Part shown: piece after piece, positions 1 to 64,000 of the stretch
Numbering within the stretch: the first letter of the stretch is position 1
How the letters are laid out: every line of letters starts with the position of its first letter
From: a virus
Taxonomy: Duplodnaviria > Heunggongvirae > Uroviricota > Caudoviricetes
IMG/VR virus record: IMGVR_UViG_3300013285_000009
Coordinates: 12,984-76,983 of that record
Length of the DNA stretch: 64,000 bases
Reading direction: 5' to 3' (one strand)
The notes under the pieces: generated by a model
What the model was told of the DNA's origin: nothing
Databases searched by the model: none
The model's input: only the letters and a program-made list of their open reading frames with translations
Translations under genes and position numbers: made by a program

Positions 1-66
1 CATGCTATTCAATCTTCTTCAGAGGAAGAAGTAGTTCCTCGTCGTACTAACTCACTCGAACGGGTT

Positions 67-2073
67 ATGAATCGTAGTGTAACTCAAGTATTATTTACTG
101 GTCGCCGACAAGTAACGACCGCAGACTTGTACCTAAGCATTGCATCTGAAAGCAACTCACACGCTCACTATTTCATGTTGAAATTCGGTATTAACAAGAC
201 CGAGTTCATTCAGCACTGGCAGAAAACGTACAAGGGTAATGAGGCAGTAACTCGTATATCTGAAAGTCAAGCAGAAGAAATTCTGGAAGAGTACACTGTT
301 AATCTGACTGAATTGGCACGTTCAGGTAAGCTTGAGCCGATGATCGGTCGTAGCAAAGAAATGGACGATATCGTTAACGTTCTAGCTAAACGATTCAAGT
401 CTAACGTATTGATGGTAGGTGATCCTGGTGTGGGTAAGACTGCTATTGCAGAAGGCTTGGCTCAAGCAATCGTTGATAAGACTATCCCTGCTTTCTTGTA
501 TGGTCACGAACTATACTCATTAGAAATTGGCAGCTTGCTTGCAGGTTCTAAGTATCGCGGTGACTTTGAAGAAAAAGTTAAGTCAGTATTAGAAGCATTG
601 AACACCAAGAAAAAGTCTATCTTGTTCATTGACGAAGCACATACTATGCAAGGCGCAGGTGGCTCTTCTACTGGATCAGTTGACTTTGCAAACATGATTA
701 AGCCTGCTATCACTAAAGGAACATTGAAAGTCATCGCAAGTACTACTTGGGAAGAGTTCTATGAATCATTCGAAAAGGATCGTGCATTGATGCGTCGATT
801 CTATCGTGTTGCAGTTGATGAGCCTTCGAATGAAGCTACTATTCATATCCTCAACGGACTGAGTAATAGATTAAGTGACTTCCATGAAGTCGAAATCACA
901 GAAGATGCAGTTATTGCAGCAGTTGATTCAGCAGCCCGCTATATCCATGATCGTAAGAATCCTGATAAGTCTATCGACTTGTTGGATGCAGCTTGTGCTA
1001 AGCAACGAGTTGATGGTAACGCGGGTGCGGTCATCACAAAAGAAATGATTCATGATCAAGTGGAACGTATGACAGGTGTACCTGCTGATAAGCTTAACGG
1101 TGATAACTATGATAGAATTTCCACATTGGAAATGAATGTCAAGGGTAAACTATACGGTCAGGATGCAACAGTCGAAAAAGTGCTTGAGCGTATCTATGTC
1201 AGTTTTGCAGGTATTGGTAATGAAACAAAGCCGACTGCTAGTTTCATCTTCTTAGGCCCAACTGGTACCGGTAAAACTGAATTAGCCAAGTTGTTGTCTA
1301 AGAATCTTGATATGCCATTGCTAAAGTATGATATGTCAGAATACGGTGAAAAGCATAGTGTATCGAGTTTAATCGGACCTCCTCCTGGCTACATCGGCTT
1401 CGGCGATAGTCAAGTTGGTGGCGGACGGCTTATCAGCGACTTGTCTAAAAATCCTCACTCAATTTTATTGTTTGACGAAGTTGAAAAGGCTCACCCTGAT
1501 GTGTTCAACATTTTCTTGCAATTGCTTGATGAAGGTCGGGTAACTGGTTCTAACGGTAAATCTGTTAGCTGCAAAAACTGTATCATTATCTTGACAAGTA
1601 ACTTAGGTTCAGCAGATAGTGAACGTAGTAATATCGGTTTTGGTAGTCAAGAAAAGACTGGTGAAGATGAAAAGGCATTGAAAGAATTCTTCAAGCCTGA
1701 ATTCAGAAACCGTATTGACTTGATTTGCAAGTTCTCCAAATTGGATATGCTAGCTATTAAGAAAATTGTTATTAAGTTCGCCGAAGACTTGAAGAAGAGT
1801 CTGTTGGACAAGCACAATATTTCATTGAATCTATCTGAGCCGGTAGTAGAATTCTTAGCTGAACAGGGGTATGATCCTAAGATGGGCGCACGTCCTCTAG
1901 CACGTAAGATTGATGAATTGATTCGTGTCCCTCTCAGCAAAAAAGTTTTGTTTGAGCGTATCAAGAATGCAACAATTGGTGCGGTAATGGTAGACGGCGC
2001 GATTTCATTCAATATCGTGCAAAAAGCGGCTGCAAGAATCGGAGATGACGGTGTCATTACCCTTGAAAGTTGA
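67..2073 (+). CDS. ClpA/ClpB-family AAA+ chaperone ATPase with two nucleotide-binding modules
   Basis: 668 aa; Walker A GDPGVGKT (D1) and GPTGTGKT (D2); Walker B LFIDEAH and LLFDEVEKAH; Clp_N-like N-terminal repeats. Confidence 0.8.
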   Translation: MNRSVTQVLFTGRRQVTTADLYLSIASESNSHAHYFMLKFGINKTEFIQHWQKTYKGNEAVTRISESQAEEILEEYTVNLTELARSGKLEPMIGRSKEMDDIVNVLAKRFKSNVLMVGDPGVGKTAIAEGLAQAIVDKTIPAFLYGHELYSLEIGSLLAGSKYRGDFEEKVKSVLEALNTKKKSILFIDEAHTMQGAGGSSTGSVDFANMIKPAITKGTLKVIASTTWEEFYESFEKDRALMRRFYRVAVDEPSNEATIHILNGLSNRLSDFHEVEITEDAVIAAVDSAARYIHDRKNPDKSIDLLDAACAKQRVDGNAGAVITKEMIHDQVERMTGVPADKLNGDNYDRISTLEMNVKGKLYGQDATVEKVLERIYVSFAGIGNETKPTASFIFLGPTGTGKTELAKLLSKNLDMPLLKYDMSEYGEKHSVSSLIGPPPGYIGFGDSQVGGGRLISDLSKNPHSILLFDEVEKAHPDVFNIFLQLLDEGRVTGSNGKSVSCKNCIIILTSNLGSADSERSNIGFGSQEKTGEDEKALKEFFKPEFRNRIDLICKFSKLDMLAIKKIVIKFAEDLKKSLLDKHNISLNLSEPVVEFLAEQGYDPKMGARPLARKIDELIRVPLSKKVLFERIKNATIGAVMVDGAISFNIVQKAAARIGDDGVITLES

Positions 2074-2785
2074 GATAGATCCCAGGGGAGAATTGTACTA
2101 CAATAAGTACAAGTATCGGGTACGGTTCACTTTACGCGGGGTGAACCGTACCTATCATACACGAACCTTTACTAGTTTTCTTAAAAAACTAGATCAAATT
2201 TTGACGGCAACGGAATCAACTTCAGTATGGGATTCGTCCTATCAACGACAAAACAAGACTGATATTTTGTCATATGATATGGACAGTCTTGAGAGATTTT
2301 TTATATGGCAGACTGTCCGGTCACAAGACAAGGTTGATAAGAACTTTCGATTACGAATTGAGGGTAATACCTGCGGAGTATTTAGTAACGACTTGGCATT
2401 ATTACAGACAGTCGAAGCTATTGATCCTACTGCGGTAGTTACATATTCTCAGATTGATATATCGATTCCACTAGGTATAAAGTACTTCCTGAAAGAGCCG
2501 AAGAATAAGTACCGGGTGTACTTAAAGTCAAAGACTATTTCAGATATATTGCACCGGGATATAAAGGATTTTATAGATCGCTATTCTGCATCTACTTCTA
2601 CCACAGTGGTTGTCCCCTCCGGTTCTCTTGTAAATTGGTTAACCACACCGAGTACTTGGCGGCGCCGCTACTGCTATTCAACTTACTTTATTGACTATGA
2701 CGAAGAAACAACATTCACATTAATGTCGTTATTTTTTGGTGAGTTGATCAAGACAAAATTCAAGCTAGAAAAACGTCCCGCATAA
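2045..2785 (+). CDS. hypothetical protein
   Basis: 246 aa ORF on the coding strand; short overlap with upstream gene; no recognisable motif. Confidence 0.35.
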   Translation: MTVSLPLKVEIDPRGELYYNKYKYRVRFTLRGVNRTYHTRTFTSFLKKLDQILTATESTSVWDSSYQRQNKTDILSYDMDSLERFFIWQTVRSQDKVDKNFRLRIEGNTCGVFSNDLALLQTVEAIDPTAVVTYSQIDISIPLGIKYFLKEPKNKYRVYLKSKTISDILHRDIKDFIDRYSASTSTTVVVPSGSLVNWLTTPSTWRRRYCYSTYFIDYDEETTFTLMSLFFGELIKTKFKLEKRPA

Positions 2786-2824
2786 GATTGTAAATGATAA
2801 ATACTCTATAATGGAGCATTTATC

Positions 2825-2992
2825 ATGGCACAAATAGTAGAAGACGTAATCGTAATTAAATTCAGTAAGATCGTTAAGAACGGTGAAGCGGAAGACGCGG
2901 GTATTGCAAATAGCGATATCCTTGCCGCTTTGGAACAAGTAGCCCAGGAATTAGTCGGTGGTTCAGTTGTAGTTGAGGTGGAACGAGCATAA
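2825..2992 (+). CDS. small hypothetical protein (55 aa)
   Basis: ATG ORF filling the gap before the 2994 gene; below the ORF-track cutoff. Confidence 0.2.
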   Translation: MAQIVEDVIVIKFSKIVKNGEAEDAGIANSDILAALEQVAQELVGGSVVVEVERA

Positions 2993-2993
2993 C

Positions 2994-3362
2994 ATGTCAC
3001 AGTCTACTACCTTAATCTTATTGCCACAGACTGCATATGACGGTGGCGCAAACAGTGCAGTTTATACTGTTATCGGCAACTCACAACCAGCAGCCGGATA
3101 TTATATAGGTAATAGAGACTTGCAAACAGTCAACATTAAACTTTCTAACGTTACCGGTAACATCATCATTGAAGCAAGTCTTGCTACTACTCCGCAAGCT
3201 GCGGACTGGTTTAGTGTTTATGAATTGCAAGCAAATAACAATTCAAACGTAAATTCAAATGCTTCTATCTATACAAATGTTGTAGGTAATTTTGTTCACA
3301 TACGAGCAAAGATACAGGATTTTGATAATGGTATTGTTAACTTCGTAAAGTTATCTTACTAA
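2994..3362 (+). CDS. hypothetical protein
   Basis: in-frame ATG (MSQSTT..) 1 nt after the upstream stop; ORF track's 2973 start lies inside the upstream ORF. Confidence 0.4.
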   Translation: MSQSTTLILLPQTAYDGGANSAVYTVIGNSQPAAGYYIGNRDLQTVNIKLSNVTGNIIIEASLATTPQAADWFSVYELQANNNSNVNSNASIYTNVVGNFVHIRAKIQDFDNGIVNFVKLSY

Positions 3363-3363
3363 A

Positions 3364-4641
3364 ATGAAAACAATTGTAATAATGCCCGGTGGCTTTCACC
3401 CATTTCATGCAGGTCATGCTGCACTATATCAAAGTGCTGTAAAAGCATTTCCTGGTGCTGATGTATACGTGGCTGCAACTAACGATACGAAAACAAGACC
3501 CTTCCCCTTTGCTATTAAAGAAAAGTTAGCTAAGCTAGCAGGTGTGGCACCTGGTCACTTCATTCAAGTTAAGAGTCCCTTCAAGGCAGAAGAAATCACT
3601 AGTCATTACAATCCTGATGAAGATGTGTTGATCTTTGTTCGTAGTGAGAAAGATAGAACAGAACAGCCTAAACCAGGTGGAATAAAGAAAGACGGCACCC
3701 CGGCTTACTTTCAGCCATACACCGGTAAAGGTATGCAATCGTTTAATAAACATGCATACATGGCTTATCTACCTACTGTAGAGTTTGGTCCTGGCATTAA
3801 AAGCGCAACAGAGATTCGCAATGCTTGGCCCACACTAGATGAACGCCGCAAGACAGCATTAGTTATGAGTTTATATCCAGTAACACAGAAGAATCCTAAG
3901 CTAGCTGCTAACGTAGTTAAGATGTTAGACATGGGCATGGGCGACGGCGGCGATGTTGTGGCAGAAGGTGCAGAAGAAGCATTGCAGTATGCTACTCAAG
4001 CACATGCCGGACAAACTAGATCCGGTGGTGAACCATATATTACCCATCCAATGCGTGTTGCTGATTCTATTAAACAATATAAGCAGTCACATAACCTAGA
4101 TGCTATTATTAGTGCTGCATTATTGCACGATACAGTTGAAGACACTGATACCACACATGAAGCATTACATGATCTGTTTGGTGGATTAGTTGCGTCATTG
4201 GTACAAGAACTTACTAGCAATCCTGAAGAAATCAAACGAGTGGGCAAGGCGGCTTACCTAGCACACAAAATGGCTGCAATGAGTAGCTATGCACTTGTGA
4301 TTAAACTTGCTGATAGATTGGATAATGTACAAGATATTGCAACTGCTAAGACTCCGCAGTGGAGAGCTAAGTATGCAGCAGAAACTAATCAAATTTTAAA
4401 CTACATTGAAAAAACTCGCGCATTGACCGGAACACATAGCAAATTGATTAGTTTGATTCGCGCCAAGTTGGCAGAAATTGATCATCCGCAGCAGGATGTG
4501 GCCGAGAATCTTGGATTAAACTATCCGGGTACATATGAACAAGAGCATGGTTCTGCAAATAATAAATCTTCTCGACACATAGTAAATATGACTACCGAAA
4601 GCAATGTAACCGAAAGTACTGATTATCTGTCGGAAAAATAA
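3364..4641 (+). CDS. fusion protein: N-terminal NMNAT/cytidylyltransferase-like (HxGH) domain plus C-terminal RelA/SpoT-type HD (p)ppGpp-hydrolase domain
   Basis: N-terminus MPGGFHPFHAGH resembles the NadM/NatV motif FQPFHTAH at 53207-54226; C-terminus has HAGQTRSGGEPYITHP, AALLHDTVEDT and KLADRLDN, the SpoT/Mesh1 hydrolase signature. Confidence 0.7.
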   Translation: MKTIVIMPGGFHPFHAGHAALYQSAVKAFPGADVYVAATNDTKTRPFPFAIKEKLAKLAGVAPGHFIQVKSPFKAEEITSHYNPDEDVLIFVRSEKDRTEQPKPGGIKKDGTPAYFQPYTGKGMQSFNKHAYMAYLPTVEFGPGIKSATEIRNAWPTLDERRKTALVMSLYPVTQKNPKLAANVVKMLDMGMGDGGDVVAEGAEEALQYATQAHAGQTRSGGEPYITHPMRVADSIKQYKQSHNLDAIISAALLHDTVEDTDTTHEALHDLFGGLVASLVQELTSNPEEIKRVGKAAYLAHKMAAMSSYALVIKLADRLDNVQDIATAKTPQWRAKYAAETNQILNYIEKTRALTGTHSKLISLIRAKLAEIDHPQQDVAENLGLNYPGTYEQEHGSANNKSSRHIVNMTTESNVTESTDYLSEK

Positions 4642-4695
4642 TTTGACGAGCTCCTCGTGATGTAAATAATTATATCATTAACACACAAGGATAAC

Positions 4696-5592
4696 ATGAC
4701 AAAGAAAACTCAAGAACCTAAAACTGTCCCGGTTGAAAAGGTTATCGAAATCGCTGAACAAGCGGCTGCTGAATCACAAACTCCACAAGCACCCCCTGCC
4801 CCAGGTACTGTTCAAGTGAATGTTGATTTCTTAAAGACTACTCGCGTACACATTGCAATGCCATGTTACGGTGGTATGCTTACTGAATCAACATTCATGA
4901 GCTTTATCAAATGGGCTAATACAGCACGTCAATTAGGTATCGATTGGACATTAGAAACAATGGTCAACGAAAGTCTTATTTCCCGCGCACGTAATACATT
5001 AACAGCTAAGTTCTTAGATATGCCTGATGCAACGCATTTGTTTTTCGTTGACGCAGACATTGGTTGGGAGCCATGGCACTTGTTAGTATTGCTAAACCGT
5101 GACGTTGACGTTATCGGTGGATTGTACCCAATGAAGACTATGCCAATCAAGTGGGTCGTCAATGGATTTGAGGGCGCAGAAGAAGGCCCTGATCAATTGC
5201 AAGAAGTCTCCAAAGCAGGCACCGGTTTCTTATTGATGAAGAAACATGTATTTGAAAAGTTGAAATCTCACCCTGCAGTTAAGCAATACAAGAATGATAT
5301 CGGACTTGATCCTAAGTTCGACCAACACTTGAAAACATACTTTGACACAGCAGTTCGTCAAGGCCGTTACTACAGTGAAGATTGGACATTCTGCGAAAAC
5401 TGGCGCGATATCGGTGGTCGTATTTGGATGGACAAACGAGTTCTGTTACGTCATACCGGTACATATACATTCTGTATGGAAAATCAAGAACATTTGATGA
5501 ACACAATCGGACCTATGTACGTTGAGCAGCAAGCTGCATTGGCAGCTGCTTCGGCTCCAGGTGCCGAAGGTAATGTTACTTTGACAACCTAA
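4696..5592 (+). CDS. hypothetical protein; possible GT-A type glycosyltransferase
   Basis: 298 aa; DxD-like FFVDADIGW segment; Ala/Pro-rich N-terminus; weak similarity only. Confidence 0.3.
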   Translation: MTKKTQEPKTVPVEKVIEIAEQAAAESQTPQAPPAPGTVQVNVDFLKTTRVHIAMPCYGGMLTESTFMSFIKWANTARQLGIDWTLETMVNESLISRARNTLTAKFLDMPDATHLFFVDADIGWEPWHLLVLLNRDVDVIGGLYPMKTMPIKWVVNGFEGAEEGPDQLQEVSKAGTGFLLMKKHVFEKLKSHPAVKQYKNDIGLDPKFDQHLKTYFDTAVRQGRYYSEDWTFCENWRDIGGRIWMDKRVLLRHTGTYTFCMENQEHLMNTIGPMYVEQQAALAAASAPGAEGNVTLTT

Positions 5593-5606
5593 ATAGTACT
5601 ATATAT

Positions 5607-5633
5607 AAAAAGCTGCTTCGGCAGCTTTTTTGT
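5607..5633 (+). terminator. rho-independent terminator
   Basis: AAAAAGCTGC-TTCG-GCAGCTTTTTTGTT hairpin plus U-run directly after the 4696-5592 gene. Confidence 0.7.
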
Positions 5634-5672
5634 TGGGTTTTTATAACTACAGCATAACACGATAAATACACT

Positions 5673-6911
5673 ATGAACTCCAAAGAATTAAACTCGTTTA
5701 GACTATCAGATGCTGTGACTTTTCATGATGAATTAAACCCTAAACTATTTCGTGGACAGAATCTTCAACCTAATATTGATAAGCAACTAATTGAAATTGC
5801 CAATGACTTTTTAGAAGAATTGGGAATTGACGGATTGAAAGTAGAAGATATAACCATCTCCGGTAGTAACGCAGCTTACAGCTATACAGATCATAGTGAT
5901 TTGGATTTGCACATTCTAGTTGATATGTCCAAGCTACCAAACGATGAAGTATACTGTGAATTGTTTGATGCTAAGAAAACGATTTACAATGAAAATCATG
6001 ACATCTTTTTAAACAAAATCCCGGTAGAATTGTACATACAAGATACAAATGACCCGGTAACTAGTGTCGGTGAGTACAGTGTATTGCACAACAAATGGAT
6101 TAAAATTCCATCAAAACGTCGAGCAAATTTTGATCAGAATGCATCAAGTGCCAAGTACGAAAAGCTTGATAAACTAATTAAATTAGGTTTAAAATCAAAT
6201 GACTTGAAGAAAGTCATTACTCTGATAAAAACACTGCATCGTTATAGACAAGCAGGATTAGATAAAGGTGGTGAGTTTTCTCCTGAGAATTTAGTTTACA
6301 AAGCGTTACGAACTCACGGATTGATCACTAAGTTATATGATCTTAGGAACAAGTTACACAGCAAGCGATTGAGTATTGAGGGTCAATACTCGCAACTTAG
6401 TGAGACAAGGTCATCTCTTCCTGAAGTATTATACCATGTAACTCCGGCAAAAAATCTAAGAAGTATTATGCGTCAAGGACTTGTACCCGGCATAGGTGGA
6501 AGATCATCTCAAGTATACGGTGAACAATCCGGCATTTACTGTTTTCCTAGTAAAGAAGATGTTGAAAATGCGCTAATGAATTGGTTGGGCGATCAGTTTG
6601 ATGAAGACGAACAGTTAGCATTACTTGCCATTGATTCTACTGGTCTGAGTGGTGCTTATACTCCCGGTGCAGAATATGAAGTAGTAATCACCTCATCAAT
6701 TCCAGTAGGTAATATAAGAGTCGAATCAAAAGATATCGACACTATTTTTGAGTGTGCCAGCGGGTACATTCCAAGTAACGCAGAAAAGAACGATCCTAGA
6801 TTTGTTAAAGCGTTATCAATAGATGTTAATCCGTATACTATGCAGAAAAATGCCAAGAAATTCGGTTGGAAAATATCACGAGCCGGCATTCCGCCCCTAC
6901 TACGCTCATAG
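5673..6911 (+). CDS. Pol-beta-type nucleotidyltransferase fused to a C-terminal ART-fold (Tpt1/KptA- or DarT-like) domain
   Basis: N-terminus ISGSNAAYSYTDHSDLDLHILVD (GS..D.D NTase motif); C-terminus LYHVTPAKNLRSIMRQGLVPG..IYCFPS resembles the LYH[GF]T..L.SI...GL opening of Tpt1/KptA and DarT. Confidence 0.5.
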   Translation: MNSKELNSFRLSDAVTFHDELNPKLFRGQNLQPNIDKQLIEIANDFLEELGIDGLKVEDITISGSNAAYSYTDHSDLDLHILVDMSKLPNDEVYCELFDAKKTIYNENHDIFLNKIPVELYIQDTNDPVTSVGEYSVLHNKWIKIPSKRRANFDQNASSAKYEKLDKLIKLGLKSNDLKKVITLIKTLHRYRQAGLDKGGEFSPENLVYKALRTHGLITKLYDLRNKLHSKRLSIEGQYSQLSETRSSLPEVLYHVTPAKNLRSIMRQGLVPGIGGRSSQVYGEQSGIYCFPSKEDVENALMNWLGDQFDEDEQLALLAIDSTGLSGAYTPGAEYEVVITSSIPVGNIRVESKDIDTIFECASGYIPSNAEKNDPRFVKALSIDVNPYTMQKNAKKFGWKISRAGIPPLLRS

Positions 6912-6945
6912 TGATAAATAATATATCTAGACGGAATAACTCAAA

Positions 6946-8208
6946 ATGAAAATATCACAACTATTAGAAACAGATGCAGGGACCACATCATCAGGCTCAG
7001 TTGCCCCTGTATCGCAAGTACTATCCACTACGCAAAAAAGAACTAATCCAAGTATTTATAAAGGTGATAAAGTTGGAAGTTTGTTTAAAGGCAAGCAAAC
7101 AGATAAGCCATTTGCTAATAGTATCAGTGAAGGTATTGAGCAAGGTGTAGCGGAGGGCTCCAGTGAGATTAAGATTCCAACAGAAGATGGTATCACTATG
7201 CAGGATATTCGCTTGATGGCAGGCGAAGGTAAACTAACTAGAAAAACAGTACTACAAGCGATTGATATCATTCGCAAACAGCGTAAAGAGCAAGGTGTAG
7301 AAGAATCTACTGAGCAAGGCCAAAAGCCAACAACTTGGTACAAAGACAATAAGCCATTCTCGCTAACACGAGATGGCTCAAACTTTCATCTAGTGGACCA
7401 ATCAGGAAACATAGTCAGAAATTTAAGAATCCCCCCTCGTTATATTCCTATGAATTTGGAAGACGAGGGCTATAAAATGAGTAATACAGGTCGCGAGTAC
7501 TACAAGAATCCAAATTGGTTCAAACTTGACGAAACAAGTGAAGATGAATTAGATGAAAAGGCAGTAAGCAAGCAACAACAGAAATTCTTCGGTATGGCAC
7601 ATGCTATGCAACAGGGTAAGAAAATCAAGGGTGCTAGTCCGGAGCTAAAGAACGTTGCAAAGACAATGAGCAAGCAAGATGTTAAAGACTTTGCTTCAAC
7701 CAAGCAAAAAAGTCTACCTAAAACTGTCGAGGAATCAGAAATCAACGAAGAAGACGTGATCATGGTTCCGGGCAAAGGTCATAGATTAAATCCAGGGTTG
7801 CTACATAAGCCGGAAGTTTCTATCAACCCGACTGATACTGTTAAGGTAGATATTCCCCTTTTAATTAGACTATTGGAATACGCACGTGAAGATGCCACCG
7901 GCGATCTAGACTTGCATGACCTAGCAGAAAAACTAGTTGCACTGAGTGATCGAGGCCGCACTTTAACAATGCGTGACTATGAGCGTTTAGCTGACTCTAT
8001 GCCGAGCGCGACTGAAGTAGACGAGTCGGCAGGTGATACGGTTGCGAAGACATGGGATCAAATGACATCGAAAGAAAAGATTTCAGGCGTAAAGGGTCGT
8101 ACAGTGTGGAATGACAAGACTCGCAAGTACTATACCGTATTTGATATTCCGACTGGTGCTCAAGTTGAGAAATCCGATAGTGCTATCATGTCCGGTTTGA
8201 CTAAATAA
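6946..8208 (+). CDS. hypothetical Lys/Glu-rich protein
   Basis: 420 aa ORF; charged, low-complexity stretches. Confidence 0.4.
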   Translation: MKISQLLETDAGTTSSGSVAPVSQVLSTTQKRTNPSIYKGDKVGSLFKGKQTDKPFANSISEGIEQGVAEGSSEIKIPTEDGITMQDIRLMAGEGKLTRKTVLQAIDIIRKQRKEQGVEESTEQGQKPTTWYKDNKPFSLTRDGSNFHLVDQSGNIVRNLRIPPRYIPMNLEDEGYKMSNTGREYYKNPNWFKLDETSEDELDEKAVSKQQQKFFGMAHAMQQGKKIKGASPELKNVAKTMSKQDVKDFASTKQKSLPKTVEESEINEEDVIMVPGKGHRLNPGLLHKPEVSINPTDTVKVDIPLLIRLLEYAREDATGDLDLHDLAEKLVALSDRGRTLTMRDYERLADSMPSATEVDESAGDTVAKTWDQMTSKEKISGVKGRTVWNDKTRKYYTVFDIPTGAQVEKSDSAIMSGLTK

Positions 8209-8212
8209 TAAT

Positions 8213-8653
8213 ATGTTATCAGATAACTTAAAAATATTGCTTGCGACAACAAACGTATTGTCGATTAAAGCACAAAATTTTCACTGGAATGTTGAAGGAG
8301 ATAACTTTCCTCAGTACCACGCATTCTTTGATAGTTACTATACAGAAGTATATGCATCAGTTGACAGAGTTGCAGAGTATATACGCACTTTGGATTCCTA
8401 CGCACCAGGTAGCTTAACGCGATATGCAGAGTTAAGTGTGATTCAAGATCAAGTCAAGATACCTCGTGCTGAATTAATGTTTCAAGAATTATTTCAAGAC
8501 AATGCTACTATGATTGAATTACTAGATAGTGTATTTAAATCAGCAACTGAAGAAAACAAACAAGGTATTGCTAATTTCATTGCAGAGAGAATAGATGCTC
8601 ATAATAAGCACGCCTGGATGATAAGAAGTATACTTAAAAAAGAACGTGCATAG
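8213..8653 (+). CDS. dps: Dps-like ferritin (DNA protection during starvation family)
   Basis: KAQNFHWNVEGDNFPQYHAFFDSYY matches the Dps ferroxidase-site region (HWNV.G..F...H). Confidence 0.6.
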   Translation: MLSDNLKILLATTNVLSIKAQNFHWNVEGDNFPQYHAFFDSYYTEVYASVDRVAEYIRTLDSYAPGSLTRYAELSVIQDQVKIPRAELMFQELFQDNATMIELLDSVFKSATEENKQGIANFIAERIDAHNKHAWMIRSILKKERA

Positions 8654-8656
8654 TAT

Positions 8657-9079
8657 ATGAGCTATTGGCTAACTTATGTTAAACATAGCTATGAAGTTAT
8701 ATTGGAAGCCGAAGCAAAATTATGTATCAACTTGGAACATCATACCGAGGCATACATGGTGCATCTATTCGCACGATACTTAGATAAACCGTTATTGAAC
8801 TCAGAACCGATTTGTATTAGAATGATGCAAGGAATCAATCTACCAAAAAATCAAAAAAGAAATGCTCTGACTTCAATCGCAGAAGAATGTTTATTGATAA
8901 ATGGATTAGAGTTGGCAAAAAATAAGTGGCCTACCTCAACCTACTACTCAGAAATGGGAAGTATGGCGTTCGATCAAATCGCGTATGTTGATTCCCCGGT
9001 CGATAAATTTTATATCAGTTTAGCAAAAAACTTTAAGTTATTGAGCAAGGTGTTAAATACTTGTAGAGCACCACTATGA
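8657..9079 (+). CDS. hypothetical protein
   Basis: 140 aa ORF packed 3 nt after dps. Confidence 0.4.
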   Translation: MSYWLTYVKHSYEVILEAEAKLCINLEHHTEAYMVHLFARYLDKPLLNSEPICIRMMQGINLPKNQKRNALTSIAEECLLINGLELAKNKWPTSTYYSEMGSMAFDQIAYVDSPVDKFYISLAKNFKLLSKVLNTCRAPL

Positions 9080-9262
9080 AATCACGTAATAATGAATACC
9101 CGGTATATCCGGAAGAAGACGGGTATGACAGGTTTAAAAACCCATATAGCCCCGTATAAAAAGAACACACCTTAGGACCGTTTCATTACGGAATGTGTGG
9201 GCGGCTACTGCCCTGGACGGCCCAATTCGCTACTGGGAATCCAAAAGTGTAGCCCTTTTATA

Positions 9263-9310
9263 TAATAATTGATTGACATTAAATTCAATATTTGATATAA
9301 TCAATTATTA
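9263..9310 (+). promoter_or_regulatory. sigma70-like promoter (TTGACA 9273-9278, N17, TATAAT 9296-9301) embedded in an inverted repeat AATTGAT..ATCAATT
   Basis: family promoter copy; flanking dyad symmetry overlaps both hexamers. Confidence 0.55.
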
Positions 9311-9322
9311 ACAGGAATCAAA

Positions 9323-9610
9323 ATGACCACAGAAGATAATACTCTACCGGAAGAAGCAACTGATGAAGAAATGGAAGAGTTTGAGCATAGTATTGAACTT
9401 GCAAGCGCCTTCTTAGATCAATTAATTCTTCCCCTTTTGGATAAGTTCGAAGAATCAAATAGTGATCAGGATTATATCGAGGGCGCGGCGACACACGGGT
9501 TGTTTATCTCAATAATTCAGCGTATGTCTGAGATGGGATACACCGAAGAAGACCTAGTTAATGAAATCAAAACATATACTAATGCTTCGGCAGGTCAAGT
9601 TCTGCACTAG
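9323..9610 (+). CDS. hypothetical acidic protein
   Basis: 95 aa; Glu/Asp-rich; follows the promoter at 9273. Confidence 0.4.
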   Translation: MTTEDNTLPEEATDEEMEEFEHSIELASAFLDQLILPLLDKFEESNSDQDYIEGAATHGLFISIIQRMSEMGYTEEDLVNEIKTYTNASAGQVLH

Positions 9611-9633
9611 GAGCTATTATCAAAGTATGGTTC

Positions 9634-10068
9634 ATGTATCAAGGTGATGATTATGACTTATCACGAGAAATAATAATCACCAAGTTGTGTGAAGCCGCAT
9701 CTGATATAATCGAATTACCAGATGAACTAATAATACGTATTGCCTGGTTAGGTGAATCAGTATACGGTAATACTGCTGTTGAGTATAGATTCAAAAATAG
9801 AATTAGTATTAATAGTATCCTCTCACTAGCTGAAATCCCAATTGTGTTAATACACGAGTTAATACATGCCAGTCAAATACACACCGGTTTATTAAGCGTT
9901 TCTAGACGAGGCGCATATATTTGGAATAAGGTTCGATATAATGTACCCGAATCTTTGAATATGGAGCAGTACATGCAGCTTCCCTGGGAGGCAGATGTTG
10001 CAGAAAAACAACAAAAAATCTTGGAAGAAACTTTGGCCCACGCCATGAAAAGGCTTGACATTAAATGA
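9634..10068 (+). CDS. hypothetical protein with HExxH zinc-metallopeptidase motif
   Basis: IVLIHELIHASQIH; 144 aa. Confidence 0.4.
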   Translation: MYQGDDYDLSREIIITKLCEAASDIIELPDELIIRIAWLGESVYGNTAVEYRFKNRISINSILSLAEIPIVLIHELIHASQIHTGLLSVSRRGAYIWNKVRYNVPESLNMEQYMQLPWEADVAEKQQKILEETLAHAMKRLDIK

Positions 10069-10083
10069 TTTCGGGAGTATAAT
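10055..10083 (+). promoter_or_regulatory. family promoter (TTGACA-N17-TATAAT)
   Basis: GCTTGACATTAAATGATTTCGGGAGTATAAT; overlaps the stop of the upstream gene. Confidence 0.6.
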
Positions 10084-10115
10084 AGACTCTTAGACAGTAA
10101 AGAAAAGGATTAAAA

Positions 10116-10268
10116 ATGCAGTTCACGTTGATTACGGCTAAAGGTCAAGTCATGCAATTTTTTATCAAAGCAGTAGCAGATTTGTACTGCAATCTTTACG
10201 GTGGTGTTGTTGTCACGAACGATATCTTGAATGAAGTACGGGAAGTATCCGATCAAGTTAGTGCATAA
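10116..10268 (+). CDS. small protein (50 aa), paralog of minus-strand 57321-57467
   Basis: MQFTLITAKGQVMQFFIKAVADLYCNLYGGVVVTN versus MKYTLITSKGKVYTFFIKAVADTYQQAYGGVVITQ; starts about 30 nt after the promoter. Confidence 0.45.
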   Translation: MQFTLITAKGQVMQFFIKAVADLYCNLYGGVVVTNDILNEVREVSDQVSA

Positions 10269-10275
10269 ATACTGC

Positions 10276-10632
10276 ATGAACCCAAACGAAATACAACCTG
10301 ATGCTCATCGAGTAGCTGCCGCGCGAAAGCGCCGCACTGATAGAAATCATGCAATTTATGTTATCACCAATGTGCTAACAGAGGAGCAGTACGTGGGTTT
10401 AGCTGTGATTAGTTCCACAGTTAAAGCTGCGTTAAAACGTCGAATCCAAAAGCACGTGCAACGTGCAAGTGCTGAGGATAAAGACTGGGGATTGTGCAAC
10501 AATATACGTGAATACGGTGTTGAAGCATTCACTTATGGTTTGTTAGAAATAGTGCGAGGGAAAGGTCCTGCGCATCTTCGTGAGTTAGAATATATTAGGC
10601 AGTATCATCCTGCATTGAACACATTTAGATAA
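10276..10632 (+). CDS. GIY-YIG nuclease-domain protein (short)
   Basis: AIYVITNVLTEEQYVGLA..R..H..REYGVEAFTYGLLE..ELEYIRQY matches the GIY-YIG core; no DNA-binding extension. Confidence 0.55.
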   Translation: MNPNEIQPDAHRVAAARKRRTDRNHAIYVITNVLTEEQYVGLAVISSTVKAALKRRIQKHVQRASAEDKDWGLCNNIREYGVEAFTYGLLEIVRGKGPAHLRELEYIRQYHPALNTFR

Positions 10633-10816
10633 TTGGACACATTATGTGGGTAGCCTCAGGCTTTTGTAAAATGATAATTCGTGTTATACTCGTCATTGCA
10701 ATAGTGATACTGTTGCTATTTTGGTTGGAAGTGCCAGAAGATGATTTAGCCGATTCGATAAGTACAGAAACATTTGCACCGCAAGAGTCGGTTATTAAAC
10801 ACACGAAAGAAAATGA

Positions 10817-11107
10817 ATGAATGATATTTTAATTGGAATCGGCAATTGGATTAAAGAGGATTATAAAACACATCCTCTTCGATTCTGTGTCGAGATCCTA
10901 GCTTGGGCAATTAGTATTAGCTGTAGTATTACTATGGCTCTTACAGTTCCCAATCCTCCCCTTTTGTATATGTATCCAGTGTGGATTACTGGTTGCGCCT
11001 TATATGCCTGGGCAGCTTATACAAGAAAAAGCTTCGGTATGATTGCTAACTATGCACTGCTGGTTACGATTGATTGTATCGGTTTGGTCCGTATGTTAAC
11101 ACACTGA
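10817..11107 (+). CDS. small membrane protein
   Basis: 96 aa; two to three hydrophobic helices. Confidence 0.45.
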   Translation: MNDILIGIGNWIKEDYKTHPLRFCVEILAWAISISCSITMALTVPNPPLLYMYPVWITGCALYAWAAYTRKSFGMIANYALLVTIDCIGLVRMLTH

Positions 11108-11115
11108 GATTTAAA

Positions 11116-11583
11116 ATGAATACTTATACACTTGAAGTCCAAGAAGATACAGAAGGCGAATTGTTTCTAGAGTTTCCGGAAGACTTGCTTGCGCAAGTTG
11201 GATGGGAAACTGGCGACACGCTTGTTTGGACAGACCTCAAAGACGGTAGCTGGTCGCTGACTAAAGCGATTGAAAAACCGGAAACTCAATGGGTTCTCGT
11301 AGAAGCAGTATCGACGTTCCGCGAACGTTATATGGTTGAAGTACCAATCGGTACTGATGCATATGGTAAAGATAAAGCAACGTGGGCACTTGATACAGTC
11401 ACTATGAATGAGGCTGAACAGTTCAGTTCAGAACATTTAGGTGAACAAATTGTATCACACCGTGTAGTAACTAAAGAAGAAGCATTGGAGCTGTGTGACA
11501 ACGACAATGATTACACTAATTCTTGGGACGAAGAAACAAAAATGAAAAACTTTTTTACACCTTGGAAAGAACAAAATGCTTAA
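11116..11583 (+). CDS. hypothetical protein
   Basis: in-frame ATG; ORF track's 11074 start is TTG inside the upstream gene. Confidence 0.45.
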   Translation: MNTYTLEVQEDTEGELFLEFPEDLLAQVGWETGDTLVWTDLKDGSWSLTKAIEKPETQWVLVEAVSTFRERYMVEVPIGTDAYGKDKATWALDTVTMNEAEQFSSEHLGEQIVSHRVVTKEEALELCDNDNDYTNSWDEETKMKNFFTPWKEQNA

Positions 11584-11875
11584 TCCCACAGTAGACTGGT
11601 CTGACAAAGAATGGGCAGTAGCCGAGACATGGATTCGAGGGGTGTTGCATACTCATAAAGTAACCGTAACCTTCACTAAGAAAGACGGTGAGGAACGGGT
11701 GATGAATTGCACACTGAATCCTGAGTTTCTTCCTGTAGTTCCCGTTACAGAAGCAGTATCAGAAAAGCCTGAGCGTAAACAATCTACAACCAGTATTGTA
11801 GTGTATGACTTGGATCTCCAAGCATGGCGCAGCTTTACGACTAAGAATGTGACAAAAGTTTCGCTTGACTTTTAA
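11576..11875 (+). CDS. hypothetical protein
   Basis: 99 aa; ATGCTTAA overlap with upstream gene. Confidence 0.4.
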   Translation: MLNPTVDWSDKEWAVAETWIRGVLHTHKVTVTFTKKDGEERVMNCTLNPEFLPVVPVTEAVSEKPERKQSTTSIVVYDLDLQAWRSFTTKNVTKVSLDF

Positions 11876-11893
11876 TCATTTTGGTGTTATAAT
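11865..11893 (+). promoter_or_regulatory. family promoter (TTGACT-N17-TATAAT)
   Basis: CGCTTGACTTTTAATCATTTTGGTGTTATAAT. Confidence 0.55.
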
Positions 11894-11902
11894 ATACTCA
11901 TT

Positions 11903-12058
11903 ATGAAAAAACAAATTCTCTCATTCATTGTACAAGCACCCAAAACACGGGCACACTATGCACTGTTTGCAGAGAACACACCTTTTAAACCAAAGGTAGT
12001 TGCTCCTAAAAACAAGTATCAGCGCAAGCCTAAACATTGCAAAACTGACGATCAATGA
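11903..12058 (+). CDS. small basic protein (51 aa)
   Basis: ATG 10 nt after the -10 region; Lys-rich. Confidence 0.25.
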   Translation: MKKQILSFIVQAPKTRAHYALFAENTPFKPKVVAPKNKYQRKPKHCKTDDQ

Positions 12059-12076
12059 CAACTTGTTTGGGGTAAT

Positions 12077-12205
12077 ATGAAAGAATTTGTAGATTTCATC
12101 GAACCGTTCATATACGGATTTATAATAGGCTTCTTTTGGTATCCGGTATGGAAAATCTTAAAGAAGATTTGCTCTGAGGCTAAAAAAGCGCGTGAAGAAT
12201 GGTGA
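12077..12205 (+). CDS. small membrane protein (42 aa)
   Basis: single hydrophobic helix FIYGFIIGFFWYPVW. Confidence 0.25.
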   Translation: MKEFVDFIEPFIYGFIIGFFWYPVWKILKKICSEAKKAREEW

Positions 12206-12206
12206 C

Positions 12207-12235
12207 TTGACATTAAATGGATTTGGGTATATAAT
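12207..12235 (+). promoter_or_regulatory. family promoter (TTGACA-N17-TATAAT)
   Basis: CTTGACATTAAATGGATTTGGGTATATAAT. Confidence 0.6.
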
Positions 12236-12264
12236 ATAGACTTAAACAACACCGAAACTTGTAT

Positions 12265-13818
12265 ATGAAAAAGCTAACAGCAGTATCGTCACTTTTTCTA
12301 ATTATATTAGCCGCATGCGGTGGGGGCGACTTAGCGATATCAGGTACAACCGATCCACTCGCAAGTCACCCCGCTAATTTTTCAGGAAATATATACTCAC
12401 GTACTCATAGCACATTTTCCAACTCGATTGATGTATATTCAACCCCGTTGGCCGATGCTACTATTAGTTTGGGTACTCAAACTATAAATGCAGATGGCAT
12501 GGGTAATTTTGTCGGAACTGTTCCTACAGTGGTGCTAGCATCTGATACAGTCAACATCACCAAATCCGGATATATTCCGATCAACATTGCAAGATCATTG
12601 ATTGACTCGGCTTCTACTAATATAGGACTATACAGTACATCGAGTGTTAATAGTAGACCGGGATTTATCGGCGGAGTATTTACAATGGACGCCGGTGGCT
12701 ACTTGAATATGATATACAAGCGCAACCTTTTCAACTCTACTTACGATAGAATCAAAACTCAAACAGGAGCTAACTTAGTTGCATCATCTGACCCGGTATG
12801 GGTTGAATCATACGATGTGCAGGCCGGGACGGTAAGTATGAGTAGCACCTCGCAAATACCCATGATGACTAGACAGCAGTACACTACCTTAGTAGGATTG
12901 GCTCATAGTCAGAATATGCAATATATGATGCAGTTGGGGGTTTATCCTGCAGGAAGTCTTCAGATGCCATGGACTGTTCCCGCAAACAATACAGTATTTT
13001 GGACTGCTTGGTTTGCTGCATACAAAGAGATTGTTATTCAATATGCACAGATTGCAACAGACTTAAACATTGAATATATTTCACTTGGAATGAATCATGG
13101 GTTTATGAGTGCATTGCCAGTATCATACTGGAGTGACTTAGTTATCTCAGTCAGAAATACCGGGTATACCGGAAAAATTGTTTATCAAGCAATGATGAAG
13201 CCCGGAGTGTGGTCAGAGACTGACGGTTTCAATACGGCGGCAACTGGTAATCTCACTACTAGGCAGAAAAATTTACAATTTGTTAAACTTTTCGACTATA
13301 TAGTGCTAGACATATATAACATTGTAGGAAACGCTGATTCAAATACTAGTGCACCACGCAGTGATATGCGTAAATCATTTGCGACTATGTTACATAGTTT
13401 CACTGACTATCCGGTTCCACTCATGGTACAAATAGGAACACCGTCTATTCGCGGTGGCTCGGTAATTACTGATTACGTTGAACCGTGTATCGTATGTGTT
13501 TCAATCGCGCCGACTAAGACGATGGATTTGATGGAGCAAGCAGACGTATATCAAACTATAGGTGAAGTAATTAATGCAACACCAACCGGTAATGGTAATG
13601 TTATGGGGTTGATAAGCTGGGGCTATTGGTTTACTGATAATTTCAGAACAAATGTAACCCGCAAATCAACGGGTATAAATTCAGATGGTACACTTGTTGA
13701 TTCTACTGTCGCTATCGGGAATCAAAACTTAATATCAGCATACGACAAGTCAGCAAGTATTCGAGGGAAACCCGCTGAATCAGTATTTGGGTGGTGGATT
13801 AATAAATTCGCTCAGTAA
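12265..13818 (+). CDS. lipoprotein, function unknown
   Basis: signal peptide with lipobox ILAAC; 517 aa; Ser/Thr/Asn-rich. Confidence 0.5.
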   Translation: MKKLTAVSSLFLIILAACGGGDLAISGTTDPLASHPANFSGNIYSRTHSTFSNSIDVYSTPLADATISLGTQTINADGMGNFVGTVPTVVLASDTVNITKSGYIPINIARSLIDSASTNIGLYSTSSVNSRPGFIGGVFTMDAGGYLNMIYKRNLFNSTYDRIKTQTGANLVASSDPVWVESYDVQAGTVSMSSTSQIPMMTRQQYTTLVGLAHSQNMQYMMQLGVYPAGSLQMPWTVPANNTVFWTAWFAAYKEIVIQYAQIATDLNIEYISLGMNHGFMSALPVSYWSDLVISVRNTGYTGKIVYQAMMKPGVWSETDGFNTAATGNLTTRQKNLQFVKLFDYIVLDIYNIVGNADSNTSAPRSDMRKSFATMLHSFTDYPVPLMVQIGTPSIRGGSVITDYVEPCIVCVSIAPTKTMDLMEQADVYQTIGEVINATPTGNGNVMGLISWGYWFTDNFRTNVTRKSTGINSDGTLVDSTVAIGNQNLISAYDKSASIRGKPAESVFGWWINKFAQ

Positions 13819-13839
13819 TTCAATTTATAGCAAGGATTT

Positions 13840-13858
13840 GCCCCATATGGGGCTTTCC
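13840..13858 (+). terminator. hairpin GCCCCATATGGGGC followed by TTTCC; weak terminator and part of the repeated hairpin-TTCCTACGGTTGA unit
   Basis: seen directly; a decayed promoter remnant follows (TTGAG-TATATAAT with collapsed spacer). Confidence 0.4.
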
Positions 13859-13888
13859 TACGGTTGAGTATATAATGATAAATACATT

Positions 13889-14299
13889 ATGTCACTGATA
13901 GAAACTCCGGAACAAAAGATAATACGAGAAAACTCCACAGTCAGGTTCATGACTAATGTGGTGTTCGATGGACTTACTGATGTAACTGTCACTGATTCTA
14001 TCTTATCTAAACAGATTGATTTAGTGTTCGATGTGCCTACATATGAAAAATCATTTGAAATCGAAGATATATCAATCAATCCTAACTCAAGTGTCGTGGT
14101 TACTTACATAGGTAATCCCACAGCAGGTAATGATATAGATGAAGTAGAATTTGATAAATTCAATATAGTTGCAACACCGTATACAGTTACTTATCCGTAT
14201 GCAGTTGCAGTTCCTCACAACGGTGGTATGACTTTATATGTTGCTGCCGTTCCTGGCCCTGTATACGGGTCTTATAAATTTTCTTACACAATAACATAA
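13889..14299 (+). CDS. hypothetical protein adjacent to tail fibre
   Basis: 136 aa ORF immediately upstream of the collagen-like fibre gene. Confidence 0.4.
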
Positions 14300-14300
14300 T

Positions 14301-16253
14301 ATGGCAATCATCCGCGATCCAATCGACCCGACTAATATTCTTAACGTCAACGCAGACGGCTCCGTCAACGTGGAGATTAGTAATTGGCCACCATCTGTAC
14401 CCGGTCCCCAGGGCTCTACCGGTGAGCAAGGTTTGACCGGTGAGCAAGGTTTGACCGGTCCCCGGGGTCTTACTGGCCCTATAGGTTTGCAAGGCGCGAC
14501 AGGCCAAACTGGCATTCAAGGTCTAGTGGGTCCGGCCGGCACAGGTGCTACTGGTCTAACAGGAGCTGCTTCTACTGTAGTTGGGCCCACTGGCCCAACT
14601 GGCCCCATCGGTTTAACGGGGGCGACTGGCCTAACTGGTGCTGCATCTACTATTGCTGGACCAACAGGTGCAACAGGTGCTGCAGGATCGTTCGGCGGCG
14701 CAGCATTTGACTATATGTATAGTAGTTCAGTTACCGGAATAGCTGACCCGGGCAGCTATAGCTTTAACAATATGAATTTAACGTTAGCGACTATGATGTA
14801 TATCAACAACATAGACGAGAACGGAGTGTTAACAACTAACTTCTTAGAGACAATTGATAGCTCAACTTCGGCGATTAAGGGCCACTTTAGTGTATCAGAT
14901 GAAGCCAACACAGTTGCATTTACGCTATTTGCCATCATCGGCTCACACACATTGAGTAACAATGTTTATGCAATCCCGATTGCATGGTTGGCGGGAGTAA
15001 CATCAATTCCTGATGCAAATCATAGTATTATAACCTTTGCTAGAACGGGAGATAAAGGAGATACCGGAGTCACTGGTGCTAAAGGGACAACCGGTAATAC
15101 AGGTGCGACTGGCGCACAAGGCAACACCGGATTAACCGGATTAACCGGTGCTGCATCTACTATCTCCGGGCCCCCGGGAGCAACGGGATCTATTGGCGCG
15201 GCCGGCCCGATCGGTAACATTGGGCCGGCCGGCCCAATGGGGCCTAGCAGCGGAGGTACTTCAGTTACCACCTTCTATGACAGCACACAGTCAAACAATA
15301 TTAAATATTCTCATAGCAGCAACAATCAACTGATCTCCGGGGCAGCTATCACTACTGACTTGGCCGGCACATACCGTACTGAATTCAATGCAGAATATTA
15401 TTGCACTCCTTCTATAGTATCTGCACAGTGTGCTACTGATTTGTCTTTGTTGGTTTCGACGCTCAACTCACTACCATCAACCGGTGTCCACGCAGCAGCA
15501 TTCGGCGCGGGCGAAACACTGGCTCCCGGTGTATACACGGTAGCAGGTGCAAGCACACAGGGCGGCAACTTAGCGTTTGACGGCCAAAACAATCCAAACT
15601 CAGTTTGGGTCATTCGAGTTAATGCAGCATTTGCTACGGCAGCAGGCGCAACGATGTCGTTGATTAACGGAGCACGAGCTGCAAACATCTTCTGGATAAT
15701 TAACGGCGCACCGACGTTCGGTGCTCAAGGTGTATTTAAAGGTACATTGATTGCCATTGCAGCAGCAATAACAACCGGTGACACTATTGACTTAGAAGGA
15801 AGATTTTTTAGCACAACTGGTGCAATTGCTACTACTAATGCTACATTAAATGTACCATTTGGTCCATCTGTAATTAATTTAGGTTCATTACAAAACTTTG
15901 TACTGTTTACTGCACTCGGTGCAGTGGGCAACACTGGTTCTATTGCTTGCCTAGGCGATATTAGTACAGGCGGTGGCGCAATTGCCGGCTACACCGGTTC
16001 TGTCGGAAGTATCTATGTACCAACTGATACCGGTACTCGTGCAACGTTTGGCATATATGTCAACGGAAGTCTAATTGCAAACTCAACACGCCTAGGACAG
16101 AGTATCCCTAACACACCGGGATTTGGCAAAGCAGCCGTACTATCCGGAATTGTACCGACTACTGCGGGACAGACAATTGAAGTTCGAATCAAGGTTGATG
16201 TTGGTGTATTTAACATCACGTCAATGAATCTTTACACCGTCAAGATTGCATAA
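14301..16253 (+). CDS. tail fibre or receptor-binding protein with collagen-like G-x-T triplet repeats
   Basis: [37 protein letters not shown].. and a second Gly-X-Y block [28 protein letters not shown]; Ala/Gly/Thr-rich C-terminal domain. Confidence 0.65.
14421..14456 (+). repeat. 18-bp perfect tandem duplication GGTGAGCAAGGTTTGACC x2 within the collagen-like region
   Basis: seen directly; encodes GEQGLT x2. Confidence 0.8.
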
Positions 16254-16261
16254 AAAGTAAC

Positions 16262-16287
16262 GGAATGCCCCTTAACCGGGGCATTCC
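16262..16287 (+). terminator. hairpin GGAATGCCCC-TTAACC-GGGGCATTCC, 3' of the tail fibre gene, followed by TTCCTACGGTTGACATTAAAT
   Basis: 10-bp perfect stem; same hairpin-promoter unit as at 13840 and 57874. Confidence 0.5.
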
Positions 16288-16292
16288 TACGG

Positions 16293-16321
16293 TTGACATT
16301 AAATCATTTTGGGTGTATAAT
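16293..16321 (+). promoter_or_regulatory. family promoter (TTGACA-N17-TATAAT)
   Basis: GGTTGACATTAAATCATTTTGGGTGTATAAT followed by conserved leader AGACTCATAGACAGCAACAAACAGG. Confidence 0.65.
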
Positions 16322-16355
16322 AGACTCATAGACAGCAACAAACAGGCGATGAAAA

Positions 16356-16586
16356 ATGGAAAAAGTTCAGATCACGGTGTTCGGTAAGCAAGCGATGGTT
16401 GATCAAGATATGGTCAAAAAGATGCTTAAAAAGAGCGAATTGGTAGCCGGAGCTATGCGTTTACAAGCAGTCATGAACGCGGTTCCCCGCGAAGCTGAAC
16501 CCATTTTGCAAAAACAACTCCAGGAAATAGCAAGCAAGATCATCCGCTTGAATCGTACAATCCGCAAAAACGTTCAGTTCATCTAA
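16356..16586 (+). CDS. hypothetical small protein
   Basis: 76 aa following promoter plus leader. Confidence 0.4.
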   Translation: MEKVQITVFGKQAMVDQDMVKKMLKKSELVAGAMRLQAVMNAVPREAEPILQKQLQEIASKIIRLNRTIRKNVQFI

Positions 16587-16595
16587 AGAAAACGG

Positions 16596-16624
16596 TTGAC
16601 ATTAAATGAGTTTGGTGTTATAAT
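16596..16624 (+). promoter_or_regulatory. family promoter
   Basis: GGTTGACATTAAATGAGTTTGGTGTTATAAT. Confidence 0.6.
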
Positions 16625-16654
16625 AGTATCTTAAACAGTCAAAAGGAATACATC

Positions 16655-16828
16655 ATGGCAGGCAAAGCAAAATCGGTCTATCTCACAGTCATCCCAAAGG
16701 GAACACTGTCGAGCGTGTTTCGCAAGGTGTTCTTCGATGCCAAGGCATTCAGCGACTACGTGAAATCCGAAGAATTCATGACAAAGTACCCATCTGAGCA
16801 ATTTCAAATCCTCAAAGAAGTTTACTAA
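16655..16828 (+). CDS. small hypothetical protein (57 aa)
   Basis: ATG about 25 nt after the -10; RBS AAAGGAA. Confidence 0.35.
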   Translation: MAGKAKSVYLTVIPKGTLSSVFRKVFFDAKAFSDYVKSEEFMTKYPSEQFQILKEVY

Positions 16829-16832
16829 ACAG

Positions 16833-16861
16833 TTGACATTAAATAGTTTTGGGTGTATAAT
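16833..16861 (+). promoter_or_regulatory. family promoter
   Basis: AGTTGACATTAAATAGTTTTGGGTGTATAAT. Confidence 0.6.
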
Positions 16862-16894
16862 ACATACATAAACAGTTAATTAAAGGACTCGAAA

Positions 16895-17188
16895 ATGGCT
16901 TACATTCTTTTCAACGTTGACACTACTAAAATCGTTCGTATCATGCGCAACGGCTATTGGCAAGATGCTAGATTTTCAACTGAAAGTGCAGCAAAAGCAG
17001 GTGCAACACGTCTTGCTAAAGCTGGTAAGCTAGTTCTCGAAGACCACTCAATTATGGAATCAAGCGAGTTCAATCAGATTGAGAAGACCGAAACCGTGAT
17101 AAATCTTATGTCGGGCAAGTCGGTTGTGCAGTCAGTTAACACACCACGCTCATGTGATGTATCATCCGAACTGTACTGGAGCATGTAA
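16895..17188 (+). CDS. hypothetical protein
   Basis: 97 aa. Confidence 0.4.
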   Translation: MAYILFNVDTTKIVRIMRNGYWQDARFSTESAAKAGATRLAKAGKLVLEDHSIMESSEFNQIEKTETVINLMSGKSVVQSVNTPRSCDVSSELYWSM

Positions 17189-17325
17189 TGTCAGAGTTTC
17201 ATAAAATGGTACTACAGGCTCTAAGTAAACAAGAAGATTGGATTTCTACTCTCACTCCTTCCCAACAAGCGGAAACTCGGGTGCGGATGGCCCTAATTGA
17301 ACTGGCTATTATAGATCAGCAATAA
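17188..17325 (+). CDS. small hypothetical protein (45 aa)
   Basis: TAATG overlap with upstream stop. Confidence 0.25.
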   Translation: MSEFHKMVLQALSKQEDWISTLTPSQQAETRVRMALIELAIIDQQ

Positions 17326-17331
17326 TTTTGG

Positions 17332-17360
17332 TTGACGTTAAATGGTTTCGGGTGTATAAT
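17332..17360 (+). promoter_or_regulatory. family promoter (TTGACG variant)
   Basis: GGTTGACGTTAAATGGTTTCGGGTGTATAAT plus leader AGAATCTTAAACAGCAACAAGTAGGA. Confidence 0.6.
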
Positions 17361-17392
17361 AGAATCTTAAACAGCAACAAGTAGGACTTTAA

Positions 17393-17629
17393 ATGCAAGC
17401 AACACAAGTATCTGAAACAGTAGAAATCATCAGTTTCTCTACCGGCTCATTGGCAGTTTATGTGAGTAGCGAAGGTCACATGCTTCCGGCAGGCACTGAC
17501 GTTGATATCTATACGTATGCACAGGGTCGTGATTTGTTTGTGAAAGTTTGTGCATTAAGCATTGATGCAAAACCGGTATATTTGCCCTTCTACGATACAA
17601 ACGTAGAATGGTTGTTGGGTCAGGAGTAA
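17393..17629 (+). CDS. hypothetical protein
   Basis: 78 aa. Confidence 0.4.
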   Translation: MQATQVSETVEIISFSTGSLAVYVSSEGHMLPAGTDVDIYTYAQGRDLFVKVCALSIDAKPVYLPFYDTNVEWLLGQE

Positions 17630-17633
17630 TATC

Positions 17634-17762
17634 ATGAGAAACTTTTTAATTGGCACCGTATTCGGTATTGTAATTGCTACCGTGGGATTTAGTGGCATCG
17701 CAAAAATGCTTGACAACGGACTAGCTAAAACAAAAGAAATCGCAATTGAAGGAGCTAAGTAA
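17634..17762 (+). CDS. small membrane protein (42 aa)
   Basis: hydrophobic helix FLIGTVFGIVIATVGF. Confidence 0.3.
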   Translation: MRNFLIGTVFGIVIATVGFSGIAKMLDNGLAKTKEIAIEGAK

Positions 17763-18169
17763 TGGGACTTGACATGTACGCATACGTGGCTTTTAAAGCC
17801 GGACAACGTGATGAATATTATGATGGTGCAGAATGGGATGTAGAAGATAAGCAATTTGTTAATCCTAGGGTAAAGGCTCCCCGTGAAATTGCTTACTGGC
17901 GCAAGCATCCTGACTTGCATGGTTATATGCACAAGCTATGGGAGAGTAAGGGCAACGAAGGTAGCTTTAATGGGGATGAACTAGAACTCACATACGAAGA
18001 CCTGGAAGACTTGGAACGTGCTATCACGCATACACAACTTCCGCGTACCGAGGGATTCTTCTTTGGTGTAAGTAGTATAGACCGGCGTGATGGTGATCTG
18101 GCTTTTGTAGCTAGCGCAAAGGCAGAAATCTTTCTAGGCTTTAAAGTATTTTATAATTCAAGTTGGTAA
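17762..18169 (+). CDS. hypothetical protein
   Basis: 135 aa; TAATG overlap. Confidence 0.4.
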   Translation: MGLDMYAYVAFKAGQRDEYYDGAEWDVEDKQFVNPRVKAPREIAYWRKHPDLHGYMHKLWESKGNEGSFNGDELELTYEDLEDLERAITHTQLPRTEGFFFGVSSIDRRDGDLAFVASAKAEIFLGFKVFYNSSW

Positions 18170-18170
18170 T

Positions 18171-18551
18171 ATGACTACGCTAGACAAAATGATTGAGTTT
18201 GATACCAGTGATTTGGGTAACATGGGAATGGAAGTTCCTATGCATACTCAGGAAGCAATCACCGGATATTTGATTCGCGGTTGGAAGCCGGGTGGATTCT
18301 TGACTGCTATGCTTGCAGGTGATTTGTTTCGTGCAGTCGATTCGGCTGATACTGCAAACCGTCAAATGATGTGGGCTATCAGTAGATTCATTACGACCAG
18401 TCTGCCTGTGGGTAGTTGGGGAGACTATGAAAGTGTGCATAATTGGAGCACTGATAAGAACAACATTCGAACTGAATACGTCACTGACCTAGAAAAGAAT
18501 TATATCTGGCAAACCCTTAAGGGCGAAACCCAATACAAGGTAAACATGTAA
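18171..18551 (+). CDS. hypothetical protein
   Basis: 126 aa. Confidence 0.4.
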   Translation: MTTLDKMIEFDTSDLGNMGMEVPMHTQEAITGYLIRGWKPGGFLTAMLAGDLFRAVDSADTANRQMMWAISRFITTSLPVGSWGDYESVHNWSTDKNNIRTEYVTDLEKNYIWQTLKGETQYKVNM

Positions 18552-18847
18552 TGGCAAGCCTTGCAGAATATTTTAAAGCAAACAGGTACACCGGCAAATA
18601 CCAAATTGGTGATCGAGTGTTCGGCCATTGGAATAAAATCCCGTTCGTTGGTAGCGTTGGTAATGATAGCGTAGTCAGTGAACTAGAAGGCCCTCGAATC
18701 ACAATTCATTTAGACTTGCCCATTAAGTTTGCAGATGCGGTAAATCATGTTATAATCGTGAAACATAAAGATATTAAACGACTAGTAGATATCTTCCCTG
18801 AAGAAATTGTTAAAAAAACGAAAGCGACTAAAAATGATCACTATTAA
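18551..18847 (+). CDS. hypothetical protein
   Basis: 98 aa. Confidence 0.4.
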   Translation: MASLAEYFKANRYTGKYQIGDRVFGHWNKIPFVGSVGNDSVVSELEGPRITIHLDLPIKFADAVNHVIIVKHKDIKRLVDIFPEEIVKKTKATKNDHY

Positions 18848-19442
18848 AGATTTTATGGAAACCATTGATTACAAGATCACTGAGGGTTCTGATTACGGTT
18901 GGCGATGTTATGGGCCTGATGCTCATACGATGGATAGTTGGAACGGTATGCATGATGACACCGGCTACAGTATCAGTATGGTATTTGATACCAAAACCCA
19001 AGTGGTCTATCAAATGGAAGCATGGGACTACGGTACTGAACGTGAGTATCGTTGGATCAACCCTGACTTCATTGAAGCGCATATTGCAGAAAGCAAGCGC
19101 CGCGGATTTTCATTTACAGAATCACTTGATGATCGTAAATTCATTGATCTAGAAACGGAAGAAGATATGTTGGAAAAAGCCCGCGCTATTGTACTTGGCG
19201 AAGAGTATGATACCCGCATTCAAGTCCCGCTTGAAATGCCGGAGCATGAGATTTTTGCGCTGATGAAGTTGGCGCATGAACAGGACATTACTTTCAATCA
19301 ACTTATCATTAATGTGCTAACAGCCAAGATTGAAGAATTTGAACATGATATGCTTGTTGATGAGATTCAAGAACTAGCGGCCGCACTTAATGATATGGAA
19401 GATTATTTTTACGATCTCGACTTTGAAGACGAGGAAGAATGA
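18834..19442 (+). CDS. hypothetical acidic protein
   Basis: in-frame ATG (MITIKDF..); Glu/Asp-rich C-terminus. Confidence 0.4.
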   Translation: MITIKDFMETIDYKITEGSDYGWRCYGPDAHTMDSWNGMHDDTGYSISMVFDTKTQVVYQMEAWDYGTEREYRWINPDFIEAHIAESKRRGFSFTESLDDRKFIDLETEEDMLEKARAIVLGEEYDTRIQVPLEMPEHEIFALMKLAHEQDITFNQLIINVLTAKIEEFEHDMLVDEIQELAAALNDMEDYFYDLDFEDEEE

Positions 19443-19645
19443 TTATGCATAAATTCATACTACACAAGGACGACTTGGTCACTATCAAGCAGTTTGTTGA
19501 TAAGTACCCTGATGTGGAGTATGTTACCCTTTCAGTAGATTCTTCATCAGGTATCGGTTCTATGATTGATGCTAATATCAGTACAGTAATTAATGGTGAT
19601 TCGGTAACTATCACTAAGAACATTGTGGATGAATCATCGTGGTAA
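19439..19645 (+). CDS. hypothetical protein
   Basis: 68 aa. Confidence 0.35.
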   Translation: MIMHKFILHKDDLVTIKQFVDKYPDVEYVTLSVDSSSGIGSMIDANISTVINGDSVTITKNIVDESSW

Positions 19646-19872
19646 ATAGCGACACTTGCATTGTGAAAGCAGTTGCATCCGGTAAGTCATTGGATGCAGA
19701 AGTAATGGATTTTCACGATAAAAGAAACTTGACTGTTGCAGTAAATAAGTCAGTAAAATTGCTAATGTCTTGGAACGGTCGGTGCTATGAGGGTAGAGCA
19801 GCCGGGATGGACTTTGAAAGTGCCGGACCAAAGATGGTTGCAAAATATAATTCCCCTAGGGGTAGTTACTAG
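19639..19872 (+). CDS. hypothetical protein
   Basis: 77 aa. Confidence 0.35.
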   Translation: MVNSDTCIVKAVASGKSLDAEVMDFHDKRNLTVAVNKSVKLLMSWNGRCYEGRAAGMDFESAGPKMVAKYNSPRGSY

Positions 19873-19886
19873 TTCGGAGTTAAAGG

Positions 19887-20111
19887 ATGATTACTTTTGC
19901 ATTAGTCACATTAATGCTAACTACTACGATGGTGGATGGGGCAGAAACACAATCTGTAGTATGGAACCCCGTGCCACTAAGTGTACATGCTACATTTAAG
20001 GATTGTGAAAATGCATATAACGATATATCAGGCTTCCCTCGGCGACCGAACGATATAGGTTGGCCGCAGTATAACCCTATGTTAGGGTGTAAGAGAGTAA
20101 ATCAAAAATGA
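19887..20111 (+). CDS. small secreted protein
   Basis: N-terminal signal-like MITFALVTLMLTTTMVDGA. Confidence 0.35.
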   Translation: MITFALVTLMLTTTMVDGAETQSVVWNPVPLSVHATFKDCENAYNDISGFPRRPNDIGWPQYNPMLGCKRVNQK

Positions 20112-20347
20112 CAAAAGAAGCCACTCCTGAATTTGACAATTCAGTATATGATAACGAACGCCTTGTCTCAAACTTTGACAAGATAGTTCCTATTGCCGAA
20201 CAGGATCTAGTCTATCGTTTGCGTAAGCGGGCGGAGATCCGCAGACAAATTAGTTCACGCAAGAGTGTCCAAGAAGGCAAGAACGACCGGATTGCTGACC
20301 TGTTGGAAGAAGCAGCAAACGAAATTGACCGTTTAAAATTGCAATGA
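20108..20347 (+). CDS. hypothetical protein
   Basis: 79 aa. Confidence 0.35.
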   Translation: MTKEATPEFDNSVYDNERLVSNFDKIVPIAEQDLVYRLRKRAEIRRQISSRKSVQEGKNDRIADLLEEAANEIDRLKLQ

Positions 20348-20469
20348 AACGGGCACTGCAGGTACTGCATCAGTTTGCCTGGCAGTTTGGCTATGAGATT
20401 GGTCTACTGTTTGGCTACCTGATCAGACTGCTCAATTACATCATGTTCCCCTTCAATAAACCTTTTTAA
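20344..20469 (+). CDS. small hypothetical protein (41 aa)
   Basis: ATGA overlap with upstream stop. Confidence 0.25.
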   Translation: MKRALQVLHQFAWQFGYEIGLLFGYLIRLLNYIMFPFNKPF

Positions 20470-20474
20470 AACGG

Positions 20475-20503
20475 TTGATAGTAAATCATTTTGGTGTTAT
20501 AAT
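20475..20503 (+). promoter_or_regulatory. family promoter (TTGATA variant)
   Basis: GGTTGATAGTAAATCATTTTGGTGTTATAAT plus leader AGATACTTAAACAGCAACAAACAGGAG. Confidence 0.55.
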
Positions 20504-20536
20504 AGATACTTAAACAGCAACAAACAGGAGAACAAT

Positions 20537-20803
20537 ATGGAACGATATGAACAAGTTATTCGCATCCAGCGTTGCATCCTGGGCGATGTAGAGCACGAAG
20601 TAACTGTTCGCAATATCAACGGTAAGTATCACTGCCGTGTGTTGGTGAACGGTGAAGTCAATCAAGAGGCAGTTTGCGCAGGCAAGCGTGACATTGGTTA
20701 CACTTGCCGCAGTCTCCTGCGTTGGGAAGATAAGTGCGGTAACTGGAGCGACTTTGCAATAGCTGCACGTAAACGTTTGAACGAACAATGGAGCACTATA
20801 TGA
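20537..20803 (+). CDS. hypothetical protein
   Basis: 88 aa. Confidence 0.4.
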   Translation: MERYEQVIRIQRCILGDVEHEVTVRNINGKYHCRVLVNGEVNQEAVCAGKRDIGYTCRSLLRWEDKCGNWSDFAIAARKRLNEQWSTI

Positions 20804-21153
20804 TGACCTTGGATACTTTGATTACTTGCCAAAGTAACAAGTGTCATTACTGCAATTGTGAAATGAATCGTGAGAAGAAGTCACTGCAATTGGCAACTGT
20901 TGAACATATTGTGGATAAGTGGTCGAGTCCAAAACACAGAAAAATAGAAGTTGCTTCCAATTTAGTTGCGGCTTGTTTTCAATGTAATAACACTCGCGGT
21001 GCAAAACGAAATCGTATTGCCCGAAGTTATTATAAAGCACAGTCAACCAAGCGCGGCATCAAACTTGCTGTTGCTTCAACGTCAAGTAAAGTTTTATATT
21101 CAATGTTTGGTTCAGTTCCACAACATCTCTTTAACGTAAAGGAAATTTTATGA
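20788..21153 (+). CDS. HNH endonuclease
   Basis: CHYCNCEM ... EHIVDKWSSPKH ... NLVAACFQCNNTRG (Cx2C ... H ... N ... Cx2C HNH core). Confidence 0.7.
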   Translation: MEHYMMTLDTLITCQSNKCHYCNCEMNREKKSLQLATVEHIVDKWSSPKHRKIEVASNLVAACFQCNNTRGAKRNRIARSYYKAQSTKRGIKLAVASTSSKVLYSMFGSVPQHLFNVKEIL

Positions 21154-21458
21154 CTCGTAAAATGGCAACGATTAGAAAAATTGATTCACTGCGTCCTATC
21201 CCGGGTGCTGATGCAATTGAATGCGCTATCGTAGGTGGATGGACCTGCGTGGTGAAGAAGGGTGAATACACAGCCGGAGACCTCGCGGTGTATTGTGAGA
21301 TTGATAGTTTTATCCCCACAGCCATCGCACCGTTCCTTACCAAGCCCGGGCACTATGCAAAGACTTTTGACGGCGTAGAAGGAGAAAGATTGAGAACTGT
21401 TTCTCTCAGAAAAACAGTCTCCCAGGGCCTGCTTCTACCACTTAAAAAGGTTGAATAA
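21150..21458 (+). CDS. hypothetical protein
   Basis: 102 aa. Confidence 0.4.
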   Translation: MTRKMATIRKIDSLRPIPGADAIECAIVGGWTCVVKKGEYTAGDLAVYCEIDSFIPTAIAPFLTKPGHYAKTFDGVEGERLRTVSLRKTVSQGLLLPLKKVE

Positions 21459-21515
21459 ACGAGTATTGGCATAAATAATAGTGACTACGCACAGTCAGAC
21501 TACGGAGACACTATT

Positions 21516-22409
21516 ATGCAAATATATCAGATACTAAACAAGATTACTGGAAAATCATATGTTGGTAAATCTAAGGATTACCAAAACAGATTTTTGAATC
21601 ACAAAAAGGCAGCACGAAATAAATGTAATCGCCGGCTATACGATTCTATGAATCATCACGGAATTGAAAATTTTGAACTAATTTTGTTAGAAGATTTGGG
21701 CAATGTAACCAGACAGGAAGCAAGTGATAAAGAAACATTTTGGGTAGCAAAGTTAAACACAATGATACCAAATGGATACAATATGACTCCTGGCGGCGAT
21801 GGTGGAAATACTATTGAATTTTGGAGCGATGCTGATAAGAAGAAGTTATGGGAACAACAAGCAAAAACTAGGACTGGAGGCAAAAGGACTGAATTGGCAA
21901 AAAAGAAAATGTCAATAGCCGCCGGTATCAGAGAAGCGAACAAGACTGTTGACGAAAAAAGAATCATAGCCGAGAAGATTAGCAATACCAACAAAGAAAA
22001 AGGTATTAGTCCGCCCGAGCATACTAAATGGAAAAAAGGTCAGGCTGGTACCAGAACTGGAATTCTGCATAACCAAGCCACTAAAGAAAAACTTAGTAAG
22101 TTTCGATCTGGTAAAACATATGAAGAAATACTCGGAGTTGAACAAGCACAACTAGAAAAGGCAAAACGAAGCGACAAATGGAAAGGTGATAAAAATCCTA
22201 GATATGTCGAATTCCCTAAAGAACAAAAACAGCAAGTAATTGGTATCTTACAAACTAAAAAAATGAAGATGTATGAAATTGTTGCTCTATTAAAGTTGAG
22301 AAAATTTAGAGAATGGTTACGAGAAATAAATGTAACCAACTATCAAGTAATGTATAATACACTAACTGATGAACAGTGGTGTTTGTTTTGGAAGAATATA
22401 AAATTATGA
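21516..22409 (+). CDS. GIY-YIG homing endonuclease (I-TevI/Seg-like)
   Basis: MQIYQILNKITGKSYVGKSKDYQNRFLNHKK.. canonical GIY-YIG; long Lys-rich C-terminal DNA-binding region. Confidence 0.8.
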   Translation: MQIYQILNKITGKSYVGKSKDYQNRFLNHKKAARNKCNRRLYDSMNHHGIENFELILLEDLGNVTRQEASDKETFWVAKLNTMIPNGYNMTPGGDGGNTIEFWSDADKKKLWEQQAKTRTGGKRTELAKKKMSIAAGIREANKTVDEKRIIAEKISNTNKEKGISPPEHTKWKKGQAGTRTGILHNQATKEKLSKFRSGKTYEEILGVEQAQLEKAKRSDKWKGDKNPRYVEFPKEQKQQVIGILQTKKMKMYEIVALLKLRKFREWLREINVTNYQVMYNTLTDEQWCLFWKNIKL

Positions 22410-22663
22410 ACGAAGATTATCCATTTGTAGTGAACATTCCCCGTCCATATCCAGGAACTGATGAGAACGAACGCATTATCAAATATATCGAACCATTGCG
22501 GGAATCAAAGTTGGTATTAGTATCAGGGGCATACGGTTTTAATCTTGGACAGTATGAAAAGGGTGAAGAATGTAGTCTGAGTCCGGGATTTAAGTATATG
22601 TTTTGGTTCAGGACAGAACAGGAACTTGACGGATTCGCCAAACATTTTGGAGTTGACAAATAA
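22406..22663 (+). CDS. hypothetical protein
   Basis: ATGA start/stop overlap with the endonuclease gene. Confidence 0.4.
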   Translation: MNEDYPFVVNIPRPYPGTDENERIIKYIEPLRESKLVLVSGAYGFNLGQYEKGEECSLSPGFKYMFWFRTEQELDGFAKHFGVDK

Positions 22664-22681
22664 TCAGTTTGGTGTTATAAT
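22653..22681 (+). promoter_or_regulatory. family promoter
   Basis: AGTTGACAAATAATCAGTTTGGTGTTATAAT. Confidence 0.55.
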
Positions 22682-22711
22682 ATACACTAGACAAACAAAC
22701 GAGAAGATACG

Positions 22712-23458
22712 ATGAAATATGTATTAGCACTAGCAGATGGCACCGAAGTTGAAGTTGTAGAAGGACAAGATGTTAGCGACCTTCTGAATATTAAACGCTG
22801 GGTTGCTGAAATCCCTGCATCGCTTGCCGGCGAAGTCAAGGGTATGTTCCCGTCAATTATCCCAAAGACTGATCAAGAGCGTATTCAAAACTTGTCAGTT
22901 GAATTAGAAGAATGGAAGTCGCAGGGACTGACTTGGGAAATTACTGAAAAGTTAGATGGCTCTTCAATGACTGTTTACGTGATGGGCGGTGAGGTCGGAG
23001 TTTGCTCACGTAATCTTGACCTCAAGCATAACGTTGATAACTCATTGTGGCGTGCCGCATACAAGTATGAACTGCCTACTAAGTTAGCTAACATTGGGCG
23101 CAACATTGCTATCCAAGGTGAACTGATTGGCAACGGCATTCAAGGTAACATGTACAAGATGCGTGACCAAGACTTTTACGTATACGACATTTACGACATT
23201 GATGCAGGACGTTACTTTACCCCTGCGGAACGTAAAGCGTTTGTAACAGAGTACAAGTTGAATCACTGCCCTGTATTTAAGTCTGATTTTATGCTTACTA
23301 ATGAGTCCGTTGCTGACTTGCTAAAACGGGCAGAAGCAAAGTCTGTAATGGGTGATATCAACGGCCCGGAGCAAGAAGGTCTTGTATATAAGTGTAACGA
23401 GCGTGAAGTGTCCTTCAAGGCAATTTCTAATAAGTTTTTGCTCAAGGTCGGCGAATAA
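22712..23458 (+). CDS. ATP-dependent RNA ligase-like nucleotidyltransferase (Rnl1-type KxDGS motif)
   Basis: EKLDGSSMTVYV motif I lysine; 248 aa. Confidence 0.5.
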   Translation: MKYVLALADGTEVEVVEGQDVSDLLNIKRWVAEIPASLAGEVKGMFPSIIPKTDQERIQNLSVELEEWKSQGLTWEITEKLDGSSMTVYVMGGEVGVCSRNLDLKHNVDNSLWRAAYKYELPTKLANIGRNIAIQGELIGNGIQGNMYKMRDQDFYVYDIYDIDAGRYFTPAERKAFVTEYKLNHCPVFKSDFMLTNESVADLLKRAEAKSVMGDINGPEQEGLVYKCNEREVSFKAISNKFLLKVGE

Positions 23459-23488
23459 GTTTTGTGTTAGTTTTTATAAAGGAAATTT

Positions 23489-23740
23489 ATGTTTAAAGAT
23501 ATTAGAGTTCAAGCGGCAATCCAAACTTTGCTTATTATTGTTTTGGGCCTTATTGCGATGTTCAGCGTAGCATACATAATCCATATTGTACCGGGCGAGA
23601 TTCTTTGGTATGTATTCTTTGTGGGTTGGGCGGTGTTTATGACCAACCTCTTGTATGGTATGGTTAGGGACAATCTAGTGATTAAAGCAGCTATCAAGGC
23701 TAGTGAGGCGCATGACGATAGCCTTCGAGCCGGGCAGTGA
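23489..23740 (+). CDS. small membrane protein
   Basis: two hydrophobic helices. Confidence 0.4.
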   Translation: MFKDIRVQAAIQTLLIIVLGLIAMFSVAYIIHIVPGEILWYVFFVGWAVFMTNLLYGMVRDNLVIKAAIKASEAHDDSLRAGQ

Positions 23741-23855
23741 AATACTACATTGCCAATAAGGCTGGTACTGTATTCCTCCCGTACGAAGAAGGAATGATTG
23801 AATGGTTGCAAGAGAACTATCCGCACAGTGAATATAAAATTATTGAGGTTGAATC

Positions 23856-24125
23856 ATGAGTGCGAAAGAATGCAAACAACTGGCACCACGCGATGTTATT
23901 ATCTTGGCACATGAGTTATCAGGAGTCATCGTTGATGTGGAGCAAGGTCCGGGGTTTGATTCAATATGCCTGGATACTATCAAACGTGTCCAGGCATCCT
24001 TGTTTGATCTGGCAGAAGAGTTGCGCATGATTCGTGCTAGTGAACATGAAGGTTGGCGCTATAGTAACGAACTAGAACAAGAGCGAGTCCGGCTCAACGC
24101 AATCATAAATTCCGAAAGCAAATAA
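23856..24125 (+). CDS. hypothetical protein
   Basis: 89 aa. Confidence 0.4.
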   Translation: MSAKECKQLAPRDVIILAHELSGVIVDVEQGPGFDSICLDTIKRVQASLFDLAEELRMIRASEHEGWRYSNELEQERVRLNAIINSESK

Positions 24126-24128
24126 AAC

Positions 24129-24157
24129 TTGACGTTAAATGGTTTTGGGTGTATAAT
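24129..24157 (+). promoter_or_regulatory. family promoter (TTGACG variant)
   Basis: CTTGACGTTAAATGGTTTTGGGTGTATAAT. Confidence 0.6.
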
Positions 24158-24186
24158 AAATTCTTTACACACCCCGGAGATAGTTA

Positions 24187-24723
24187 ATGAGCAAAGTCCT
24201 ACTTGGCATAACCTGCACTGCATTGGTTGCGGTTCTAGGGGTTCAGCAATATCAACTAACTACTATCGCCGAAGATGTGGCGGAAATCAAGCAGGCGTTT
24301 GTCACACAAACTAATGAACAAATGTCGTATACTGTTACAGATGAAAAATGTTTAGCCAAAAATATCTATTACGAAGCGGGTATTGAAAGTGATAGGGGCA
24401 AGTATGCAGTCGCCCAAGTCACTATTAATCGATTGAAGTCTGGTAAGTGGGGCGATAGTATTTGCAGTGTAGTCCATGCTAAAAGTCAATTCTCTTGGAC
24501 TCTGAAAAAGAAACTAGAAACACCGAGTGGTAATGCATGGGCTGATAGTCAATGGATTGCCCATCGAGTGTTACAAGGTGATCGGGTCGCCCAACTTGAC
24601 AAAGCAATGTTCTACCATGCTGAATACGTCAGCCCAAAGTGGCGTGATCCTGTTGCAAAAATACAACAGATTGGTCAACATATTTTCTACACTAAAGCAA
24701 AGATGAAAGTAACTGACATTTGA
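24187..24723 (+). CDS. SleB/CwlJ-like cell-wall hydrolase (Hydrolase_2) with N-terminal membrane anchor
   Basis: NIYYEAGIESDRGKYAVAQVTINRLKSGKWGDSICSVVHAKSQFSW matches the SleB catalytic-domain pattern. Confidence 0.65.
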   Translation: MSKVLLGITCTALVAVLGVQQYQLTTIAEDVAEIKQAFVTQTNEQMSYTVTDEKCLAKNIYYEAGIESDRGKYAVAQVTINRLKSGKWGDSICSVVHAKSQFSWTLKKKLETPSGNAWADSQWIAHRVLQGDRVAQLDKAMFYHAEYVSPKWRDPVAKIQQIGQHIFYTKAKMKVTDI

Positions 24724-24748
24724 CATTAAATGGCTTTGGGTGTATAAT
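24720..24748 (+). promoter_or_regulatory. family promoter
   Basis: TTTGACATTAAATGGCTTTGGGTGTATAAT; -35 overlaps the stop of the wall hydrolase gene. Confidence 0.6.
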
Positions 24749-24780
24749 ACACACATAAACTGTTAAACAAAGGCTAAAAA

Positions 24781-24945
24781 GTGAAATTCTTAGAACAAGG
24801 TAAAATCCCCGCACATACAGTATGTCCGTTTCGTATTGCTTGCCCTGCCGCACTAAACAATCAGTGCTCACACAAAGGGGTAGAGCACCCGGTACCGTTT
24901 AGCTGCGGCCTCGCCCGCGCATTTGAACTATTTGGAGCTAACTAA
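24781..24945 (+). CDS. small Cys-rich protein (54 aa, GTG start)
   Basis: RBS AAAGG 7 nt upstream; 7 Cys. Confidence 0.3.
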   Translation: MKFLEQGKIPAHTVCPFRIACPAALNNQCSHKGVEHPVPFSCGLARAFELFGAN

Positions 24946-25112
24946 TGGACGCACCCGAATTGTATTTTTTCAAAGTATTTGCTGATGAAATGTTTCCGGG
25001 GTATGAGAATGATATTACTATCTTTGCAGAAGCGAAGGCCGCATGGACTAAATCAGATATACTAGCAAGTAAAGTAGAAATTATAATCGGGTGGGAAAAT
25101 GATACGATTTGA
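24945..25112 (+). CDS. small hypothetical protein (55 aa)
   Basis: TAATG overlap; overlaps 25099 gene by 14 nt. Confidence 0.25.
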   Translation: MDAPELYFFKVFADEMFPGYENDITIFAEAKAAWTKSDILASKVEIIIGWENDTI

Positions 25113-25431
25113 ACATATTGGTTGGCAGAGAAATGTAAAATCTAATACTGACAAAGTATGGGGAATTATTCTTTTGCGAAATGACGCAATGGATTTCGGC
25201 ACCGGCAACTATGGTTACGTAGATAACACGTACCTTTCATTCTGGGGTAGACGTGGTGCCAAGCTACAGACCAAAGTATTTAAAGATAGTGCCCGGGGCG
25301 CATCCCAAATGTTCAATAAGAAAACTAGCAGCGGCTACAAAGAAGTAGATAAAGATATGCTAGACGAGGTGTATCCAGATTTTCAGCAAGACTTGGAAAA
25401 GACTGCATTCTGGGCCACATTAAAACTTTAA
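25099..25431 (+). CDS. hypothetical protein
   Basis: 110 aa. Confidence 0.4.
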   Translation: MIRFEHIGWQRNVKSNTDKVWGIILLRNDAMDFGTGNYGYVDNTYLSFWGRRGAKLQTKVFKDSARGASQMFNKKTSSGYKEVDKDMLDEVYPDFQQDLEKTAFWATLKL

Positions 25432-25462
25432 TATATGAAACAAATTCAACAAGGATATAAAA

Positions 25463-25618
25463 ATGCGTAACCTAGTCATTGCACGAATCACTGAACTTTG
25501 GACGCCGGACAGCGAGGAAGAATTAGATTTGCACTTGCGCGAACTACCCGAACTGTCCAATAAAGAATTACTGCAAGTCTTGGAAGAAATGATTGAACTG
25601 ATTGGTCTGCATGACTAA
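25463..25618 (+). CDS. small acidic protein (51 aa)
   Basis: RBS AAGGAT; ATG 25463. Confidence 0.3.
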   Translation: MRNLVIARITELWTPDSEEELDLHLRELPELSNKELLQVLEEMIELIGLHD

Positions 25619-25856
25619 AGAAGTACCCGTCCATAAAGACATCCTGGATAGACCGGTCAACGTGGATGATGTGGTTGCCTTTTCGAATCATAACTCACTT
25701 GAGATTGGTAAGATTATTAAGATGACAAACAAACAAATTCGTGTTGTTCCTGTGCTAGGACGATATCGATCAGATACCGGTTACTTGAAATACAGTGCCC
25801 AGTGTGTGTTAGTGGGTGGCCCCGAGCTTACAATGTGGATGCTGAAAAAGACTTGA
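25611..25856 (+). CDS. hypothetical protein
   Basis: in-frame ATG (MTKEVPV..) with ATGACTAA overlap. Confidence 0.35.
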   Translation: MTKEVPVHKDILDRPVNVDDVVAFSNHNSLEIGKIIKMTNKQIRVVPVLGRYRSDTGYLKYSAQCVLVGGPELTMWMLKKT

Positions 25857-25881
25857 CATTAAATCGTTTTGGGTGTATAAT
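25853..25881 (+). promoter_or_regulatory. family promoter whose -10 abuts the next gene's start codons
   Basis: CTTGACATTAAATCGTTTTGGGTGTATAAT then ATGACTATGAAA; no conserved leader. Confidence 0.55.
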
Positions 25882-25887
25882 ATGACT

Positions 25888-26289
25888 ATGAAACAAACTA
25901 AGACCCAGAACATATTCTCTGCTGAGGCACCATACGCTAATTCGTTTCAGACAAGTGCAAAGCGTTTATTGTTTGTATGTTCAGTTGGTATGTTACGCAG
26001 TCCGACAGCCCAAATGGTTGCCTCACAAAATGGACACAATGCCCGCGCATGCGGATCTGATGTTGACATTGCATTGATTCCACTCAGTTGCAACCTAATC
26101 AATTGGGCCGACAAAATCGTCTTTATGAACCCGGACAATTTTGATCAGGCGAAGCAAGTATTTGACCCGGTAGGGTACAAAGAGGATATCGAAGCCAAAG
26201 CGATTGTATGGAACATCATTGATGATTACTCTTGGGGTGACAACGTCCTGTGGAACATCCTATACACTAAAATGAAGATGTTTGACTGA
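25888..26289 (+). CDS. low-molecular-weight protein-tyrosine-phosphatase/ArsC-like protein (CX5R-S P-loop)
   Basis: LLFVCSVGMLRSPTAQ resembles the LMW-PTP motif V-C-x-G-N-x-C-R-S; start uncertain (25882 or 25888; 25873 GTG lies inside the -10). Confidence 0.4.
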   Translation: MKQTKTQNIFSAEAPYANSFQTSAKRLLFVCSVGMLRSPTAQMVASQNGHNARACGSDVDIALIPLSCNLINWADKIVFMNPDNFDQAKQVFDPVGYKEDIEAKAIVWNIIDDYSWGDNVLWNILYTKMKMFD

Positions 26290-26299
26290 TACCCAGAGG

Positions 26300-26328
26300 T
26301 TGACGTTAAATCATTTTGGGTGTATAAT
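26300..26328 (+). promoter_or_regulatory. family promoter (TTGACG variant)
   Basis: GGTTGACGTTAAATCATTTTGGGTGTATAAT plus leader AGTTTCTTAGACAGCAACAATTAGGAG. Confidence 0.6.
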
Positions 26329-26362
26329 AGTTTCTTAGACAGCAACAATTAGGAGAGCTAAA

Positions 26363-26524
26363 ATGTTTGTAGTCAAAAGATGCGTAAACGATTTTGGTGA
26401 TGTGTGGAAATGGCCAGTACTCGAATTTGCTACAGAAGCAGAAGCTAACGAGTTTGCTGCACAAGAGACCCGCAGCAACCAAAATCAGTCCGACCCTGTT
26501 TGGTTTGAAGTAGACGAGGAGTAA
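26363..26524 (+). CDS. small hypothetical protein (53 aa)
   Basis: ATG 8 nt after AGGAG. Confidence 0.35.
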   Translation: MFVVKRCVNDFGDVWKWPVLEFATEAEANEFAAQETRSNQNQSDPVWFEVDEE

Positions 26525-26527
26525 TAT

Positions 26528-26728
26528 ATGATGGTTGTAGTAGCAAAAATGACAGACGGTAGAGTGGTTGAAGTCGTCCGTGTCGCTGAAACAGTTGGCT
26601 TCTCCACTGACAAAGATTGGGTGATGATCTGTTTTGACTTTGAAAAGATCAACCGCAAGCGTGAGCAATTTAAGTGGGTTCCCGCAACGACCCGGTTCGA
26701 CTGGGTCCGAGAATTCTCTTTCGGTTGA
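26528..26728 (+). CDS. hypothetical protein
   Basis: 66 aa. Confidence 0.35.
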   Translation: MMVVVAKMTDGRVVEVVRVAETVGFSTDKDWVMICFDFEKINRKREQFKWVPATTRFDWVREFSFG

Positions 26729-26753
26729 CATTAAATGGATGGTGTGTTATACT
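26725..26753 (+). promoter_or_regulatory. family promoter (TTGACA-N17-TATACT)
   Basis: GGTTGACATTAAATGGATGGTGTGTTATACT. Confidence 0.5.
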
Positions 26754-26783
26754 GTAAGTACAGTAAAAGAAAGAGCACAGATT

Positions 26784-27227
26784 ATGAAAAAAGGTCACAT
26801 GTTAGCTACGATGTTAGTCATTGCTACTAACGCCCATGATGGTCAATACGACAAAGGTGGCGCACCTTATATTCTGCATCCCTTGAAAGTCATGCACTAT
26901 CTAAAGTCCGATGATGAGGAACTACTGTGCATGGCTCTTGGTCATGATGTTATTGAAGACACCTCAGTTACTTACAAGGATCTGCGTGATGCAGGTATCT
27001 CTGAAAGAGTTATCAACGGTATCTGGAGACTTACAAAACAACCCGGTCAAACACTTGACGAATACAAAGCAGGTGTCTTTGAAAATGTTGATGCAATGAA
27101 AGTCAAAATGGCTGATTTGCGACACAACACCGATATTCGCCGGCTGAAAGGTGTGACTGAAAAAGACATTGCTAGGATGGCCAAATATCATCTTTTTTAC
27201 ATGGAAATCAAAGCAAGATTAGGTTGA
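26784..27227 (+). CDS. small alarmone hydrolase (SAH; stand-alone RelA/SpoT HD domain)
   Basis: NAHDGQYDKGGAPYILHP..ALGHDVIEDT..MADLRHN HD-hydrolase signature; 147 aa; RBS AAAGAAAGAG. Confidence 0.7.
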   Translation: MKKGHMLATMLVIATNAHDGQYDKGGAPYILHPLKVMHYLKSDDEELLCMALGHDVIEDTSVTYKDLRDAGISERVINGIWRLTKQPGQTLDEYKAGVFENVDAMKVKMADLRHNTDIRRLKGVTEKDIARMAKYHLFYMEIKARLG

Positions 27228-27252
27228 CATTAAATGCTTTTGGTGATATAAT
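27224..27252 (+). promoter_or_regulatory. family promoter
   Basis: GGTTGACATTAAATGCTTTTGGTGATATAAT. Confidence 0.6.
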
Positions 27253-27281
27253 AGACACATAGATTAACAAATAGGAATAAA

Positions 27282-29426
27282 ATGATTCTGAATTCTGCTC
27301 CCCAAGATCAAGCTGTTCTGTCTAATGTAGGACAGATCGGTGAGTTCCGCATTCGTAATAGTGCGAAGGCATTCTCTATTCTTTCTTCGGGTCTTTACGC
27401 AAATAAAGTTCGTGCTATCATTCGTGAACTTTCGTGCAATGCGATTGACTCGCATACCGCAGCCGGTAAAAGTTCTACCCCGTTCGATGTTCACCTGCCA
27501 AATTCACTTGAAGCATGGTTCTCTATTCGTGACTATGGTACTGGACTATCGCACGATCAGGTTACTAGCATCTACACCACGTACTTTGAAAGTACCAAAA
27601 CTAATTCGAACGAATTCATCGGTGCACTGGGTCTAGGTAGCAAGTCTCCCTTCTCTTACACTGACAACTTCACGGTTACTGCTATTCAAAATGGCCGTAA
27701 GGGTGTGTACACTGCATTCATTAATGAACACGGTGTACCCTCTATCGCCCAAATGATGGAAGAAGAAACCACTGACCCAAGCGGTGTTGAAGTTAAGTTC
27801 TCGGTTAACGACCGTTACGACTTTGATAAGTTTCGGCAAGAGGCTCGGCAAGTTTACACACACTTCAAACAGCGCCCTGTAGTGTCCGGGGCACATGATT
27901 TCAAATTCATTGATACTGATTACCTTGAAAGAGATATCATCCCCGGTGTCCATACTGTCAGTGATTCGCGTAGCAGCTATGCGGTCATGGGTAATATTGC
28001 ATATCCAATTGATGTGCCTAGGGCAGACTCCACGATCAACGAAGCAATGAAGGCAATGCTGCAATGCGGCCTGGTGATTGAATTCAGTATCGGTGATCTT
28101 GACTTTCAAGCATCACGTGAAGGTCTGTCTTATGTACCGATGACTATCGCAAGCATCAAACGCAAGTTGGAAGAACTAACTGCTCAATTGTCAATTCACA
28201 TTGCGGTTGAAGCTGACAAAATTGATAACTTGTGGGAACGTGCTGTTTATCTGGCAAAGCGTAAGGGTGAAGCATTGTGGTCACAGGCTGTCGTTAAGTA
28301 CGTAACCGACACTAAGTTTCCTTTGCTGGACGCGGTAAGTCCACGCTATCGTTATGATCAACTGAAAAAGTTCAAACTGACTGTCGCGGATCTAGCATCC
28401 AAGTATAACATTGTGTTGAAGGGCTTTAGTCGTAGTCGCGGTGTGCAAGTTGCTTACAACTTGAAAAGTAATAGTGAGTATGATCAGGCTACCAACAAGC
28501 ATGTTGCGTACTGGGGTATCACTGTTAGCACGGATGCATTCTTTGTGTTCAACGATACAAAGACCGGAGCACTGGAGCGTAGTAAGTTTCACTGGAAGAA
28601 TGCTACTATGAATAGTCACAGTGAAGTGATCTATGTCATTGAAGCAGCCGATAAGAGTAAGCCGGTGCAGAAGGATTTGTTCTTGAAGGACATCATGAAT
28701 CCTCCTGAAAGTAAGATTCTGAAGGCAAGTGATTTGCGGATGCGCGAACGTGCAGCTAACATGGGCAAGAATGTAACTATTCTGCAACTTACCTCACGCT
28801 CACGTGGATACAACTCTACAATGGTTTGGGCAGACGCGGGTAAAGCTGATACGTTTGACAAGTCTACAACTTTTTACTATCTTCCTCTGAGCGGCTTCTC
28901 TTCATTGGGTAAGGTCAATGACGTAAAAGTATTGCATGAAAATCTGAATAACAGCAACCTGTTCACCGGTACTATATACGGTGTTCGTAAGGCTGATATG
29001 GATTTTATTCTGACTCAAAAGAATTGGGTCAACATTGATACAATGATTACAGGGAAATTGACTAAGTTGGGTCAGGCCGATGTGATGGGAATGGTCAAAC
29101 AGGCTATTGACTTTAAAGAGTTTTTTCAGTATAATGTGTGTAAGCTGATCAAGAAAGATAGTCCATACAAGGTGTTGCATGAGACTTTCAAGGACGTGAA
29201 AGTTACAGATCCAAAGCAGCGACACAGTTTGGAATTTTTGTGCAATGCATACAACGTAACTACTCAGGCAAATATTGACCCAAGTAAGTTGATTGCTAAG
29301 TATAAAGATGACATTAATGCACTTAAAAAACGTTACCCGTTAATTAAGGTAGTGAGTAAGTACAGCGTAGAAGATGCCGATTTGGCCGAATATATTAATT
29401 TGATTGACAACAGTAAAGGTATTTAA
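27282..29426 (+). CDS. Hsp90/HtpG-like GHKL ATPase
   Basis: N-box IRELSCNAIDS (compare HtpG LRELISNASDA), G1 IRDYGTGLS, G2 IGALGLGSKSPF; 714 aa. Confidence 0.5.
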   Translation: MILNSAPQDQAVLSNVGQIGEFRIRNSAKAFSILSSGLYANKVRAIIRELSCNAIDSHTAAGKSSTPFDVHLPNSLEAWFSIRDYGTGLSHDQVTSIYTTYFESTKTNSNEFIGALGLGSKSPFSYTDNFTVTAIQNGRKGVYTAFINEHGVPSIAQMMEEETTDPSGVEVKFSVNDRYDFDKFRQEARQVYTHFKQRPVVSGAHDFKFIDTDYLERDIIPGVHTVSDSRSSYAVMGNIAYPIDVPRADSTINEAMKAMLQCGLVIEFSIGDLDFQASREGLSYVPMTIASIKRKLEELTAQLSIHIAVEADKIDNLWERAVYLAKRKGEALWSQAVVKYVTDTKFPLLDAVSPRYRYDQLKKFKLTVADLASKYNIVLKGFSRSRGVQVAYNLKSNSEYDQATNKHVAYWGITVSTDAFFVFNDTKTGALERSKFHWKNATMNSHSEVIYVIEAADKSKPVQKDLFLKDIMNPPESKILKASDLRMRERAANMGKNVTILQLTSRSRGYNSTMVWADAGKADTFDKSTTFYYLPLSGFSSLGKVNDVKVLHENLNNSNLFTGTIYGVRKADMDFILTQKNWVNIDTMITGKLTKLGQADVMGMVKQAIDFKEFFQYNVCKLIKKDSPYKVLHETFKDVKVTDPKQRHSLEFLCNAYNVTTQANIDPSKLIAKYKDDINALKKRYPLIKVVSKYSVEDADLAEYINLIDNSKGI

Positions 29427-29427
29427 A

Positions 29428-30438
29428 ATGAGCTATCCATATTTGATTCAAGGTGCTAACATCACCGTTGTGATTGGTAACGTCCCTCACACAATCAGCA
29501 AAACCCATCTGACCTACGAACAGGTTAAAGATGCTATTAAAGCCGGCGACTGGGAAACAGTCAAAGACATTATCGAACCTAAGAAAGTTATTCTGAATTA
29601 TGGTCGTGGTAATGTAAGTGTCCAAGGCGATCAATTGTTCTGGAAGGGCAAGGAATTTCACAGTGCATTGGCAAGTCGTATGATTGCAATGTTGCAAGAA
29701 GGCTTCACTATTGAGCCCATGGTTGAATTCATGGAAAACTTGATGACTAACCCTTCGCGTCAAGCTGTCAATGAACTGTACGGCTTCTTGGAAAAGAACA
29801 ACTTGCCCATCACCCCCGATGGTTGCTTCTTGGCTTACAAGAAAGTGCGTGACAACTATTTCGACGTGCATTCTGGCACGATGGATAATAGTCTCGGCAA
29901 TGTGGTTTCTATGGAACGTAACGAAGTTGATGACAATCGCAACAACACTTGTTCGGCTGGCCTGCACTTTTGCGCACAAAACTATTTGAAGTCATTCGGT
30001 GGTGAACGTGTCGTGATTGTTAAAATCAATCCTCGCGATGTAGTCTCTATTCCAACTGACTACAATGAAGCTAAGGGTCGTGCTTGTCAGTATGAAGTGA
30101 TCGGTGAAGTTGGTTCTTCGGAAGATGACACCAATGCTGCATTCAGCAAGCCTGTTCAATCGAATGCTAGCAACAATACTTTCGTTCGTGCAAATACTGA
30201 ACCAAAGTTGGGTTCATCTGACTTCTATCGTGGTTACTCTGATGGATTCTGTGGTAGTTCGTACAATCTTCAAGTAGCCAATGCACTGCATTATCGTGAA
30301 GGTTACGAAAAGGGTGAAGATGCTTCTCGGAATGATTCGGTCGAAGTGTATCGTTTTGTTGCATCCGTGACTAAAACAGCAGGTAATGCCCCGTCTTACT
30401 GGGACGGTGGTTCTTGGCCTCTTTCAGGTAAGTTCTAA
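29428..30438 (+). CDS. hypothetical protein
   Basis: in-frame ATG 1 nt after upstream stop; ORF-track start 29404 is TTG. Confidence 0.4.
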   Translation: MSYPYLIQGANITVVIGNVPHTISKTHLTYEQVKDAIKAGDWETVKDIIEPKKVILNYGRGNVSVQGDQLFWKGKEFHSALASRMIAMLQEGFTIEPMVEFMENLMTNPSRQAVNELYGFLEKNNLPITPDGCFLAYKKVRDNYFDVHSGTMDNSLGNVVSMERNEVDDNRNNTCSAGLHFCAQNYLKSFGGERVVIVKINPRDVVSIPTDYNEAKGRACQYEVIGEVGSSEDDTNAAFSKPVQSNASNNTFVRANTEPKLGSSDFYRGYSDGFCGSSYNLQVANALHYREGYEKGEDASRNDSVEVYRFVASVTKTAGNAPSYWDGGSWPLSGKF

Positions 30439-30445
30439 ATAGTGC

Positions 30446-30474
30446 TTGACTTTAATCTTGAATGGTGATATAAT
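30446..30474 (+). promoter_or_regulatory. family promoter, divergent variant
   Basis: GCTTGACTTTAATCTTGAATGGTGATATAAT. Confidence 0.5.
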
Positions 30475-30506
30475 ATGTTATCATTTAAGATAAAGTAGAG
30501 TACAAA

Positions 30507-30986
30507 ATGGCATTTATTCAAAATTGCGCAGCAAGCGACATTCAATCGGGGCTTTTCTATAAAGATCCGGGTACTAACAGTATGCTGATTAGTATCACTG
30601 ATCCTGCAGGATGGTCTCCCGAGGCAATGCCCAACTTCAGTGAACGTCATAACTTTGAGTTCCTTGACATTGAAAAAGATGATATCGTATTCGATGAAGA
30701 ATGCCGAGTAAGTGATGCACAGGCTGCTGAACTTGTTCGATTGCTTCAATACGCCATGTCTAATGACATGAACGTTATCGTGCATTGCACTGCCGGAATC
30801 TGTCGCAGTGGTGCAGTGACTGAGATTGGTGTTCAGTTGGGCTTTGCTGATACTAAAAGATATCGTCAACCCAATTTGCTTGTCAAACATAAGATGTCGA
30901 AGTGTCTGGGTTGGACCTACGACGAAGACGAAGTGTCCGCGCCAATTAATATGAGCGCACAATTTGATTGGGAAGGTGATATCTAA
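30507..30986 (+). CDS. dual-specificity/cysteine phosphatase (HCX5R-S)
   Basis: VIVHCTAGICRSGAVT P-loop; 159 aa. Confidence 0.65.
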   Translation: MAFIQNCAASDIQSGLFYKDPGTNSMLISITDPAGWSPEAMPNFSERHNFEFLDIEKDDIVFDEECRVSDAQAAELVRLLQYAMSNDMNVIVHCTAGICRSGAVTEIGVQLGFADTKRYRQPNLLVKHKMSKCLGWTYDEDEVSAPINMSAQFDWEGDI

Positions 30987-31447
30987 TGTCTAAGTGTTAT
31001 CAATTGGTTGGAGTACCTGCTGCAGGTAAGTCTACTTGGGTTAAGGACCAATCTTGGGCCAAAGATTATGTTCATGTATCAACCGACATGTGGGTTGACA
31101 TGGAAGCCGAACGTCAGGGTAAGACCTACAACGAAGTGTTCAAAGACTATATGCCTCATGCTGTAAAGCTAATGGCTATCCAAGTTGAAAATTCCCGTGA
31201 ATTAGGATTGGACATTATCTGGGACCAAACATCTACAACGGTGAACAGTCGTAAAAAGAAGTTCCTGATGTTACCTGACTATGAGCATATTGCGGTTGTG
31301 TTTGCAACCCCTGAACTTAAAGAATTGAATCGTCGGTTGAAGTCTCGTCCTGGAAAGGACATCCCTTCATACGTGATGGTTCAAATGATCAAGGGATTTC
31401 AAATGCCTACCCTTGACGAAGGCTTTTCTACAGTGATGAAAGTATAA
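30986..31447 (+). CDS. polynucleotide 5'-kinase (T4 Pnk kinase-domain-like P-loop kinase)
   Basis: LVGVPAAGKSTW (compare T4 Pnk IGCPGSGKSTW) and ELNRRLKSRPGKDIPSYVMVQMIKGF (compare T4 [25 protein letters not shown]). Confidence 0.7.
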   Translation: MSKCYQLVGVPAAGKSTWVKDQSWAKDYVHVSTDMWVDMEAERQGKTYNEVFKDYMPHAVKLMAIQVENSRELGLDIIWDQTSTTVNSRKKKFLMLPDYEHIAVVFATPELKELNRRLKSRPGKDIPSYVMVQMIKGFQMPTLDEGFSTVMKV

Positions 31448-31529
31448 TTATGTTATTCCTATCATCACTTACGGAGAGTACGGTGTTTTGTGTTATCGTA
31501 TGCGTGACTACTATCGTAAATCGTTTCGC

Positions 31530-31558
31530 TTGACACTAAACAAATATTATGTTATACT
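31530..31558 (+). promoter_or_regulatory. family promoter, divergent variant (TTGACA-N17-TATACT)
   Basis: GCTTGACACTAAACAAATATTATGTTATACT. Confidence 0.45.
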
Positions 31559-31583
31559 GAGTTTTTAATTTAAAGGAAATAAA

Positions 31584-32435
31584 ATGTTTTTGATTATGAT
31601 TGGTTTGGTTTTTGGTATCGCTATTGCAGTTGCTTGCAGTGTCGCACTCAAGCAGACATTCATTGGCATCGTAGCCGGCGCCGCATTCTTTGTTGCTGCA
31701 CTTGGGTTCTCTACCGTGACAGTAATTACTGCAGGCCATACAGGTGTGCAAGTTACATTGGGTGAAGTTAATCCTGTCCCGCTGACTGAAGGTGTTCACT
31801 TTGTGAATCCAATTAGTCATGTTACCGATGTTGATGTGCGCTTACAGAAGGCGGAGCTTAAAGCTGCCCAAGCAGGCACTAAAGACTTGCAGGTTGTGCA
31901 TACTGACATCGTAGTCAACTTCCGACTTGATCCACAAAAGGTCCCGCATATCTATAAAGAGTATGGTATCAACGTAGATGAAAAGGTTCTTGGCCCTGGT
32001 ATTAATGAAGCATTCAAATCTGTTACTGGTCATTATACTAGTGAAGAATTGGTTACTAAACGTGATCTAGTCAGCACTGAAATTTTACAGCACTTGATTG
32101 CCAAGATGGCGCCGTTCAATATCACTGTAAGCAACATCAGCTTGGTTAACTTTGGCTTCAGTCCGGCGTATCAAGCAGCAATCGAAGCAAAGGTTATTGC
32201 AACTCAACAAACTGCCAAAGCAGAACAAGACTTGGCTCGTATCAAGGTGGAAGCCGCAAGTCGTGTTGCACAGGCTAAGGGTGAGGCAGAGGCCATCAGC
32301 ATCCAAGCACAAGCTATCCAAAGTAACGGTGGACAGAATTATGTTCAACTGCAATGGATCGGCAAGTGGGATGGAAAGCTACCGACTACAGTACTCGGTG
32401 GTGATAGCAAGACATTGATGAACATCGGTAAGTAA
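31584..32435 (+). CDS. SPFH/band-7 (prohibitin/HflK-like) membrane protein
   Basis: N-terminal TM; GHTGVQVTLGEVNPVPLTEGVHFVNPISHV..QVVHTDIVVNFRLDP SPFH core; Ala/Gln-rich coiled-coil tail. Confidence 0.75.
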   Translation: MFLIMIGLVFGIAIAVACSVALKQTFIGIVAGAAFFVAALGFSTVTVITAGHTGVQVTLGEVNPVPLTEGVHFVNPISHVTDVDVRLQKAELKAAQAGTKDLQVVHTDIVVNFRLDPQKVPHIYKEYGINVDEKVLGPGINEAFKSVTGHYTSEELVTKRDLVSTEILQHLIAKMAPFNITVSNISLVNFGFSPAYQAAIEAKVIATQQTAKAEQDLARIKVEAASRVAQAKGEAEAISIQAQAIQSNGGQNYVQLQWIGKWDGKLPTTVLGGDSKTLMNIGK

Positions 32436-32443
32436 TATTACTC

Positions 32444-32482
32444 CAGAATTCGGTTGACATTAAATCCGAATTCTGCTATAAT
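32444..32482 (+). promoter_or_regulatory. family promoter with its -35 in the loop of a 10-bp hairpin (CAGAATTCGG ... CCGAATTCTG)
   Basis: seen directly: CCAGAATTCGGTTGACATTAAATCCGAATTCTGCTATAAT. Confidence 0.55.
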
Positions 32483-32614
32483 ACATACATAGACAGCAAC
32501 ACACTGGAGCACACAATGACAAGATTCATCCGCATTAGCCCAACTAGACTCCTAGTACGCCGTGTCCAAAACGGGTTCATTCGTCTTACAGTAATTCGCA
32601 ACTAAGGACACAAG

Positions 32615-32776
32615 ATGAAGCGCACTAGAGAACAGTTGGTCGAAGAGATCATACGCTTGGAGATCGAGTGTAGCAAGATCGTGGCTCAAGCGGGTGGCAC
32701 AATATACGGCAGCGACCTGTTCCCCAAGTACTTAAAAGTCAGTCGCAAGGTTCAGAAACTACAGGCTCAATTATGA
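32615..32776 (+). CDS. small hypothetical protein (53 aa)
   Basis: RBS AAGGACACAAG; ATGA overlap with next gene. Confidence 0.35.
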   Translation: MKRTREQLVEEIIRLEIECSKIVAQAGGTIYGSDLFPKYLKVSRKVQKLQAQL

Positions 32777-33006
32777 ACGAACGAATCAAAGCACTTTGTG
32801 CTCAAGTCAAAGCTGACATTTTTAAAGACATGGACGCACCAGAGACGACCGAGTTTGGAAGTAAAAGTGCAAATGACTGGGCTGAATTGTATAATACAAG
32901 ATTCGCCGAGATGATCGTCAATGCAACCTGTAACATTATCCTACACTATGACAATGTTGATGAAGGTGTTGCAGTGGCTAAGAAACATTTTGGGATTGAA
33001 GAATGA
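32773..33006 (+). CDS. MNERIK small-protein family member a
   Basis: MNERIKALCAQ..FAEMIV..HFGIEE; paralog of 33003, 49206 and 52190. Confidence 0.5.
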   Translation: MNERIKALCAQVKADIFKDMDAPETTEFGSKSANDWAELYNTRFAEMIVNATCNIILHYDNVDEGVAVAKKHFGIEE

Positions 33007-33233
33007 ACAAAGAACTAATCCAAAAATTGTTTAGTAAGTCCTGCTGGGACGAGCAAGCAGAAGTAGACATTGAAGATTTTATCAGTGTCAAAAAGTTCGC
33101 CGAGTTGATTGTTAAGGAATGTGCCGATATCTGTATGGAACTTGCTGCAAAGTGTGCAGGGTTACCGAATGAAGGTGCATTAGCAGTAGATTGTGCTAAT
33201 TTAATTAAACAAGATTTCGGAGTTGACGAATGA
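33003..33233 (+). CDS. MNERIK small-protein family member b
   Basis: MNKELIQKLFSK..FAELIV..DFGVDE. Confidence 0.5.
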   Translation: MNKELIQKLFSKSCWDEQAEVDIEDFISVKKFAELIVKECADICMELAAKCAGLPNEGALAVDCANLIKQDFGVDE

Positions 33234-33427
33234 CCGAAGATGAAGATGCACGTGTAGAAAAGATTTTTGAACTACAGCAAGAGATAATTAGGTTGCGTGG
33301 TCAGATAACATATCTTCAGGAAGAACTTTCTAGCGTAGAAGACGAGATGGATAAAAAAACTGATCGGTATGAAAGACAAGTTGCCGATCTTGAACAACAA
33401 TTGGGCGATGCCCTATACAGGAGTTAA
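33230..33427 (+). CDS. small coiled-coil protein
   Basis: 65 aa; heptad-like LQQEIIRLRGQITYLQEEL. Confidence 0.4.
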   Translation: MTEDEDARVEKIFELQQEIIRLRGQITYLQEELSSVEDEMDKKTDRYERQVADLEQQLGDALYRS

Positions 33428-33429
33428 AA

Positions 33430-33762
33430 ATGTTTGATTGGTTTAAGCGCCCAAAGTTCGTAGAGCAAACTACAGCAACAGATGATATGATGCTAGGTGA
33501 TCATGAATCATCGGCACTGCCGTTATCAAACGTAATGCCGTTTATGCCAAAAGTAGTTGCCCCAAGAGATACTACAAACGACGATGCAATGTACACCATT
33601 GGTCGCAATGATGCAGGGAGAATTCAACTGCGTATGAACGGTGGAGGTTACGGTTATAGTTCCCTTACATTAACAATGAATGAATCCGCAGTGCGGTCTC
33701 TGATTCGCCAGCTTGAAGCAGCATTGCCTGAAGAGGAGGAGGAAGAAGATGATCTATCTTAG
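33430..33762 (+). CDS. hypothetical protein
   Basis: 110 aa; acidic tail EEEEEDD. Confidence 0.4.
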   Translation: MFDWFKRPKFVEQTTATDDMMLGDHESSALPLSNVMPFMPKVVAPRDTTNDDAMYTIGRNDAGRIQLRMNGGGYGYSSLTLTMNESAVRSLIRQLEAALPEEEEEEDDLS

Positions 33763-34045
33763 TTTTAGTATTAGTAACCCCTTCAAAAAACGATTTGAAA
33801 ACGTGTATTCCAAATCAGGGCAGATCACTGAATACAAGTGTTATGAATTTGAAGTGACACGCAATAGTGAAATTATCAGTGGCCACATTAGTCTGACAGC
33901 CCGGCAAAGCCATGCAGGTTTGGACATTTCAGTTAGTCTATTCAGCTGGGAAGTTTCATTTAATATATGTGATTCTAGGCATTGGGACCATTCTAAGAAT
34001 GCATGGGAAGTATACGATCCTAGGACATACGACCCCAGAGACTGA
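33749..34045 (+). CDS. hypothetical protein
   Basis: ATG preceded by strong SD GAGGAGGAGGAAG. Confidence 0.4.
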   Translation: MIYLSFSISNPFKKRFENVYSKSGQITEYKCYEFEVTRNSEIISGHISLTARQSHAGLDISVSLFSWEVSFNICDSRHWDHSKNAWEVYDPRTYDPRD

Positions 34046-34059
34046 CATTGAAATAACGG

Positions 34060-34088
34060 TTGACATTAAATCATTTTGGTGCTATAAT
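34060..34088 (+). promoter_or_regulatory. family promoter
   Basis: GGTTGACATTAAATCATTTTGGTGCTATAAT plus leader AGATTCTTAAACAGCAACAAACAGGAAG. Confidence 0.6.
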
Positions 34089-34122
34089 AGATTCTTAAAC
34101 AGCAACAAACAGGAAGAACGAA

Positions 34123-34497
34123 ATGGCACGTAAGACTAAAGCAGAAATGGCTCTTGAATTGGCAAATCAAAATGCCTATCTTGAAGCAACGGCAGCAGCA
34201 ACGTACCTTAGTCGTTTGATGGCGGCGCTGGAGGAAGCGACACGCAATAGCAACTATGAACTCACCGTTCATGATAGCATGTTTGTATTGTATGACCGTA
34301 CTGAAAGCGAATTTTTTGCTGACTTGAATCCGGAATACAACAAAATGACTGACGCATCTTTGGATCAGTTGGAAAACGAACTTCGTTGGAAAGCAACCCA
34401 ACGTGCCGAAGCAAGTGCAAAAGCACTTGCCCGGAGCACTGCGCTTGCAAAGTTGACCAAGGAAGAGCGCGAATTGTTGGCATTGCCCAACTATTAA
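34123..34497 (+). CDS. hypothetical protein
   Basis: 124 aa. Confidence 0.45.
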   Translation: MARKTKAEMALELANQNAYLEATAAATYLSRLMAALEEATRNSNYELTVHDSMFVLYDRTESEFFADLNPEYNKMTDASLDQLENELRWKATQRAEASAKALARSTALAKLTKEERELLALPNY

Positions 34498-34501
34498 ACG
34501 G

Positions 34502-34530
34502 TTGACATTAAATGGTTTCGGGTGTATAAT
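34502..34530 (+). promoter_or_regulatory. family promoter
   Basis: GGTTGACATTAAATGGTTTCGGGTGTATAAT plus leader AGAATCTTAAACAGCAACAAATAGGAA. Confidence 0.65.
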
Positions 34531-34562
34531 AGAATCTTAAACAGCAACAAATAGGAATCAAT

Positions 34563-34835
34563 ATGACTTTGCAAGAACTCAATCTCGCTATTCTCTCTGG
34601 TACTTTCTCTAACGAAGACCTGAATTCGATCACTGATGCAGTCAAGTTTGTCCGCGCCCAGCTTGCAAGTAAGGCTAAATGTACCCTGACTGTCGGCTCC
34701 AATGTGAAATTTACGAATACCCGGACTGGTAGCCTGGTTATCGGGACAGTCAACAAGGTCAATCGTAAATTCATCATCGTCAAGTCAGGACTGACTAACT
34801 GGCGCGTCCCGGCAAACATGTTGGTTGCTGCTTAA
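34563..34835 (+). CDS. hypothetical protein
   Basis: 90 aa. Confidence 0.45.
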   Translation: MTLQELNLAILSGTFSNEDLNSITDAVKFVRAQLASKAKCTLTVGSNVKFTNTRTGSLVIGTVNKVNRKFIIVKSGLTNWRVPANMLVAA

Positions 34836-34858
34836 TTTTTAAACTCTAAGGAAAAATC

Positions 34859-35071
34859 ATGGAAAAAGCTATCGTTGTTTTGGGTACTATCGTTGTTGGC
34901 TTTGTTGGCCTTCTGTTCATTGGCTTTCTGCTCTCATGGCCTGTCTATATGCTATGGAATGGTTGCTTGGTTGGTGCAGTCGATGGCGTCAAGGAAATCA
35001 CTTGGATGCAAGCTTGGGGCATCAACGTTCTTTGTTCAATTTTATTCAAAACAACAGTGTCAAAAAGCTAA
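34859..35071 (+). CDS. small membrane protein
   Basis: two hydrophobic helices; RBS AAGGAAA. Confidence 0.4.
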   Translation: MEKAIVVLGTIVVGFVGLLFIGFLLSWPVYMLWNGCLVGAVDGVKEITWMQAWGINVLCSILFKTTVSKS

Positions 35072-35078
35072 AAAAAGG

Positions 35079-35107
35079 TTGACATTAAATGGTTTTGGTG
35101 ATATAAT
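35079..35107 (+). promoter_or_regulatory. family promoter
   Basis: GGTTGACATTAAATGGTTTTGGTGATATAAT plus leader AGATACTTAGACAGCAACAAATAGGAA. Confidence 0.65.
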
Positions 35108-35140
35108 AGATACTTAGACAGCAACAAATAGGAACACAAA

Positions 35141-35551
35141 ATGGCTTACATGAATCAAGAACGCAAAGCAGAACGTGCCCCCGCTATCAAAGCTATTCTG
35201 AAAAAGTACAATGTCAAGGGCTCACTTGCAGTGCGTAATCACATGACTTTGGTTCTTAACATCAAGTCCGGTTCTATCGATTTTGTTGACAACTTCAACA
35301 AAACAGTTGCTGCCGATCATTATCTATCTGCTCGTGGCTTTACTCCAGCAGAAAAATCTATCCAAGTAAATCCGTATCACTATGAAAACCATTTCAGCGG
35401 TGATGCAAAGTCATTCATGCAAGAAGTTTTTGCAGTGCTGAACGGCGGCAATCATAACAACTCGGATATTCAATCTGACTATTTTGATGTGGGCTGGTAC
35501 ACTGACGTTAACATCGGTGCTTGGGACAAACCTTATACAGTGAGTATCTAA
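35141..35551 (+). CDS. hypothetical protein
   Basis: 136 aa. Confidence 0.45.
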   Translation: MAYMNQERKAERAPAIKAILKKYNVKGSLAVRNHMTLVLNIKSGSIDFVDNFNKTVAADHYLSARGFTPAEKSIQVNPYHYENHFSGDAKSFMQEVFAVLNGGNHNNSDIQSDYFDVGWYTDVNIGAWDKPYTVSI

Positions 35552-35555
35552 TACT

Positions 35556-35780
35556 ATGAACAAAATTACACTTACCAATCTAACACAATATCAAGTAGAA
35601 ATGCTGGACATGATGTGGAGTCTGGATTCATTTGAAGAATTCACTGAATGGCAAGATAGTCTGGATGCTGAGGATAAACAACTCTCACAATCCCTAGCTG
35701 ATGCAGTGCGCCAGTCTGCAATGGATGAAATTATCGACTGTACCGAGGCTAATCAGGTCCTTGCTCAGTTTCGTCTGTAA
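35556..35780 (+). CDS. hypothetical acidic protein
   Basis: 74 aa. Confidence 0.4.
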   Translation: MNKITLTNLTQYQVEMLDMMWSLDSFEEFTEWQDSLDAEDKQLSQSLADAVRQSAMDEIIDCTEANQVLAQFRL

Positions 35781-35813
35781 TCAAATTTAACCAAATTCTT
35801 ATGATAGAAATGC

Positions 35814-35842
35814 TTGACAATAGTGTCCGTTTCTGTTATAAT
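35814..35842 (+). promoter_or_regulatory. family promoter, divergent variant
   Basis: GCTTGACAATAGTGTCCGTTTCTGTTATAAT. Confidence 0.5.
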
Positions 35843-35898
35843 AATAACTGTGCTGAATAATCAGCATTTATCTAACTTAGCTAATCAAAGGAAACATC

Positions 35899-36297
35899 AT
35901 GGCTAATCTTACACAAGTCTTCAAAGTCGCTGGCATCACTACTCACGGTGATTCCACTAAAGTTCGTTTTACTGATGACCTCGTTCGTCGTATTAAACAG
36001 TTCTCTAAAGGTGGGGCATCACGCATTGATCTTATGGAGTTGCCTACAGCAATGACTAAGATTGAGGCACTCAAGTATATGCAAGCTCATGCAGACTTTC
36101 AAAGTCCAAGTGACCAAGCGACTATTGCTGATTCTTTGGAAGATCGTACTAAGGAATCCAAGAAAGGCGAAGTTAAAGTATCTAAGTCAACTGCCCCTAC
36201 CCTCGACGCTATCAAGGCCCGCGGCAAGGTAGCCCGTAAAGATGTCACTGCTGCTGACATCCTCGCGGCTACAATGCACAACGTAGATCCTGCATAA
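35899..36297 (+). CDS. hypothetical protein
   Basis: 132 aa; RBS AAAGGAAA. Confidence 0.45.
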   Translation: MANLTQVFKVAGITTHGDSTKVRFTDDLVRRIKQFSKGGASRIDLMELPTAMTKIEALKYMQAHADFQSPSDQATIADSLEDRTKESKKGEVKVSKSTAPTLDAIKARGKVARKDVTAADILAATMHNVDPA

Positions 36298-36336
36298 AAG
36301 AAGATACACATCTCTTAATCCTATAGGAAATAAAAT

Positions 36337-36549
36337 ATGACCACACCTTATCTGCTGTCATCGTACAAGCAAACTCAGCGTAAATTTAATCCTGCTGACA
36401 AGCAAGACTTGCTGGAACTGAAGTTTTTCAAAGATAATAACAAGTGGAAAAATAAATGTCCATTCACGTTGACGTTTCCTTATATTGAGGTGCCTATCAT
36501 GTGCAATGCTCTGTACACGGATCATATGCTATCAAAGATTAAAGTGTGA
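36337..36549 (+). CDS. hypothetical protein
   Basis: 70 aa; RBS TAGGAAA. Confidence 0.4.
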   Translation: MTTPYLLSSYKQTQRKFNPADKQDLLELKFFKDNNKWKNKCPFTLTFPYIEVPIMCNALYTDHMLSKIKV

Positions 36550-36564
36550 TGCGCCACGTCGTGG

Positions 36565-36592
36565 AAAAGCCCCTAAATTAGGGGCTTTTTTA
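36565..36592. terminator. bidirectional rho-independent terminator at the convergence point of plus- and minus-strand blocks
   Basis: AAAAGCCCCT-AAATT-AGGGGCTTTTTT with A-run and T-run on either side. Confidence 0.75.
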
Positions 36593-36606
36593 ATGGCTAA
36601 AATTTG

Positions 36607-37050
36607 TTAAATGTTTGCAGTCAGTGACATGTAATAAGTCACACCGCGTATTACGATTGGTATTTTGAATGCAATAACATTGTCAATTGCAGCGACCGGT
36701 GAACTACCTGTGATTGTGATATTAGCCGGAAGAATCACGCTGCTTGAGATTGATACGTTTTGCAATACACCGGTTGATGTAATGTTTGGCTGGGCGCCGG
36801 CGGTCACAGTTCCTGCAACTATTGCCACCTGAGCAGTATCTGAAGATACTGCATGAACGGCATTTGCTGCTGAACTAAATAGTGAGCCACCCGCACCTGA
36901 CAGAATCATGTTACCGATAACTTGTAAATTTGCACTTACTGTAGTCGGCACACCTGTCATAGTAACTACCGGTACTAGGGTGTTGTATGATATTCCTGCC
37001 TGCGTACTTTGCACGAGGTTGGTTATTTTAATACTGGTACTTGTCGTCAT
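36607..37050 (-). CDS. tail-fibre-associated protein (Gly/Ser/Thr/Val-rich)
   Basis: 147 aa; composition like the adjacent fibre protein. Confidence 0.4.
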   Translation of the reverse strand: MTTSTSIKITNLVQSTQAGISYNTLVPVVTMTGVPTTVSANLQVIGNMILSGAGGSLFSSAANAVHAVSSDTAQVAIVAGTVTAGAQPNITSTGVLQNVSISSSVILPANITITGSSPVAAIDNVIAFKIPIVIRGVTYYMSLTANI

Positions 37051-37065
37051 TTAAATTTCTTTCTA

Positions 37066-38190
37066 TTAAGCAAACACTGCCCCGTTGTTTCCAACGCAGA
37101 ACCATTTGCTACTCATGTATTGTAATGTACAGCCTGCACCTATTGTGCCGAATGTCATGGTGCCGGCACCGGACGCTTTCCAGCCTGCGTTAGTAACGGT
37201 GATAACCATGTTACCAGCGGAGATACTATTAGCCATGAACGTTTTAATTTGGCCCGACACACCTGCTGCTAGTGTTGCAGTTTCTGCTGCTGCTGTTGTG
37301 AAGTAACTCGCGGTCGTTGCTAAACTGACTGCTGCCAAGTTTGCAAGGTCTTCGCCGCCGTTGAAGGACACGCGGCCCGTAGTTAGTAAATTACCACCGG
37401 TGATGTTGCCTGCGATTACCAAGTCATTTGGCAAATCAACTGTGATTGTACCTGACGATGATATTGGACTACCTGTGATTACCAATGAAGTGCTGCTTGT
37501 CACCGCAACACTGGTGACACCTGATAGTTGAGTCGCATTGATAGTTACGTTGCCGTTGCCACCGCTAACTGATATACCTGTACCTGCATTGATACGAGTC
37601 ACACCGGTGTTGATTATGTTGATGTTACCGGATGACGTGACCGGGCTACCCGTAACTTGAATACCGGCACCGGGTGTTACACCAACATAAGTTACAGTGC
37701 CGGCTGATGCAGCACTAGCGATATTTGCTACTCTACCGTATGAGTCTACCGTCAATGTGGGGTAAGTGTATGTACCCGGTATTAAATTGGGGATAGTAGC
37801 TAGATCGATACTAATGTTACCGCTTGTAACTAGCGGTGAGCCGGTTACTACCAATCGATTTGCACCGGGTAATAACCCGACGCTTGTAATACCCGCGCCG
37901 TTGCCGCTACCAGTAGATGATATCGTAACATTACCGTTTGAACTATCAATTACGATGTTGTCACCGGCAATGATATTTACCACGCCCGTGTTTGTTATGT
38001 CTAGTGTGCCGGCTGATGCATTATTTGCAACTGAAATACCGGTGTTGCCAGTGAATGTATTGTACGGACTAGCGTTTGAGAATAATATAGTAAAATTGGT
38101 GTTTGCCTTAGTGAATGCAGAGAATAGTGAGTCACTTCCTACTGATTCATTTGGTAACCCGATGTTTATTACCTGAATGCCTGATATCAT
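37066..38190 (-). CDS. tail fibre or receptor-binding protein with internal sequence repeats
   Basis: repeats VTGSPLVTSGNISIDL / VTGSPVTSSGNINII / ITGSPISSSGTITVDL; Gly/Ser/Thr/Asn-rich. Confidence 0.55.
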   Translation of the reverse strand: MISGIQVINIGLPNESVGSDSLFSAFTKANTNFTILFSNASPYNTFTGNTGISVANNASAGTLDITNTGVVNIIAGDNIVIDSSNGNVTISSTGSGNGAGITSVGLLPGANRLVVTGSPLVTSGNISIDLATIPNLIPGTYTYPTLTVDSYGRVANIASAASAGTVTYVGVTPGAGIQVTGSPVTSSGNINIINTGVTRINAGTGISVSGGNGNVTINATQLSGVTSVAVTSSTSLVITGSPISSSGTITVDLPNDLVIAGNITGGNLLTTGRVSFNGGEDLANLAAVSLATTASYFTTAAAETATLAAGVSGQIKTFMANSISAGNMVITVTNAGWKASGAGTMTFGTIGAGCTLQYMSSKWFCVGNNGAVFA

Positions 38191-38214
38191 GATTTAATCC
38201 TTATATAGTATTTA

Positions 38215-38544
38215 TCAAAATGGATTAAATGAACTCCCGCATCCGCAAGTAGTTTGGGCCTGTGGATTGCTAATCTTAAAGCTTGCACCCATCAAGTTTT
38301 CTACGTAATCTACACTCGCATTCAGTAAGTATTGAGCACTCAGACTATCAACTAGTATGACGGTATCACCTGAGGACACTTCAAAATCATCTTCATTTTT
38401 CTCATCATCCATAGCAAAGCCGTAGCTCATTCCACTACAGCCCCCACCTTGCACATACATACGCAAACGTACTGCGGGATTATTTTCTTCTAATAAAAGT
38501 TCTGCTATTTTATCGGTAGCGTTTTGTGTAATAGTAATGTTCAT
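38215..38544 (-). CDS. erpA: A-type iron-sulfur cluster carrier ErpA/IscA (HesB family)
   Basis: near-collinear with E. coli ErpA: RLRMYVQGGGCSGMSYGF ... VDYVENLMGASFKISNPQAQTTCGCGSSF (three conserved Cys). Confidence 0.9.
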   Translation of the reverse strand: MNITITQNATDKIAELLLEENNPAVRLRMYVQGGGCSGMSYGFAMDDEKNEDDFEVSSGDTVILVDSLSAQYLLNASVDYVENLMGASFKISNPQAQTTCGCGSSFNPF

Positions 38545-38556
38545 GTCTATATTTAG

Positions 38557-39318
38557 CTATGACAGGTCTTGTGTAATTCTTTTATGCAGGATTTCAGCGA
38601 GGCCCTTGCTAGATTCTATACCTTGATGATATAAGTCTCTTGAGAAGTCTATCTTCTTAAATTCAATTTCAGTATCACTTCCGATAGTATCATCAATTAC
38701 GATATTATATACAGGACAAGTAAGTACTGTCTTTAGGAGCTTTGTGGCAAGGAATCGACGTGTTTGAAACAATTGCACGTCATCACCTGCCATGATTAAA
38801 TCATGTATGGGTCTAAACTCTGACCAAATACCAGAGATTGCTAGGTCGCGGACTGGACGCATCTTGTGTAGGCCTCTAGTTGTGTAATTCGTGACAAATC
38901 GATTATAGTCGGGCCAGTGTATTATGACAGCTTTTGGTTTCTTTTGGGCAACCGACATCCAGTTGACGATATTGTACATGAGTACGTCAACACCCGAGCC
39001 ACTAACACCTAGATTATAATAATCACATCCCACCAATTTACTTGTCATTGCAGCATATGATAAATCTAGTTCAAGTCCGGCGCCAAAGGATGCACTTGCG
39101 CCGGCAAATAATATGTAATTGTCAAAGTCAATATCACTTATTTCCTTACTGCGGTGACCATGAGAATTCAATGAGTATTTAACCTCATGGTTACGATAAT
39201 ACCAATCTTGGGGTTGTGTTAGTAGACTTGCTGCAAATAACTTATCAGTATCAATTGCTATGTGATCTAGTACAATTGATGAGGCATCATCCCCTATAAA
39301 ATTATCATAGAAATTCAT
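38557..39318 (-). CDS. hypothetical protein, tandem paralog 1 (possible SGNH-type hydrolase)
   Basis: MNFYDNFIG.. N-terminus and NLGVSGSGVDVLMYNIVNW shared with 39305-39826. Confidence 0.4.
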   Translation of the reverse strand: MNFYDNFIGDDASSIVLDHIAIDTDKLFAASLLTQPQDWYYRNHEVKYSLNSHGHRSKEISDIDFDNYILFAGASASFGAGLELDLSYAAMTSKLVGCDYYNLGVSGSGVDVLMYNIVNWMSVAQKKPKAVIIHWPDYNRFVTNYTTRGLHKMRPVRDLAISGIWSEFRPIHDLIMAGDDVQLFQTRRFLATKLLKTVLTCPVYNIVIDDTIGSDTEIEFKKIDFSRDLYHQGIESSKGLAEILHKRITQDLS

Positions 39319-39826
39319 TTAATACTCCGGTAATATTATCAGTGACGTAATGCACGGGACAGTCACACACGCTTGCTATTAATTTCTTAGCAAGTAATTC
39401 TCGGCATTCAAAGTACTGGGTAATTTCGCCGGCAGTGATAACATCACTAATTACGGAATCTCTCTTATCCACTGGACCGAATGATACTATATCACATTTT
39501 TCTTTAATCTTGGCCCGCTTGGTATCAGTTGATGCAAAGATATTGGGATTGGGTAACCGAATTATTAATGCTTTGGGAGGTCGAGTAACAGTATAGAACC
39601 ATGCAATTACGTTGTGTAGTACAATATCAACACCCGATCCATCAACTGATAAGTTATAGTGCGGGGTCTCACTGAGTGCATCTGAAAACTCTCTTGAGTC
39701 GCCACCTACATATAAAATGTAGTCAGACTGTACAACAGTTTCAATTTCTTCACATAAGTGACCATTGGAGTTGAATCCACGTAGATTGCTTTCGTTGCTA
39801 CCTATAAAATTATTGTAGAACTTCAT
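39305..39826 (-). CDS. hypothetical protein, tandem paralog 2
   Basis: MKFYNNFIG..; VGGDSREF (GDS-like); NLSVDGSGVDIVLHNVIAWF. Confidence 0.4.
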   Translation of the reverse strand: MKFYNNFIGSNESNLRGFNSNGHLCEEIETVVQSDYILYVGGDSREFSDALSETPHYNLSVDGSGVDIVLHNVIAWFYTVTRPPKALIIRLPNPNIFASTDTKRAKIKEKCDIVSFGPVDKRDSVISDVITAGEITQYFECRELLAKKLIASVCDCPVHYVTDNITGVLNEFL

Positions 39827-40041
39827 TATCGTCTCCTCGTGATCCGGCCTTTAGTAAGATCATACGGTGAGAATTCTACTTCTACCGTATCACCTAGTAA
39901 TATTTTAATTGCATGTTGTCGCATCTTACCGGAGATGTGACCTACTATTTTTGCCCCGGATTCTAATGTAATACGGAATGTGGCATTCGATAACACATCA
40001 GTTACCTTGCCGTCCATTTTAATGCCTTCTTCTTTTGCCAT
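39826..40041 (-). CDS. infA: translation initiation factor IF-1
   Basis: [71 protein letters not shown], about 60% identical to E. coli IF1 along the full length. Confidence 0.9.
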
Positions 40042-40058
40042 TTAGTTTAGTATTTCCC

Positions 40059-40382
40059 TTAATTAACTTCTCGGGCTTGCAACTTTGCCCACATGAATTC
40101 TTTCATTTCTGCCTCATCGTTAGTAACATATCCGTAACGACCAAACTCGGTGCGATCTTTAATGATCTTAACACCACCCTTAGGTCCTTGACACCAAATT
40201 TTATTACTGAGTTCACCGTATCCGCGCACAAGTCGCTGACCTCGCAGAAGGTTAATTCGGTATACGCAAGCCGGGATTCCCGCGAAGTCTCGTTCAATGA
40301 CACAATAATAAGTACCTGTTTTATCCACGGCGCATCCTGGCAATATCAATTGCATCCTGATCACAGAACACCGGCACTGCAT
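40059..40382 (-). CDS. hypothetical protein
   Basis: 107 aa; overlaps 40321-40716 by 62 nt in another frame. Confidence 0.3.
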   Translation of the reverse strand: MQCRCSVIRMQLILPGCAVDKTGTYYCVIERDFAGIPACVYRINLLRGQRLVRGYGELSNKIWCQGPKGGVKIIKDRTEFGRYGYVTNDEAEMKEFMWAKLQAREVN

Positions 40383-40716
40383 TGCTCTTGTGCAGTTGGC
40401 TGATGCCTAGCATTTTTGTGCCAGTGTATTGTGGTGAGGGTTTGTGAGTCACAGCACCCGCTTCTCCTGTATTACGAGAAGGGATATGTTTAGTAGAGCG
40501 TCCTTCAGGCACAGTCAATGAATATTGAAGCGTTTCCGCCCGACTTGCGCACCTGCGTTTATTTTCTTCCTGCTCAACGCCCCACTTATTCTGCAATTCT
40601 TTCCAAGAGGCGGCAAGCTCTCGCGCTCTTTGTGCCTCTGCTGAACTCTTGAATTTCTGCTTACCCTTTAACTTGCCGGACGTGGTTAATGCCGGATGTG
40701 ATAGGTGCATTGTCAT
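40321..40716 (-). CDS. hypothetical basic protein
   Basis: 131 aa; Lys/Arg-rich. Confidence 0.35.
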   Translation of the reverse strand: MTMHLSHPALTTSGKLKGKQKFKSSAEAQRARELAASWKELQNKWGVEQEENKRRCASRAETLQYSLTVPEGRSTKHIPSRNTGEAGAVTHKPSPQYTGTKMLGISQLHKSNAVPVFCDQDAIDIARMRRG

Positions 40717-40780
40717 ATGGTAATATTGTACATTGTTGAACAGATTATAGTATACTATATTTATGCTTGCAAGTCAATCA

Positions 40781-41218
40781 TTATCTTTTCAAAATTGCCC
40801 AAACTTTCTCTTTTTCAATGATCTCTTTTTCTAGTTCTAGGTAGGCTTCGCGCAATCCCCGTAGATTTTCCCATTTTTCTTCTAGCTCTGGGTTTGGATG
40901 AAGGATAGCTAGCCGTTTCTCAATATTTTCTAAAACCTCTGACAACTTCTTGCCCTTAATAGTAATCTCACCGGAGAATGAAGCATTGCCTTGCACATCT
41001 AAAGTCGTGGGGTTATGATGCGTGGAGGCCGACACAGTACCCACCGTACCAAGCATTGAACTACCTGATATATTAACAGTAGGCCAAGCACCGGCATTTG
41101 ATCCGGCTAGGGATCCCGATGCTAATGTAGTTATTGTATTCGAGCCGCCGGCGATACCGATACCCTGCATGGTAGTATATATACTTTCTTTTATGGTAGG
41201 ATCAAGATATAGTGACAT
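40781..41218 (-). CDS. hypothetical Gly/Ser-rich protein with C-terminal coiled coil (structural or fibre-associated?)
   Basis: 145 aa. Confidence 0.3.
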   Translation of the reverse strand: MSLYLDPTIKESIYTTMQGIGIAGGSNTITTLASGSLAGSNAGAWPTVNISGSSMLGTVGTVSASTHHNPTTLDVQGNASFSGEITIKGKKLSEVLENIEKRLAILHPNPELEEKWENLRGLREAYLELEKEIIEKEKVWAILKR

Positions 41219-41408
41219 TGTTGTCCTTCTTATCGAGGATGTAGCGGCCCTGAGTATCTACCCCGAAGTCAATAGTATCTCCCTCTTTCCATCCTAGGAT
41301 TTCTAATAGGATAGGAGGGATTGGTAGTAAGATGTCACCTGTCTCCGGATCTTCTTGGGTGATTACTTCATATCGTTTGTTTTCTAATGCAGGATTTGGT
41401 TTAGTCAT
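41202..41408 (-). CDS. hypothetical protein
   Basis: 68 aa. Confidence 0.35.
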   Translation of the reverse strand: MTKPNPALENKRYEVITQEDPETGDILLPIPPILLEILGWKEGDTIDFGVDTQGRYILDKKDNNVTIS

Positions 41409-41409
41409 T

Positions 41410-41970
41410 TTAACTTTCTTGTCTAGCGTCGATATACGGGCGATAGATTTTTTCTAATTCTTGGATAGTGTGCTCTGTTGTACTATCATCGTGTTTTACT
41501 GCGATACCACCGTGGGCTGACCATGCATCCAAATACTTACCGAAGTCATCAACTAGCACGTTGGGTTGACCACCTTCAGTTGCATACTTATATTTGGCAG
41601 AAGTGAAAATAGCATCAGAACTGGTGCCCGGATTATGTGCATCTAACCATTCACGTTTGCCCTGTTTACTAGCCTCTCCCTGAATTCGAAGAGGTGCACT
41701 TAGTACAGTGTAAGGTATGTTATTATCACTCAGCCACTTGATTATAACTACTCCACCAGGAAGCGGGTTCAAGTCACGAAAGAAAGCATGTACATTTTCT
41801 GCACCAGTTGTGGCTAATTTGACAATTGATGCTTCATGGTCAGTGATATGCTTATAGTGATGCACGTTTTCAAACTCGGCCCAAGCTTGAAAAAAGTCAG
41901 CTTGAACTCCGTCCATGTCCAGGTACAAATGGGGAATTTTGTTGGGATATGTGATTTCAGTTGGTTTCAT
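41410..41970 (-). CDS. 5'(3')-deoxyribonucleotidase (HAD superfamily, NT5C-like)
   Basis: LYLDMDGVQADF DxDGV motif at the N-terminus; 186 aa. Confidence 0.7.
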   Translation of the reverse strand: MKPTEITYPNKIPHLYLDMDGVQADFFQAWAEFENVHHYKHITDHEASIVKLATTGAENVHAFFRDLNPLPGGVVIIKWLSDNNIPYTVLSAPLRIQGEASKQGKREWLDAHNPGTSSDAIFTSAKYKYATEGGQPNVLVDDFGKYLDAWSAHGGIAVKHDDSTTEHTIQELEKIYRPYIDARQES

Positions 41971-42088
41971 AATGTAATGATATAATTGTTGATGTAGCTC
42001 ACTTAAATATTATTATACACGTATTTAATTCGCAAGTCAATAGAGTGTGGGCAATAATACCAAGAGTAGTTTAAACTACCGAACCAAT

Positions 42089-42388
42089 ATGAAAAATGCA
42101 AAGCAGACTCCTATCCAACCATCACACCGGGTTAAACCCGGTTGGCCTCTGCACCGATGTATCTGCGTGATTGTGTTGGCGTTATCCAACACCTCTTTTG
42201 CATGGGATCAATATCCTCTCCCAATGGCCAATTACCAACACTGGACGAAGCTTGCAGAAATATGCGAAACACGAAGTCCCGTCAATGGAAAACCGGTAAC
42301 ATACGGTGCGAATGAGTTCGTAAAGAGTAGGAACGGTACTACTTTTGTAATTTGTAGGTGGGCGTATGTTCCGCTTAATAGCAAATGA
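42089..42388 (+). CDS. small secreted or lipoprotein
   Basis: in-frame ATG; hydrophobic LHRCICVIVLALSNTSFA signal-like segment. Confidence 0.35.
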   Translation: MKNAKQTPIQPSHRVKPGWPLHRCICVIVLALSNTSFAWDQYPLPMANYQHWTKLAEICETRSPVNGKPVTYGANEFVKSRNGTTFVICRWAYVPLNSK

Positions 42389-42867
42389 TTGATCCATTCA
42401 CAGCCTTTGCTATGGCCCAGGGGGCCGTAAGGGGCATTAAAGCAGCTATGCAAATGGGCAAGGATGTTACCAGCTTGTATAGAGAATTCGGCACATTTTT
42501 TCAATCGGCTGATGCAGTGCATACGGCCAGTAGTAAAATGCGAATGGAAACTATCGGCAAAAGTGATGCTCAAATCAGTAATGATGCACTACAAGTTGCC
42601 ATGGCATCTAAAGCATTGCGCGATAGCGAACGCGAACTTAAAGACCTTCTCTACTGGACCGGCAATGCTACAGTATGGGAAGACATGATGAAAGAACGAG
42701 TCCGGATGATGAAGGCGCGAAACGCTGCTGAAGCAGCAGTTGCTAAATTGAAGCAACAGAAAAAAGAAGACATTGCGAACGGTATCCTTAACGGCATGAT
42801 ATTTTTAGGAGCATTCGGGGTAGTGATTCCTCTACTGACATTTACGTTTAAGATAATTGTTCGATGA
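42385..42867 (+). CDS. hypothetical protein with C-terminal transmembrane anchor
   Basis: 160 aa; C-terminus GMIFLGAFGVVIPLLTFTF. Confidence 0.4.
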   Translation: MIDPFTAFAMAQGAVRGIKAAMQMGKDVTSLYREFGTFFQSADAVHTASSKMRMETIGKSDAQISNDALQVAMASKALRDSERELKDLLYWTGNATVWEDMMKERVRMMKARNAAEAAVAKLKQQKKEDIANGILNGMIFLGAFGVVIPLLTFTFKIIVR

Positions 42868-43037
42868 TGTATACCCAATCACTTCAGCATATGTATCAAG
42901 CTTGGCAACAAGGTAATCCGGATTATATACAAGATTGGTATAGGTTTGTGCAGCTAGCTACTAAATGGCTTGGCGTCAATGAAGATGAGATTATGCAGAC
43001 ACTAAGTAAGTGCAGGTGGTTTCATCGCCGTTCATAA
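42864..43037 (+). CDS. small hypothetical protein (57 aa)
   Basis: ATGATG overlap with upstream stop. Confidence 0.3.
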   Translation: MMYTQSLQHMYQAWQQGNPDYIQDWYRFVQLATKWLGVNEDEIMQTLSKCRWFHRRS

Positions 43038-43799
43038 CCAAGTCAGTTTTTCCTTAAGGAATTTAGTTCTATTGTTCACGTATATGCGATAATTGTCTAT
43101 GATTGATTGGGTCGGGACTCTATTTGCAAACGCAGCTATCTTAGTCAGACCCACATAATGCTCCTGATTAGGTGTATATAATTCTGAATAAGGTAGCGCA
43201 AGTACTTGATACTGCATTGAAGCAGGAACAATCGGGGTTGCGAAATAATCTGAGGATGATTCACGTAACTGTCGTTGTAACTTTGCTGTTAGATATAGCC
43301 ACAGTCCGTGAATGTCATCCTTCGATAATGAACCCGTATACGGTTTACCAAATGCTTTTTGATAGTGTTTCAAAAAGTATTGATATGACATGGGTGTCAT
43401 ATCAATACCTGAAATCTGTGCCTCTACTGCTGCAATATGATTCTTGTATAGCGTGTTCGCTGCAATTTCAGGTAAATCGTCATTCGTGAACGTAATGATG
43501 ATAACTTTCACATCCGGCAGGTTGATTGCAATATGATCGTATCTAGGATAACGGTGACTGAATAAAACGCCCGGGCAAGTATTATCGATGAATCTGAATG
43601 TTTCATATATATCAGGAGCATGTATATCACCGTCTTTTATATACCCCCAGTTTTTTGAAAAATCAGTTCGACTATGCGATGAATTATATGTTGAGTACGT
43701 TACTTCCGTATTAGATTCAGTAAGCATATCCCATAGAACTCCTGACACGAATCTGCCCGATGCTCCACCAATAAAACTTACAATAAATTGTTCTTTCAC
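43032..43799 (-). CDS. hypothetical protein
   Basis: 255 aa; N-terminal SFIGGASGRF glycine-rich loop. Confidence 0.4.
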   Translation of the reverse strand: MKEQFIVSFIGGASGRFVSGVLWDMLTESNTEVTYSTYNSSHSRTDFSKNWGYIKDGDIHAPDIYETFRFIDNTCPGVLFSHRYPRYDHIAINLPDVKVIIITFTNDDLPEIAANTLYKNHIAAVEAQISGIDMTPMSYQYFLKHYQKAFGKPYTGSLSKDDIHGLWLYLTAKLQRQLRESSSDYFATPIVPASMQYQVLALPYSELYTPNQEHYVGLTKIAAFANRVPTQSIIDNYRIYVNNRTKFLKEKLTWL

Positions 43800-44548
43800 T
43801 AGTATGACTTTGCAATGTGGGTAGCTTCGGGAATGCGGGTACGTGTGTTCTTACTGCCCAACAATACTACGGTTCTAATCCCATTTATAGTATGGACCAT
43901 CATCACTATGCATCCGCCGCTTTTGTTGATGAACCCGGTCTTACTAACAATAAAGTCATATCCATGGCCTACTAAAGGATTTGTATTATGCAGTACGATC
44001 CATTTATTTTTCTTAATCGGAAGCTTGATGGCAGATATGTTACTTGCTGCAATTAATGCAGGGTATTTACTCGCGGCCCGCACCAACTTTAATAAGTCAG
44101 TGGGTGTACTAACATTTTCACTACGTAAGCCAGTTGGATCTAATAACCGAGTATCAAACATTTCCAATTCTTGTACCTTGCGATTCATCATGTGCAAGCA
44201 TTCATAGTATCCACCAGTGTACTGTTCACATAAAATCCTAGCAGCATTATTATCTGATTTTACGATAGCCATATCAATCAGCATCTGCCGCGTCAGTGGA
44301 GTACGGTAAAGTTTAGTAGGCATAATTTCATTAAGTGGTTGGTTACCATCGATCACAGTCATAACTGTGATTAACTTGGTAATGCTGGCTATAGAGCGAA
44401 CATCACTTGTATTCACTCCTTCTAGTACTCTACCATTTTCATCTGCTACCAACCATGCATGGGCCGTAATACGAGGCTCTGCTGCATGGAGGATAGATGA
44501 TAGTAACAGCAGCATTACTATAATAAATTTTCTAATCATTGTTTCCAT
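43799..44548 (-). CDS. D-alanyl-D-alanine carboxypeptidase/endopeptidase (peptidase S11, PBP5/PBP7-like) with signal peptide
   Basis: SxxK SIASITK, SxN SDNN, KTG VSKTGFINKSG; signal peptide MLLLLSSILHAAEP. Confidence 0.85.
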   Translation of the reverse strand: METMIRKFIIVMLLLLSSILHAAEPRITAHAWLVADENGRVLEGVNTSDVRSIASITKLITVMTVIDGNQPLNEIMPTKLYRTPLTRQMLIDMAIVKSDNNAARILCEQYTGGYYECLHMMNRKVQELEMFDTRLLDPTGLRSENVSTPTDLLKLVRAASKYPALIAASNISAIKLPIKKNKWIVLHNTNPLVGHGYDFIVSKTGFINKSGGCIVMMVHTINGIRTVVLLGSKNTRTRIPEATHIAKSY

Positions 44549-44742
44549 AACATAAAGTTTATGTAATCATATTCGGCCGTAAAGTGAAATTCGTATTTTC
44601 CGGGGCGTGACCCGGCGCTATCAATAACACAATAATCCCAGTGTTCAACACTATTTGCGTGGCACCAATTGATAACAGCAGTCAGATCACCAAACGCTAG
44701 TTCAATTATCGCAGTATAATTATACAGCGCACTTGTGGACAT
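44536..44742 (-). CDS. hypothetical protein
   Basis: 68 aa. Confidence 0.35.
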   Translation of the reverse strand: MSTSALYNYTAIIELAFGDLTAVINWCHANSVEHWDYCVIDSAGSRPGKYEFHFTAEYDYINFMLWKQ

Positions 44743-45238
44743 TCACACCACTCTTCTCTAAAAACTGTATCCCCGAAGTATCACGATAAGCATTGCGATA
44801 ATATACACTATTGATGCCGCTTTGATATATGAGTTTTGCACAATCGATACACGGAGCATGAGTAATAAAAATAGTAGCACCGTTACCAGACTCGGAACTA
44901 CGAGCAAGTTTAGAAATTGCGTTAGATTCTGCATGGAGTACCTCTGATTTAGTTTTTAGTCGATAGCGACCATGCATTAGATTACCATCTGCGTCTGTAT
45001 ACGTTCCTTCATATGGCCAGCCCTCTTCAATTTCTTCAGGACCCAACCATCCGCCAGCGCTGCACCACTGCACATCCTCACAATTGTTATCCCAACCTGC
45101 AGGCATCCCATTATAACCGATACTAATGATTCGGTCATCTTTAACAACGATGGCACCCACGTGTAATCTACGAGCATAGCTAAGTTCTGCGAAAGTCTCC
45201 GCAGTTTTCATGTATGCATCAATGAATTTTTGTTTCAC
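44720..45238 (-). CDS. dCMP deaminase
   Basis: HAESNAI ... PCIDCAKLI zinc-binding CDA motifs. Confidence 0.85.
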   Translation of the reverse strand: MKQKFIDAYMKTAETFAELSYARRLHVGAIVVKDDRIISIGYNGMPAGWDNNCEDVQWCSAGGWLGPEEIEEGWPYEGTYTDADGNLMHGRYRLKTKSEVLHAESNAISKLARSSESGNGATIFITHAPCIDCAKLIYQSGINSVYYRNAYRDTSGIQFLEKSGVNVHKCAV

Positions 45239-45441
45239 TTTTTACCCCAGGTGATGCTATTCCAAATTCTTTCATGAAGAAAATATAATATAGTATTCGC
45301 AGTTAATTGGATCGTTGCTATTGTGCCGGACACAAGTAAATTTCCTAATATAAAATATGATATGGCGAATGTGGACGCTGTGCCTATTATTCGCCAACTA
45401 ATAGTTTTTACTAAAGAACGATAACTCGAATCACGTGTCAT
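45235..45441 (-). CDS. small membrane protein
   Basis: 68 aa; two hydrophobic helices. Confidence 0.4.
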
Positions 45442-45761
45442 TCTTCTAACAAGTCAATCTTGTTGGGTTTGTTGTTCCACTCTTCGGCATCAGGCAGGGC
45501 AGCTTTCTGTTTAGTAATCAGCGGCCACTTATTAGACAGGCGCGTATTAAGATCAAACCAGAATGCTATATCGACTCCGGCTTCTTTATCTGACACAATT
45601 GCATTCACCGGACACTCGGGCACACATACGCCGCAATCGATACATTCATCAGGGTCGATAGATAAGAAGTTGGGTCCTTCGTGAAAGCAATCCACAGGAC
45701 AGACTGTAACGCAGTCAGTATGCTTACATTTAATACAGTTCTCGGTAACTAAAAATGTCAT
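45438..45761 (-). CDS. fdxA: 7Fe ferredoxin (FdxA type; 3Fe-4S plus 4Fe-4S)
   Basis: [43 protein letters not shown], near-identical spacing to Azotobacter FdI. Confidence 0.9.
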
Positions 45762-46000
45762 TTTATATAACCTATAGTGTTAATATGTTTCTTTGCGCTA
45801 TCAACTGATACTAGCACTGCTAGTACAAAATCAGTGATGGCGAATCGTTCGCAAAACGCAGCGCCGAATGACTCGTTACATAATTGAGCAAAGATATACT
45901 CTTTGCAAAATTGTTCATAGTCATGTTTAGATACATATTTCATGCCAGATCGTGAGGTCATTGTACTTAATTGGCTGGCTAGTTGTGCGAACGAATTCAT
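45758..46000 (-). CDS. hypothetical protein
   Basis: 80 aa. Confidence 0.35.
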
Positions 46001-46006
46001 CGTGAC

Positions 46007-46345
46007 TTATTTATTGATTGTAATACCGGACCATCGTTTAAGTTTGTCAAACTTATTTTGCTTGGCTTGTTCGATACCTTCTACTGTCGCACCGATATTC
46101 AAATCAGTAAGTAGTTCAACCATGGCAAAGAGATCGCCGATCTCTTCTTCCAACATATTCATATTAGTACAGGCCTTGCCCGGCTTGATCTGGTCTGGCC
46201 CAAAGCGCATACACTTACTAACTGCTTGGACAACCTCTGCACATTCTTCTTGCAGGATCAGTAAAATTTCTCTGGTTTCGTCGTTCATTGTAGTTGTTAT
46301 ATGTTTCAAAACATGCCGGGCTTTATTGTTCGGGTGCCCGGCCAA
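46007..46345 (-). CDS. MazG-like nucleoside-triphosphate pyrophosphohydrolase
   Basis: EECAEVVQAV and EEEIGDLFAMV (ExxE...ExxD metal-binding helices). Confidence 0.6.
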   Translation of the reverse strand: MAGHPNNKARHVLKHITTTMNDETREILLILQEECAEVVQAVSKCMRFGPDQIKPGKACTNMNMLEEEIGDLFAMVELLTDLNIGATVEGIEQAKQNKFDKLKRWSGITINK

Positions 46346-46379
46346 CCTATATAGTCTCGGAATGAGACTAGCGTACTAA

Positions 46380-46727
46380 TTAAATACCAGCGGCAATTGC
46401 ACGGTAGCCAGCAGCGACAACAGCGCGGCTTGGACGACCCAAACGATAACGAGTTTCAGTTTCGTTAACACGCTTATTAGCGTAAACAGCGTAGCCGCTA
46501 TTCAAACGCAATGCACTGATAGTAGCAGTTGGATTAGCAATGCTAAATCGTGCAGTGATTTGGGCAGCAGTCAATTGCTCACCGGTTGCGAGTGCTTCGA
46601 TCAAGAGTTCTTGTTTAGTCATTTTAGTAGTTGAAGTCATTTTAGTTTCCTTTAAGTTATTTCGCATAGAGAGAATCTCGCAGCGTGATACTATTATATC
46701 TGAATTAGTTTCTAGATGCAATAGCAT
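46380..46727 (-). CDS. hypothetical protein (start uncertain)
   Basis: 115 aa ORF; several internal Met candidates. Confidence 0.35.
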   Translation of the reverse strand: MLLHLETNSDIIVSRCEILSMRNNLKETKMTSTTKMTKQELLIEALATGEQLTAAQITARFSIANPTATISALRLNSGYAVYANKRVNETETRYRLGRPSRAVVAAGYRAIAAGI

Positions 46728-46752
46728 TCGGGAGTGAATTAACCCGAATGCT
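46700..46752. repeat. long imperfect inverted repeat (about 19-bp stem, 11-nt loop) between two minus-strand genes
   Basis: TCTAGATGCAATAGCATTCGGG-AGTGAATTAA-CCCGAATGCTATTGCTAGA; no U-tract. Confidence 0.6.
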
Positions 46753-46756
46753 ATTG

Positions 46757-47596
46757 CTAGATATCCAAAAACTTCAATTCAAACACATCAGCTTGTTCGT
46801 CGTGGCCTGCATAACCACGGGGGTTGCAAACCACGCGGGTCTCACCAACCATGTAGTCGAACGGATCATGGGTGTGACCATGCGTCCATAGTTTGATCTG
46901 AGGGCGATCCATAATGAATTCGCTCAAGTCACTACGATAGCCACCGTTCATCAAATACTGGTCTGCATACCGTTCATGGGTACTACCATATGTAGGACAG
47001 TGATGCCCAACGATAACACACTTCTGGTCTTTACGATCGGCTAGCACAATATCAAAGTATTGAACCGTTTTACGATGACGGCTCATGATGTGAGCAGGCC
47101 GTAACTTAGTAAACCCCAGATCATCATTGCGGATGATACGGAAGTCATTCATCATATCAGTCAATGCATGAAGTGTCAGTGGATCACCTTTGTTACAGTC
47201 AGTCCATAGTGTGGCACCGATGAAGGTAAAGTCATTGATGACCTTAAGGTCATTTTCAAGATAATACACGTTAGGGAACTTGGCACATTCGTCACGCAGG
47301 TGTTGAATGCTTGCGGTCCATCGCCCGTGGTAGAATTCGTGATTACCGGCGACATACACTACGTGCGGAAACTGAAAGCTACACCGTTTCAGAAAGTCAC
47401 GAAATTTCTGCGCACGAGCTTGTCCGTGCTGCAGGGCTTTGATTTCCAAATGACTGTAGTTTGTTTCAGGGTGAGAGTGCAAATCTTCGGCGATAAAGAT
47501 ATCACCGGATAGAATCAATACTTCGGCGCCTTCAGTATTTTGAAGGTTAATATCTTGAAATTCAAGATGGAGATCCGACGCTAGCGCAACTTTCAT
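46757..47596 (-). CDS. calcineurin-like metallophosphoesterase
   Basis: DLHLEF, ILSGDIF, VAGNHEF, GHHCP, THGHTH motifs. Confidence 0.7.
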   Translation of the reverse strand: MKVALASDLHLEFQDINLQNTEGAEVLILSGDIFIAEDLHSHPETNYSHLEIKALQHGQARAQKFRDFLKRCSFQFPHVVYVAGNHEFYHGRWTASIQHLRDECAKFPNVYYLENDLKVINDFTFIGATLWTDCNKGDPLTLHALTDMMNDFRIIRNDDLGFTKLRPAHIMSRHRKTVQYFDIVLADRKDQKCVIVGHHCPTYGSTHERYADQYLMNGGYRSDLSEFIMDRPQIKLWTHGHTHDPFDYMVGETRVVCNPRGYAGHDEQADVFELKFLDI

Positions 47597-47928
47597 GTTA
47601 TTTTTAAACTCACTAAATGTTTACATACACCTCGAAAACTATAGCCCGGGCACGTGCATGTTTTTTCTTCTGCATTAATAGAATAGACGGCGCCTTTGCT
47701 GCCCGCCACTTTAATAATTGTACTATCTTGTTTGCTCTGCTTGAATGGATTTACTTTCAGTGCGACAAACTTACGACCGCGTTTTTCAATTGTGATTGGA
47801 TTCTTGAAGTAGAAAGGGACAGTATCACCTTTCTTAATGAAAGCAATCATTTTGCTGCCATCTAGCAGATAGCTATGATTTGGTTGAATAGAACCAGACC
47901 ATTCAGTTGTTTCGATGACAGCTTCCAT
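47593..47928 (-). CDS. hypothetical protein
   Basis: 111 aa. Confidence 0.4.
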   Translation of the reverse strand: MEAVIETTEWSGSIQPNHSYLLDGSKMIAFIKKGDTVPFYFKNPITIEKRGRKFVALKVNPFKQSKQDSTIIKVAGSKGAVYSINAEEKTCTCPGYSFRGVCKHLVSLKIT

Positions 47929-48353
47929 TATGTAGCTTCCATTTCTTTGGTGAGAGCTTCACTCAATAGAGTCCATTCAGCGCCCTCAGACACGAACCAT
48001 ACACCGTCTTTCATCACGTAGAAATATTCAGCGTCAATGCCTTGAAACAATTCTTGGTCGTTGAAGAATGTGCTAAACTCGATACCAGTCTCGCCGCGAT
48101 CACGACCATAGAAACGACATTGAGTAGCGATGTTGTCACCTTCGTACACCATCCGGTCATCGAAATTGATTTTCTCGCCGATTTCTTTACCCAAGGCGCT
48201 CATGTCACCCATAGCTACTAAATGATTAGCCTTAGCTGAATCATAGTTAGCAAGCAGGACCTTGCCATTGTAGCTCAAGTAGCCGTCAGAATGACAGTAA
48301 ATTGCTTTACACACATCACCGTGCATCACACCAATTGCTGAACGAGTAGACAT
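47928..48353 (-). CDS. hypothetical protein
   Basis: 141 aa; preceded on the minus strand by the family promoter at 48383-48411. Confidence 0.45.
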   Translation of the reverse strand: MSTRSAIGVMHGDVCKAIYCHSDGYLSYNGKVLLANYDSAKANHLVAMGDMSALGKEIGEKINFDDRMVYEGDNIATQCRFYGRDRGETGIEFSTFFNDQELFQGIDAEYFYVMKDGVWFVSEGAEWTLLSEALTKEMEAT

Positions 48354-48382
48354 TTTGATTTCCTTGTTGCTGTTTAAGTATC

Positions 48383-48411
48383 TATTATATCACCAAAACG
48401 ATTAATTGTCA
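48383..48411 (-). promoter_or_regulatory. family promoter, minus orientation
   Basis: reverse complement GGTTGACAATTAATCGTTTTGGTGATATAAT plus leader AGATACTTAAACAGCAACAAGGAA. Confidence 0.6.
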
Positions 48412-48660
48412 ACCTTTTTCAACCAAAACATACCGACACTGAAAGGAAAATGAGTCTTTTTCATAGGTTGTGTCGTTTCCGTACTGCCCGTACCGAACAG
48501 CAACTTGTCCAAGTTCAGTTGGCCCGTACGGTTCTAGCTCTCGAATGACAACCGCCCGATCAGTTCCGTCAGCTTGCGCCCATTCTTGACCTACTTTAAG
48601 TTCTGATGCGGGAAAAATACCACAAAGCACTCGGCGGCCATTTAACATTTCGGTTCTCAT
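48409..48660 (-). CDS. hypothetical protein
   Basis: 83 aa. Confidence 0.35.
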   Translation of the reverse strand: MRTEMLNGRRVLCGIFPASELKVGQEWAQADGTDRAVVIRELEPYGPTELGQVAVRYGQYGNDTTYEKDSFSFQCRYVLVEKG

Positions 48661-48670
48661 ATCATTCTCC

Positions 48671-49036
48671 CTACAAACTGTAAAATTCTAATTCGTACCC
48701 TTGTGCTAATACAGCCGCGATCCACTCATCAACCTGTGTACATTCTTCTTTGCCAACGTTGATGGTCTTGTATCCAATTGGATCGTCACCGTAGATGTCA
48801 GATTCGTGATAGATGGCTTCCTGCTCATCCTCTGAAATGCTCATGATGTAAGCCTTGTACGCTTCAACTGGCAACGTAGCAGCCGGCGGCCTTGGCGCGG
48901 TCGGAGTTTGCCAAGGCTGATAGTCGCATTGCTGCGTTTCTACAACACCGGTCTTGTTCACAGTAATATCGCGTTTACCGCTGATGTAAAAATTCATGCT
49001 CATTTTGAAATCTTTCTTAAACTTGCTTCGTGCCAT
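48671..49036 (-). CDS. hypothetical protein
   Basis: 121 aa; start may be an internal Met. Confidence 0.35.
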   Translation of the reverse strand: MARSKFKKDFKMSMNFYISGKRDITVNKTGVVETQQCDYQPWQTPTAPRPPAATLPVEAYKAYIMSISEDEQEAIYHESDIYGDDPIGYKTINVGKEECTQVDEWIAAVLAQGYELEFYSL

Positions 49037-49203
49037 TCACGCAGATAAGCATTTTGGCTAGTAACATTGTCTTCGTAGAACTCGCGTTCACATGCCACAC
49101 GAACCATACGATACAGTTCTGTAATACGTTCGTAATGATCAAACCCTTGAATCACTTCCTTGCGGATGATACGCTTCATAATCCATTGTTCAATTCTAGT
49201 CAT
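49000..49203 (-). CDS. hypothetical protein
   Basis: 67 aa. Confidence 0.35.
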   Translation of the reverse strand: MTRIEQWIMKRIIRKEVIQGFDHYERITELYRMVRVACEREFYEDNVTSQNAYLREWHEASLRKISK

Positions 49204-49205
49204 TC

Positions 49206-49427
49206 TTATACTTTAAAGTGGTCTTTAATCGCTTCTTGATATATTTCTTCATCACCAAATGCTCTATCACTAGTATACGGGACTAATCTCAGTGTCTCGA
49301 TACATTCTCTCATGATCAACTCTGCGAATTCTTCTAATGTGGCCTTTTGCACTGGTCCAATATTAACCCAATCATTGAGGCGTTCAAAAACCGGTTGGGC
49401 TAAGATGTCTTTAATTCGGTCATTCAT
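49206..49427 (-). CDS. MNERIK small-protein family member d
   Basis: internal start MNDRIKDILAQ..FAELIM..DHFKV; upstream part of the ORF-track ORF is not conserved in paralogs. Confidence 0.45.
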   Translation of the reverse strand: MNDRIKDILAQPVFERLNDWVNIGPVQKATLEEFAELIMRECIETLRLVPYTSDRAFGDEEIYQEAIKDHFKV

Positions 49428-49538
49428 TGTCCGGCTCCTAGTAGGAAGTCCAATAGGTCTATATCCAGTTGCCAGCGACTGTCGTAGACTTGCGCCTCGA
49501 TCCAAAAAAGAAATTCATTACTCAATGTTTCATTCATA

Positions 49539-49769
49539 TTAATATTCTTTTTTGTCGCCGGCTTCTTCGTTGTAGTCATAACCTTCGTGATACAGTTCAA
49601 TTTCGTCCGGGCTCATAAGACTGATACCAATGTACGGACCGCTATCACCACCGACTCCGCCTAAGTGTGGATTGCGCGCCCGGCCATAGTAGCTGTCAGC
49701 AGATCCTCGATCAAATGCATTACCATGTTCGACTTTGAAAGTGCGACCGTTGTGTGTTGCTGTATACAT
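49539..49769 (-). CDS. hypothetical Gly/Tyr-rich protein
   Basis: 76 aa; directly downstream of the minus-strand family promoter 49803-49831. Confidence 0.45.
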   Translation of the reverse strand: MYTATHNGRTFKVEHGNAFDRGSADSYYGRARNPHLGGVGGDSGPYIGISLMSPDEIELYHEGYDYNEEAGDKKEY

Positions 49770-49802
49770 AATCTAACCCTACTTGTTGCTGTTTAAGATT
49801 CT

Positions 49803-49831
49803 ATTATACACCCAAAACCATTTAATGTCAA
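49803..49831 (-). promoter_or_regulatory. family promoter, minus orientation
   Basis: reverse complement GCTTGACATTAAATGGTTTTGGGTGTATAAT plus leader AGAATCTTAAACAGCAACAAGTAGGG. Confidence 0.65.
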
Positions 49832-50073
49832 GCAATATTCAGTTGAACTTGCAGACCTTCCCAGGTGCCACCGAGTCCGCTAGTACATTGATCGGCTGCG
49901 CCGATACCAGAGCGGATGCCTTCAAGTGCATCCAAAGCCTTTTGGGTAGCAGCATTGCACTTCATAAAGTCGCCGACGCCATTGCGAATCTGTTTTACAG
50001 TAGCATAGAAACATGCTTGACCAACGATAACACGGAATTTTTGAGTCTGTTTGAAACGCTTGATAACTAACAT
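49828..50073 (-). CDS. hypothetical protein (81 aa)
   Basis: start reset to the Met after promoter 50104-50132; ORF-track N-terminal extension reads through the promoter. Confidence 0.45.
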   Translation of the reverse strand: MLVIKRFKQTQKFRVIVGQACFYATVKQIRNGVGDFMKCNAATQKALDALEGIRSGIGAADQCTSGLGGTWEGLQVQLNIA

Positions 50074-50103
50074 GTTGCTGTCCTTTTTGCTGTTTAAGAG
50101 TCT

Positions 50104-50132
50104 ATTATACACCCAAAACCAATTAATGTCAA
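50104..50132 (-). promoter_or_regulatory. family promoter, minus orientation
   Basis: reverse complement GCTTGACATTAATTGGTTTTGGGTGTATAAT. Confidence 0.65.
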
Positions 50133-50428
50133 GCGATTTCTGCGAGGATCCGATTGTAAACATCAGCCTTAGCCATGTAATATTCGTAATCACGTTCGCC
50201 AGGACGAAAGTTTTTCCACTGATTCTGACCTGCATATGACAGGATATCTTGCTCCAAAGTACCATCAGAATAGGTGGAGATGAAACCGTATATGTCATAG
50301 TGTGCAATGAAGCCGTTGCACAGATACAAAAAGTTGTAACCAGTCTTGCTTAGGTTGTCAATGTTTTTGACTGCCTTAACCACGTTATTGACAATGAGAG
50401 TTTTCTGACGTTCAGTGAGTGCTTGCAT
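50129..50428 (-). CDS. hypothetical protein
   Basis: 99 aa. Confidence 0.45.
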   Translation of the reverse strand: MQALTERQKTLIVNNVVKAVKNIDNLSKTGYNFLYLCNGFIAHYDIYGFISTYSDGTLEQDILSYAGQNQWKNFRPGERDYEYYMAKADVYNRILAEIA

Positions 50429-50460
50429 TTTAAGTCCTAGTTGTTGCTGCCTATGAGTCT

Positions 50461-50489
50461 ATTATACACCCAAAACGATTTAATGTCAA
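50461..50489 (-). promoter_or_regulatory. family promoter, minus orientation
   Basis: reverse complement GGTTGACATTAAATCGTTTTGGGTGTATAAT plus leader AGACTCATAGGCAGCAACAACTAGGA. Confidence 0.65.
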
Positions 50490-50491
50490 CC

Positions 50492-50722
50492 TTAGGACCA
50501 GCGCAGTGCAAACACCATGGCATCTTTATGCTTGTTAAATTTGAAGTTAACATCTTGGTAACCCAACCGATGCGTCCATCCTGCCTTGGCATTCTTATTA
50601 CACCACACTTTCATAGCGTATATATCGTCATCCCATCCCCAAATAGTGCCGGTTGTCGGCCTCTTCAATTCAATTGAATGCGGGTGATTTCTCTCAGCTT
50701 GTCGCCGTTGCTTGCTGTTCAT
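50492..50722 (-). CDS. hypothetical protein
   Basis: 76 aa. Confidence 0.4.
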   Translation of the reverse strand: MNSKQRRQAERNHPHSIELKRPTTGTIWGWDDDIYAMKVWCNKNAKAGWTHRLGYQDVNFKFNKHKDAMVFALRWS

Positions 50723-51141
50723 ACAAGTTCCGATGGATAAAACATTGTTACAACTTTGTCTCTCTTCACTGCATAATCATGCGTGTACCATGTACCGCCC
50801 CTTGGTTGCCAAGTCATTTGTAGCGGTACTACAAGCAGGGAATCAGTACTATCCACGATAGCCCTATCACGTTGCAAGTAACCGGCTGGCTCACGTACCT
50901 CGTCGCCACCAAAGAAACCTTGTTGCTCAGTTGACTTAGGAGGATGACATACAATAATGTAACCTATTTCCTTAGCAATAGCAGCAGCCTCAACATCAAC
51001 ACCCCTGCAGTCACCGTGATGCAATTCCGGAGTGATGTTGTCTAACTGACACATGATCATTATACCGTTCAGAACGGCCTGAACTTCATTAGCTTGGTAA
51101 GGAGTCATGCCTTCACGTGTACCAGTGACACCGATCTTCAT
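50719..51141 (-). CDS. DUF2493/SLOG-family protein (YspA-like nucleotide-binding Rossmannoid)
   Basis: KIGVTGTRE..HHGDCRGVDVEAAAIAKEIGY..QRDRAIV..GGTWYT matches the GTGxR / GGxxGxD / RN / GGT pattern. Confidence 0.5.
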   Translation of the reverse strand: MKIGVTGTREGMTPYQANEVQAVLNGIMIMCQLDNITPELHHGDCRGVDVEAAAIAKEIGYIIVCHPPKSTEQQGFFGGDEVREPAGYLQRDRAIVDSTDSLLVVPLQMTWQPRGGTWYTHDYAVKRDKVVTMFYPSELV

Positions 51142-51719
51142 GCAAATTCTACCAAGGTAACTGAGCCACCCTTTTTACTAACATCTTCGGCAAAGAACTC
51201 AATCATTTGAATGATGGTATCCTTATGTCCACCGGCGAGTCCCATACCAATGTAGGGAAAACCGATTCGTTTGTCACCGTGTACAAACAATAACTTTTCC
51301 AAAATTAATTGAAATGCAGTGTACTCAAATACATCAGTGCCCTGACTCATATTGTATTGAGTGTATGCGTTGATGATGACAAATTTGCCGGTGAATTCGG
51401 TCCAATTGCCTAATTTCATATGGTCGCCGCGTTCGGTAAGTCTATCGATTTCTTGACACATGGGATAGCGTTCGGCAATTTCCCGTGCAATACCGCCTCC
51501 CATGGCACAGAAGCAATTACATCCCTGTACCACGATGTCGAACTCGCCAGCTTCTGCTAAGTCGAGCAAATTACCTTTGGTGTGTTTTAGCATAGAAGTA
51601 TTCATAGGAAAGTCAACGGGGTTATCTGTGTTTGTATAATGCGGCAGAACAACGCCGGCCTCCGCTGCCATTCGTAGTTTATCTGCTACTGTTACAAGTG
51701 TGTCGTTAGCCATTTGCAT
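51138..51719 (-). CDS. macro-domain protein (ADP-ribose binding or processing)
   Basis: FDIVVQGCNCFCAMGGGIAREI and IGFPYIGMGLAGG resemble macro motifs (a)IVNAAN..GGGVxxAI and (a)FPAIStGvyG. Confidence 0.6.
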   Translation of the reverse strand: MQMANDTLVTVADKLRMAAEAGVVLPHYTNTDNPVDFPMNTSMLKHTKGNLLDLAEAGEFDIVVQGCNCFCAMGGGIAREIAERYPMCQEIDRLTERGDHMKLGNWTEFTGKFVIINAYTQYNMSQGTDVFEYTAFQLILEKLLFVHGDKRIGFPYIGMGLAGGHKDTIIQMIEFFAEDVSKKGGSVTLVEFA

Positions 51720-51945
51720 AATCTTTCTTTAAAAGGTTTACTGTATGTTGATGACATTGGTTGATATAGAATTGTGCGACTCTCATCATAGCCTCTGCGT
51801 GTTCGTAGCTAGATGGAAGAACTACACACTCACCTCGGTGCAGTTCGTCTAGTTTAAGTCGGCATTCGTGGTCGGTGTATGGAATCATTTTTCTTTCTCC
51901 ATTTCTGTCACGATATCTTCGGCTTCTTTCAAGCCGCGTTCCCAT
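51706..51945 (-). CDS. hypothetical protein
   Basis: 79 aa. Confidence 0.35.
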   Translation of the reverse strand: MGTRLERSRRYRDRNGERKMIPYTDHECRLKLDELHRGECVVLPSSYEHAEAMMRVAQFYINQCHQHTVNLLKKDYANG

Positions 51946-52067
51946 CGTGCCATCATAGCACGGAACGCCGCAATATTAGCACGATTGTGAAACAAGTCAC
52001 CACTCCATACTGCGGCATCAATCTCGTCCATTGGACCGTCTTCTAAACGTTTGTAATGTTCGTTCAT
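51885..52067 (-). CDS. hypothetical protein (distant MNE-type small protein?)
   Basis: 60 aa; begins MNEHYKRLEDG. Confidence 0.3.
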   Translation of the reverse strand: MNEHYKRLEDGPMDEIDAAVWSGDLFHNRANIAAFRAMMARWERGLKEAEDIVTEMEKEK

Positions 52068-52189
52068 TCTTCAACTCCAAAACAACTTTTTAACAAAACC
52101 GAAAACGATCATAAAAATTGTAAAGTAAGCAGTCGCGCCTATCATCAATAGATATACAACCGCCCACCAACCTGCTCGATCCACTTCAC

Positions 52190-52411
52190 TCATTCTTCAA
52201 CTCCGAAATGTAATATACCATCAGTGGCGTTATCAAAGTGTTGTTCAATCCGCTGTGCATAATGATCACCTTCTTTGGTGCCATCCATAACAGCCTTAAC
52301 ACATTCAAATTTGATCAACTCGGCGAACTTTTCTTTGTCAAACATCTCTATGTCAGTATAGGTGTTGATGTAATAACACTGGTCGGCAAGTTGTTTAATT
52401 CGTTCATTCAT
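52190..52411 (-). CDS. MNERIK small-protein family member c
   Basis: MNERIKQLADQ..FAELIKFECV..HFGVEE. Confidence 0.5.
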   Translation of the reverse strand: MNERIKQLADQCYYINTYTDIEMFDKEKFAELIKFECVKAVMDGTKEGDHYAQRIEQHFDNATDGILHFGVEE

Positions 52412-52448
52412 TTTACGCTCCTAGAAAGTGTTTGTTTCTGTTGTATAC

Positions 52449-52477
52449 ATTATAGCATAGAAACCATTTTGTGTCAA
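52449..52477 (-). promoter_or_regulatory. family promoter, minus orientation, divergent
   Basis: reverse complement GCATTGACACAAAATGGTTTCTATGCTATAAT. Confidence 0.5.
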
Positions 52478-52523
52478 TGCTACAAATGTTGTATAATTTC
52501 GTAGTGATTAGATAAATAAATGT

Positions 52524-53210
52524 ATGAACTACCCTATTACTCAACTTCACCGGGATAACTTTAAGCCCACTTATCTGTATATCAAGCAGCATACAGAAAC
52601 GGGCAAACTCTATTTTGGAAAAACTACCAAAAAGAATGTTGAGAGGTATACTGGTTCTGGAATACATTGGGGCCGTCATATCAGTGCTCACGGGAAAGAC
52701 AAAGTAGTTACACTTTGGTATTGTTTATACACAGAGATCGAAATTTTAGTTGAAACTGCTTTGGCAATGTCGGCAATAATGGATATAACTGAATCAACTG
52801 ATTGGTTAAACTTTAAGCCAGAATCTGGATTAGATGGCGGCTCGTTTGTTGGGTTCAATGGATGGGCTGGTAAGAAACATTCTCCAGAGCACATCGAAAA
52901 ATTAAGAAAACTCGGAAGAGAACGCCCTGTTACTGAAAATATGCGGAATAGTTTTTTAAAGCGTGATTTTAATGGCGCTAAAAATGGCATGGCATTACAC
53001 ATAGATATTTTCGATGACACTGGATTGCTAAGATTTAAATGCCATGGAAATTTCGAGAAATTATGCATTGAAAATAATCTACCTATGGGACCGCTTAAGA
53101 TTTCGTATGCCAGAGGAGGAAAACCAATTTTTACATCAAAATCCACAGGTAGATTGAAAGATTTATCCATGTTAAAATATAAAAATTGGTTTGCTAAAAT
53201 AGCAGTTTAA
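52524..53210 (+). CDS. GIY-YIG-type homing endonuclease (Seg-like), plus-strand insertion
   Basis: YLYIKQHTETGKLYFGKTTKKNVERYTGSG variant GIY-YIG core; only plus-strand gene in this part of the minus block. Confidence 0.55.
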   Translation: MNYPITQLHRDNFKPTYLYIKQHTETGKLYFGKTTKKNVERYTGSGIHWGRHISAHGKDKVVTLWYCLYTEIEILVETALAMSAIMDITESTDWLNFKPESGLDGGSFVGFNGWAGKKHSPEHIEKLRKLGRERPVTENMRNSFLKRDFNGAKNGMALHIDIFDDTGLLRFKCHGNFEKLCIENNLPMGPLKISYARGGKPIFTSKSTGRLKDLSMLKYKNWFAKIAV

Positions 53211-54226
53211 TTACCAAGGAAGTGGGTCAGGATCTCATAATGATCTTCAAAGCATTCTTCACTACGAACTTCTGCGATAGGAACCCACCGTGCTTTTTCG
53301 GCATCGTCACTGCCTTTTACTTTTGGCAGTTCACCATCGGGCAACTGAATATAAAATGCATGTGTGATGATACGACCACGCGGGCTCCGATCCACAGCAT
53401 CAAATACCTTGCTTCGTACAATAGATCCACGCAACACAGGACCGGGTACTTTGATCAATGTTTCTTCACGCAATTCACGGATAGCAGCATCTTCCACATT
53501 CTTGTCAGTCTGTGCATTTACATAGCCACCGGGCAATGCCCACAATCCCTTACCTGGTTCAGCGCGGCGCTTAATCATCAGCACATGCCCACTTTGGATA
53601 ACAACTGCGTCAGCAGTAACAAAGATTGGAGGATACTTCAAACTAGCGTACTGCTTTGCATTTTCAATCAAGAATTCACGTTCACGGATAATTTGTTCGT
53701 ACTCAGGGGTCTCTTTAAATTGATCCAAGAAGTCAAACGTAGTCTTTGGAACAACGTTCTTAATGAAGTTCATATTTACATCACGTTTGAAATACAAGTT
53801 ACGAATGTCAGTCGCATCCAGTGGCTCCAGCAGTTCAACTTCTTCAAAGCCCCATTGCGGAAACGTATCAAGATAGAAACTTGACGGGTCTTTCTTGTGA
53901 CCAATAATGCCAATCTTTTCGCCAGGGACAGTATGCTTGGCAACTAGTGCTTGCACACGAACAGCCCAGGCTTGGTCATTGTAGATAGTATCGGGATTTG
54001 CTTCCACGTGAATAGACAAGTCAAGTCCGCCAGTGGCATACTTGATCATTTTGTAACGTTCATCAAACGTGAACGGGTTCTTGTAAGTGCGAGGCTGATT
54101 AGCTGACCCGCAAATAAAGATTAGTTTTTTGCAATTTGCAGTGGCACGATGCGCCAAGAGTAAGTGAGCAGTGTGGAACGGTTGAAAACGTCCGATTAGG
54201 ACAAGTGTATCGTATTTTTTAGACAT
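53207..54226 (-). CDS. natV: bifunctional NMN adenylyltransferase / Nudix ADP-ribose pyrophosphatase (NatV/NadM-Nudix)
   Basis: N-terminus LIGRFQPFHTAHLLL (HxGH NMNAT); C-terminal Nudix box GGYVNAQTDKNVEDAAIRELREETL. Confidence 0.85.
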   Translation of the reverse strand: MSKKYDTLVLIGRFQPFHTAHLLLAHRATANCKKLIFICGSANQPRTYKNPFTFDERYKMIKYATGGLDLSIHVEANPDTIYNDQAWAVRVQALVAKHTVPGEKIGIIGHKKDPSSFYLDTFPQWGFEEVELLEPLDATDIRNLYFKRDVNMNFIKNVVPKTTFDFLDQFKETPEYEQIIREREFLIENAKQYASLKYPPIFVTADAVVIQSGHVLMIKRRAEPGKGLWALPGGYVNAQTDKNVEDAAIRELREETLIKVPGPVLRGSIVRSKVFDAVDRSPRGRIITHAFYIQLPDGELPKVKGSDDAEKARWVPIAEVRSEECFEDHYEILTHFLGN

Positions 54227-54227
54227 A

Positions 54228-54554
54228 TTAATAACCTCGAATCAATTTGAATGCAGTGAGAGTAGAAGCAATGTCCAATCCATGTTCGTCACAATGGCAG
54301 ATCATTTTCTGTGCTTTTTTCAAATACTCACTGTGGGCGTGACTTGTCCAGTCGTCTTTTTTGTTTTTGACTTCATAATGCCAACCGCAACCATCTGTGT
54401 GGTTGTGAGTGCAGAGCATACCGTGCAACTCTTTGGCAAGTTGATGATCTGGTGATTCGAGTTTAGCCGCAATCAGTTGGGCTTGCAAGTCTTTGAGACC
54501 TTGCTCATGTTGTTTGATTTGTTCTTCGATAGCGAAGAGAGTTAATTTTGACAT
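54228..54554 (-). CDS. small Cys/His-rich protein
   Basis: 108 aa; CTHNHTDGCGWH..HAHSE..CHCDEHG. Confidence 0.4.
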   Translation of the reverse strand: MSKLTLFAIEEQIKQHEQGLKDLQAQLIAAKLESPDHQLAKELHGMLCTHNHTDGCGWHYEVKNKKDDWTSHAHSEYLKKAQKMICHCDEHGLDIASTLTAFKLIRGY

Positions 54555-54613
54555 TGAAAAATCCTTTCAATTAATGTCAGTAGAAAGTCTATCTCTCTAC
54601 AGTTTATAATTAC

Positions 54614-54642
54614 ATTATAGCATGACCTGTATTAAAAGTCAA
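54614..54642 (-). promoter_or_regulatory. family promoter, minus orientation, divergent
   Basis: reverse complement GCTTGACTTTTAATACAGGTCATGCTATAAT. Confidence 0.5.
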
Positions 54643-54657
54643 GCTATAATTTTTGCA

Positions 54658-55710
54658 TTAAAATGCATCGTAGTTGAAGGTATGTTGCTTGATTCTAGTC
54701 AAAGTCAAGCGTGTACCATTGTCTTCAAACACGAACTTACCGTCCACAGCGCTGATAGAAACCAGTGCCTCAGTGCTGAAAGTCTGACTCTTCCATTCAC
54801 CGTCGTCATTTTCGGGTTCTGGATCAAATCCGACTGAAATGCCCTTTTGTTGCAGAGGATTGCCGTCAAACACACTAGGGTTCACGCCTTCTACATCAAC
54901 ACCATTGAACACAACCTTCACATCGTACTTTGTGCCGCCGTCAAATTCTGGCTTAGCATTAAGCATACGCAATGATTCCTGCGGGCTTTCATTGTAGCGA
55001 TTCATTTCTTCAACCAATGCCTTAAGCATATCAAAGTTGAATTCGGCGAACAAGCTAGCGATAGAGCAAATCTTTTCAATGTGATGCTTTGCATCCAAAT
55101 TGTCATTGCAGTATTCAGTAATGAATTCGGCACCAAGTCCCTTGAAGTCAATCATGTAGTAGATACGACCTGGACGATTGCGCATATGTTGGTCAACACG
55201 CCACTTGTCATTACAAGTCAATGCATACAGTTTCTTAGAACCAAATACACCGTCAAGCAAAGTCAAGATAGATTCTTGTTCGTCACGGTCATACACCTTC
55301 TCGAATTCGTCAAACAGAACCATGCACGGCTGTTCAATGTCTTGCAACAGTTTGTTGAAGTTGTCGCCATGCCATGGGCTATTGATAACGATAGTAGGTA
55401 CACCTTGCTCAGCCAACTCAATAGCGATATTCTTAGCAAGCAATGTTTTACCAGAACCCTTTTCACCGTTCAGCATGATACCGGTTGAAACGGTACGCTC
55501 TGTGAAAGTGCGGATAATACGGTCAGTGTTCTTGAAAGTATCACCGTACAGCTTTGATGGCTTCACAAAACTTTCAATTTGTTCCAGATATAGATTACCA
55601 AACGGATCAGCCTTGATGATGTAATTACCGGCGGGTAATTTTTCATGCAAGTCGAGGGAGTCCTTTGTGGACACTTTGAAGCTAGAACCAGATTTCAGAA
55701 AGTAAGTCAT
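54658..55710 (-). CDS. AAA+ ATPase of unknown function
   Basis: Walker A LNGEKGSGKTLLAKN; Walker B CMVLFDEFEK; about 130-aa N-terminal domain and about 100-aa C-terminal domain. Confidence 0.55.
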   Translation of the reverse strand: MTYFLKSGSSFKVSTKDSLDLHEKLPAGNYIIKADPFGNLYLEQIESFVKPSKLYGDTFKNTDRIIRTFTERTVSTGIMLNGEKGSGKTLLAKNIAIELAEQGVPTIVINSPWHGDNFNKLLQDIEQPCMVLFDEFEKVYDRDEQESILTLLDGVFGSKKLYALTCNDKWRVDQHMRNRPGRIYYMIDFKGLGAEFITEYCNDNLDAKHHIEKICSIASLFAEFNFDMLKALVEEMNRYNESPQESLRMLNAKPEFDGGTKYDVKVVFNGVDVEGVNPSVFDGNPLQQKGISVGFDPEPENDDGEWKSQTFSTEALVSISAVDGKFVFEDNGTRLTLTRIKQHTFNYDAF

Positions 55711-55783
55711 ATTTTATCGCGTTGTTTTAATGTATGATTATTATATCAGGGATGCGACCCAATGTCAACATCCCTGATACTTT

Positions 55784-57220
55784 TTATTTACGAGCGTTTG
55801 CCCGAACTTCTTCAAAGGTGATTTCTTTTACAAGCACTCCATCACGAAATACTTCATTCAGCACATTAGTCCAACCACCGGTGCCTTTGTCAGTCCATCC
55901 CATTGGCTGAGTTACTGCTGACTGATATTCACCACCTGATTCCCAAAGAGTAACACGACCACGCTTGCTACGCTTACCACTATCAGTGATAGGGTCTTTG
56001 TAAACATCGCGCCACACCAAACTTTTGAAAGGACCGTGATCACGTTCAGTAGAATATTCACGAACACCAATCGCGCTACACTTCATTGCCCACTGCATTG
56101 TGTCACGATCCACACGTTGCAGCAATGCACCACCTTGACCAAACGCCACGTTGTCTGCACTGAATCCTGCAATTTCCATACAGAACAAGATGCTGTGGAT
56201 GCTTGCTTGATCAATACCATCACCTTGGATGATACGCACTGCTGGGTTTAGAACACGATAGCCTTTAGCGTTGACAGTTGAACCAAAGTGTTTTTCAAGA
56301 ATGTACAAACACTTTACAACCACGTCAGAGGGGTTGCCCGAGTCCGGGCGGACGACCAAAGTTGCGCCACTGTCAAGGACGTCTTGTTTAAGGACTGTGC
56401 CCCAGAGTTCACAGGCTTTGTAAATGTCGTAGCTGTCCGAGACGCAAGCGAAGATGCCCCCTGCTTTTGCGTTTTGCTTGACCATGTTGCGGTACGAGTC
56501 AACTTCATTTTCTTTACCCCAAGATGTTACAGTAGAGTGTTCCATAGCTGGAATACTGAACCCAGCAATGCCAGCGTTATAATACTCCCGAGCGTAAAGA
56601 ATGCCCGAAACAGTATCCGACCCCATAAAGTTGACGAGATGGGCAGCGCCGCCAATTGCAGCAGATTCGAGACTAGATACACCACGAGCACCAAAGTCAT
56701 GAAGTTTGAAATCGATAGTAGATGGGTCACCAGTTTTTTCCAATGCAGCAAGAATGATTTTTTTAGATTCGTAGCTGTTAGTTGCTACTGTAGTAGGATA
56801 CCAAATTGCGCGGAGCAATGCAGTTTCTAGGAACGAGGTGAGCCAGAAGCAGTTGGGATCCGTGTTCTCAATAGTTGCCAATACATTTTTAATAGGGACA
56901 AGTGTGCCTTCAGGAACAGCTTTGATAACGACAGGAAGTTTACCTCCGTGTACCCGTAGAATGTATTCCCATCCTTCTCTGTTGAAAGGTTCTCCGTGAG
57001 CAGTGATGATCGCATCAGCAAGATCAATGTCGGCTTGAACGATTGGCTCAATTAGATACTCCTTAATAAATGCTTGTAATCCGAAGAAAACAGTATCATT
57101 CCATTTACCACCGCGTGATTCAATGTATGAATAAACGTATTCAGTACCAGGGGGATACTGATTAAATTGACTGAATTTGTAACTATCCGAATTGAGAATG
57201 ATGTTTTTAAAACTTGACAT
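55784..57220 (-). CDS. nadV: nicotinamide phosphoribosyltransferase (NadV/NAMPT)
   Basis: collinear NAMPT hallmarks: NSDSYKFSQ, IKAVPEGTLVP, TDPNCFWLTSFLET, KLHDFGARGVSS, GGAAHLVNFMGSDT, RPDSGNP, IQGDGID, SGKRSKRGR. Confidence 0.95.
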   Translation of the reverse strand: MSSFKNIILNSDSYKFSQFNQYPPGTEYVYSYIESRGGKWNDTVFFGLQAFIKEYLIEPIVQADIDLADAIITAHGEPFNREGWEYILRVHGGKLPVVIKAVPEGTLVPIKNVLATIENTDPNCFWLTSFLETALLRAIWYPTTVATNSYESKKIILAALEKTGDPSTIDFKLHDFGARGVSSLESAAIGGAAHLVNFMGSDTVSGILYAREYYNAGIAGFSIPAMEHSTVTSWGKENEVDSYRNMVKQNAKAGGIFACVSDSYDIYKACELWGTVLKQDVLDSGATLVVRPDSGNPSDVVVKCLYILEKHFGSTVNAKGYRVLNPAVRIIQGDGIDQASIHSILFCMEIAGFSADNVAFGQGGALLQRVDRDTMQWAMKCSAIGVREYSTERDHGPFKSLVWRDVYKDPITDSGKRSKRGRVTLWESGGEYQSAVTQPMGWTDKGTGGWTNVLNEVFRDGVLVKEITFEEVRANARK

Positions 57221-57279
57221 ATAAAAATCCTTTATATAAAATGTCTATAAGAGTCTATCTCTTACTTTCTATTTAGTCT

Positions 57280-57307
57280 ATTATAACAGATTATTTATAT
57301 TTTTCAA
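57280..57307 (-). promoter_or_regulatory. sigma70-like promoter for nadV (TTGAAA-N16-TATAAT), relative of the family
   Basis: reverse complement TTGAAAAATATAAATAATCTGTTATAATAGACT; leader ATAGACTCTTATAGAC resembles the family leader. Confidence 0.45.
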
Positions 57308-57320
57308 CTAAATTGGGTAA

Positions 57321-57467
57321 TTAAGCGGTGACTGTCTCGACCGTTTGGGTTTCGAGAATTTGTTGTGTAATAACAACACCACCGTATGCTTGCTGATAGG
57401 TGTCAGCGACTGCCTTGATGAAGAATGTGTAAACTTTACCCTTTGATGTAATCAATGTGTACTTCAT
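57321..57467 (-). CDS. small protein (48 aa), paralog of plus-strand 10116-10268
   Basis: MKYTLITSKGKVYTFFIKAVADTYQQAYGGVVITQQILETQTVETVTA; about 30 nt after the promoter. Confidence 0.45.
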   Translation of the reverse strand: MKYTLITSKGKVYTFFIKAVADTYQQAYGGVVITQQILETQTVETVTA

Positions 57468-57496
57468 TCTGAATCCCTTTGTCTGTTTAAGTATCT

Positions 57497-57525
57497 ATTA
57501 TAACACCAAACCCATTTAATGTCAA
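57497..57525 (-). promoter_or_regulatory. family promoter, minus orientation
   Basis: reverse complement GGTTGACATTAAATGGGTTTGGTGTTATAAT plus leader AGATACTTAAACAGACAAAGGGA. Confidence 0.6.
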
Positions 57526-57806
57526 CCGACTTGTTTGTCGATGATACGAACCAGATCCTCTACGAATACATCGGATACTTTGGTATCAACTTTGACTTCT
57601 AGATTACGGATACGGAAGAATTCGATATCGTACAGATCAGTTCCTTCATTGTAAATGATGTTGACTTGACCCTTCCAACGAGTCATTCCACTAGATTTGA
57701 ACTGCAATCCCTTGCCTGTGTTGACAAGGTCCTTAGCACCCCAGGCAAACATCGCTCTTGGGTCAAGATTCTTGATTTGGGAGAGAATTACTTGTGCTGT
57801 GTTCAT
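57522..57806 (-). CDS. hypothetical protein
   Basis: 94 aa. Confidence 0.45.
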   Translation of the reverse strand: MNTAQVILSQIKNLDPRAMFAWGAKDLVNTGKGLQFKSSGMTRWKGQVNIIYNEGTDLYDIEFFRIRNLEVKVDTKVSDVFVEDLVRIIDKQVG

Positions 57807-57838
57807 TTGTAGTCCTATTTGTTGCTGTCTATGAGTCT

Positions 57839-57867
57839 ATTATACACCCAAAATGATTTAATGTCAA
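57839..57867 (-). promoter_or_regulatory. family promoter, minus orientation
   Basis: reverse complement GGTTGACATTAAATCATTTTGGGTGTATAAT plus leader AGACTCATAGACAGCAACAAATAGGA. Confidence 0.65.
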
Positions 57868-57873
57868 CCGTAG

Positions 57874-57897
57874 GAAAGCCCCTTTCGGGGCTTTCTT
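57874..57897 (-). terminator. terminator hairpin GAAAGCCCC-TTTC-GGGGCTTTC, immediately 5' (minus sense) of the promoter; third copy of the hairpin-TTCCTACGGTTGACATTAAAT unit
   Basis: seen directly; follows the stop of 57914-58171. Confidence 0.6.
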
Positions 57898-57913
57898 TGA
57901 CTGTCAAATATTG

Positions 57914-58171
57914 TTACTTTTTGGGTGTGCCTGCGTTAACAAACGCATACATACGCTCGGCGGCTTCGAGAATTGCATCCAATCCCGGGACTGAAGGCAT
58001 TCCGACTGTAGTAATAATCTGTCCGTTTGACTGACGGTTGCTAATTTCCCAGCCTGCGAACTTATGAGCATATTCAGACATGGTGGCATCTTTGGCCAAT
58101 GCTAGAATATCTGATCGGATCTCGTAACCGTTTTTGTTGAACTTAACTTCAGGTGCTTTAAAATTTGTCAT
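57914..58171 (-). CDS. hypothetical protein
   Basis: 85 aa. Confidence 0.4.
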   Translation of the reverse strand: MTNFKAPEVKFNKNGYEIRSDILALAKDATMSEYAHKFAGWEISNRQSNGQIITTVGMPSVPGLDAILEAAERMYAFVNAGTPKK

Positions 58172-58249
58172 AATGTTTCCTTTTTATTAATGTGTATGTC
58201 TCTGTGTACCTATGTTCAGTACAGTTTATTATATCTATTTTTAGAATTT

Positions 58250-58816
58250 CTAGCTAGTGAGTTTGGTCACGAATGTCCACGGCAATACTGCACGTTTACC
58301 CATATAGTCTAAAATTGCTAGGCTGCTATCAGTGGCTTCTTGCATGTATGTGCTAGGCCCCGGTTGTTCAAGTTCAACATTAGCTGATGTTTCACCGTGC
58401 TCTGTTGTAAAGTGAATACCGTTCTTTGTGCATAAATGTCTAATTGCTTTGTTGTGACTTAAACATACCATACAACCTTTAAAAATGCCATGAGTACGAC
58501 ACCACTGGATACAACGATTCATAAGTGCATCACCCATGCCACGCCCTTGATGTTCTTTTAAAACAGAGAATGCTAGTTCCATGCCCGGTGAATTTGCGAT
58601 ATGTCCTATTGCAATAAAGTCTAGCTTATCATCTTCGATACAAAACAAAATATGATGCTCTGGGTCTTTTTCGAATCCATCGCAAATATTGTTTATCATA
58701 TAATCGCTCATGGTGATACCGAATCTAAGTGATCGACTTTCATCATCTAGTGCTAGCAAGTGAGTGCGATACTTGACCAACTCAGACGGTAGAACCTTGC
58801 GTACTATGTGTGACAT
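58250..58816 (-). CDS. GNAT-family N-acetyltransferase
   Basis: HQGRGMGDALMNRCIQW (motif A Q/R-x-x-G-x-G/A). Confidence 0.5.
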   Translation of the reverse strand: MSHIVRKVLPSELVKYRTHLLALDDESRSLRFGITMSDYMINNICDGFEKDPEHHILFCIEDDKLDFIAIGHIANSPGMELAFSVLKEHQGRGMGDALMNRCIQWCRTHGIFKGCMVCLSHNKAIRHLCTKNGIHFTTEHGETSANVELEQPGPSTYMQEATDSSLAILDYMGKRAVLPWTFVTKLTS

Positions 58817-58938
58817 GATTTACTTTGCTGCTAGAATTGCTTTCGCTGAGGCATGATCGCCCATTCTTGCAAAATGTGTTGCGGCACGAATTCGACCGAA
58901 ATCTTCAAGTAATTGGTAGAGTGTATTCATTATAGATT

Positions 58939-59127
58939 TCATAGTGCCCATCCTGCAGTTGATCGTTTAGCTTGCAATCGGTCGAATTGACGTGTGTAGT
59001 GGTCAATATCGCAAGAGCTAGTGGGGTTGTGAGAAACAATATATGCTTCCAATGCAGAGCCGTAAGTCTGTGGAGTTTGGTATGATTTGAATAGGCTTTT
59101 AACCCATTCGGTAATTGATTTTAACAT
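58939..59127 (-). CDS. hypothetical protein
   Basis: 62 aa. Confidence 0.3.
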   Translation of the reverse strand: MLKSITEWVKSLFKSYQTPQTYGSALEAYIVSHNPTSSCDIDHYTRQFDRLQAKRSTAGWAL

Positions 59128-59186
59128 TAAATTTTCCTGTGTATGTGTGTTCGGGTTTTTAACAGTCCCCGAAACTGTACTATTAT

Positions 59187-59321
59187 TTATGCAAGGCCAT
59201 GTACTTCATAATACTTTTCCATAGCCTTTAATCTAGCAATCAATAGTCTGTATTTGACATAATCCGATATACCTTCTTCGTCATCTTCTATTAGCGTAGG
59301 CCGACGATATACCGTATGCAT
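59187..59321 (-). CDS. small hypothetical protein (44 aa, internal Met of the 59187-59465 ORF)
   Basis: the longer ORF overlaps the better-supported 59371-59595 gene by 95 nt. Confidence 0.2.
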   Translation of the reverse strand: MHTVYRRPTLIEDDEEGISDYVKYRLLIARLKAMEKYYEVHGLA

Positions 59322-59370
59322 GTCAAGTTCATCTGGCCCTGACGGACCATCTTGACTGTTGATACCAAAT

Positions 59371-59595
59371 TTATTTAGCTGATGAAGCAGACGCTGCTGG
59401 GACTTTGACAGCAGGCGTTGCGCTTTTTGCAGGCGTTGCCTTCTTAACGACCTTCTTAGGGGCAAGCTTAATTACCGAAGTTGCTACAGGTGCAGTTGCG
59501 ACAACTGGTGCCTTTGTGGGTGCCTTAGCAACTTCGGTTGCGAACACTGATGATACTGCCAAAACAGATGCCAAGATTACGATTGCTGATTTCAT
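59371..59595 (-). CDS. secreted Ala/Pro/Lys-rich small protein
   Basis: signal peptide MKSAIVILASVLAVSSVFA; repetitive APTKAPVVATAPVAT; RBS AAAGGAAA. Confidence 0.5.
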   Translation of the reverse strand: MKSAIVILASVLAVSSVFATEVAKAPTKAPVVATAPVATSVIKLAPKKVVKKATPAKSATPAVKVPAASASSAK

Positions 59596-59679
59596 TTTAG
59601 TTTCCTTTAAGTTAATGAAGTGATGAGATTTTTTTTATCTCTATATATATAACGCGATAGACCGCATTCCGGTTGACAT

Positions 59680-60132
59680 TTATTTGTGTTGTTTACCCAA
59701 ACTAGCCACCGGGATAGAGTCTAGGTATTCTCTGATGTTTCCGTACAGTCCTATTAGTAATGCAACTTTGCTATCATACACTCTAATGAACGGATCGTTC
59801 TTTGTTCCGGGTACTTTGGTAACACCCAGATAATATGGGCACTTTATTTTCTTACTGACTTCTGCTACAAAACTATAATAGCTACCGTCTGTTATCGTAC
59901 CCATTGGGCAACTGAAAAATTCGATAGATGCAGTTCTGAATGCAAGATCACCTGCGTCAGTTAAGCGCATACCTGCTTGTCTATTAGTCATCCACCACTT
60001 AGATATAACTTGATCAATTGGGGTATCTTGCTCCATAGCAAGGCTCTCCGGCATCTGCGCAAGTACTATTTCAGTGGTGATTTGCTTTTGAGATTTTCGT
60101 TCAGACATCCGGATATACTTGCCGGCCATCAT
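59680..60132 (-). CDS. hypothetical protein
   Basis: 150 aa. Confidence 0.4.
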   Translation of the reverse strand: MMAGKYIRMSERKSQKQITTEIVLAQMPESLAMEQDTPIDQVISKWWMTNRQAGMRLTDAGDLAFRTASIEFFSCPMGTITDGSYYSFVAEVSKKIKCPYYLGVTKVPGTKNDPFIRVYDSKVALLIGLYGNIREYLDSIPVASLGKQHK

Positions 60133-60394
60133 GCAAGAATATAACAGTGAATTTATCTGTCTTAAATTGAATATTCAATTTCTTGCAAAGATTTCTTGCA
60201 TGGCCGGGGTTTGAAAAACTAGTCTTTTTATATTTAGGTACTGCTTCACTATCTAAGTAGTGCTGAGATTTTAGGTTGATAGGCTGGGAGTCAAAGTACA
60301 CTGCCCATATGCCGGCGGCTGCTATAATTTGATCACAGTTGTATGTCACTTTGTTTACAAGTTCCATTAATACAGTTGGTCGTGTCCGGCTCAT
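60101..60394 (-). CDS. hypothetical protein
   Basis: 97 aa. Confidence 0.35.
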   Translation of the reverse strand: MSRTRPTVLMELVNKVTYNCDQIIAAAGIWAVYFDSQPINLKSQHYLDSEAVPKYKKTSFSNPGHARNLCKKLNIQFKTDKFTVIFLHDGRQVYPDV

Positions 60395-60600
60395 TAAAAT
60401 TTACTACCTGTTATTTCTACTTGAATTATCGATTCACTCTGAACCGGCACTTTCGTAGACATTAATTCATAATTGTGAGCTAATAGCTTACTCAATTCGT
60501 CACGAAGGCCCCTTGCGTCCGTGATAGGCATAACCACATCTTTACCATTACGTCCTTCTACTTGTGAAATCCGGTCGATAAATCTCTTGATATGAATCAT
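60394..60600 (-). CDS. hypothetical protein
   Basis: 68 aa. Confidence 0.35.
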   Translation of the reverse strand: MIHIKRFIDRISQVEGRNGKDVVMPITDARGLRDELSKLLAHNYELMSTKVPVQSESIIQVEITGSKF

Positions 60601-60616
60601 TGTTATCTATTTATCA

Positions 60617-61066
60617 TTAAATAACGGTATCAGCTTCAGTTTTCGTCTTAAAAGGACCACTATACGGATATCTTTGAATAAAGATATACTTGGGACAGAA
60701 CACAGATACGAATTCATTCCCTTGTTTAACAGAGAACCAGCCGGCTGCATGATAGCACTTACTCTTCTCCGCAGTGGTGAACAAATGCAAGCCACGCTTA
60801 ATATCTAAGATTGAATTGTAAACAGTACCTTCTGTTGGATAGACCGCAAATGGTAATTGCTTTTTAATAGTACTAGGTCTAATCTTTTGAAATTCAATGT
60901 GGGCAAGTTTCTGAATAGATTTGGTAGTCTTGAAGTTAGTCTTCTCACCATTCAACTTTACTTCGTATTCAGATCCTGTGGCGATGATGTTGCCGACTTT
61001 TTCTTTACCATCAGTGACAATCCAAAACTCTTTAGTGACTGGTTTCGCAATTAATGAGTTAATCAT
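60617..61066 (-). CDS. hypothetical protein
   Basis: 149 aa. Confidence 0.4.
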   Translation of the reverse strand: MINSLIAKPVTKEFWIVTDGKEKVGNIIATGSEYEVKLNGEKTNFKTTKSIQKLAHIEFQKIRPSTIKKQLPFAVYPTEGTVYNSILDIKRGLHLFTTAEKSKCYHAAGWFSVKQGNEFVSVFCPKYIFIQRYPYSGPFKTKTEADTVI

Positions 61067-61461
61067 TTGGTTTCCACTCCGGCTTCATAATGATCAGTCA
61101 TGTCTTCTACCTCAGGATTACCCATTCGGTCTAACCACATTCCCCATGTGTACATAGCATCACCATTGAATCCAGGATGACCTACTAGTTCATACACTCG
61201 GCCCGAACGTGTAACACCACGCATAGTACTAGGATCATATGTCTGTACCGGACTACAAACTCGACCCTCATATCCTGCGTAGCCGACAAAGTGAATGGTG
61301 TCAGCACCGTCAATATCACCCTTTACTTTTAGTACTCGCCATTGAGTCAAGTGGGTTTCTGGTTCTTGTGTCACAGAAGCTGGGCGCCAGATACTAGCCG
61401 CAATCGCTATTTCGGCAAGCTTTGATAAATCAGATAAATCGTTAATTTTAATTGGTGTCAT
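61063..61461 (-). CDS. hypothetical protein
   Basis: 132 aa. Confidence 0.4.
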   Translation of the reverse strand: MTPIKINDLSDLSKLAEIAIAASIWRPASVTQEPETHLTQWRVLKVKGDIDGADTIHFVGYAGYEGRVCSPVQTYDPSTMRGVTRSGRVYELVGHPGFNGDAMYTWGMWLDRMGNPEVEDMTDHYEAGVETK

Positions 61462-61909
61462 TATTTTCTTTCGTTAATTGGTATACTAGCATGAAATGCT
61501 CATACGCTTTTTTTACTGCAGGTACTGACAGCATTTTGTCTGCTTCTTCCTGCATTGCTACTACTGCTGCATCAGCCGCATCTTGTGCTGCGGGCCAGGT
61601 CAGTTGATAAATTTCATCACCAAACTCCATGGCCAATTTATGCCATGCATCACGCTGACCTTGAGTAAGTGGCGTACTACTTGGGCGCATACTGAGCGAG
61701 CCGCGTATAGAGGTAATAACGGCATCCTTGCCGTAACGCCCTGCTGCAATCATAGGTGCAAATGCAGGCTCAACTTTCTGACGGCTTGATCCATTCTCGT
61801 AAATGGATAGCAAGTGATCACCGTAACCTAGACTTGATGAAAAATCATTATCGTATTCAGATACAGGCAAGTACTTGCGGCCAACTTTTTCGTAGAAGAT
61901 TTTCTTCAT
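61448..61909 (-). CDS. hypothetical protein
   Basis: 153 aa. Confidence 0.4.
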   Translation of the reverse strand: MKKIFYEKVGRKYLPVSEYDNDFSSSLGYGDHLLSIYENGSSRQKVEPAFAPMIAAGRYGKDAVITSIRGSLSMRPSSTPLTQGQRDAWHKLAMEFGDEIYQLTWPAAQDAADAAVVAMQEEADKMLSVPAVKKAYEHFMLVYQLTKENNDTN

Positions 61910-61994
61910 ATTTGTTCCTATTTAATATAGCTAATCATCATCAGATAAATGTATGAATCTATTTATTACACAAATACCGAGCGACACTAAGTAT

Positions 61995-62840
61995 TCAAGT
62001 CCATAAGCTATCCCTCGCACGTACCAGTCTGATCATCATAGCTTCATCTTCATCGGCATATGCTTTTTCGATTTTGCTAGATAATGCTAATGCTTTCTTG
62101 GTTTCCTTCTTCTCAGCCGGAGTACGGTCATTCCACATGAAGCCATCTTCTTTGTGAGTTTCGCGGCGTGATTCGCAAATGGCACTCCATCCACTCACAT
62201 CATATGCATCAGGACGATTAGGATATACTTGTGTCCACCAGATGTAAAGTTCTTTAAGTTCTTTAGCACGAAGGGCTTGTCCGGTAGGTTTACCGAAGTT
62301 TTTGTCATCTTTGCTGATACCAAAGTCTTCGCCCATTGTCAATGTCATTGCCCAATCAAGATGATCTAATCCTGCTTGTGCGCTACGCCATGATCGCCAG
62401 CGGAACCAACCTGTTGCCCAGAACGGAGCTTCATATTTTGCACGATCTTCCTTGTTGCCCCATGCAATATGACTCCACGCTGATTCAACTTCGATGAAAT
62501 CTACGAGTTCATTAAATAAGCAAGGTAAAAACCGATTACCAACATCACACCACTTACCGGGTGTAATATCACGATGGTGAGCAGTAAGAGAATGAGTGCG
62601 AGTAACGTAGCGATTATTAATATAATACTTGAGGTCATGGATTTTCCTAATGGGATATGTCACAAAGTCTTGAACATTACCGAGCCCCTCTTCAACAATC
62701 CAATAACGAATGGGATTCGATGCTACAGCAGCTTTTTCCCATTCGTACCATTCCTTGCTTGTGCCGGCGCCTAATTTACTTGTGCCGCGCAGCCAATCTG
62801 CAAACTTAGAGCAAGACCAGTAGTGTGTATGTTGTGCCAT
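61995..62840 (-). CDS. hypothetical protein
   Basis: 281 aa; Trp-rich. Confidence 0.4.
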   Translation of the reverse strand: MAQHTHYWSCSKFADWLRGTSKLGAGTSKEWYEWEKAAVASNPIRYWIVEEGLGNVQDFVTYPIRKIHDLKYYINNRYVTRTHSLTAHHRDITPGKWCDVGNRFLPCLFNELVDFIEVESAWSHIAWGNKEDRAKYEAPFWATGWFRWRSWRSAQAGLDHLDWAMTLTMGEDFGISKDDKNFGKPTGQALRAKELKELYIWWTQVYPNRPDAYDVSGWSAICESRRETHKEDGFMWNDRTPAEKKETKKALALSSKIEKAYADEDEAMMIRLVRARDSLWT

Positions 62841-62906
62841 TGTTATCCTTTAATATACGTATATTATACTATTATTGTTCCAATAGTGCAAGTGAAATGG
62901 GTAAGA

Positions 62907-63476
62907 TTATTTTTCGGATGCTTCTTTGCAAACCGGGCATCTAGTGCTAACCCAACCATCGGCACTACTAGTTTCAGCAGATGCACCGCATTCCTCGCAC
63001 GTGCAACCTGACATTGATTCTGCCATGCGAACCATACCACTAATCTCATCATCACCACCGCTGTAGTAGAAGCGTAGTGTACCAAACTTTTCTTTTACTT
63101 GATTAATCGTAACTTGCGGGCATTCATCAGGAACTTTACGTAGAGGTTCAATAAGCATTTCCTCACATCGTTTTTTAACATAATCTGCGCTAAGATTCTT
63201 GTCACCAAATTCTTCAGCACATAAATCTGCGAACAACTTGGCATTGCCAGTCTTGCCGGCTTCTGCTATTTTGTTGTACTTCGTAGCAGACTCCACTTGA
63301 CGCTCTCGCCAATCAATGTGATGCTGGATATTGGAACACAGTTGATTGATGATGTTATACCAACCATCACCATGTGAGAATCCCCAACACATACAAGTTT
63401 GACTCATTGGAGCATTACGATCCACAAACAGCTTTGGATAAGTGCTGCAAAGATATTCGTCTAGTTCTTGTCTCAT
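62907..63476 (-). CDS. hypothetical protein with C-terminal Cys cluster
   Basis: CTCEECG..CPVCKE putative zinc-ribbon. Confidence 0.4.
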   Translation of the reverse strand: MRQELDEYLCSTYPKLFVDRNAPMSQTCMCWGFSHGDGWYNIINQLCSNIQHHIDWRERQVESATKYNKIAEAGKTGNAKLFADLCAEEFGDKNLSADYVKKRCEEMLIEPLRKVPDECPQVTINQVKEKFGTLRFYYSGGDDEISGMVRMAESMSGCTCEECGASAETSSADGWVSTRCPVCKEASEK

Positions 63477-64000
63477 TATGATTCCTCTGTATTACGTAGC
63501 ACACCAGTGTAAGGTATGTTTAACCATCGGCTGTACATATCTGCTTGTTCGCCGATCTTAGTTAATTCAAACTTACCTGCAAATTTCATCAAATGCAATC
63601 CGACGCTTGGTACTGTAGTAGTGCGGACACCTGCACGAATATGACCATCAGTGCCTTCTTTAACATCATCGGGCTGAGCAGTCAAGTCAATGAGAATACG
63701 ATTACGTTCATAGTCATCACGTACACGATGTTCAACATCATTGTGATCCATCCAACGTTGCAGCATGAGATTATTCCACGAAAATCCTTGCTTTTCTCTG
63801 TCAGCATATGCCTCAGTCAATCCCACTTTATTCTTACTACCTTTAAGGCGCACTCCGGGAAAAGCAGAAAATACATTATCAGTACCATCACCCCGCATGC
63901 ACTTCTCAAAAAGTACAAATTGCGGATCGCCAAGCAACTTAGCTTCACTTACTTTAGTCTTCTTATCAATTACTTTTACTGCTTTGCCCTTGTCATCAAA
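63476..64000 (-). CDS. hypothetical protein, 5'-truncated by the window edge
   Basis: reading frame stays open to position 64000; ORF-track start at 63937 is a TTG. Confidence 0.4.
   Translation of the reverse strand, partial: FDDKGKAVKVIDKKTKVSEAKLLGDPQFVLFEKCMRGDGTDNVFSAFPGVRLKGSKNKVGLTEAYADREKQGFSWNNLMLQRWMDHNDVEHRVRDDYERNRILIDLTAQPDDVKEGTDGHIRAGVRTTTVPSVGLHLMKFAGKFELTKIGEQADMYSRWLNIPYTGVLRNTEES

Follow-up and report, generated by a model that had tools for sequence, protein, structure and literature searches.

A predicted ErpA-type Fe-S cluster carrier in a lineage of large uncultured phages

Viral A-type carriers and the source contig

ErpA represents the ATC-I class of A-type carriers (Vinella et al. 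2009, PMC2682760). Viral genes for A-type carriers and IscU in marine viromes have been treated as AMGs since 2011 (Sharon et al. 2011, as cited in PMC5332604), and environmental viral genomes that encode A-type carriers also have radical-SAM genes (Nishimura et al. 2017, PMC5332604). HMO-2011-type phages carry both erpA and iscU (PMC9038755), and Fe-S cluster proteins are known from viruses under the Ross Ice Shelf (PMC10721903). The T4-like environmental genomes (PMC5332604) resemble the phage lineage described here in combining an A-type carrier with radical-SAM enzymes and Clp protease components. This ErpA is a further case of an AMG class that is already established, the phage A-type carriers, and the novelty that a preliminary description of the DNA had implied for a phage Fe-S carrier was overstated, as such carriers are already published (PMC5332604, PMC9038755).

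The stretch of DNA analyzed (64,000 nt; here called the window) is phage DNA that encodes rIIA/B, tail fibers, Clp, and NAD salvage (NAMPT), and the flanking contig genes outside the window include those for PolB, ligase, FEN, and ClpP. In the 118 kb examined out of the 131.9-kb source contig, phage genes lie on both sides of ErpA throughout and no bacterial housekeeping block was found. The ErpA locus was reproduced by an independent assembly (Logan SRR5830789), giving two independent assemblies in all. ErpA is thus a cellular-type metabolic gene among viral genes and not host contamination, which places it with the viral AMGs of the Fe-S assembly class. A megablast search with 11 kb around the genes returned no match among GenBank phages, where the closest rIIA protein match, in PA5oct-like Pseudomonas jumbo phages, is 30% identical. 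Because the best rIIA match is so distant, we consider this phage lineage to be separate from the AMG-bearing phages published, and a literature search on the lineage found nothing relevant. The contig also carries a stress and proteostasis set comprising ClpA/B, ClpP, ClpS, DnaJ, GroES, and HSP20; the Clp ORF of 668 aa in the window is part of a 756-aa gene that starts to the left of it.

Identity, conservation, and gene neighborhood of ErpA

The features considered here are collected in Table 1. The preliminary description had placed the ErpA and ferredoxin ORFs at the right coordinates, but both are on the minus strand, and stops fill the plus-strand translation of each. Homology matches for ErpA, the ferredoxin, and the Dps-like protein are strong and far beyond chance.

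TABLE 1 Features discussed in the text, with positions in the window
Feature	Length (aa)	Position	Strand	Basis and remarks
Dps-like mini-ferritin	146	8213..8653	+	Pfam Ferritin 82.9 bits; PDB 8ff9 100 bits; phrog_3636
Tail-fiber-like repeat protein	374	37066..38190	-	24-nt gap downstream of ErpA; no Pfam/PHROG match
ErpA-type A-type Fe-S carrier (predicted)	109	38215..38544	-	NF010147; PF01521; phrog_17776; PDB 2apn; AF2/Foldseek; ligands C36, C100, C102
SGNH/GDSL-like hydrolase	253	38557..39318	-	12-nt gap upstream of ErpA; weak assignment
Shorter SGNH-like paralog	173	39305..39826	-	Without the C-terminal DxxH block; Alignment A1
IF-1 (InfA) homolog	71	39826..40041	-	Pfam eIF-1a 78.6 bits; starts the ErpA block
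Conserved protein, upstream block member	131	40321..40716	-	phrog_27048; in 63 of the best 80 loci
dCMP deaminase, conserved downstream neighbor of FdxA		44720..45238	-	Pfam dCMP_cyt_deam_1 73.6 bits
Small DUF2061 membrane protein, flanked by FdxA and dCMP deaminase		45235..45441	-	Pfam DUF2061 74 bits
7Fe ([3Fe-4S][4Fe-4S]) ferredoxin, FdxA/Azotobacter FdI type	107	45438..45761	-	NF045490; Fer4 + DUF3470; phrog_8732

ErpA scored 143.7 bits against the NCBIfam ErpA equivalog model (cutoff = 117), 118.3 bits against TIGR00049 (cutoff = 58.8), and 70.3 bits over residues 1 to 103 against the Pfam Fe-S_biosyn model (cutoff = 26.3). It fell far under the cutoff in the models for IscA (72.8 versus 150.6 bits) and SufA (68.9 versus 136.2 bits), and it also failed that for NfuA. 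The protein aligned over its full length with Haemophilus influenzae HI1723 (PDB 2apn; 107 bits) and with Escherichia coli IscA and SufA, keeping GGGC36SG and C100-G-C102, and the three Cys are invariant in 89/89 sequences with the spacing C-x(~63)-C-G-C. The AF2 model had a pLDDT of 79.6, with low confidence in the C-terminal C-G-C tail, and its ten best PDB matches in Foldseek were all A-type carriers (TM-score, 0.66 to 0.77). The likeness to ErpA with three ligand cysteines that had been noticed by eye, as GGGCSGMSYGF and TTCGCGSSF, is therefore borne out by the equivalog score and by the presence of both motifs; substitution of the Cys ligands had been named as the observation that would speak against it, and in the alignment all three are intact. 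The phage protein thus shares length, fold, and ligand Cys with bacterial ErpA (E. coli YadR/ErpA; HI1723), and on sequence grounds it is an ErpA-type A-type carrier, predicted to bind and transfer clusters. No Shine-Dalgarno sequence was recognizable for ErpA.

ErpA is present on at least 87 IMG/VR contigs at 47 to 83% identity. In a neighbor-joining tree rooted on E. coli IscA and bearing no support values, the phage ErpA sequences were near-monophyletic and sister to gammaproteobacterial ErpA from E. coli, Acinetobacter, and Gammaproteobacteria MAGs. Cellular ErpA sequences are ~45 to 55% identical to this one, at most about 55%. Within the phage clade, 29 positions, all ligands included, are invariant, and dN is 0.11 to 0.30; we give no dN/dS for phage ErpA because synonymous sites are saturated, which makes the single ratio obtained (0.27) unreliable. 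GC content and codon usage of ErpA match those of the phage. Judged from these comparisons, large uncultured phages of one lineage have carried ErpA for a long time, and the gene is not a stray pickup. The best GTDB match to ErpA, labeled as a Haliscomenobacter MAG, is a mis-binned phage contig. A tblastn search of the GenBank phage collection with ErpA returned 11 records, most of which are bacterial DNA or unverified fragments (e.g., "Acinetobacter phage MD-2021a" with erpA-anmK-tyrS); just two, from the huge phages LR756504 and LR756511, have the appearance of real phage genes, and both branch apart from this clade.

Locus counts among the IMG/VR relatives refer to the best 80 loci for each query and to no more than 10 kb of DNA on either side. 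The block conserved in relatives runs from IF-1 through an SOD-like gene to ErpA and then to tail-fiber genes, and this placement with IF-1 and tail-fiber genes distinguishes phage ErpA from bacterial ErpA. IF-1 lies beside ErpA in 66 of the best 80 loci. The commonest ErpA neighbor in relatives is a gene for an Fe/Mn-SOD-like protein (Pfam Sod_Fe_C, 84.8 bits), located directly upstream in 57 of the best 80 loci; tblastn for an SOD-like gene was negative in this phage, in which SGNH-like hydrolases stand where relatives mostly have it. The longer hydrolase has GxSxxxG, NxGxxG, and DxxH blocks (Alignment A1) and no Pfam or PHROG match, and the best PDB match of its profile is esterase 9otv (E = 0.002). 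Homologs of the 374-aa protein, whose tail-fiber-like label derives from its repetitive sequence and from related fiber-like clusters in relatives, follow ErpA in 41 of the best 80 loci. Because the IF-1/SOD-like/ErpA block is conserved, we regard ErpA as a core, selected gene of this large uncultured phage lineage; the block was not found described in the literature searched, nor was a pairing of ErpA with a 7Fe FdxA and Dps. Radical-SAM genes scoring over the Pfam threshold occur beside ErpA in loci L039, L069/L070, L033, L035, L057, and L076. In three further loci (L073, L081, and L082), which may be host-like, IscU adjoins the A-type carrier.

Ferredoxin, Dps-like protein, and candidate Fe-S clients

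The ferredoxin scored 158.4 bits against the NCBIfam FdxA_Protbact model (cutoff = 135) and combines Pfam Fer4 with a C-terminal DUF3470 extension (55.7 bits). Gap-free alignment to PDB entries of Azotobacter vinelandii FdI covers 104 of its 107 residues (E = 4e-40) and brings all nine Cys into register at FdI positions 8, 11, 16, 20, 24, 39, 42, 45, and 49, of which we take 8, 16, and 49 to be ligands of the [3Fe-4S] cluster and 20, 39, 42, and 45 to be ligands of the [4Fe-4S] cluster. The nine Cys and the extension are shared with FdI and proteobacterial FdxA, and both the equivalog score and the Cys register agree with the earlier assignment to the Azotobacter-type 7Fe ferredoxins; the phage differs in that no ferredoxin reductase was recognized in the 118 kb of contig examined. 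Relatives of FdxA are present on at least 294 IMG/VR contigs, and among its best 80 loci the conserved neighbors are a clamp loader (68/80), PhoH (66/80), dCMP deaminase (50/80), and also MazG. ErpA and FdxA sit in two different conserved gene blocks, and in no more than 8 to 10 of the best 80 loci are they less than 10 kb apart; therefore, they are not linked by synteny.

The Dps-like protein keeps the ferroxidase pattern FHW...H...D-x3-E (H24, H36, D51, and E55 in the alignment to 8ff9 and 2d5k). Its best NCBIfam Dps equivalog score was 41.9 bits against a cutoff of 114, and because the Dps equivalog cutoffs were not reached, we name it Dps-like only. The Dps-like ferritin of the preliminary description thus stands as a Ferritin-domain protein with intact ferroxidase residues.

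The preliminary description had also seen no evident Fe-S enzyme in the window, and our scans agree: the CxxxCxxC motif is absent from the 131 ORFs of the window, and Pfam and PHROG scans of ~50 window ORFs found no Fe-S client. One ORF with 12 Cys (62907-63476) had no Pfam, PHROG, or PDB match, and its single-sequence AF2 model (pLDDT, 40.8) was too poor for use. The suggestion of an Fe-S enzyme gene in another part of the genome was right for a QueE-like radical-SAM enzyme, which is on the same contig; NrdG was not recognized in the 118 kb examined. The genes for FolE, a QueD-like PTPS, and the QueE-like enzyme lie ~21.5 kb past the right end of the window, the QueE-like gene being ~47 kb from ErpA and the FolE and QueD-like genes 3 to 6 kb from the QueE-like gene.

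The QueE-like protein matched phrog_2076 over its full length (E = 4e-46, residues 2 to 290), and its only PDB matches were the QueE entries 6nhl, 4njg, and 5tgs. It has a GGEP SAM motif and three Cys that are invariant in 81/81 sequences, and in the alignment its C73 falls on the third Cys of Bacillus subtilis QueE. Its cluster motif is split (CX3C-X36-C here and CX3C-X34-39-C across relatives) and is neither the CX3CX2C nor the CX14CX2C of canonical QueE. Five NCBIfam QueE models gave 39 to 50 bits against cutoffs of 200 to 300. Because of these scores and the noncanonical motif, we call the protein QueE-like only. FolE scored 321 bits, and the PTPS is QueD-like, with CNLIHGY in place of CxxxHGH. 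A comparable gene set is that of the 7-deazaguanine pathway of Cellulophaga phage phiST type, which has FolE, QueD, and QueE without QueC (Cui, Hutinet et al. 2023, PMC10516641). The contig resembles phiST in having FolE, a QueD-like PTPS, and a QueE-like enzyme with no recognizable QueC, and it differs from phiST in its split QueE-like motif, in the CNLIHGY of its PTPS, and in that neither DpdA nor DpdL was recognized in the 118 kb examined. Relatives of ErpA, FdxA, and the QueE-like protein never co-occur within the 8- to 10-kb flanks of QueE-like loci.

Possible roles during infection

We are not aware of any biochemical study of a phage A-type carrier, and proposals about their clients are guesswork. 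The reading that we prefer, with a probability of roughly 0.6, is that this protein is a functional ErpA-type carrier, long resident in phages, that delivers host-built Fe-S clusters to phage and host clients during infection. ErpA would take clusters assembled on host ISC/SUF scaffolds and pass [4Fe-4S] clusters to apo-proteins, and Fe-S maturation could thereby continue while host gene expression declines and oxidative damage builds up. Likely clients would be phage Fe-S proteins, namely, the QueE-like radical-SAM enzyme of the FolE/QueD/QueE 7-deazaguanine pathway and the 7Fe ferredoxin, together with host enzymes still needed by the infection. FdxA, a separate and even more widespread core gene, would most plausibly provide a low-potential electron source, e.g., for radical-SAM clusters; because the 118 kb examined showed no reductase, a host ferredoxin-NADP+ reductase presumably reduces it. 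Ferredoxins are able to activate radical-SAM enzymes (PMC10470005), and foreign Fe-S enzymes often require a matching electron donor (PMC8896826). Dps may buffer free iron, and the three proteins share a common cofactor theme and not one operon. Against this reading stand the ~47-kb distance from ErpA to the QueE-like gene, the lack of co-occurrence in the flanks of QueE-like loci, the location of ErpA and FdxA in different blocks, and the missing Shine-Dalgarno sequence of ErpA. In addition, foreign IspG enzymes in E. coli did not need heterologous A-type carriers (PMC8896826), and hence compatibility gives no obvious reason for the phage to bring a carrier of its own.

The SOD-like neighbor of ErpA suggests, at least as strongly as it suggests a dedicated client, that Fe-S proteins of oxic cells are protected or given new clusters. 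ErpA could accordingly be one part of a protective cassette, alongside Dps and, in most relatives, SOD, that repairs the clusters of host Fe-S enzymes or supplies new ones and has no dedicated phage client, a possibility that we hold to be somewhat doubtful; the same tentative standing applies to respiratory complexes and IspG/IspH as the host enzymes concerned, the preservation of which would let energy and precursors last until lysis. Under aerobic conditions E. coli cannot do without ErpA, owing to IspG/IspH (Loiseau 2007, as cited in PMC10721903; PMC2682760), and the position of the SOD-like gene directly upstream of ErpA in the majority of the best 80 loci, the Dps-like gene of this phage, and the stress and proteostasis set on the contig all fit such a cassette, whereas ErpA is kept here although the SOD-like gene was lost or never present, and the lineage does have phage-encoded radical-SAM clients. 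This alternative overlaps the reading that we prefer and differs from it only in the clients. It is likewise possible, though on balance unlikely, that ErpA and FdxA are functionally unrelated and that FdxA works in nucleotide or DNA metabolism, e.g., by supplying electrons to an enzyme encoded in its own block. The neighbors of the two genes point that way, since FdxA adjoins the clamp loader, dCMP deaminase, PhoH, and MazG and ErpA adjoins IF-1, SOD, and tail-fiber genes, as does the rarity of loci with both genes within 10 kb; yet FdxA, as a 7Fe protein requiring maturation, is at least a potential ErpA client, and none of its neighbors is a known ferredoxin-dependent enzyme.

A further, quite improbable reading is that ErpA and the 7Fe FdxA form a phage "maturation plus reductive activation" kit for the unusual QueE of the lineage. 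Changes near the cluster of E. coli QueE reportedly set its reductant specificity (Grell 2019, as cited in PMC10470005). The 34- to 39-residue insert that splits the QueE-like motif could thus tie the enzyme to the phage ferredoxin, and with the kit the FolE/QueD/QueE pathway might reach the rate needed to replace bases of the phage DNA with 7-deazaguanines as heavily as in phiST. We give very little credence to a recent host-derived passenger, or to a contig that is bacterial, prophage, or chimeric, with no selected viral function for ErpA: the prevalence of bacterial DNA among the GenBank-phage tblastn matches and the possibly host-like loci with IscU would fit it, but phage genes extend throughout 118 kb, the independent assembly agrees, and the phage ErpA clade, conserved synteny, phage-like composition, and saturated synonymous sites with a conserved protein leave this explanation already largely refuted. 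Equally remote is the idea that ErpA takes part in building the virion by supplying a tail component with iron or an Fe-S cluster. A [4Fe-4S] cluster is bound by tail-tip proteins like gpL of phage lambda and iron by the T4 long-fiber tip, and in most of the best 80 loci ErpA is followed by tail-fiber-like genes of the same strand; however, the downstream proteins have 0 to 2 cysteines and no cluster motif, and the adjacency may merely mark a gene-block boundary.

With the carrier ErpA, the electron carrier FdxA, the iron buffer Dps, and the QueE-like enzyme as a candidate client, a single phage provides a compact, testable set. Should the link between carrier and client hold, viral Fe-S genes would be connected with DNA hypermodification, and hence with antirestriction defense, rather than with general host metabolism.

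Identity of the Fe-S proteins and their genomic setting

The preliminary description had noted an ErpA-like Fe-S carrier, an Azotobacter-type 7Fe ferredoxin, and a Dps-like ferritin, and family scores, alignments, and models confirmed this observation for all three proteins. The carrier scored 143.7 bits against the NCBIfam ErpA equivalog (cutoff, 117) and 70.3 bits against the Pfam family (cutoff, 26.3), and the NCBIfam models for IscA, SufA, and NfuA all fell far under their cutoffs. H. influenzae HI1723 (PDB 2apn) aligned over the entire phage protein (107 bits), as did A. aeolicus Aq_1857 and E. coli IscA and SufA. In these alignments, GGGC36SG and C100-G-C102 are retained, so the by-eye reading of unsubstituted ligand cysteines (C36, C100, and C102) was correct. 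An AlphaFold2 model built with 40 homologs had a pLDDT of 79.6, and its top ten Foldseek matches in the PDB were A-type carriers only (TM-scores, 0.66 to 0.77).

FdxA passed its equivalog model (158.4 bits; cutoff, 135), has the DUF3470 C-terminal extension, and aligned without gaps over 104 residues with Azotobacter vinelandii ferredoxin I (FdI; E = 4e-40), with cysteines at FdI positions 8, 11, 16, 20, 24, 39, 42, 45, and 49. The ErpA and FdxA open reading frames are real but are encoded by the minus strand; translated from the plus strand, the same coordinates are riddled with stops. The Dps-like protein has a complete ferroxidase pattern (H24, H36, D51, and E55) in addition to its Pfam and PDB matches and did not reach the NCBIfam Dps equivalog cutoffs. 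Its gene is markedly poorer in GC than the remaining window (GC z = -2.4; GC3 z = -2.2), perhaps a sign of later acquisition or of another source, whereas ErpA and FdxA fall within ~1 standard deviation of the window genes in GC, GC3, and codon usage.

The window reads as phage DNA. Besides the features in the table, it encodes dCMP deaminase and an NT5C nucleotidase and has no tRNA genes; no close DNA relative was found among 50,697 GenBank phage records, and the closest rIIA match is only 30% identical. An identical ErpA protein occurs on an independent Logan assembly and on ENA contig ERZ27247438:k141_226922 (131,875 bp), in which the window corresponds to approximately record positions 27,490 to 91,489. 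Our reading of this contig covered record positions 11,500 to 129,619 (118 kb, ~90%). Left of the window lie genes for a giant 2,900-aa protein, GroES, a clamp loader, PhoH, DnaJ, and the complete 756-aa ClpA/B, and to the right lie those for FEN, a helicase, ClpP, SprT, ClpS, HSP20, DNA ligase, UvdE, glycosyltransferases, and PolB. The proteostasis set (ClpA/B, ClpP, ClpS, DnaJ, GroES, HSP20, and a SprT-like protease; window 67-2073 plus L192, L083, and L190) is unusually full for one phage contig. Some relatives add NAD synthase NadE (L039:4629-5411) to the NAD+ salvage pair. Effects on alarmones or nucleotide pools are plausible for both the HD_4 protein and MazG.

Features of the window and of the contig to its right (L195)
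Feature	Position	Strand	Remarks
ClpA/B-like ATPase	67-2073	+	last 668 aa of 756-aa protein inside window
HD_4 (RelA/SpoT-hydrolase-type) protein	3364-4641	+	cytidylyltransferase-like N-terminus (Pfam match weak, sub-threshold)
Dps-like protein	8213-8653	+	Pfam Ferritin, 82.9 bits; PDB 8ff9, 100 bits
Tail fiber-like protein	14301-16253	+	collagen repeats; ice-binding-like domain (PF11999, 78.8 bits)
rIIA and rIIB	27282-30438
ErpA-type carrier	38215-38544	-	109 aa; Pfam Fe-S_biosyn; NCBIfam ErpA equivalog NF010147
SGNH-like paralogs	38557-39318 and 39305-39826		at the SOD-like position
IF-1 homolog	39826-40041	-	71 aa; Pfam eIF-1a, 78.6 bits; beside ErpA in 66/80 loci
131-aa ORF	40321-40716		63/80 ErpA loci
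S11 D-alanyl-D-alanine carboxypeptidase/endopeptidase homolog	43799-44548	-	N-terminal signal-like segment
DUF2061 small membrane protein	45235-45441	-	between FdxA and dCMP deaminase
7Fe ferredoxin FdxA	45438-45761	-	107 aa; NCBIfam FdxA_Protbact; DUF3470
MazG pyrophosphohydrolase	46007-46345	-
Bifunctional NMNAT-Nudix	53207-54226	-	NAD+ salvage
NAMPT	55784-57220	-	NAD+ salvage
12-Cys ORF	62907-63476	-	189 aa; C-terminal CxCxxC...CxxC; directly downstream of FEN exonuclease gene
FolE, GTP cyclohydrolase I	L195:9327-10001		NCBIfam, 321.7 bits (cutoff, 202)
QueD-like PTPS	L195:12025-12534		Pfam, 54.7 bits; phrog_2389, E = 6e-34
DfrB-like DHFR	L195:12531-12719		62 aa
400-aa ORF ending GGLHCITSD	L195:14166-15368		amidinotransferase-like, by eye
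DUF6614	L195:15368-15700		beside QueE-like gene
QueE-like radical-SAM protein	record 112,995-113,870 (L195:15750-16625)	same as ErpA	291 aa

Gene neighborhoods and history of ErpA

Window genes were compared with the best 80 viral ErpA loci, in which the typical order is the 131-aa ORF, a WYL_2 protein, IF-1 (up to 97% identical between relatives), an Fe/Mn SOD-like gene, ErpA, and tail fiber-like genes; a 145-aa ORF and a 374-aa fiber-like protein recur in 44 and 41 loci, respectively. The SOD-like gene (Pfam Sod_Fe_C, 84.8 bits, and a DWWEH motif in L026:6682-7236) is present in 57 loci, and in most relatives it immediately precedes ErpA. It is missing from this phage and its closest relatives, where one to three paralogs with GxSxxxG, NxGxxG, and DxxH blocks take its place. 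These blocks and a weak profile match to an SGNH esterase (best in the PDB; E = 0.002) suggest that the paralogs are probably SGNH-type hydrolases, not Fe-S proteins. ErpA starts 12 nt past the SGNH-like gene and lacks a clear Shine-Dalgarno sequence; no terminator separates it from IF-1. In seven relatives, radical-SAM genes that exceed the Pfam threshold occur within 10 kb of ErpA; that of L039 stops 7 nt before ErpA, and those of L069 and L070 are placed between IF-1 and SOD. A fatty-acid desaturase is present in one relative.

FdxA, on at least 294 contigs, is more widespread than ErpA. Among the 80 FdxA loci, its block runs clamp loader (68/80), FdxA, dCMP deaminase (50/80), and PhoH (66/80), with GroES, DnaJ, ClpA/B, MazG, and peptide deformylase in the vicinity. 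ErpA and FdxA lie less than 10 kb apart in only 8 to 10 of 80 loci and belong to different conserved blocks.

In IMG/VR, at least 87 viral contigs, many of 200 to 525 kb, carry ErpA relatives (47 to 83% identity). The best 120 matches among 5.8 billion proteins (64 to 100% identical) are all metagenomic, with zero bacterial isolates; the sole named one, from a "Ca. Nanopelagicus" MAG (P0098, 4-kb contig), is probably phage too. Genuinely cellular ErpA reaches at most ~55% identity. A 59% match in a "Haliscomenobacter MAG" (L086, NZ_JBBAKG010000036.1, GTDB) proved not to be cellular: the contig has the phage block and is a mis-binned phage contig of this lineage. Records labeled "Acinetobacter phage MD-2021a" are bacterial chromosome with erpA-anmK-tyrS (L107, CAKLQH020000026.1).

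Neighbor-joining without support values, rooted on E. coli IscA, placed all IMG/VR ErpA sequences except L081 and L082 in one clade, sister to gammaproteobacterial ErpA. The ErpA genes of two huge phages (LR756504 and LR756511) branch elsewhere, implying separate acquisitions. The phage clade has 29 invariant positions, every ligand among them, and synonymous sites are saturated with dN of only 0.11 to 0.30; these sequence patterns mark ErpA as an old, constrained phage gene. In L073, L081, and L082, an IscU gene adjoins the A-type carrier (IscU 77 to 78% identical to that of E. coli), and L073 has three carrier copies. Because the L081 and L082 carriers fall outside the main phage clade, these loci represent either separate isc-operon-like acquisitions or host DNA.

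Candidate Fe-S clients on the contig

The preliminary description saw no obvious Fe-S enzyme in the window, and we found none either: CxxxCxxC is absent from 131 window ORFs, and Pfam and PHROG scans of ~50 ORFs detected no Fe-S enzyme. The 12-Cys ORF, without a match in Pfam, PHROG, or PDB and with an unusable single-sequence AF2 model, may encode a zinc ribbon or else a metal-cluster protein of an unrecognized kind.

The suggestion of an Fe-S enzyme elsewhere in the genome held for a QueE-like radical-SAM protein but not for NrdG; NrdG, QueC, DpdA, and ferredoxin reductase were not recognized in 118 kb of contig. The QueE-like gene lies ~21.5 kb past the right end of the window and ~47 kb from ErpA and gives this phage at least one predicted radical-SAM [4Fe-4S] enzyme. 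The protein matched phrog_2076 ("QueE-like radical SAM domain") over its whole length (E = 4e-46), its PDB matches are three solved QueE enzymes and nothing else, and it retains the ITGGEP SAM motif; it scored far under the NCBIfam QueE cutoffs. Its cluster motif is split (C32-x3-C36-x36-C73), with C73 (CDSYASW) pairing with the third cluster cysteine of B. subtilis QueE (CDSAFTW). These three are the only invariant cysteines in 81 IMG/VR relatives, in which the insert spans 34 to 39 residues, and CX3C-X34-39-C may be an undescribed QueE motif variant. Close relatives occur on at least 592 viral (IMG/VR) contigs.

The QueD-like protein reads CNLIHGY where CxxxHGH is expected. Cellulophaga phage phiST has FolE, QueD, and QueE without QueC, and its guanines are replaced by 7-deazaguanine (PMC10516641). 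This contig likewise has FolE, QueD-like, and QueE-like genes with no recognized QueC; given the lack of a recognized DpdA as well, the pathway may be phiST-like or a new 7-deazaguanine pathway.

Proposed role and relation to known phage genes

This ErpA belongs to an AMG class that is already established, the A-type carriers and IscU of phages: the class goes back to Sharon 2011 (as cited in PMC5332604), A-type carriers were found in 14 environmental viral genomes (PMC5332604), and erpA occurs in HMO-2011-type phages (PMC9038755). PHROGs v4 already includes both families (phrog_17776, ErpA; phrog_8732, FdxA). Seemingly undescribed in the searchable literature are the conserved IF-1/SOD-like/ErpA block, the split-motif QueE, and how widely 7Fe FdxA is spread over viral contigs; they involve no new principle.

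During infection, ErpA would take clusters from host ISC/SUF scaffolds and pass [4Fe-4S] clusters to apo-proteins; its putative clients are FdxA and the QueE-like enzyme, probably joined by enzymes of the host. A host reductase would reduce FdxA, which in turn would provide electrons of low potential, with radical-SAM clusters as plausible recipients. These roles fit published findings: radical-SAM, Cas4, Grx, and ClpP genes occur alongside A-type carriers in viral genomes (PMC5332604), ferredoxins can serve as activators of radical-SAM enzymes (PMC10470005), and foreign Fe-S enzymes often require an electron donor that matches them (PMC8896826). What links ErpA with FdxA is shared cofactor logic only, not synteny. 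We consider it unlikely that the two serve the split-motif QueE as a dedicated kit that matures and activates it and so feeds heavy modification of DNA with 7-deazaguanine. Since A-type carriers are versatile (PMC8896826), ErpA would add capacity or stress robustness rather than specificity, a reading with which the SOD-like adjacency agrees. The intact ErpA-type carrier, the 7Fe ferredoxin, and the Dps-like protein belong to the core gene set of a large uncultured phage lineage and are under constraint.

Follow-up and report, generated by a model that had tools for sequence, protein, structure and literature searches.

Phage-borne IF-1 (infA) is already known from Al-Shayeb 2020 (PMC7162821), from Lak megaphages, from Jug phages (PMC12880540) and from Sinorhizobium phage Phosso (PV764938), in whose 469-kb genome IF-1 is annotated. 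The IF1, IF3 and S21 of huge phages have been interpreted as a redirection of translation (PMC7162821), and phage initiation factors are widely cited as evidence for host-translation takeover by large phages. IF-1 occupies the 30S A site, where it is flanked by helix 44 (h44) of 16S rRNA, the 530 loop and uS12; the contacting residues, in T. thermophilus numbering, are K2, P18, A20, R23, Y35, G38, K39, R41, M42, R46, Y60, D61, R64 and R66 (bioRxiv 10.1101/2023.10.27.564398 after Carter 2001). The C-terminal Arg69 of the E. coli protein (numbered without Met) is essential for 30S binding (PMC4611024). IF1 helps to destabilise vacant or incorrect 70S complexes (PMC13345285), and IF1 and IF3 levels rise during cold shock (PMC9947658). 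It has also been hypothesized that high IF1 concentrations may inhibit translation (PMC10913371). A search of the literature found no published experimental test of any phage IF-1.

The gene described here lies in a 64-kb window (the whole stretch of DNA that was analysed) of a metagenomic phage contig of 131,875 bp, which is probably partial; related contigs reach 335-367 kb in one set of matches and 338-359 kb in another. The window is an early/auxiliary region of an uncultivated jumbo-type phage. Genes called in it include those for ClpB-like, HD and ferritin proteins, RNA ligase, rIIA/B, an NT5C-type nucleotidase, an IscA-like protein, dCMP deaminase, MazG, NAMPT and NMNAT-NUDIX. The rIIA product matches phrog_612 (1e-131), and rIIB and further genes also have PHROG matches; the rIIA protein is only ~30% identical to those of PA5oct and KVP40-like phages. 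Megablast of positions 38000-42000 against 50,697 phage records (INPHARED) returned no match, and no cultured member of the clade was found there. Within the 64-kb window we found no tRNA or tmRNA and no S21, IF3 or other translation genes.

The infA reading frame occupies positions 39826..40041 on the minus strand (ATG at 40041-40039, stop codon TAA at 39828-39826) and comprises 71 codons plus the stop; the peptide quoted in the earlier note, which had left out the strand, agrees with its translation. That note had proposed a phage-borne copy of IF-1, and this holds: the window carries rIIA/rIIB and other PHROG-typed phage genes, and the closest homologues all come from viral contigs that share its gene order. 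It had also put the identity to E. coli IF1 at about 60% over the full length. The alignment with the K-12 protein (NC_000913.3 b0884) is indeed full length and without gaps, and the figure is slightly lower (39/70 identical, 56%; 71% positives).

Family models give the same assignment, with scores that chance could not plausibly produce. The protein matches the Pfam eIF-1a/IF-1 S1-like domain (PF01176) at 2.7e-22 over profile positions 1-64 of 64, with 78.6 bits against a gathering cutoff of 30.2. The NCBIfam “infA” equivalog model TIGR00008 is matched at 1.4e-30 by residues 3-70 (profile positions 1-68 of 69; 105 bits against a cutoff of 61.15), whereas the eIF-1A model TIGR00523 gives just 21.8 bits against its cutoff of 102.9. 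Twelve distinct IF-1 sequences in the PDB match at E values from 1e-11 to 4e-21. The protein is a single domain without extensions, and its 71 aa fall within the ~70-75 aa typical of bacterial IF-1; among 85 IF-1 reading frames from viral loci, 72 are 71 aa long and the others 70 or 72 aa. Its pI is 9.8 versus 9.2, and its net charge is slightly more positive.

An AF2 model of the protein (pLDDT 87.9) has five beta strands and a short helix between strands 3 and 4 (E8-16, E21-26, E31-36, H38-42, E52-57, E64-70). With this model, the top Foldseek matches were all IF-1, ribosome-bound structures included (TM 0.89-0.95, RMSD 0.7-1.5 Å). The predicted fold superimposes on ribosome-bound E. coli IF1 (9fco_I) at an RMSD of 1.0 Å and on 30S-bound T. 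thermophilus IF1 (1hr0_W) at 1.5 Å. The phage equivalents of the T. thermophilus contacts are K3, S18, A20, R23, H35, G38, K39, R41, Q42, K46, Y60, D61, K64 and R66, all identical or conservative, and S18, H35, Q42 and K46 are seen in bacterial IF-1s too. As judged from the aligned viral relatives, the 30S-contact residues are kept or conservatively replaced throughout the phage clade: K3 (100%), P/S18, A20 (96%), R/K23, G38 (100%), K/R39, R41 (100%), K46 (98%), Y60 (100%), D61 (100%), K/R64, R66 (100%) and R70 (100%). R70, invariant in the clade, is present in 99% of 150 diverse IF-1 representatives. By sequence and predicted fold, then, the 71-residue gene is a genuine full-length IF-1 orthologue. 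We think it reasonably likely that this gene gives the phage a functional IF-1 of its own, which sustains the IF-1 supply in infection.

The OB fold and RNA binding are common to IF-1 and CspA (PMC9947658, citing Phadtare & Severinov 2009), and RNA-chaperone activity is among the listed functions of IF-1 (PMC10913371). The main work of the phage protein might accordingly be done away from the ribosome, where it would unfold structured phage transcripts as an RNA chaperone or antiterminator of the CspA type, and a CspC-like phage protein does appear among the weak structural matches (rank 17). We hold this to be quite improbable. What the clade conserves is precisely the set of ribosome contacts and not some generic surface for binding RNA, the TIGR00008 score is high, and no cold-shock-domain family was among the Pfam matches at E <= 0.01. 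Furthermore, a csp quadruple deletion is not rescued by IF1 overexpression (PMC9947658).

All of the neighbouring genes discussed here are on the minus strand. The block begins with a gene for an NT5C-type 5'(3')-deoxyribonucleotidase (41410..41970; PF06941, 4e-10; phrog_2643; present in 56 of the 80 related loci compared). It continues with p68 (41202..41408; 62/80 loci), a small acidic reading frame assigned to phrog_661 with a weak MazE/AbrB-like match (PF04014, E 0.0048) that is below the cutoff, and with p145 (40781..41218), a conserved upstream reading frame found on the same strand in 71/80 loci. The usual gene directly upstream of infA is p131 (40321..40716), which encodes a 131-aa basic protein of pI 10.0. 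Here, an accessory 89-aa basic reading frame (p89, 40059..40328; pI 9.1) lies between p131 and infA; it has no family match and occurs in only 19/80 loci. These two bear out the claim of small basic proteins next to infA.

Downstream of infA are par173 (39305..39826; 173 aa), the ATG of which overlaps the infA stop codon (TAATG), and par253 (38557..39318; 253 aa). They are paralogues, as had been proposed (29% identity, E 1e-26), and they form an accessory insertion, which only 18 of the 80 related loci carry. Next come a gene for an IscA/HesB-like Fe-S cluster biogenesis protein (38215..38544; PF01521, 1.9e-19; phrog_17776), a conserved downstream neighbour in 64/80 loci, and p374 (37066..38190; 61/80 loci), also conserved, which contains repetitive TGSPxTSSGNI motifs and is possibly fibre-like. 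The placement of infA “inside the tail-fibre region” was not supported by the analysis: the window holds early/auxiliary genes and no virion module, and the neighbours have no tail-fibre family match. Searches of Pfam, NCBIfam, PHROGs and the PDB returned no match for par173, par253, p374, p147 or p145, and a tail-fibre association of par173, par253 and p374 was dropped as unsupported by any family or PDB sequence match.

Functions of a counter-defence type are abundant nearby, namely NAD+ salvage (NAMPT and NMNAT-NUDIX) and RNA ligase. If a host defence or a toxin from a competitor were to disable host IF-1 or the function of the A site, the phage IF-1 could in principle serve as a decoy or spare and restore translation after an abortive-infection response; clade-specific surface changes could then give resistance to a modifier. 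This seems very unlikely to us, as no IF-1-targeting defence system was found in the literature consulted and the module itself has no genes resembling known anti-defence genes.

The earlier note had called viral infA rare, which needs qualifying, as relatives of this IF-1 occur on at least 289 IMG/VR viral stretches. In the best 80 of these at least 289 loci, the IF-1 proteins are 66-97% identical. The loci examined share a conserved module in the order NT5C, p68, p145, p131, IF-1, IscA-like, p374, of which IF-1 is the most conserved product (76% versus 48-62%). IF-1 was present in 25 of the 29 loci with the p145-p131 context, and there were no empty sites. Within the clade, the median dN/dS of infA is 0.08 (pS 0.78 versus pN 0.16), and the closest pair has dN 0.022 and dS 0.556. 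Comparison of these sequences shows that strong purifying selection has preserved infA, as part of a conserved operon-like module, in a large clade of uncultivated jumbo-type phages. The gene is an old, probably early-expressed part of the whole phage clade, not a recent acquisition.

The same data bear on whether the gene has any phage function at all, or came from recent capture of a host gene, from a chimeric assembly or from contaminating bacterial DNA. Such errors do exist in the records. Some “phage” entries with IF-1 are bacterial DNA, as in “Acinetobacter phage MD-2021a”, where infA lies between gadX, truA and leuB, and several Listeria, Staphylococcus and Enterococcus records with IF-1 are short or unannotated. 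For the present gene, this explanation is almost certainly wrong. Its gene order is shared by many independent viral contigs from different samples, synonymous sites are saturated at a dN/dS of 0.08, and its GC content equals that of the phage (40.7% versus 41.5% for the window). Bacterial identity is at most 69% among the matches listed, versus up to 97% within the viral clade; there is no ribosomal-protein or secY-map context; and the stop codon is overlapped by a phage gene. Recent capture or contamination was ruled out on GC, dN/dS and synteny and is effectively refuted.

Phylogeny against bacterial infA had been proposed as a way to infer the donor lineage. It was run, and it singled out neither a donor nor a sister group. 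In a donor scan of 185,579 species genomes, the best bacterial identity was 69% among the matches listed, and these matches are scattered over Bacteroidota, Planctomycetota, Campylobacterota and Actinomycetota. A neighbor-joining tree (200 bootstraps) places the clade apart from every named bacterium with modest support: the exact clade split was recovered in 23/200 replicates and the clade with up to 6 extra sequences in 103/200. Phosso and LR756508 were the most frequent near-outgroups in the bootstrap trees. Given the scattered matches and the modest support, we make no claim on donor lineage. A host among the Bacteroidota is unlikely, the 69% match to Paludibacteraceae notwithstanding: the phage has 36 promoters of the canonical TTGACA/TATAAT form, a promoter type that argues against such a host.

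Promoters were called by a consensus scan together with conservation. The 36 consensus sigma-70 promoters in the window, versus 0.99 expected, are all co-oriented with genes. Of interest for infA is a predicted sigma-70-type promoter at 40744..40777 (minus strand; TTGACT-17-TATACT, overlapping TTGCAA-17-TATAAT), which lies in the 64-nt gap before p131 and is the probable promoter of the p131-(p89)-infA unit. A TTGACA-17-TATAAT-like element is found at the same place before p131 in 51 of 55 distinct relatives. A second predicted sigma-70-type promoter (42012..42040, minus strand; TTGACT-17-TATAAT, 11/12) lies in the divergent intergenic region upstream of the NT5C gene.

The translation signals of the unit are unusual. 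There is no Shine-Dalgarno sequence before p131. Instead, a mini-uORF on the minus strand (40713..40733, encoding MYNITI) ends in a TGA that overlaps the p131 ATG as ATGA. The p131 start is ATGA in 53/53 distinct relatives, with a uORF of 4-17 codons ending in that TGA in 46/53. Before infA, there is a degenerate Shine-Dalgarno-like TAAGGGA (40055..40061, minus strand) 13-14 nt upstream of the ATG, overlapping the p89 stop codon. In relatives, AGGAG is found 11-17 nt from the infA ATG in 40/53 distinct upstream regions, versus 5-8 nt in the standard early leaders of the phage. The 11-17 nt spacing suggests low infA expression and is a poor fit to a model in which the phage would flood the cell with IF-1.

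It had also been proposed that the factor might favour phage mRNAs, for example those bearing a conserved leader, or might take the place of host IF1 after shut-off. A repeated element does exist, in that roughly 25 of the 36 early-type promoter cassettes (~1 expected) have a conserved 5'UTR. The repeat consists mostly of promoter DNA that precedes the transcript; where it is transcribed, it gives an ordinary leader, rich in A and C, with AGGA as the Shine-Dalgarno sequence. The infA operon itself does not carry this leader. We know of no sequence-specific mRNA recognition by IF-1.

If the phage does make its own working IF-1, as we favour, the following course of events would apply. Host sigma-70 RNA polymerase would transcribe infA from the conserved promoter before p131, and expression would therefore be early. 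Translation would be held to a moderated level by the distant Shine-Dalgarno sequence and by coupling to the upstream genes. The product would bind the host 30S subunit exactly like host IF-1 and thereby raise or maintain the IF-1:ribosome ratio during infection, such that 30S initiation complexes would keep forming quickly and vacant 70S would keep being split. The setting may be one in which host gene expression is shut down, or in which the host is slow-growing or cold. Any gain for phage mRNAs would be indirect, because these would then be the templates in ample supply, and the model requires no recognition of particular sequences.

The phage clade also has a sequence signature of its own. 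Among diverse IF-1s (n=150), position 44 is Y/F/H in 94% and position 69 is Y/F/W in 92%. In the clade, the aromatic residue at 44 is replaced by D, A or N and that at 69 by R, and the C-terminal tail is RRR; most members have D44/R69, and the protein described here has A44/R69. The clade is 100% non-aromatic at 44 with R/K at 69 and departs from a near-universal aromatic feature, which may entail a shift in function. All 60 clade sequences and all 120 top database matches combine a non-aromatic residue at 44 with R/K69, whereas none of 36 sequences from bacterial genomes and 5 of 138 diverse representatives do. Positions 44 and 69 covary across IF-1s: 129/150 representatives are aromatic at both, and the rare D/N44 pairs with R69. 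The phage protein further has K46, L49 and F57. The clade-specific changes lie outside the listed ribosome-contact residues, and a search of structural papers on IF-1 found no description of residues 44 and 69. These changes probably tune affinity or release kinetics without abolishing function.

This signature, with the raised net charge (pI 9.8 versus 9.2), suggests a further possibility, namely that a re-tuned IF-1 actively hijacks initiation and does more than top up the pool. The 44/69 swap and the RRR tail would alter 30S affinity or residence, or cross-talk with IF2, IF3 and the 50S subunit. In favour of phage messages, the factor would then shift the accuracy of start-site choice, the joining of subunits or the freeing of vacant or hibernating ribosomes, possibly together with co-transcribed p131. 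Kinetics do matter here, as IF-1 obstructs bridge B2a while it is bound, and 70S maturation has to await its departure (PMC13345285). In one relative, a gene for ribosomal protein S21 lies ~8 kb from that for IF-1, and in 72/80 related loci the basic p131 precedes IF-1 on the same strand. We nevertheless consider active hijacking possible but unlikely. Every listed ribosome-contact residue is retained, so that a new activity is not forced, and K46, L49, Y35 and non-His30 are each found in some bacterial IF-1s.

Nor is p131 an obligate partner of IF-1, a role that we considered and rejected: IF-1 is downstream in only 30/73 p131 loci, most of the others being in a different context, and the p131 family also occurs in PhiW-14-like phages without IF-1. 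Two copies of p131 lie on at least one contig. The 3365 homologues of p131 are all hypothetical; Pfam, NCBIfam and the PDB gave no match to indicate its function, and PHROGs gave only the unannotated phrog_27048. Its AF2 model (58 sequences) is poor (pLDDT 68, pTM 0.32).

A more elaborate version, built from the same sequence features, we regard as distinctly unlikely. The protein would be a specialised IF-1 variant with altered 30S residence or cross-talk, and the operon would be a sensor of initiation capacity that autoregulates IF-1. The parts of the sensor would be the sigma-70 promoter, the short leader lacking a Shine-Dalgarno sequence, the mini-uORF/ATGA at p131 and the Shine-Dalgarno sequence 11-17 nt before IF-1. 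Together with p131, the variant would reprogramme or reawaken host ribosomes (e.g., vacant or hibernating 70S) early in slow-growing hosts.

Whatever its exact role, the present IF-1 lineage is not sporadic cargo. A fixed operon position, purifying selection and a conserved host-type promoter recur across hundreds of uncultivated large-phage contigs, and infA must therefore pay its way. The covarying, clade-defining 44/69 pair, the unusual conserved translation-initiation region and the constant upstream gene p131 offer handles for experiments. If the variant residues alter ribosome-binding kinetics, the protein would lend itself naturally to probing how the release of IF-1 controls 70S formation; if kinetics are unchanged, the case would document that IF-1 supply alone is worth a gene to a phage. 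For the databases, an IF-1 annotation can be given to PHROG phrog_30201, and some of the “phage” records with IF-1 deserve to be flagged as bacterial.

Several known systems resemble the one described here. The CspA-family cold-shock proteins are likewise small, five-stranded OB-fold RNA binders, structurally similar to IF-1 (PMC9947658), but the phage protein has no cold-shock-domain match and its conserved residues are the IF-1 ribosome-contact set. The eIF1A proteins of giant viruses (Klosneuvirus, Catovirus, Indivirus and Marseillevirus LCMAC202) share the OB-fold superfamily and the viral location (TMq ~0.82). They are eukaryote-type proteins of 146-198 aa with tails and 17-19% identity, whereas the phage gene encodes a bacterial-type IF-1. 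Phage bS21 and other phage translation genes (PMC7162821) follow the same proposed logic, that of a small initiation-related component supplied by the phage; bS21 is, however, another protein with another binding site, and there is no S21 in the 64-kb window.

The IF-1s of huge and jumbo phages are closer: each is a bacterial-type IF-1 on a large phage, interpreted as part of a translation-redirection toolkit. Identity to the present protein is 64% for Phosso, 54% for LR756511 and 49% for Lak. The present clade is separate and tighter, the 80 best viral loci being 66-97% identical, and it differs from them in both its module and its 44/69 signature; the IF-1s of Lak, DAC19 and LR756511 retain an aromatic residue at 44, and that of Phosso has N44 but Y69. 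Bacterial IF-1 itself is matched in length (71 versus 72 aa), in its single OB domain, in the order of secondary-structure elements and in a near-identical predicted fold. The phage gene differs in lying within a phage operon, whereas bacterial infA is monocistronic or in a ribosomal-protein cluster, and its product differs in having A44/R69, K46, L49, F57 and the RRR tail, where 92-94% of diverse IF-1s are aromatic at positions 44 and 69.

The 71-codon ORF recorded at 39826-40041 on the minus strand in the ORF listing of the window is confirmed as a phage copy of IF-1 (infA), and the peptide quoted in the earlier note, which gave no strand, is its exact translation. The protein matches PF01176 across the entire Pfam profile (78.6 bits; cutoff 30.2), scores 105 bits against TIGR00008, the NCBIfam infA equivalog (cutoff 61), and matches twelve distinct solved IF-1 sequences in a PDB sequence search, with E values down to 4e-21. 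Aligned without gaps to E. coli K-12 IF-1 (b0884), it is 56% identical (39/70) and 71% similar; the match is full-length as first described, at an identity slightly lower than the ∼60% given then. It also matches phrog_30201 over its full length (4.7e-27), a family labelled “unknown function” in PHROGs that evidently comprises the phage IF-1s. An identical protein is encoded by a single ENA metagenomic contig (131,875 bp), and the window covers 27,490-91,489 of this contig.

A search of 5.8 billion proteins returned 5113 IF-1 matches. The top 120 of these are 73-94% identical, nearly all 71 amino acids long, and lie on contigs of up to 359 kb. All three top matches that were examined are on phage contigs with a common gene order: NT5C, a small MazE-like ORF, ORFs of ∼135 and ∼131 amino acids, sometimes one of ∼100, IF-1, two paralogues or none, an IscA-like gene, and an ORF of ∼370 amino acids. 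At least 289 IMG/VR stretches encode IF-1 relatives, the best 80 being 66-97% identical on contigs of up to 524 kb. Neighbors were counted at these 80 loci, requiring the same strand and expected order (ORFs are named by amino acid length). IF-1 is accompanied by p131 in 72, p145 in 71, the IscA-like gene in 64, p68 in 62, p374 in 61, NT5C in 56, p89 in 19 and the 173/253-residue paralogues in 18. When loci were instead anchored on p131, IF-1 was downstream in only 30 of 73; the p145 and IscA context is missing from 39 of the 43 p131 loci without IF-1, IF-1 is present in 25 of the 29 that have p145, and no p131-IscA “empty site” lacking IF-1 was found among them. IF-1 is thus near-fixed in the module, and the p131 family is broader. 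That family has 3365 database matches, all hypothetical, and occurs in PhiW-14-like phages (Delftia PhiW-14, Acidovorax ACP17), which are without IF-1; this distribution hints at a distant link to the PhiW-14-like group or to Burkholderiales hosts.

Several relatives have features of their own. IMGVR_UViG_3300025389_001023 carries at least two p131-family copies ∼11 kb apart. JGI 3300047548 Ga0485233_000020 (1-4700 of our stretches L004/L005), whose IF-1 is 80% identical to that of the window, encodes ribosomal protein S21, HSP20, ClpS, a SprT-like protein and ClpP within 8 kb upstream of IF-1, and superoxide dismutase adjoins IF-1 downstream. IMGVR_UViG_3300027749_002876 (524,565 bp) has two different IF-1 copies ∼358 kb apart, with 83% and 74% identity to the query; the contig may be an assembly in which two related phages were joined, by chimerism or concatenation, or may contain a true duplication.

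Selection was estimated from 55 distinct 71-codon IF-1 sequences. Synonymous change has reached saturation (median pS 0.78 versus pN 0.16), and the closest pair has dN 0.022 and dS 0.556. Median dN/dS is 0.08, with a 95th percentile of 0.16. IF-1 is the most conserved member of the module, with a median identity of 76% versus 48-62% for NT5C, p68, p145, p131, IscA and p374, and infA has the GC content of its surroundings (40.7% versus 41.5% for the window). From these values, infA is an old, useful phage gene. The reading that it is non-functional cargo or contamination is refuted by the shared viral gene order and this purifying selection, and we give it practically no weight.

A phylogeny to find the donor lineage had been suggested. 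The top bacterial matches listed among 185,579 species genomes are 69% identical (two Paludibacteraceae MAGs and one Planctomycetota MAG), followed by 64% (Campylobacterota) and ∼60% (Actinomycetota). In a neighbor-joining tree of 240 sequences, all 61 members of the viral clade fall in one split with only three unnamed representatives, which share the clade's sequence signature (non-aromatic residue 44 with R/K at 69), and no named bacterium falls inside it. One signature-positive representative lies on a 900-bp fragment, adjoining a WYL_2 gene, a family also found in the window. Bootstrapping recovers the exact split in 23/200 replicates and the clade with at most six extras in 103/200, a modest level of support, with the huge-phage IF-1s of LR756508 and Phosso as the commonest near-outgroups. 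The tree sets the clade apart from named bacteria at that modest support and points to no particular donor lineage.

Ribosome contacts were taken from a preprint's table of those of Carter et al. 2001 (10.1101/2023.10.27.564398): A16, P18, A20, R23, R41, R46 and R64 touch h44; K2, Y35, G38, K39, M42 and R66 touch the 530 loop; and A1, E3, Y60, D61 and R64 touch uS12. According to a review, 30S binding requires the C-terminal Arg69 (PMC4611024). The positions itemised in our check, all those listed other than A16, A1 and E3, are either invariant in the clade or replaced conservatively (K3, P/S18, A20, R/K23, Y/H35, G38, K/R39, R41, Q/K42, K46, Y60, D61, K/R64, R66 and R70). At position 16, 98% of clade sequences have V, versus P/A in bacteria. 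The AlphaFold2 model of the window protein (pLDDT 87.9) has the canonical b1-b2-b3-helix-b4-b5 order, its top Foldseek matches are all IF-1 (TM 0.89-0.95), and its RMSD is 1.0 Å to E. coli IF1 on the 30S subunit (9fco_I) and 1.5 Å to 1hr0_W. We consider it rather probable that this is a working IF-1: it would take the 30S A site in the manner of host IF-1, and its occupancy would hold initiation capacity up while infection proceeds. Cold shock increases IF1 and IF3 relative to ribosomes (PMC9947658), and IF1, besides obstructing bridge B2a, contributes to destabilising 70S complexes that are vacant or incorrect (PMC13345285). An RNA chaperone acting off the ribosome seems quite improbable, and a decoy against defence more improbable still.

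Positions 44 and 69 (codons at 39910-39912 and 39835-39837, minus strand) distinguish the clade. Among 150 diverse IF-1 representatives, 94% have Y/F/H at position 44 and 92% have Y/F/W at position 69; these residues vary together, with an aromatic at both sites in 129, and the rare D/N44 pairs with R69. In the clade, position 44 is always non-aromatic (70% D, 14% T and 9% A, the window protein having A) and 69 is R/K, together with K46, L49, F57 and an RRR tail. All 60 clade sequences carry the 44/69 signature, as do 5 of 138 representatives and none of 36 sequences from bacterial genomes. The window protein has a pI of 9.8 versus 9.2 for E. coli IF-1. In the structural papers that could be read, residues 44 and 69 are given no role; the swap may be a compensating pair, and it may tune binding. 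A kinetically re-tuned IF-1 that hijacks initiation is an unlikely reading, less so than chaperone or decoy.

The infA gene had been placed inside a tail-fibre region. Window genes include rIIA (phrog_612, 1e-131; ∼30% identical to PA5oct and KVP40-like phages), rIIB, a ClpB/Lon-like ATPase, NAMPT, NMNAT-NUDIX, RNA ligase, dCMP deaminase, MazG, ferritin, ferredoxin, NT5C and an IscA-like protein. The 64 kb hold no virion module, no tRNAs and no translation genes besides infA, and megablast against phage records found no close cultured phage. The paralogues par173 and par253 (38557-39826, minus strand), inserted between IF-1 and the IscA-like gene, are 29% identical to each other; neither they nor p374, p147 and p145 have a match among families or solved structures. 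With this early/auxiliary content, these unmatched neighbors and the promoter array described below, “tail-fibre region” is a poor label. To the eye, a “GGDS” motif in the shorter paralogue is reminiscent of SGNH/GDSL hydrolase block I. The p374 ORF (37066-38190, minus strand), in which “(V/I)TGSP(I/V)TSSG(N/T)I” is repeated and the C-terminal domain is rich in Gly and Ala, looks fibre-like; nothing matched it in Pfam, PHROGs, NCBIfam or PDB. In one relative (L006), p374 is followed by a 1115-residue ORF and a Laminin_G_3 protein.

TTGACA-N17-TATAAT, allowing at most one mismatch in the hexamers, occurs 36 times in the window versus 0.99 expected. The copies span 5581-57867, on the plus strand between 5.5 and 36 kb and on the minus strand between 42 and 58 kb (for example 16293-16321 (+) and 49803-49831 (−)). 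Thirty-four point in the direction of the genes on that side of the window; the other two, at 5581 and 57214, match the consensus least well, with −10 elements of TATAAA or TAAAAT. The cassette reads cggTTGACAttaaatggttttgggtgTATAAT, then AGAnTCTTAAACAGCAACAAATAGGA-N6-8-ATG, and ∼25 of the 36 promoters run on into this leader. This cassette probably represents the family of early promoters of the phage and accounts for the “conserved leader” noticed earlier. Judging by T4-type early promoters, an array of this kind is the hallmark of an early region, here presumably transcribed by host sigma-70 polymerase. The proposal that IF-1 favors mRNAs bearing the leader is without support: the repeat is mostly promoter DNA, the infA operon lacks the leader, and IF-1 is not known to recognise mRNA sequence.

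Where the minus-strand block has gaps of any size, they hold its best sigma-70 matches, before NT5C (42040-42012, minus strand; 11/12 consensus) and, in a 64-nt gap, before p131 (40777-40744, minus strand; consensus match). The latter is kept as TTGACA-17-TATAAT at a fixed distance in 51 of 55 distinct relatives; synonymous sites of the flanking genes are saturated, yet the promoter is conserved. The p131 leader is short and lacks a Shine-Dalgarno sequence, and all 53 distinct relatives begin p131 with ATGA. In 46 of the 53, the TGA within this ATGA closes a mini-ORF (40713-40733, minus strand, with homologous sites at the relatives' loci, L088-L167) of 4-17 codons (mode 5), whose peptide is not conserved. 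The arrangement resembles termination-reinitiation coupling where the p131-IF-1 unit begins, and is possibly a regulatory device. In relatives, 0-28 nt separate IF-1 from the upstream gene, and the conserved Shine-Dalgarno motif AGGAG lies 11-17 nt before the IF-1 ATG in 40/53; the window has TAAGGGA (within 40042-40061, minus strand). By comparison, 18 standard early genes of this phage place AGGA 5-8 nt from the start. The A-rich IF-1 spacer contains no evident hairpin or alternative start, and the infA stop overlaps the next start (TAATG). Judged from these signals, IF-1 expression would be early, host-polymerase-driven and translationally moderated.

This is a real, functional-looking phage infA, and phage IF-1 as such is already known. 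IF1 and IF3 are among huge-phage translation genes (Al-Shayeb et al. 2020, PMC7162821), a “translation initiation factor 1A” gene is conserved in all four groups of Jug phages (PMC12880540), and a 2026 paper on freshwater jumbophages reports an initiation factor in the largest isolate (PMC13573597). A literature search found no experimental study of any phage IF-1. INPHARED has 36 records with a tblastn match, including the cultured 469-kb Sinorhizobium phage Phosso (IF-1 annotated) and Lak, DAC and LR7565xx phages. “Acinetobacter phage MD-2021a” (CAKLQH020000005.1) was ruled out as a phage IF-1 record, being a bacterial chromosome in which ansA, truA, gadX, leuB and leuD flank infA; several contigs filed as “phages” of Listeria, Staphylococcus and Enterococcus, which are 1.5-4 kb long or lack annotation, may likewise be host DNA. 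The present analysis adds how large and coherent the clade is, that its module and promoter are conserved, that it has the 44/69 signature, and that its translation-initiation region is unusual. A proteostasis set (DnaJ, ClpB-like AAA+, ClpP) and a complete NAD+ salvage pair (NAMPT and NMNAT-NUDIX) lie in and around the window, at 67-2073 (+) and 53207-57220 (−) and in two other stretches (L169, 2056-5128; L170, 116-709). The same combination of proteostasis and NAD+ salvage genes has been reported in gut jumbo phages.
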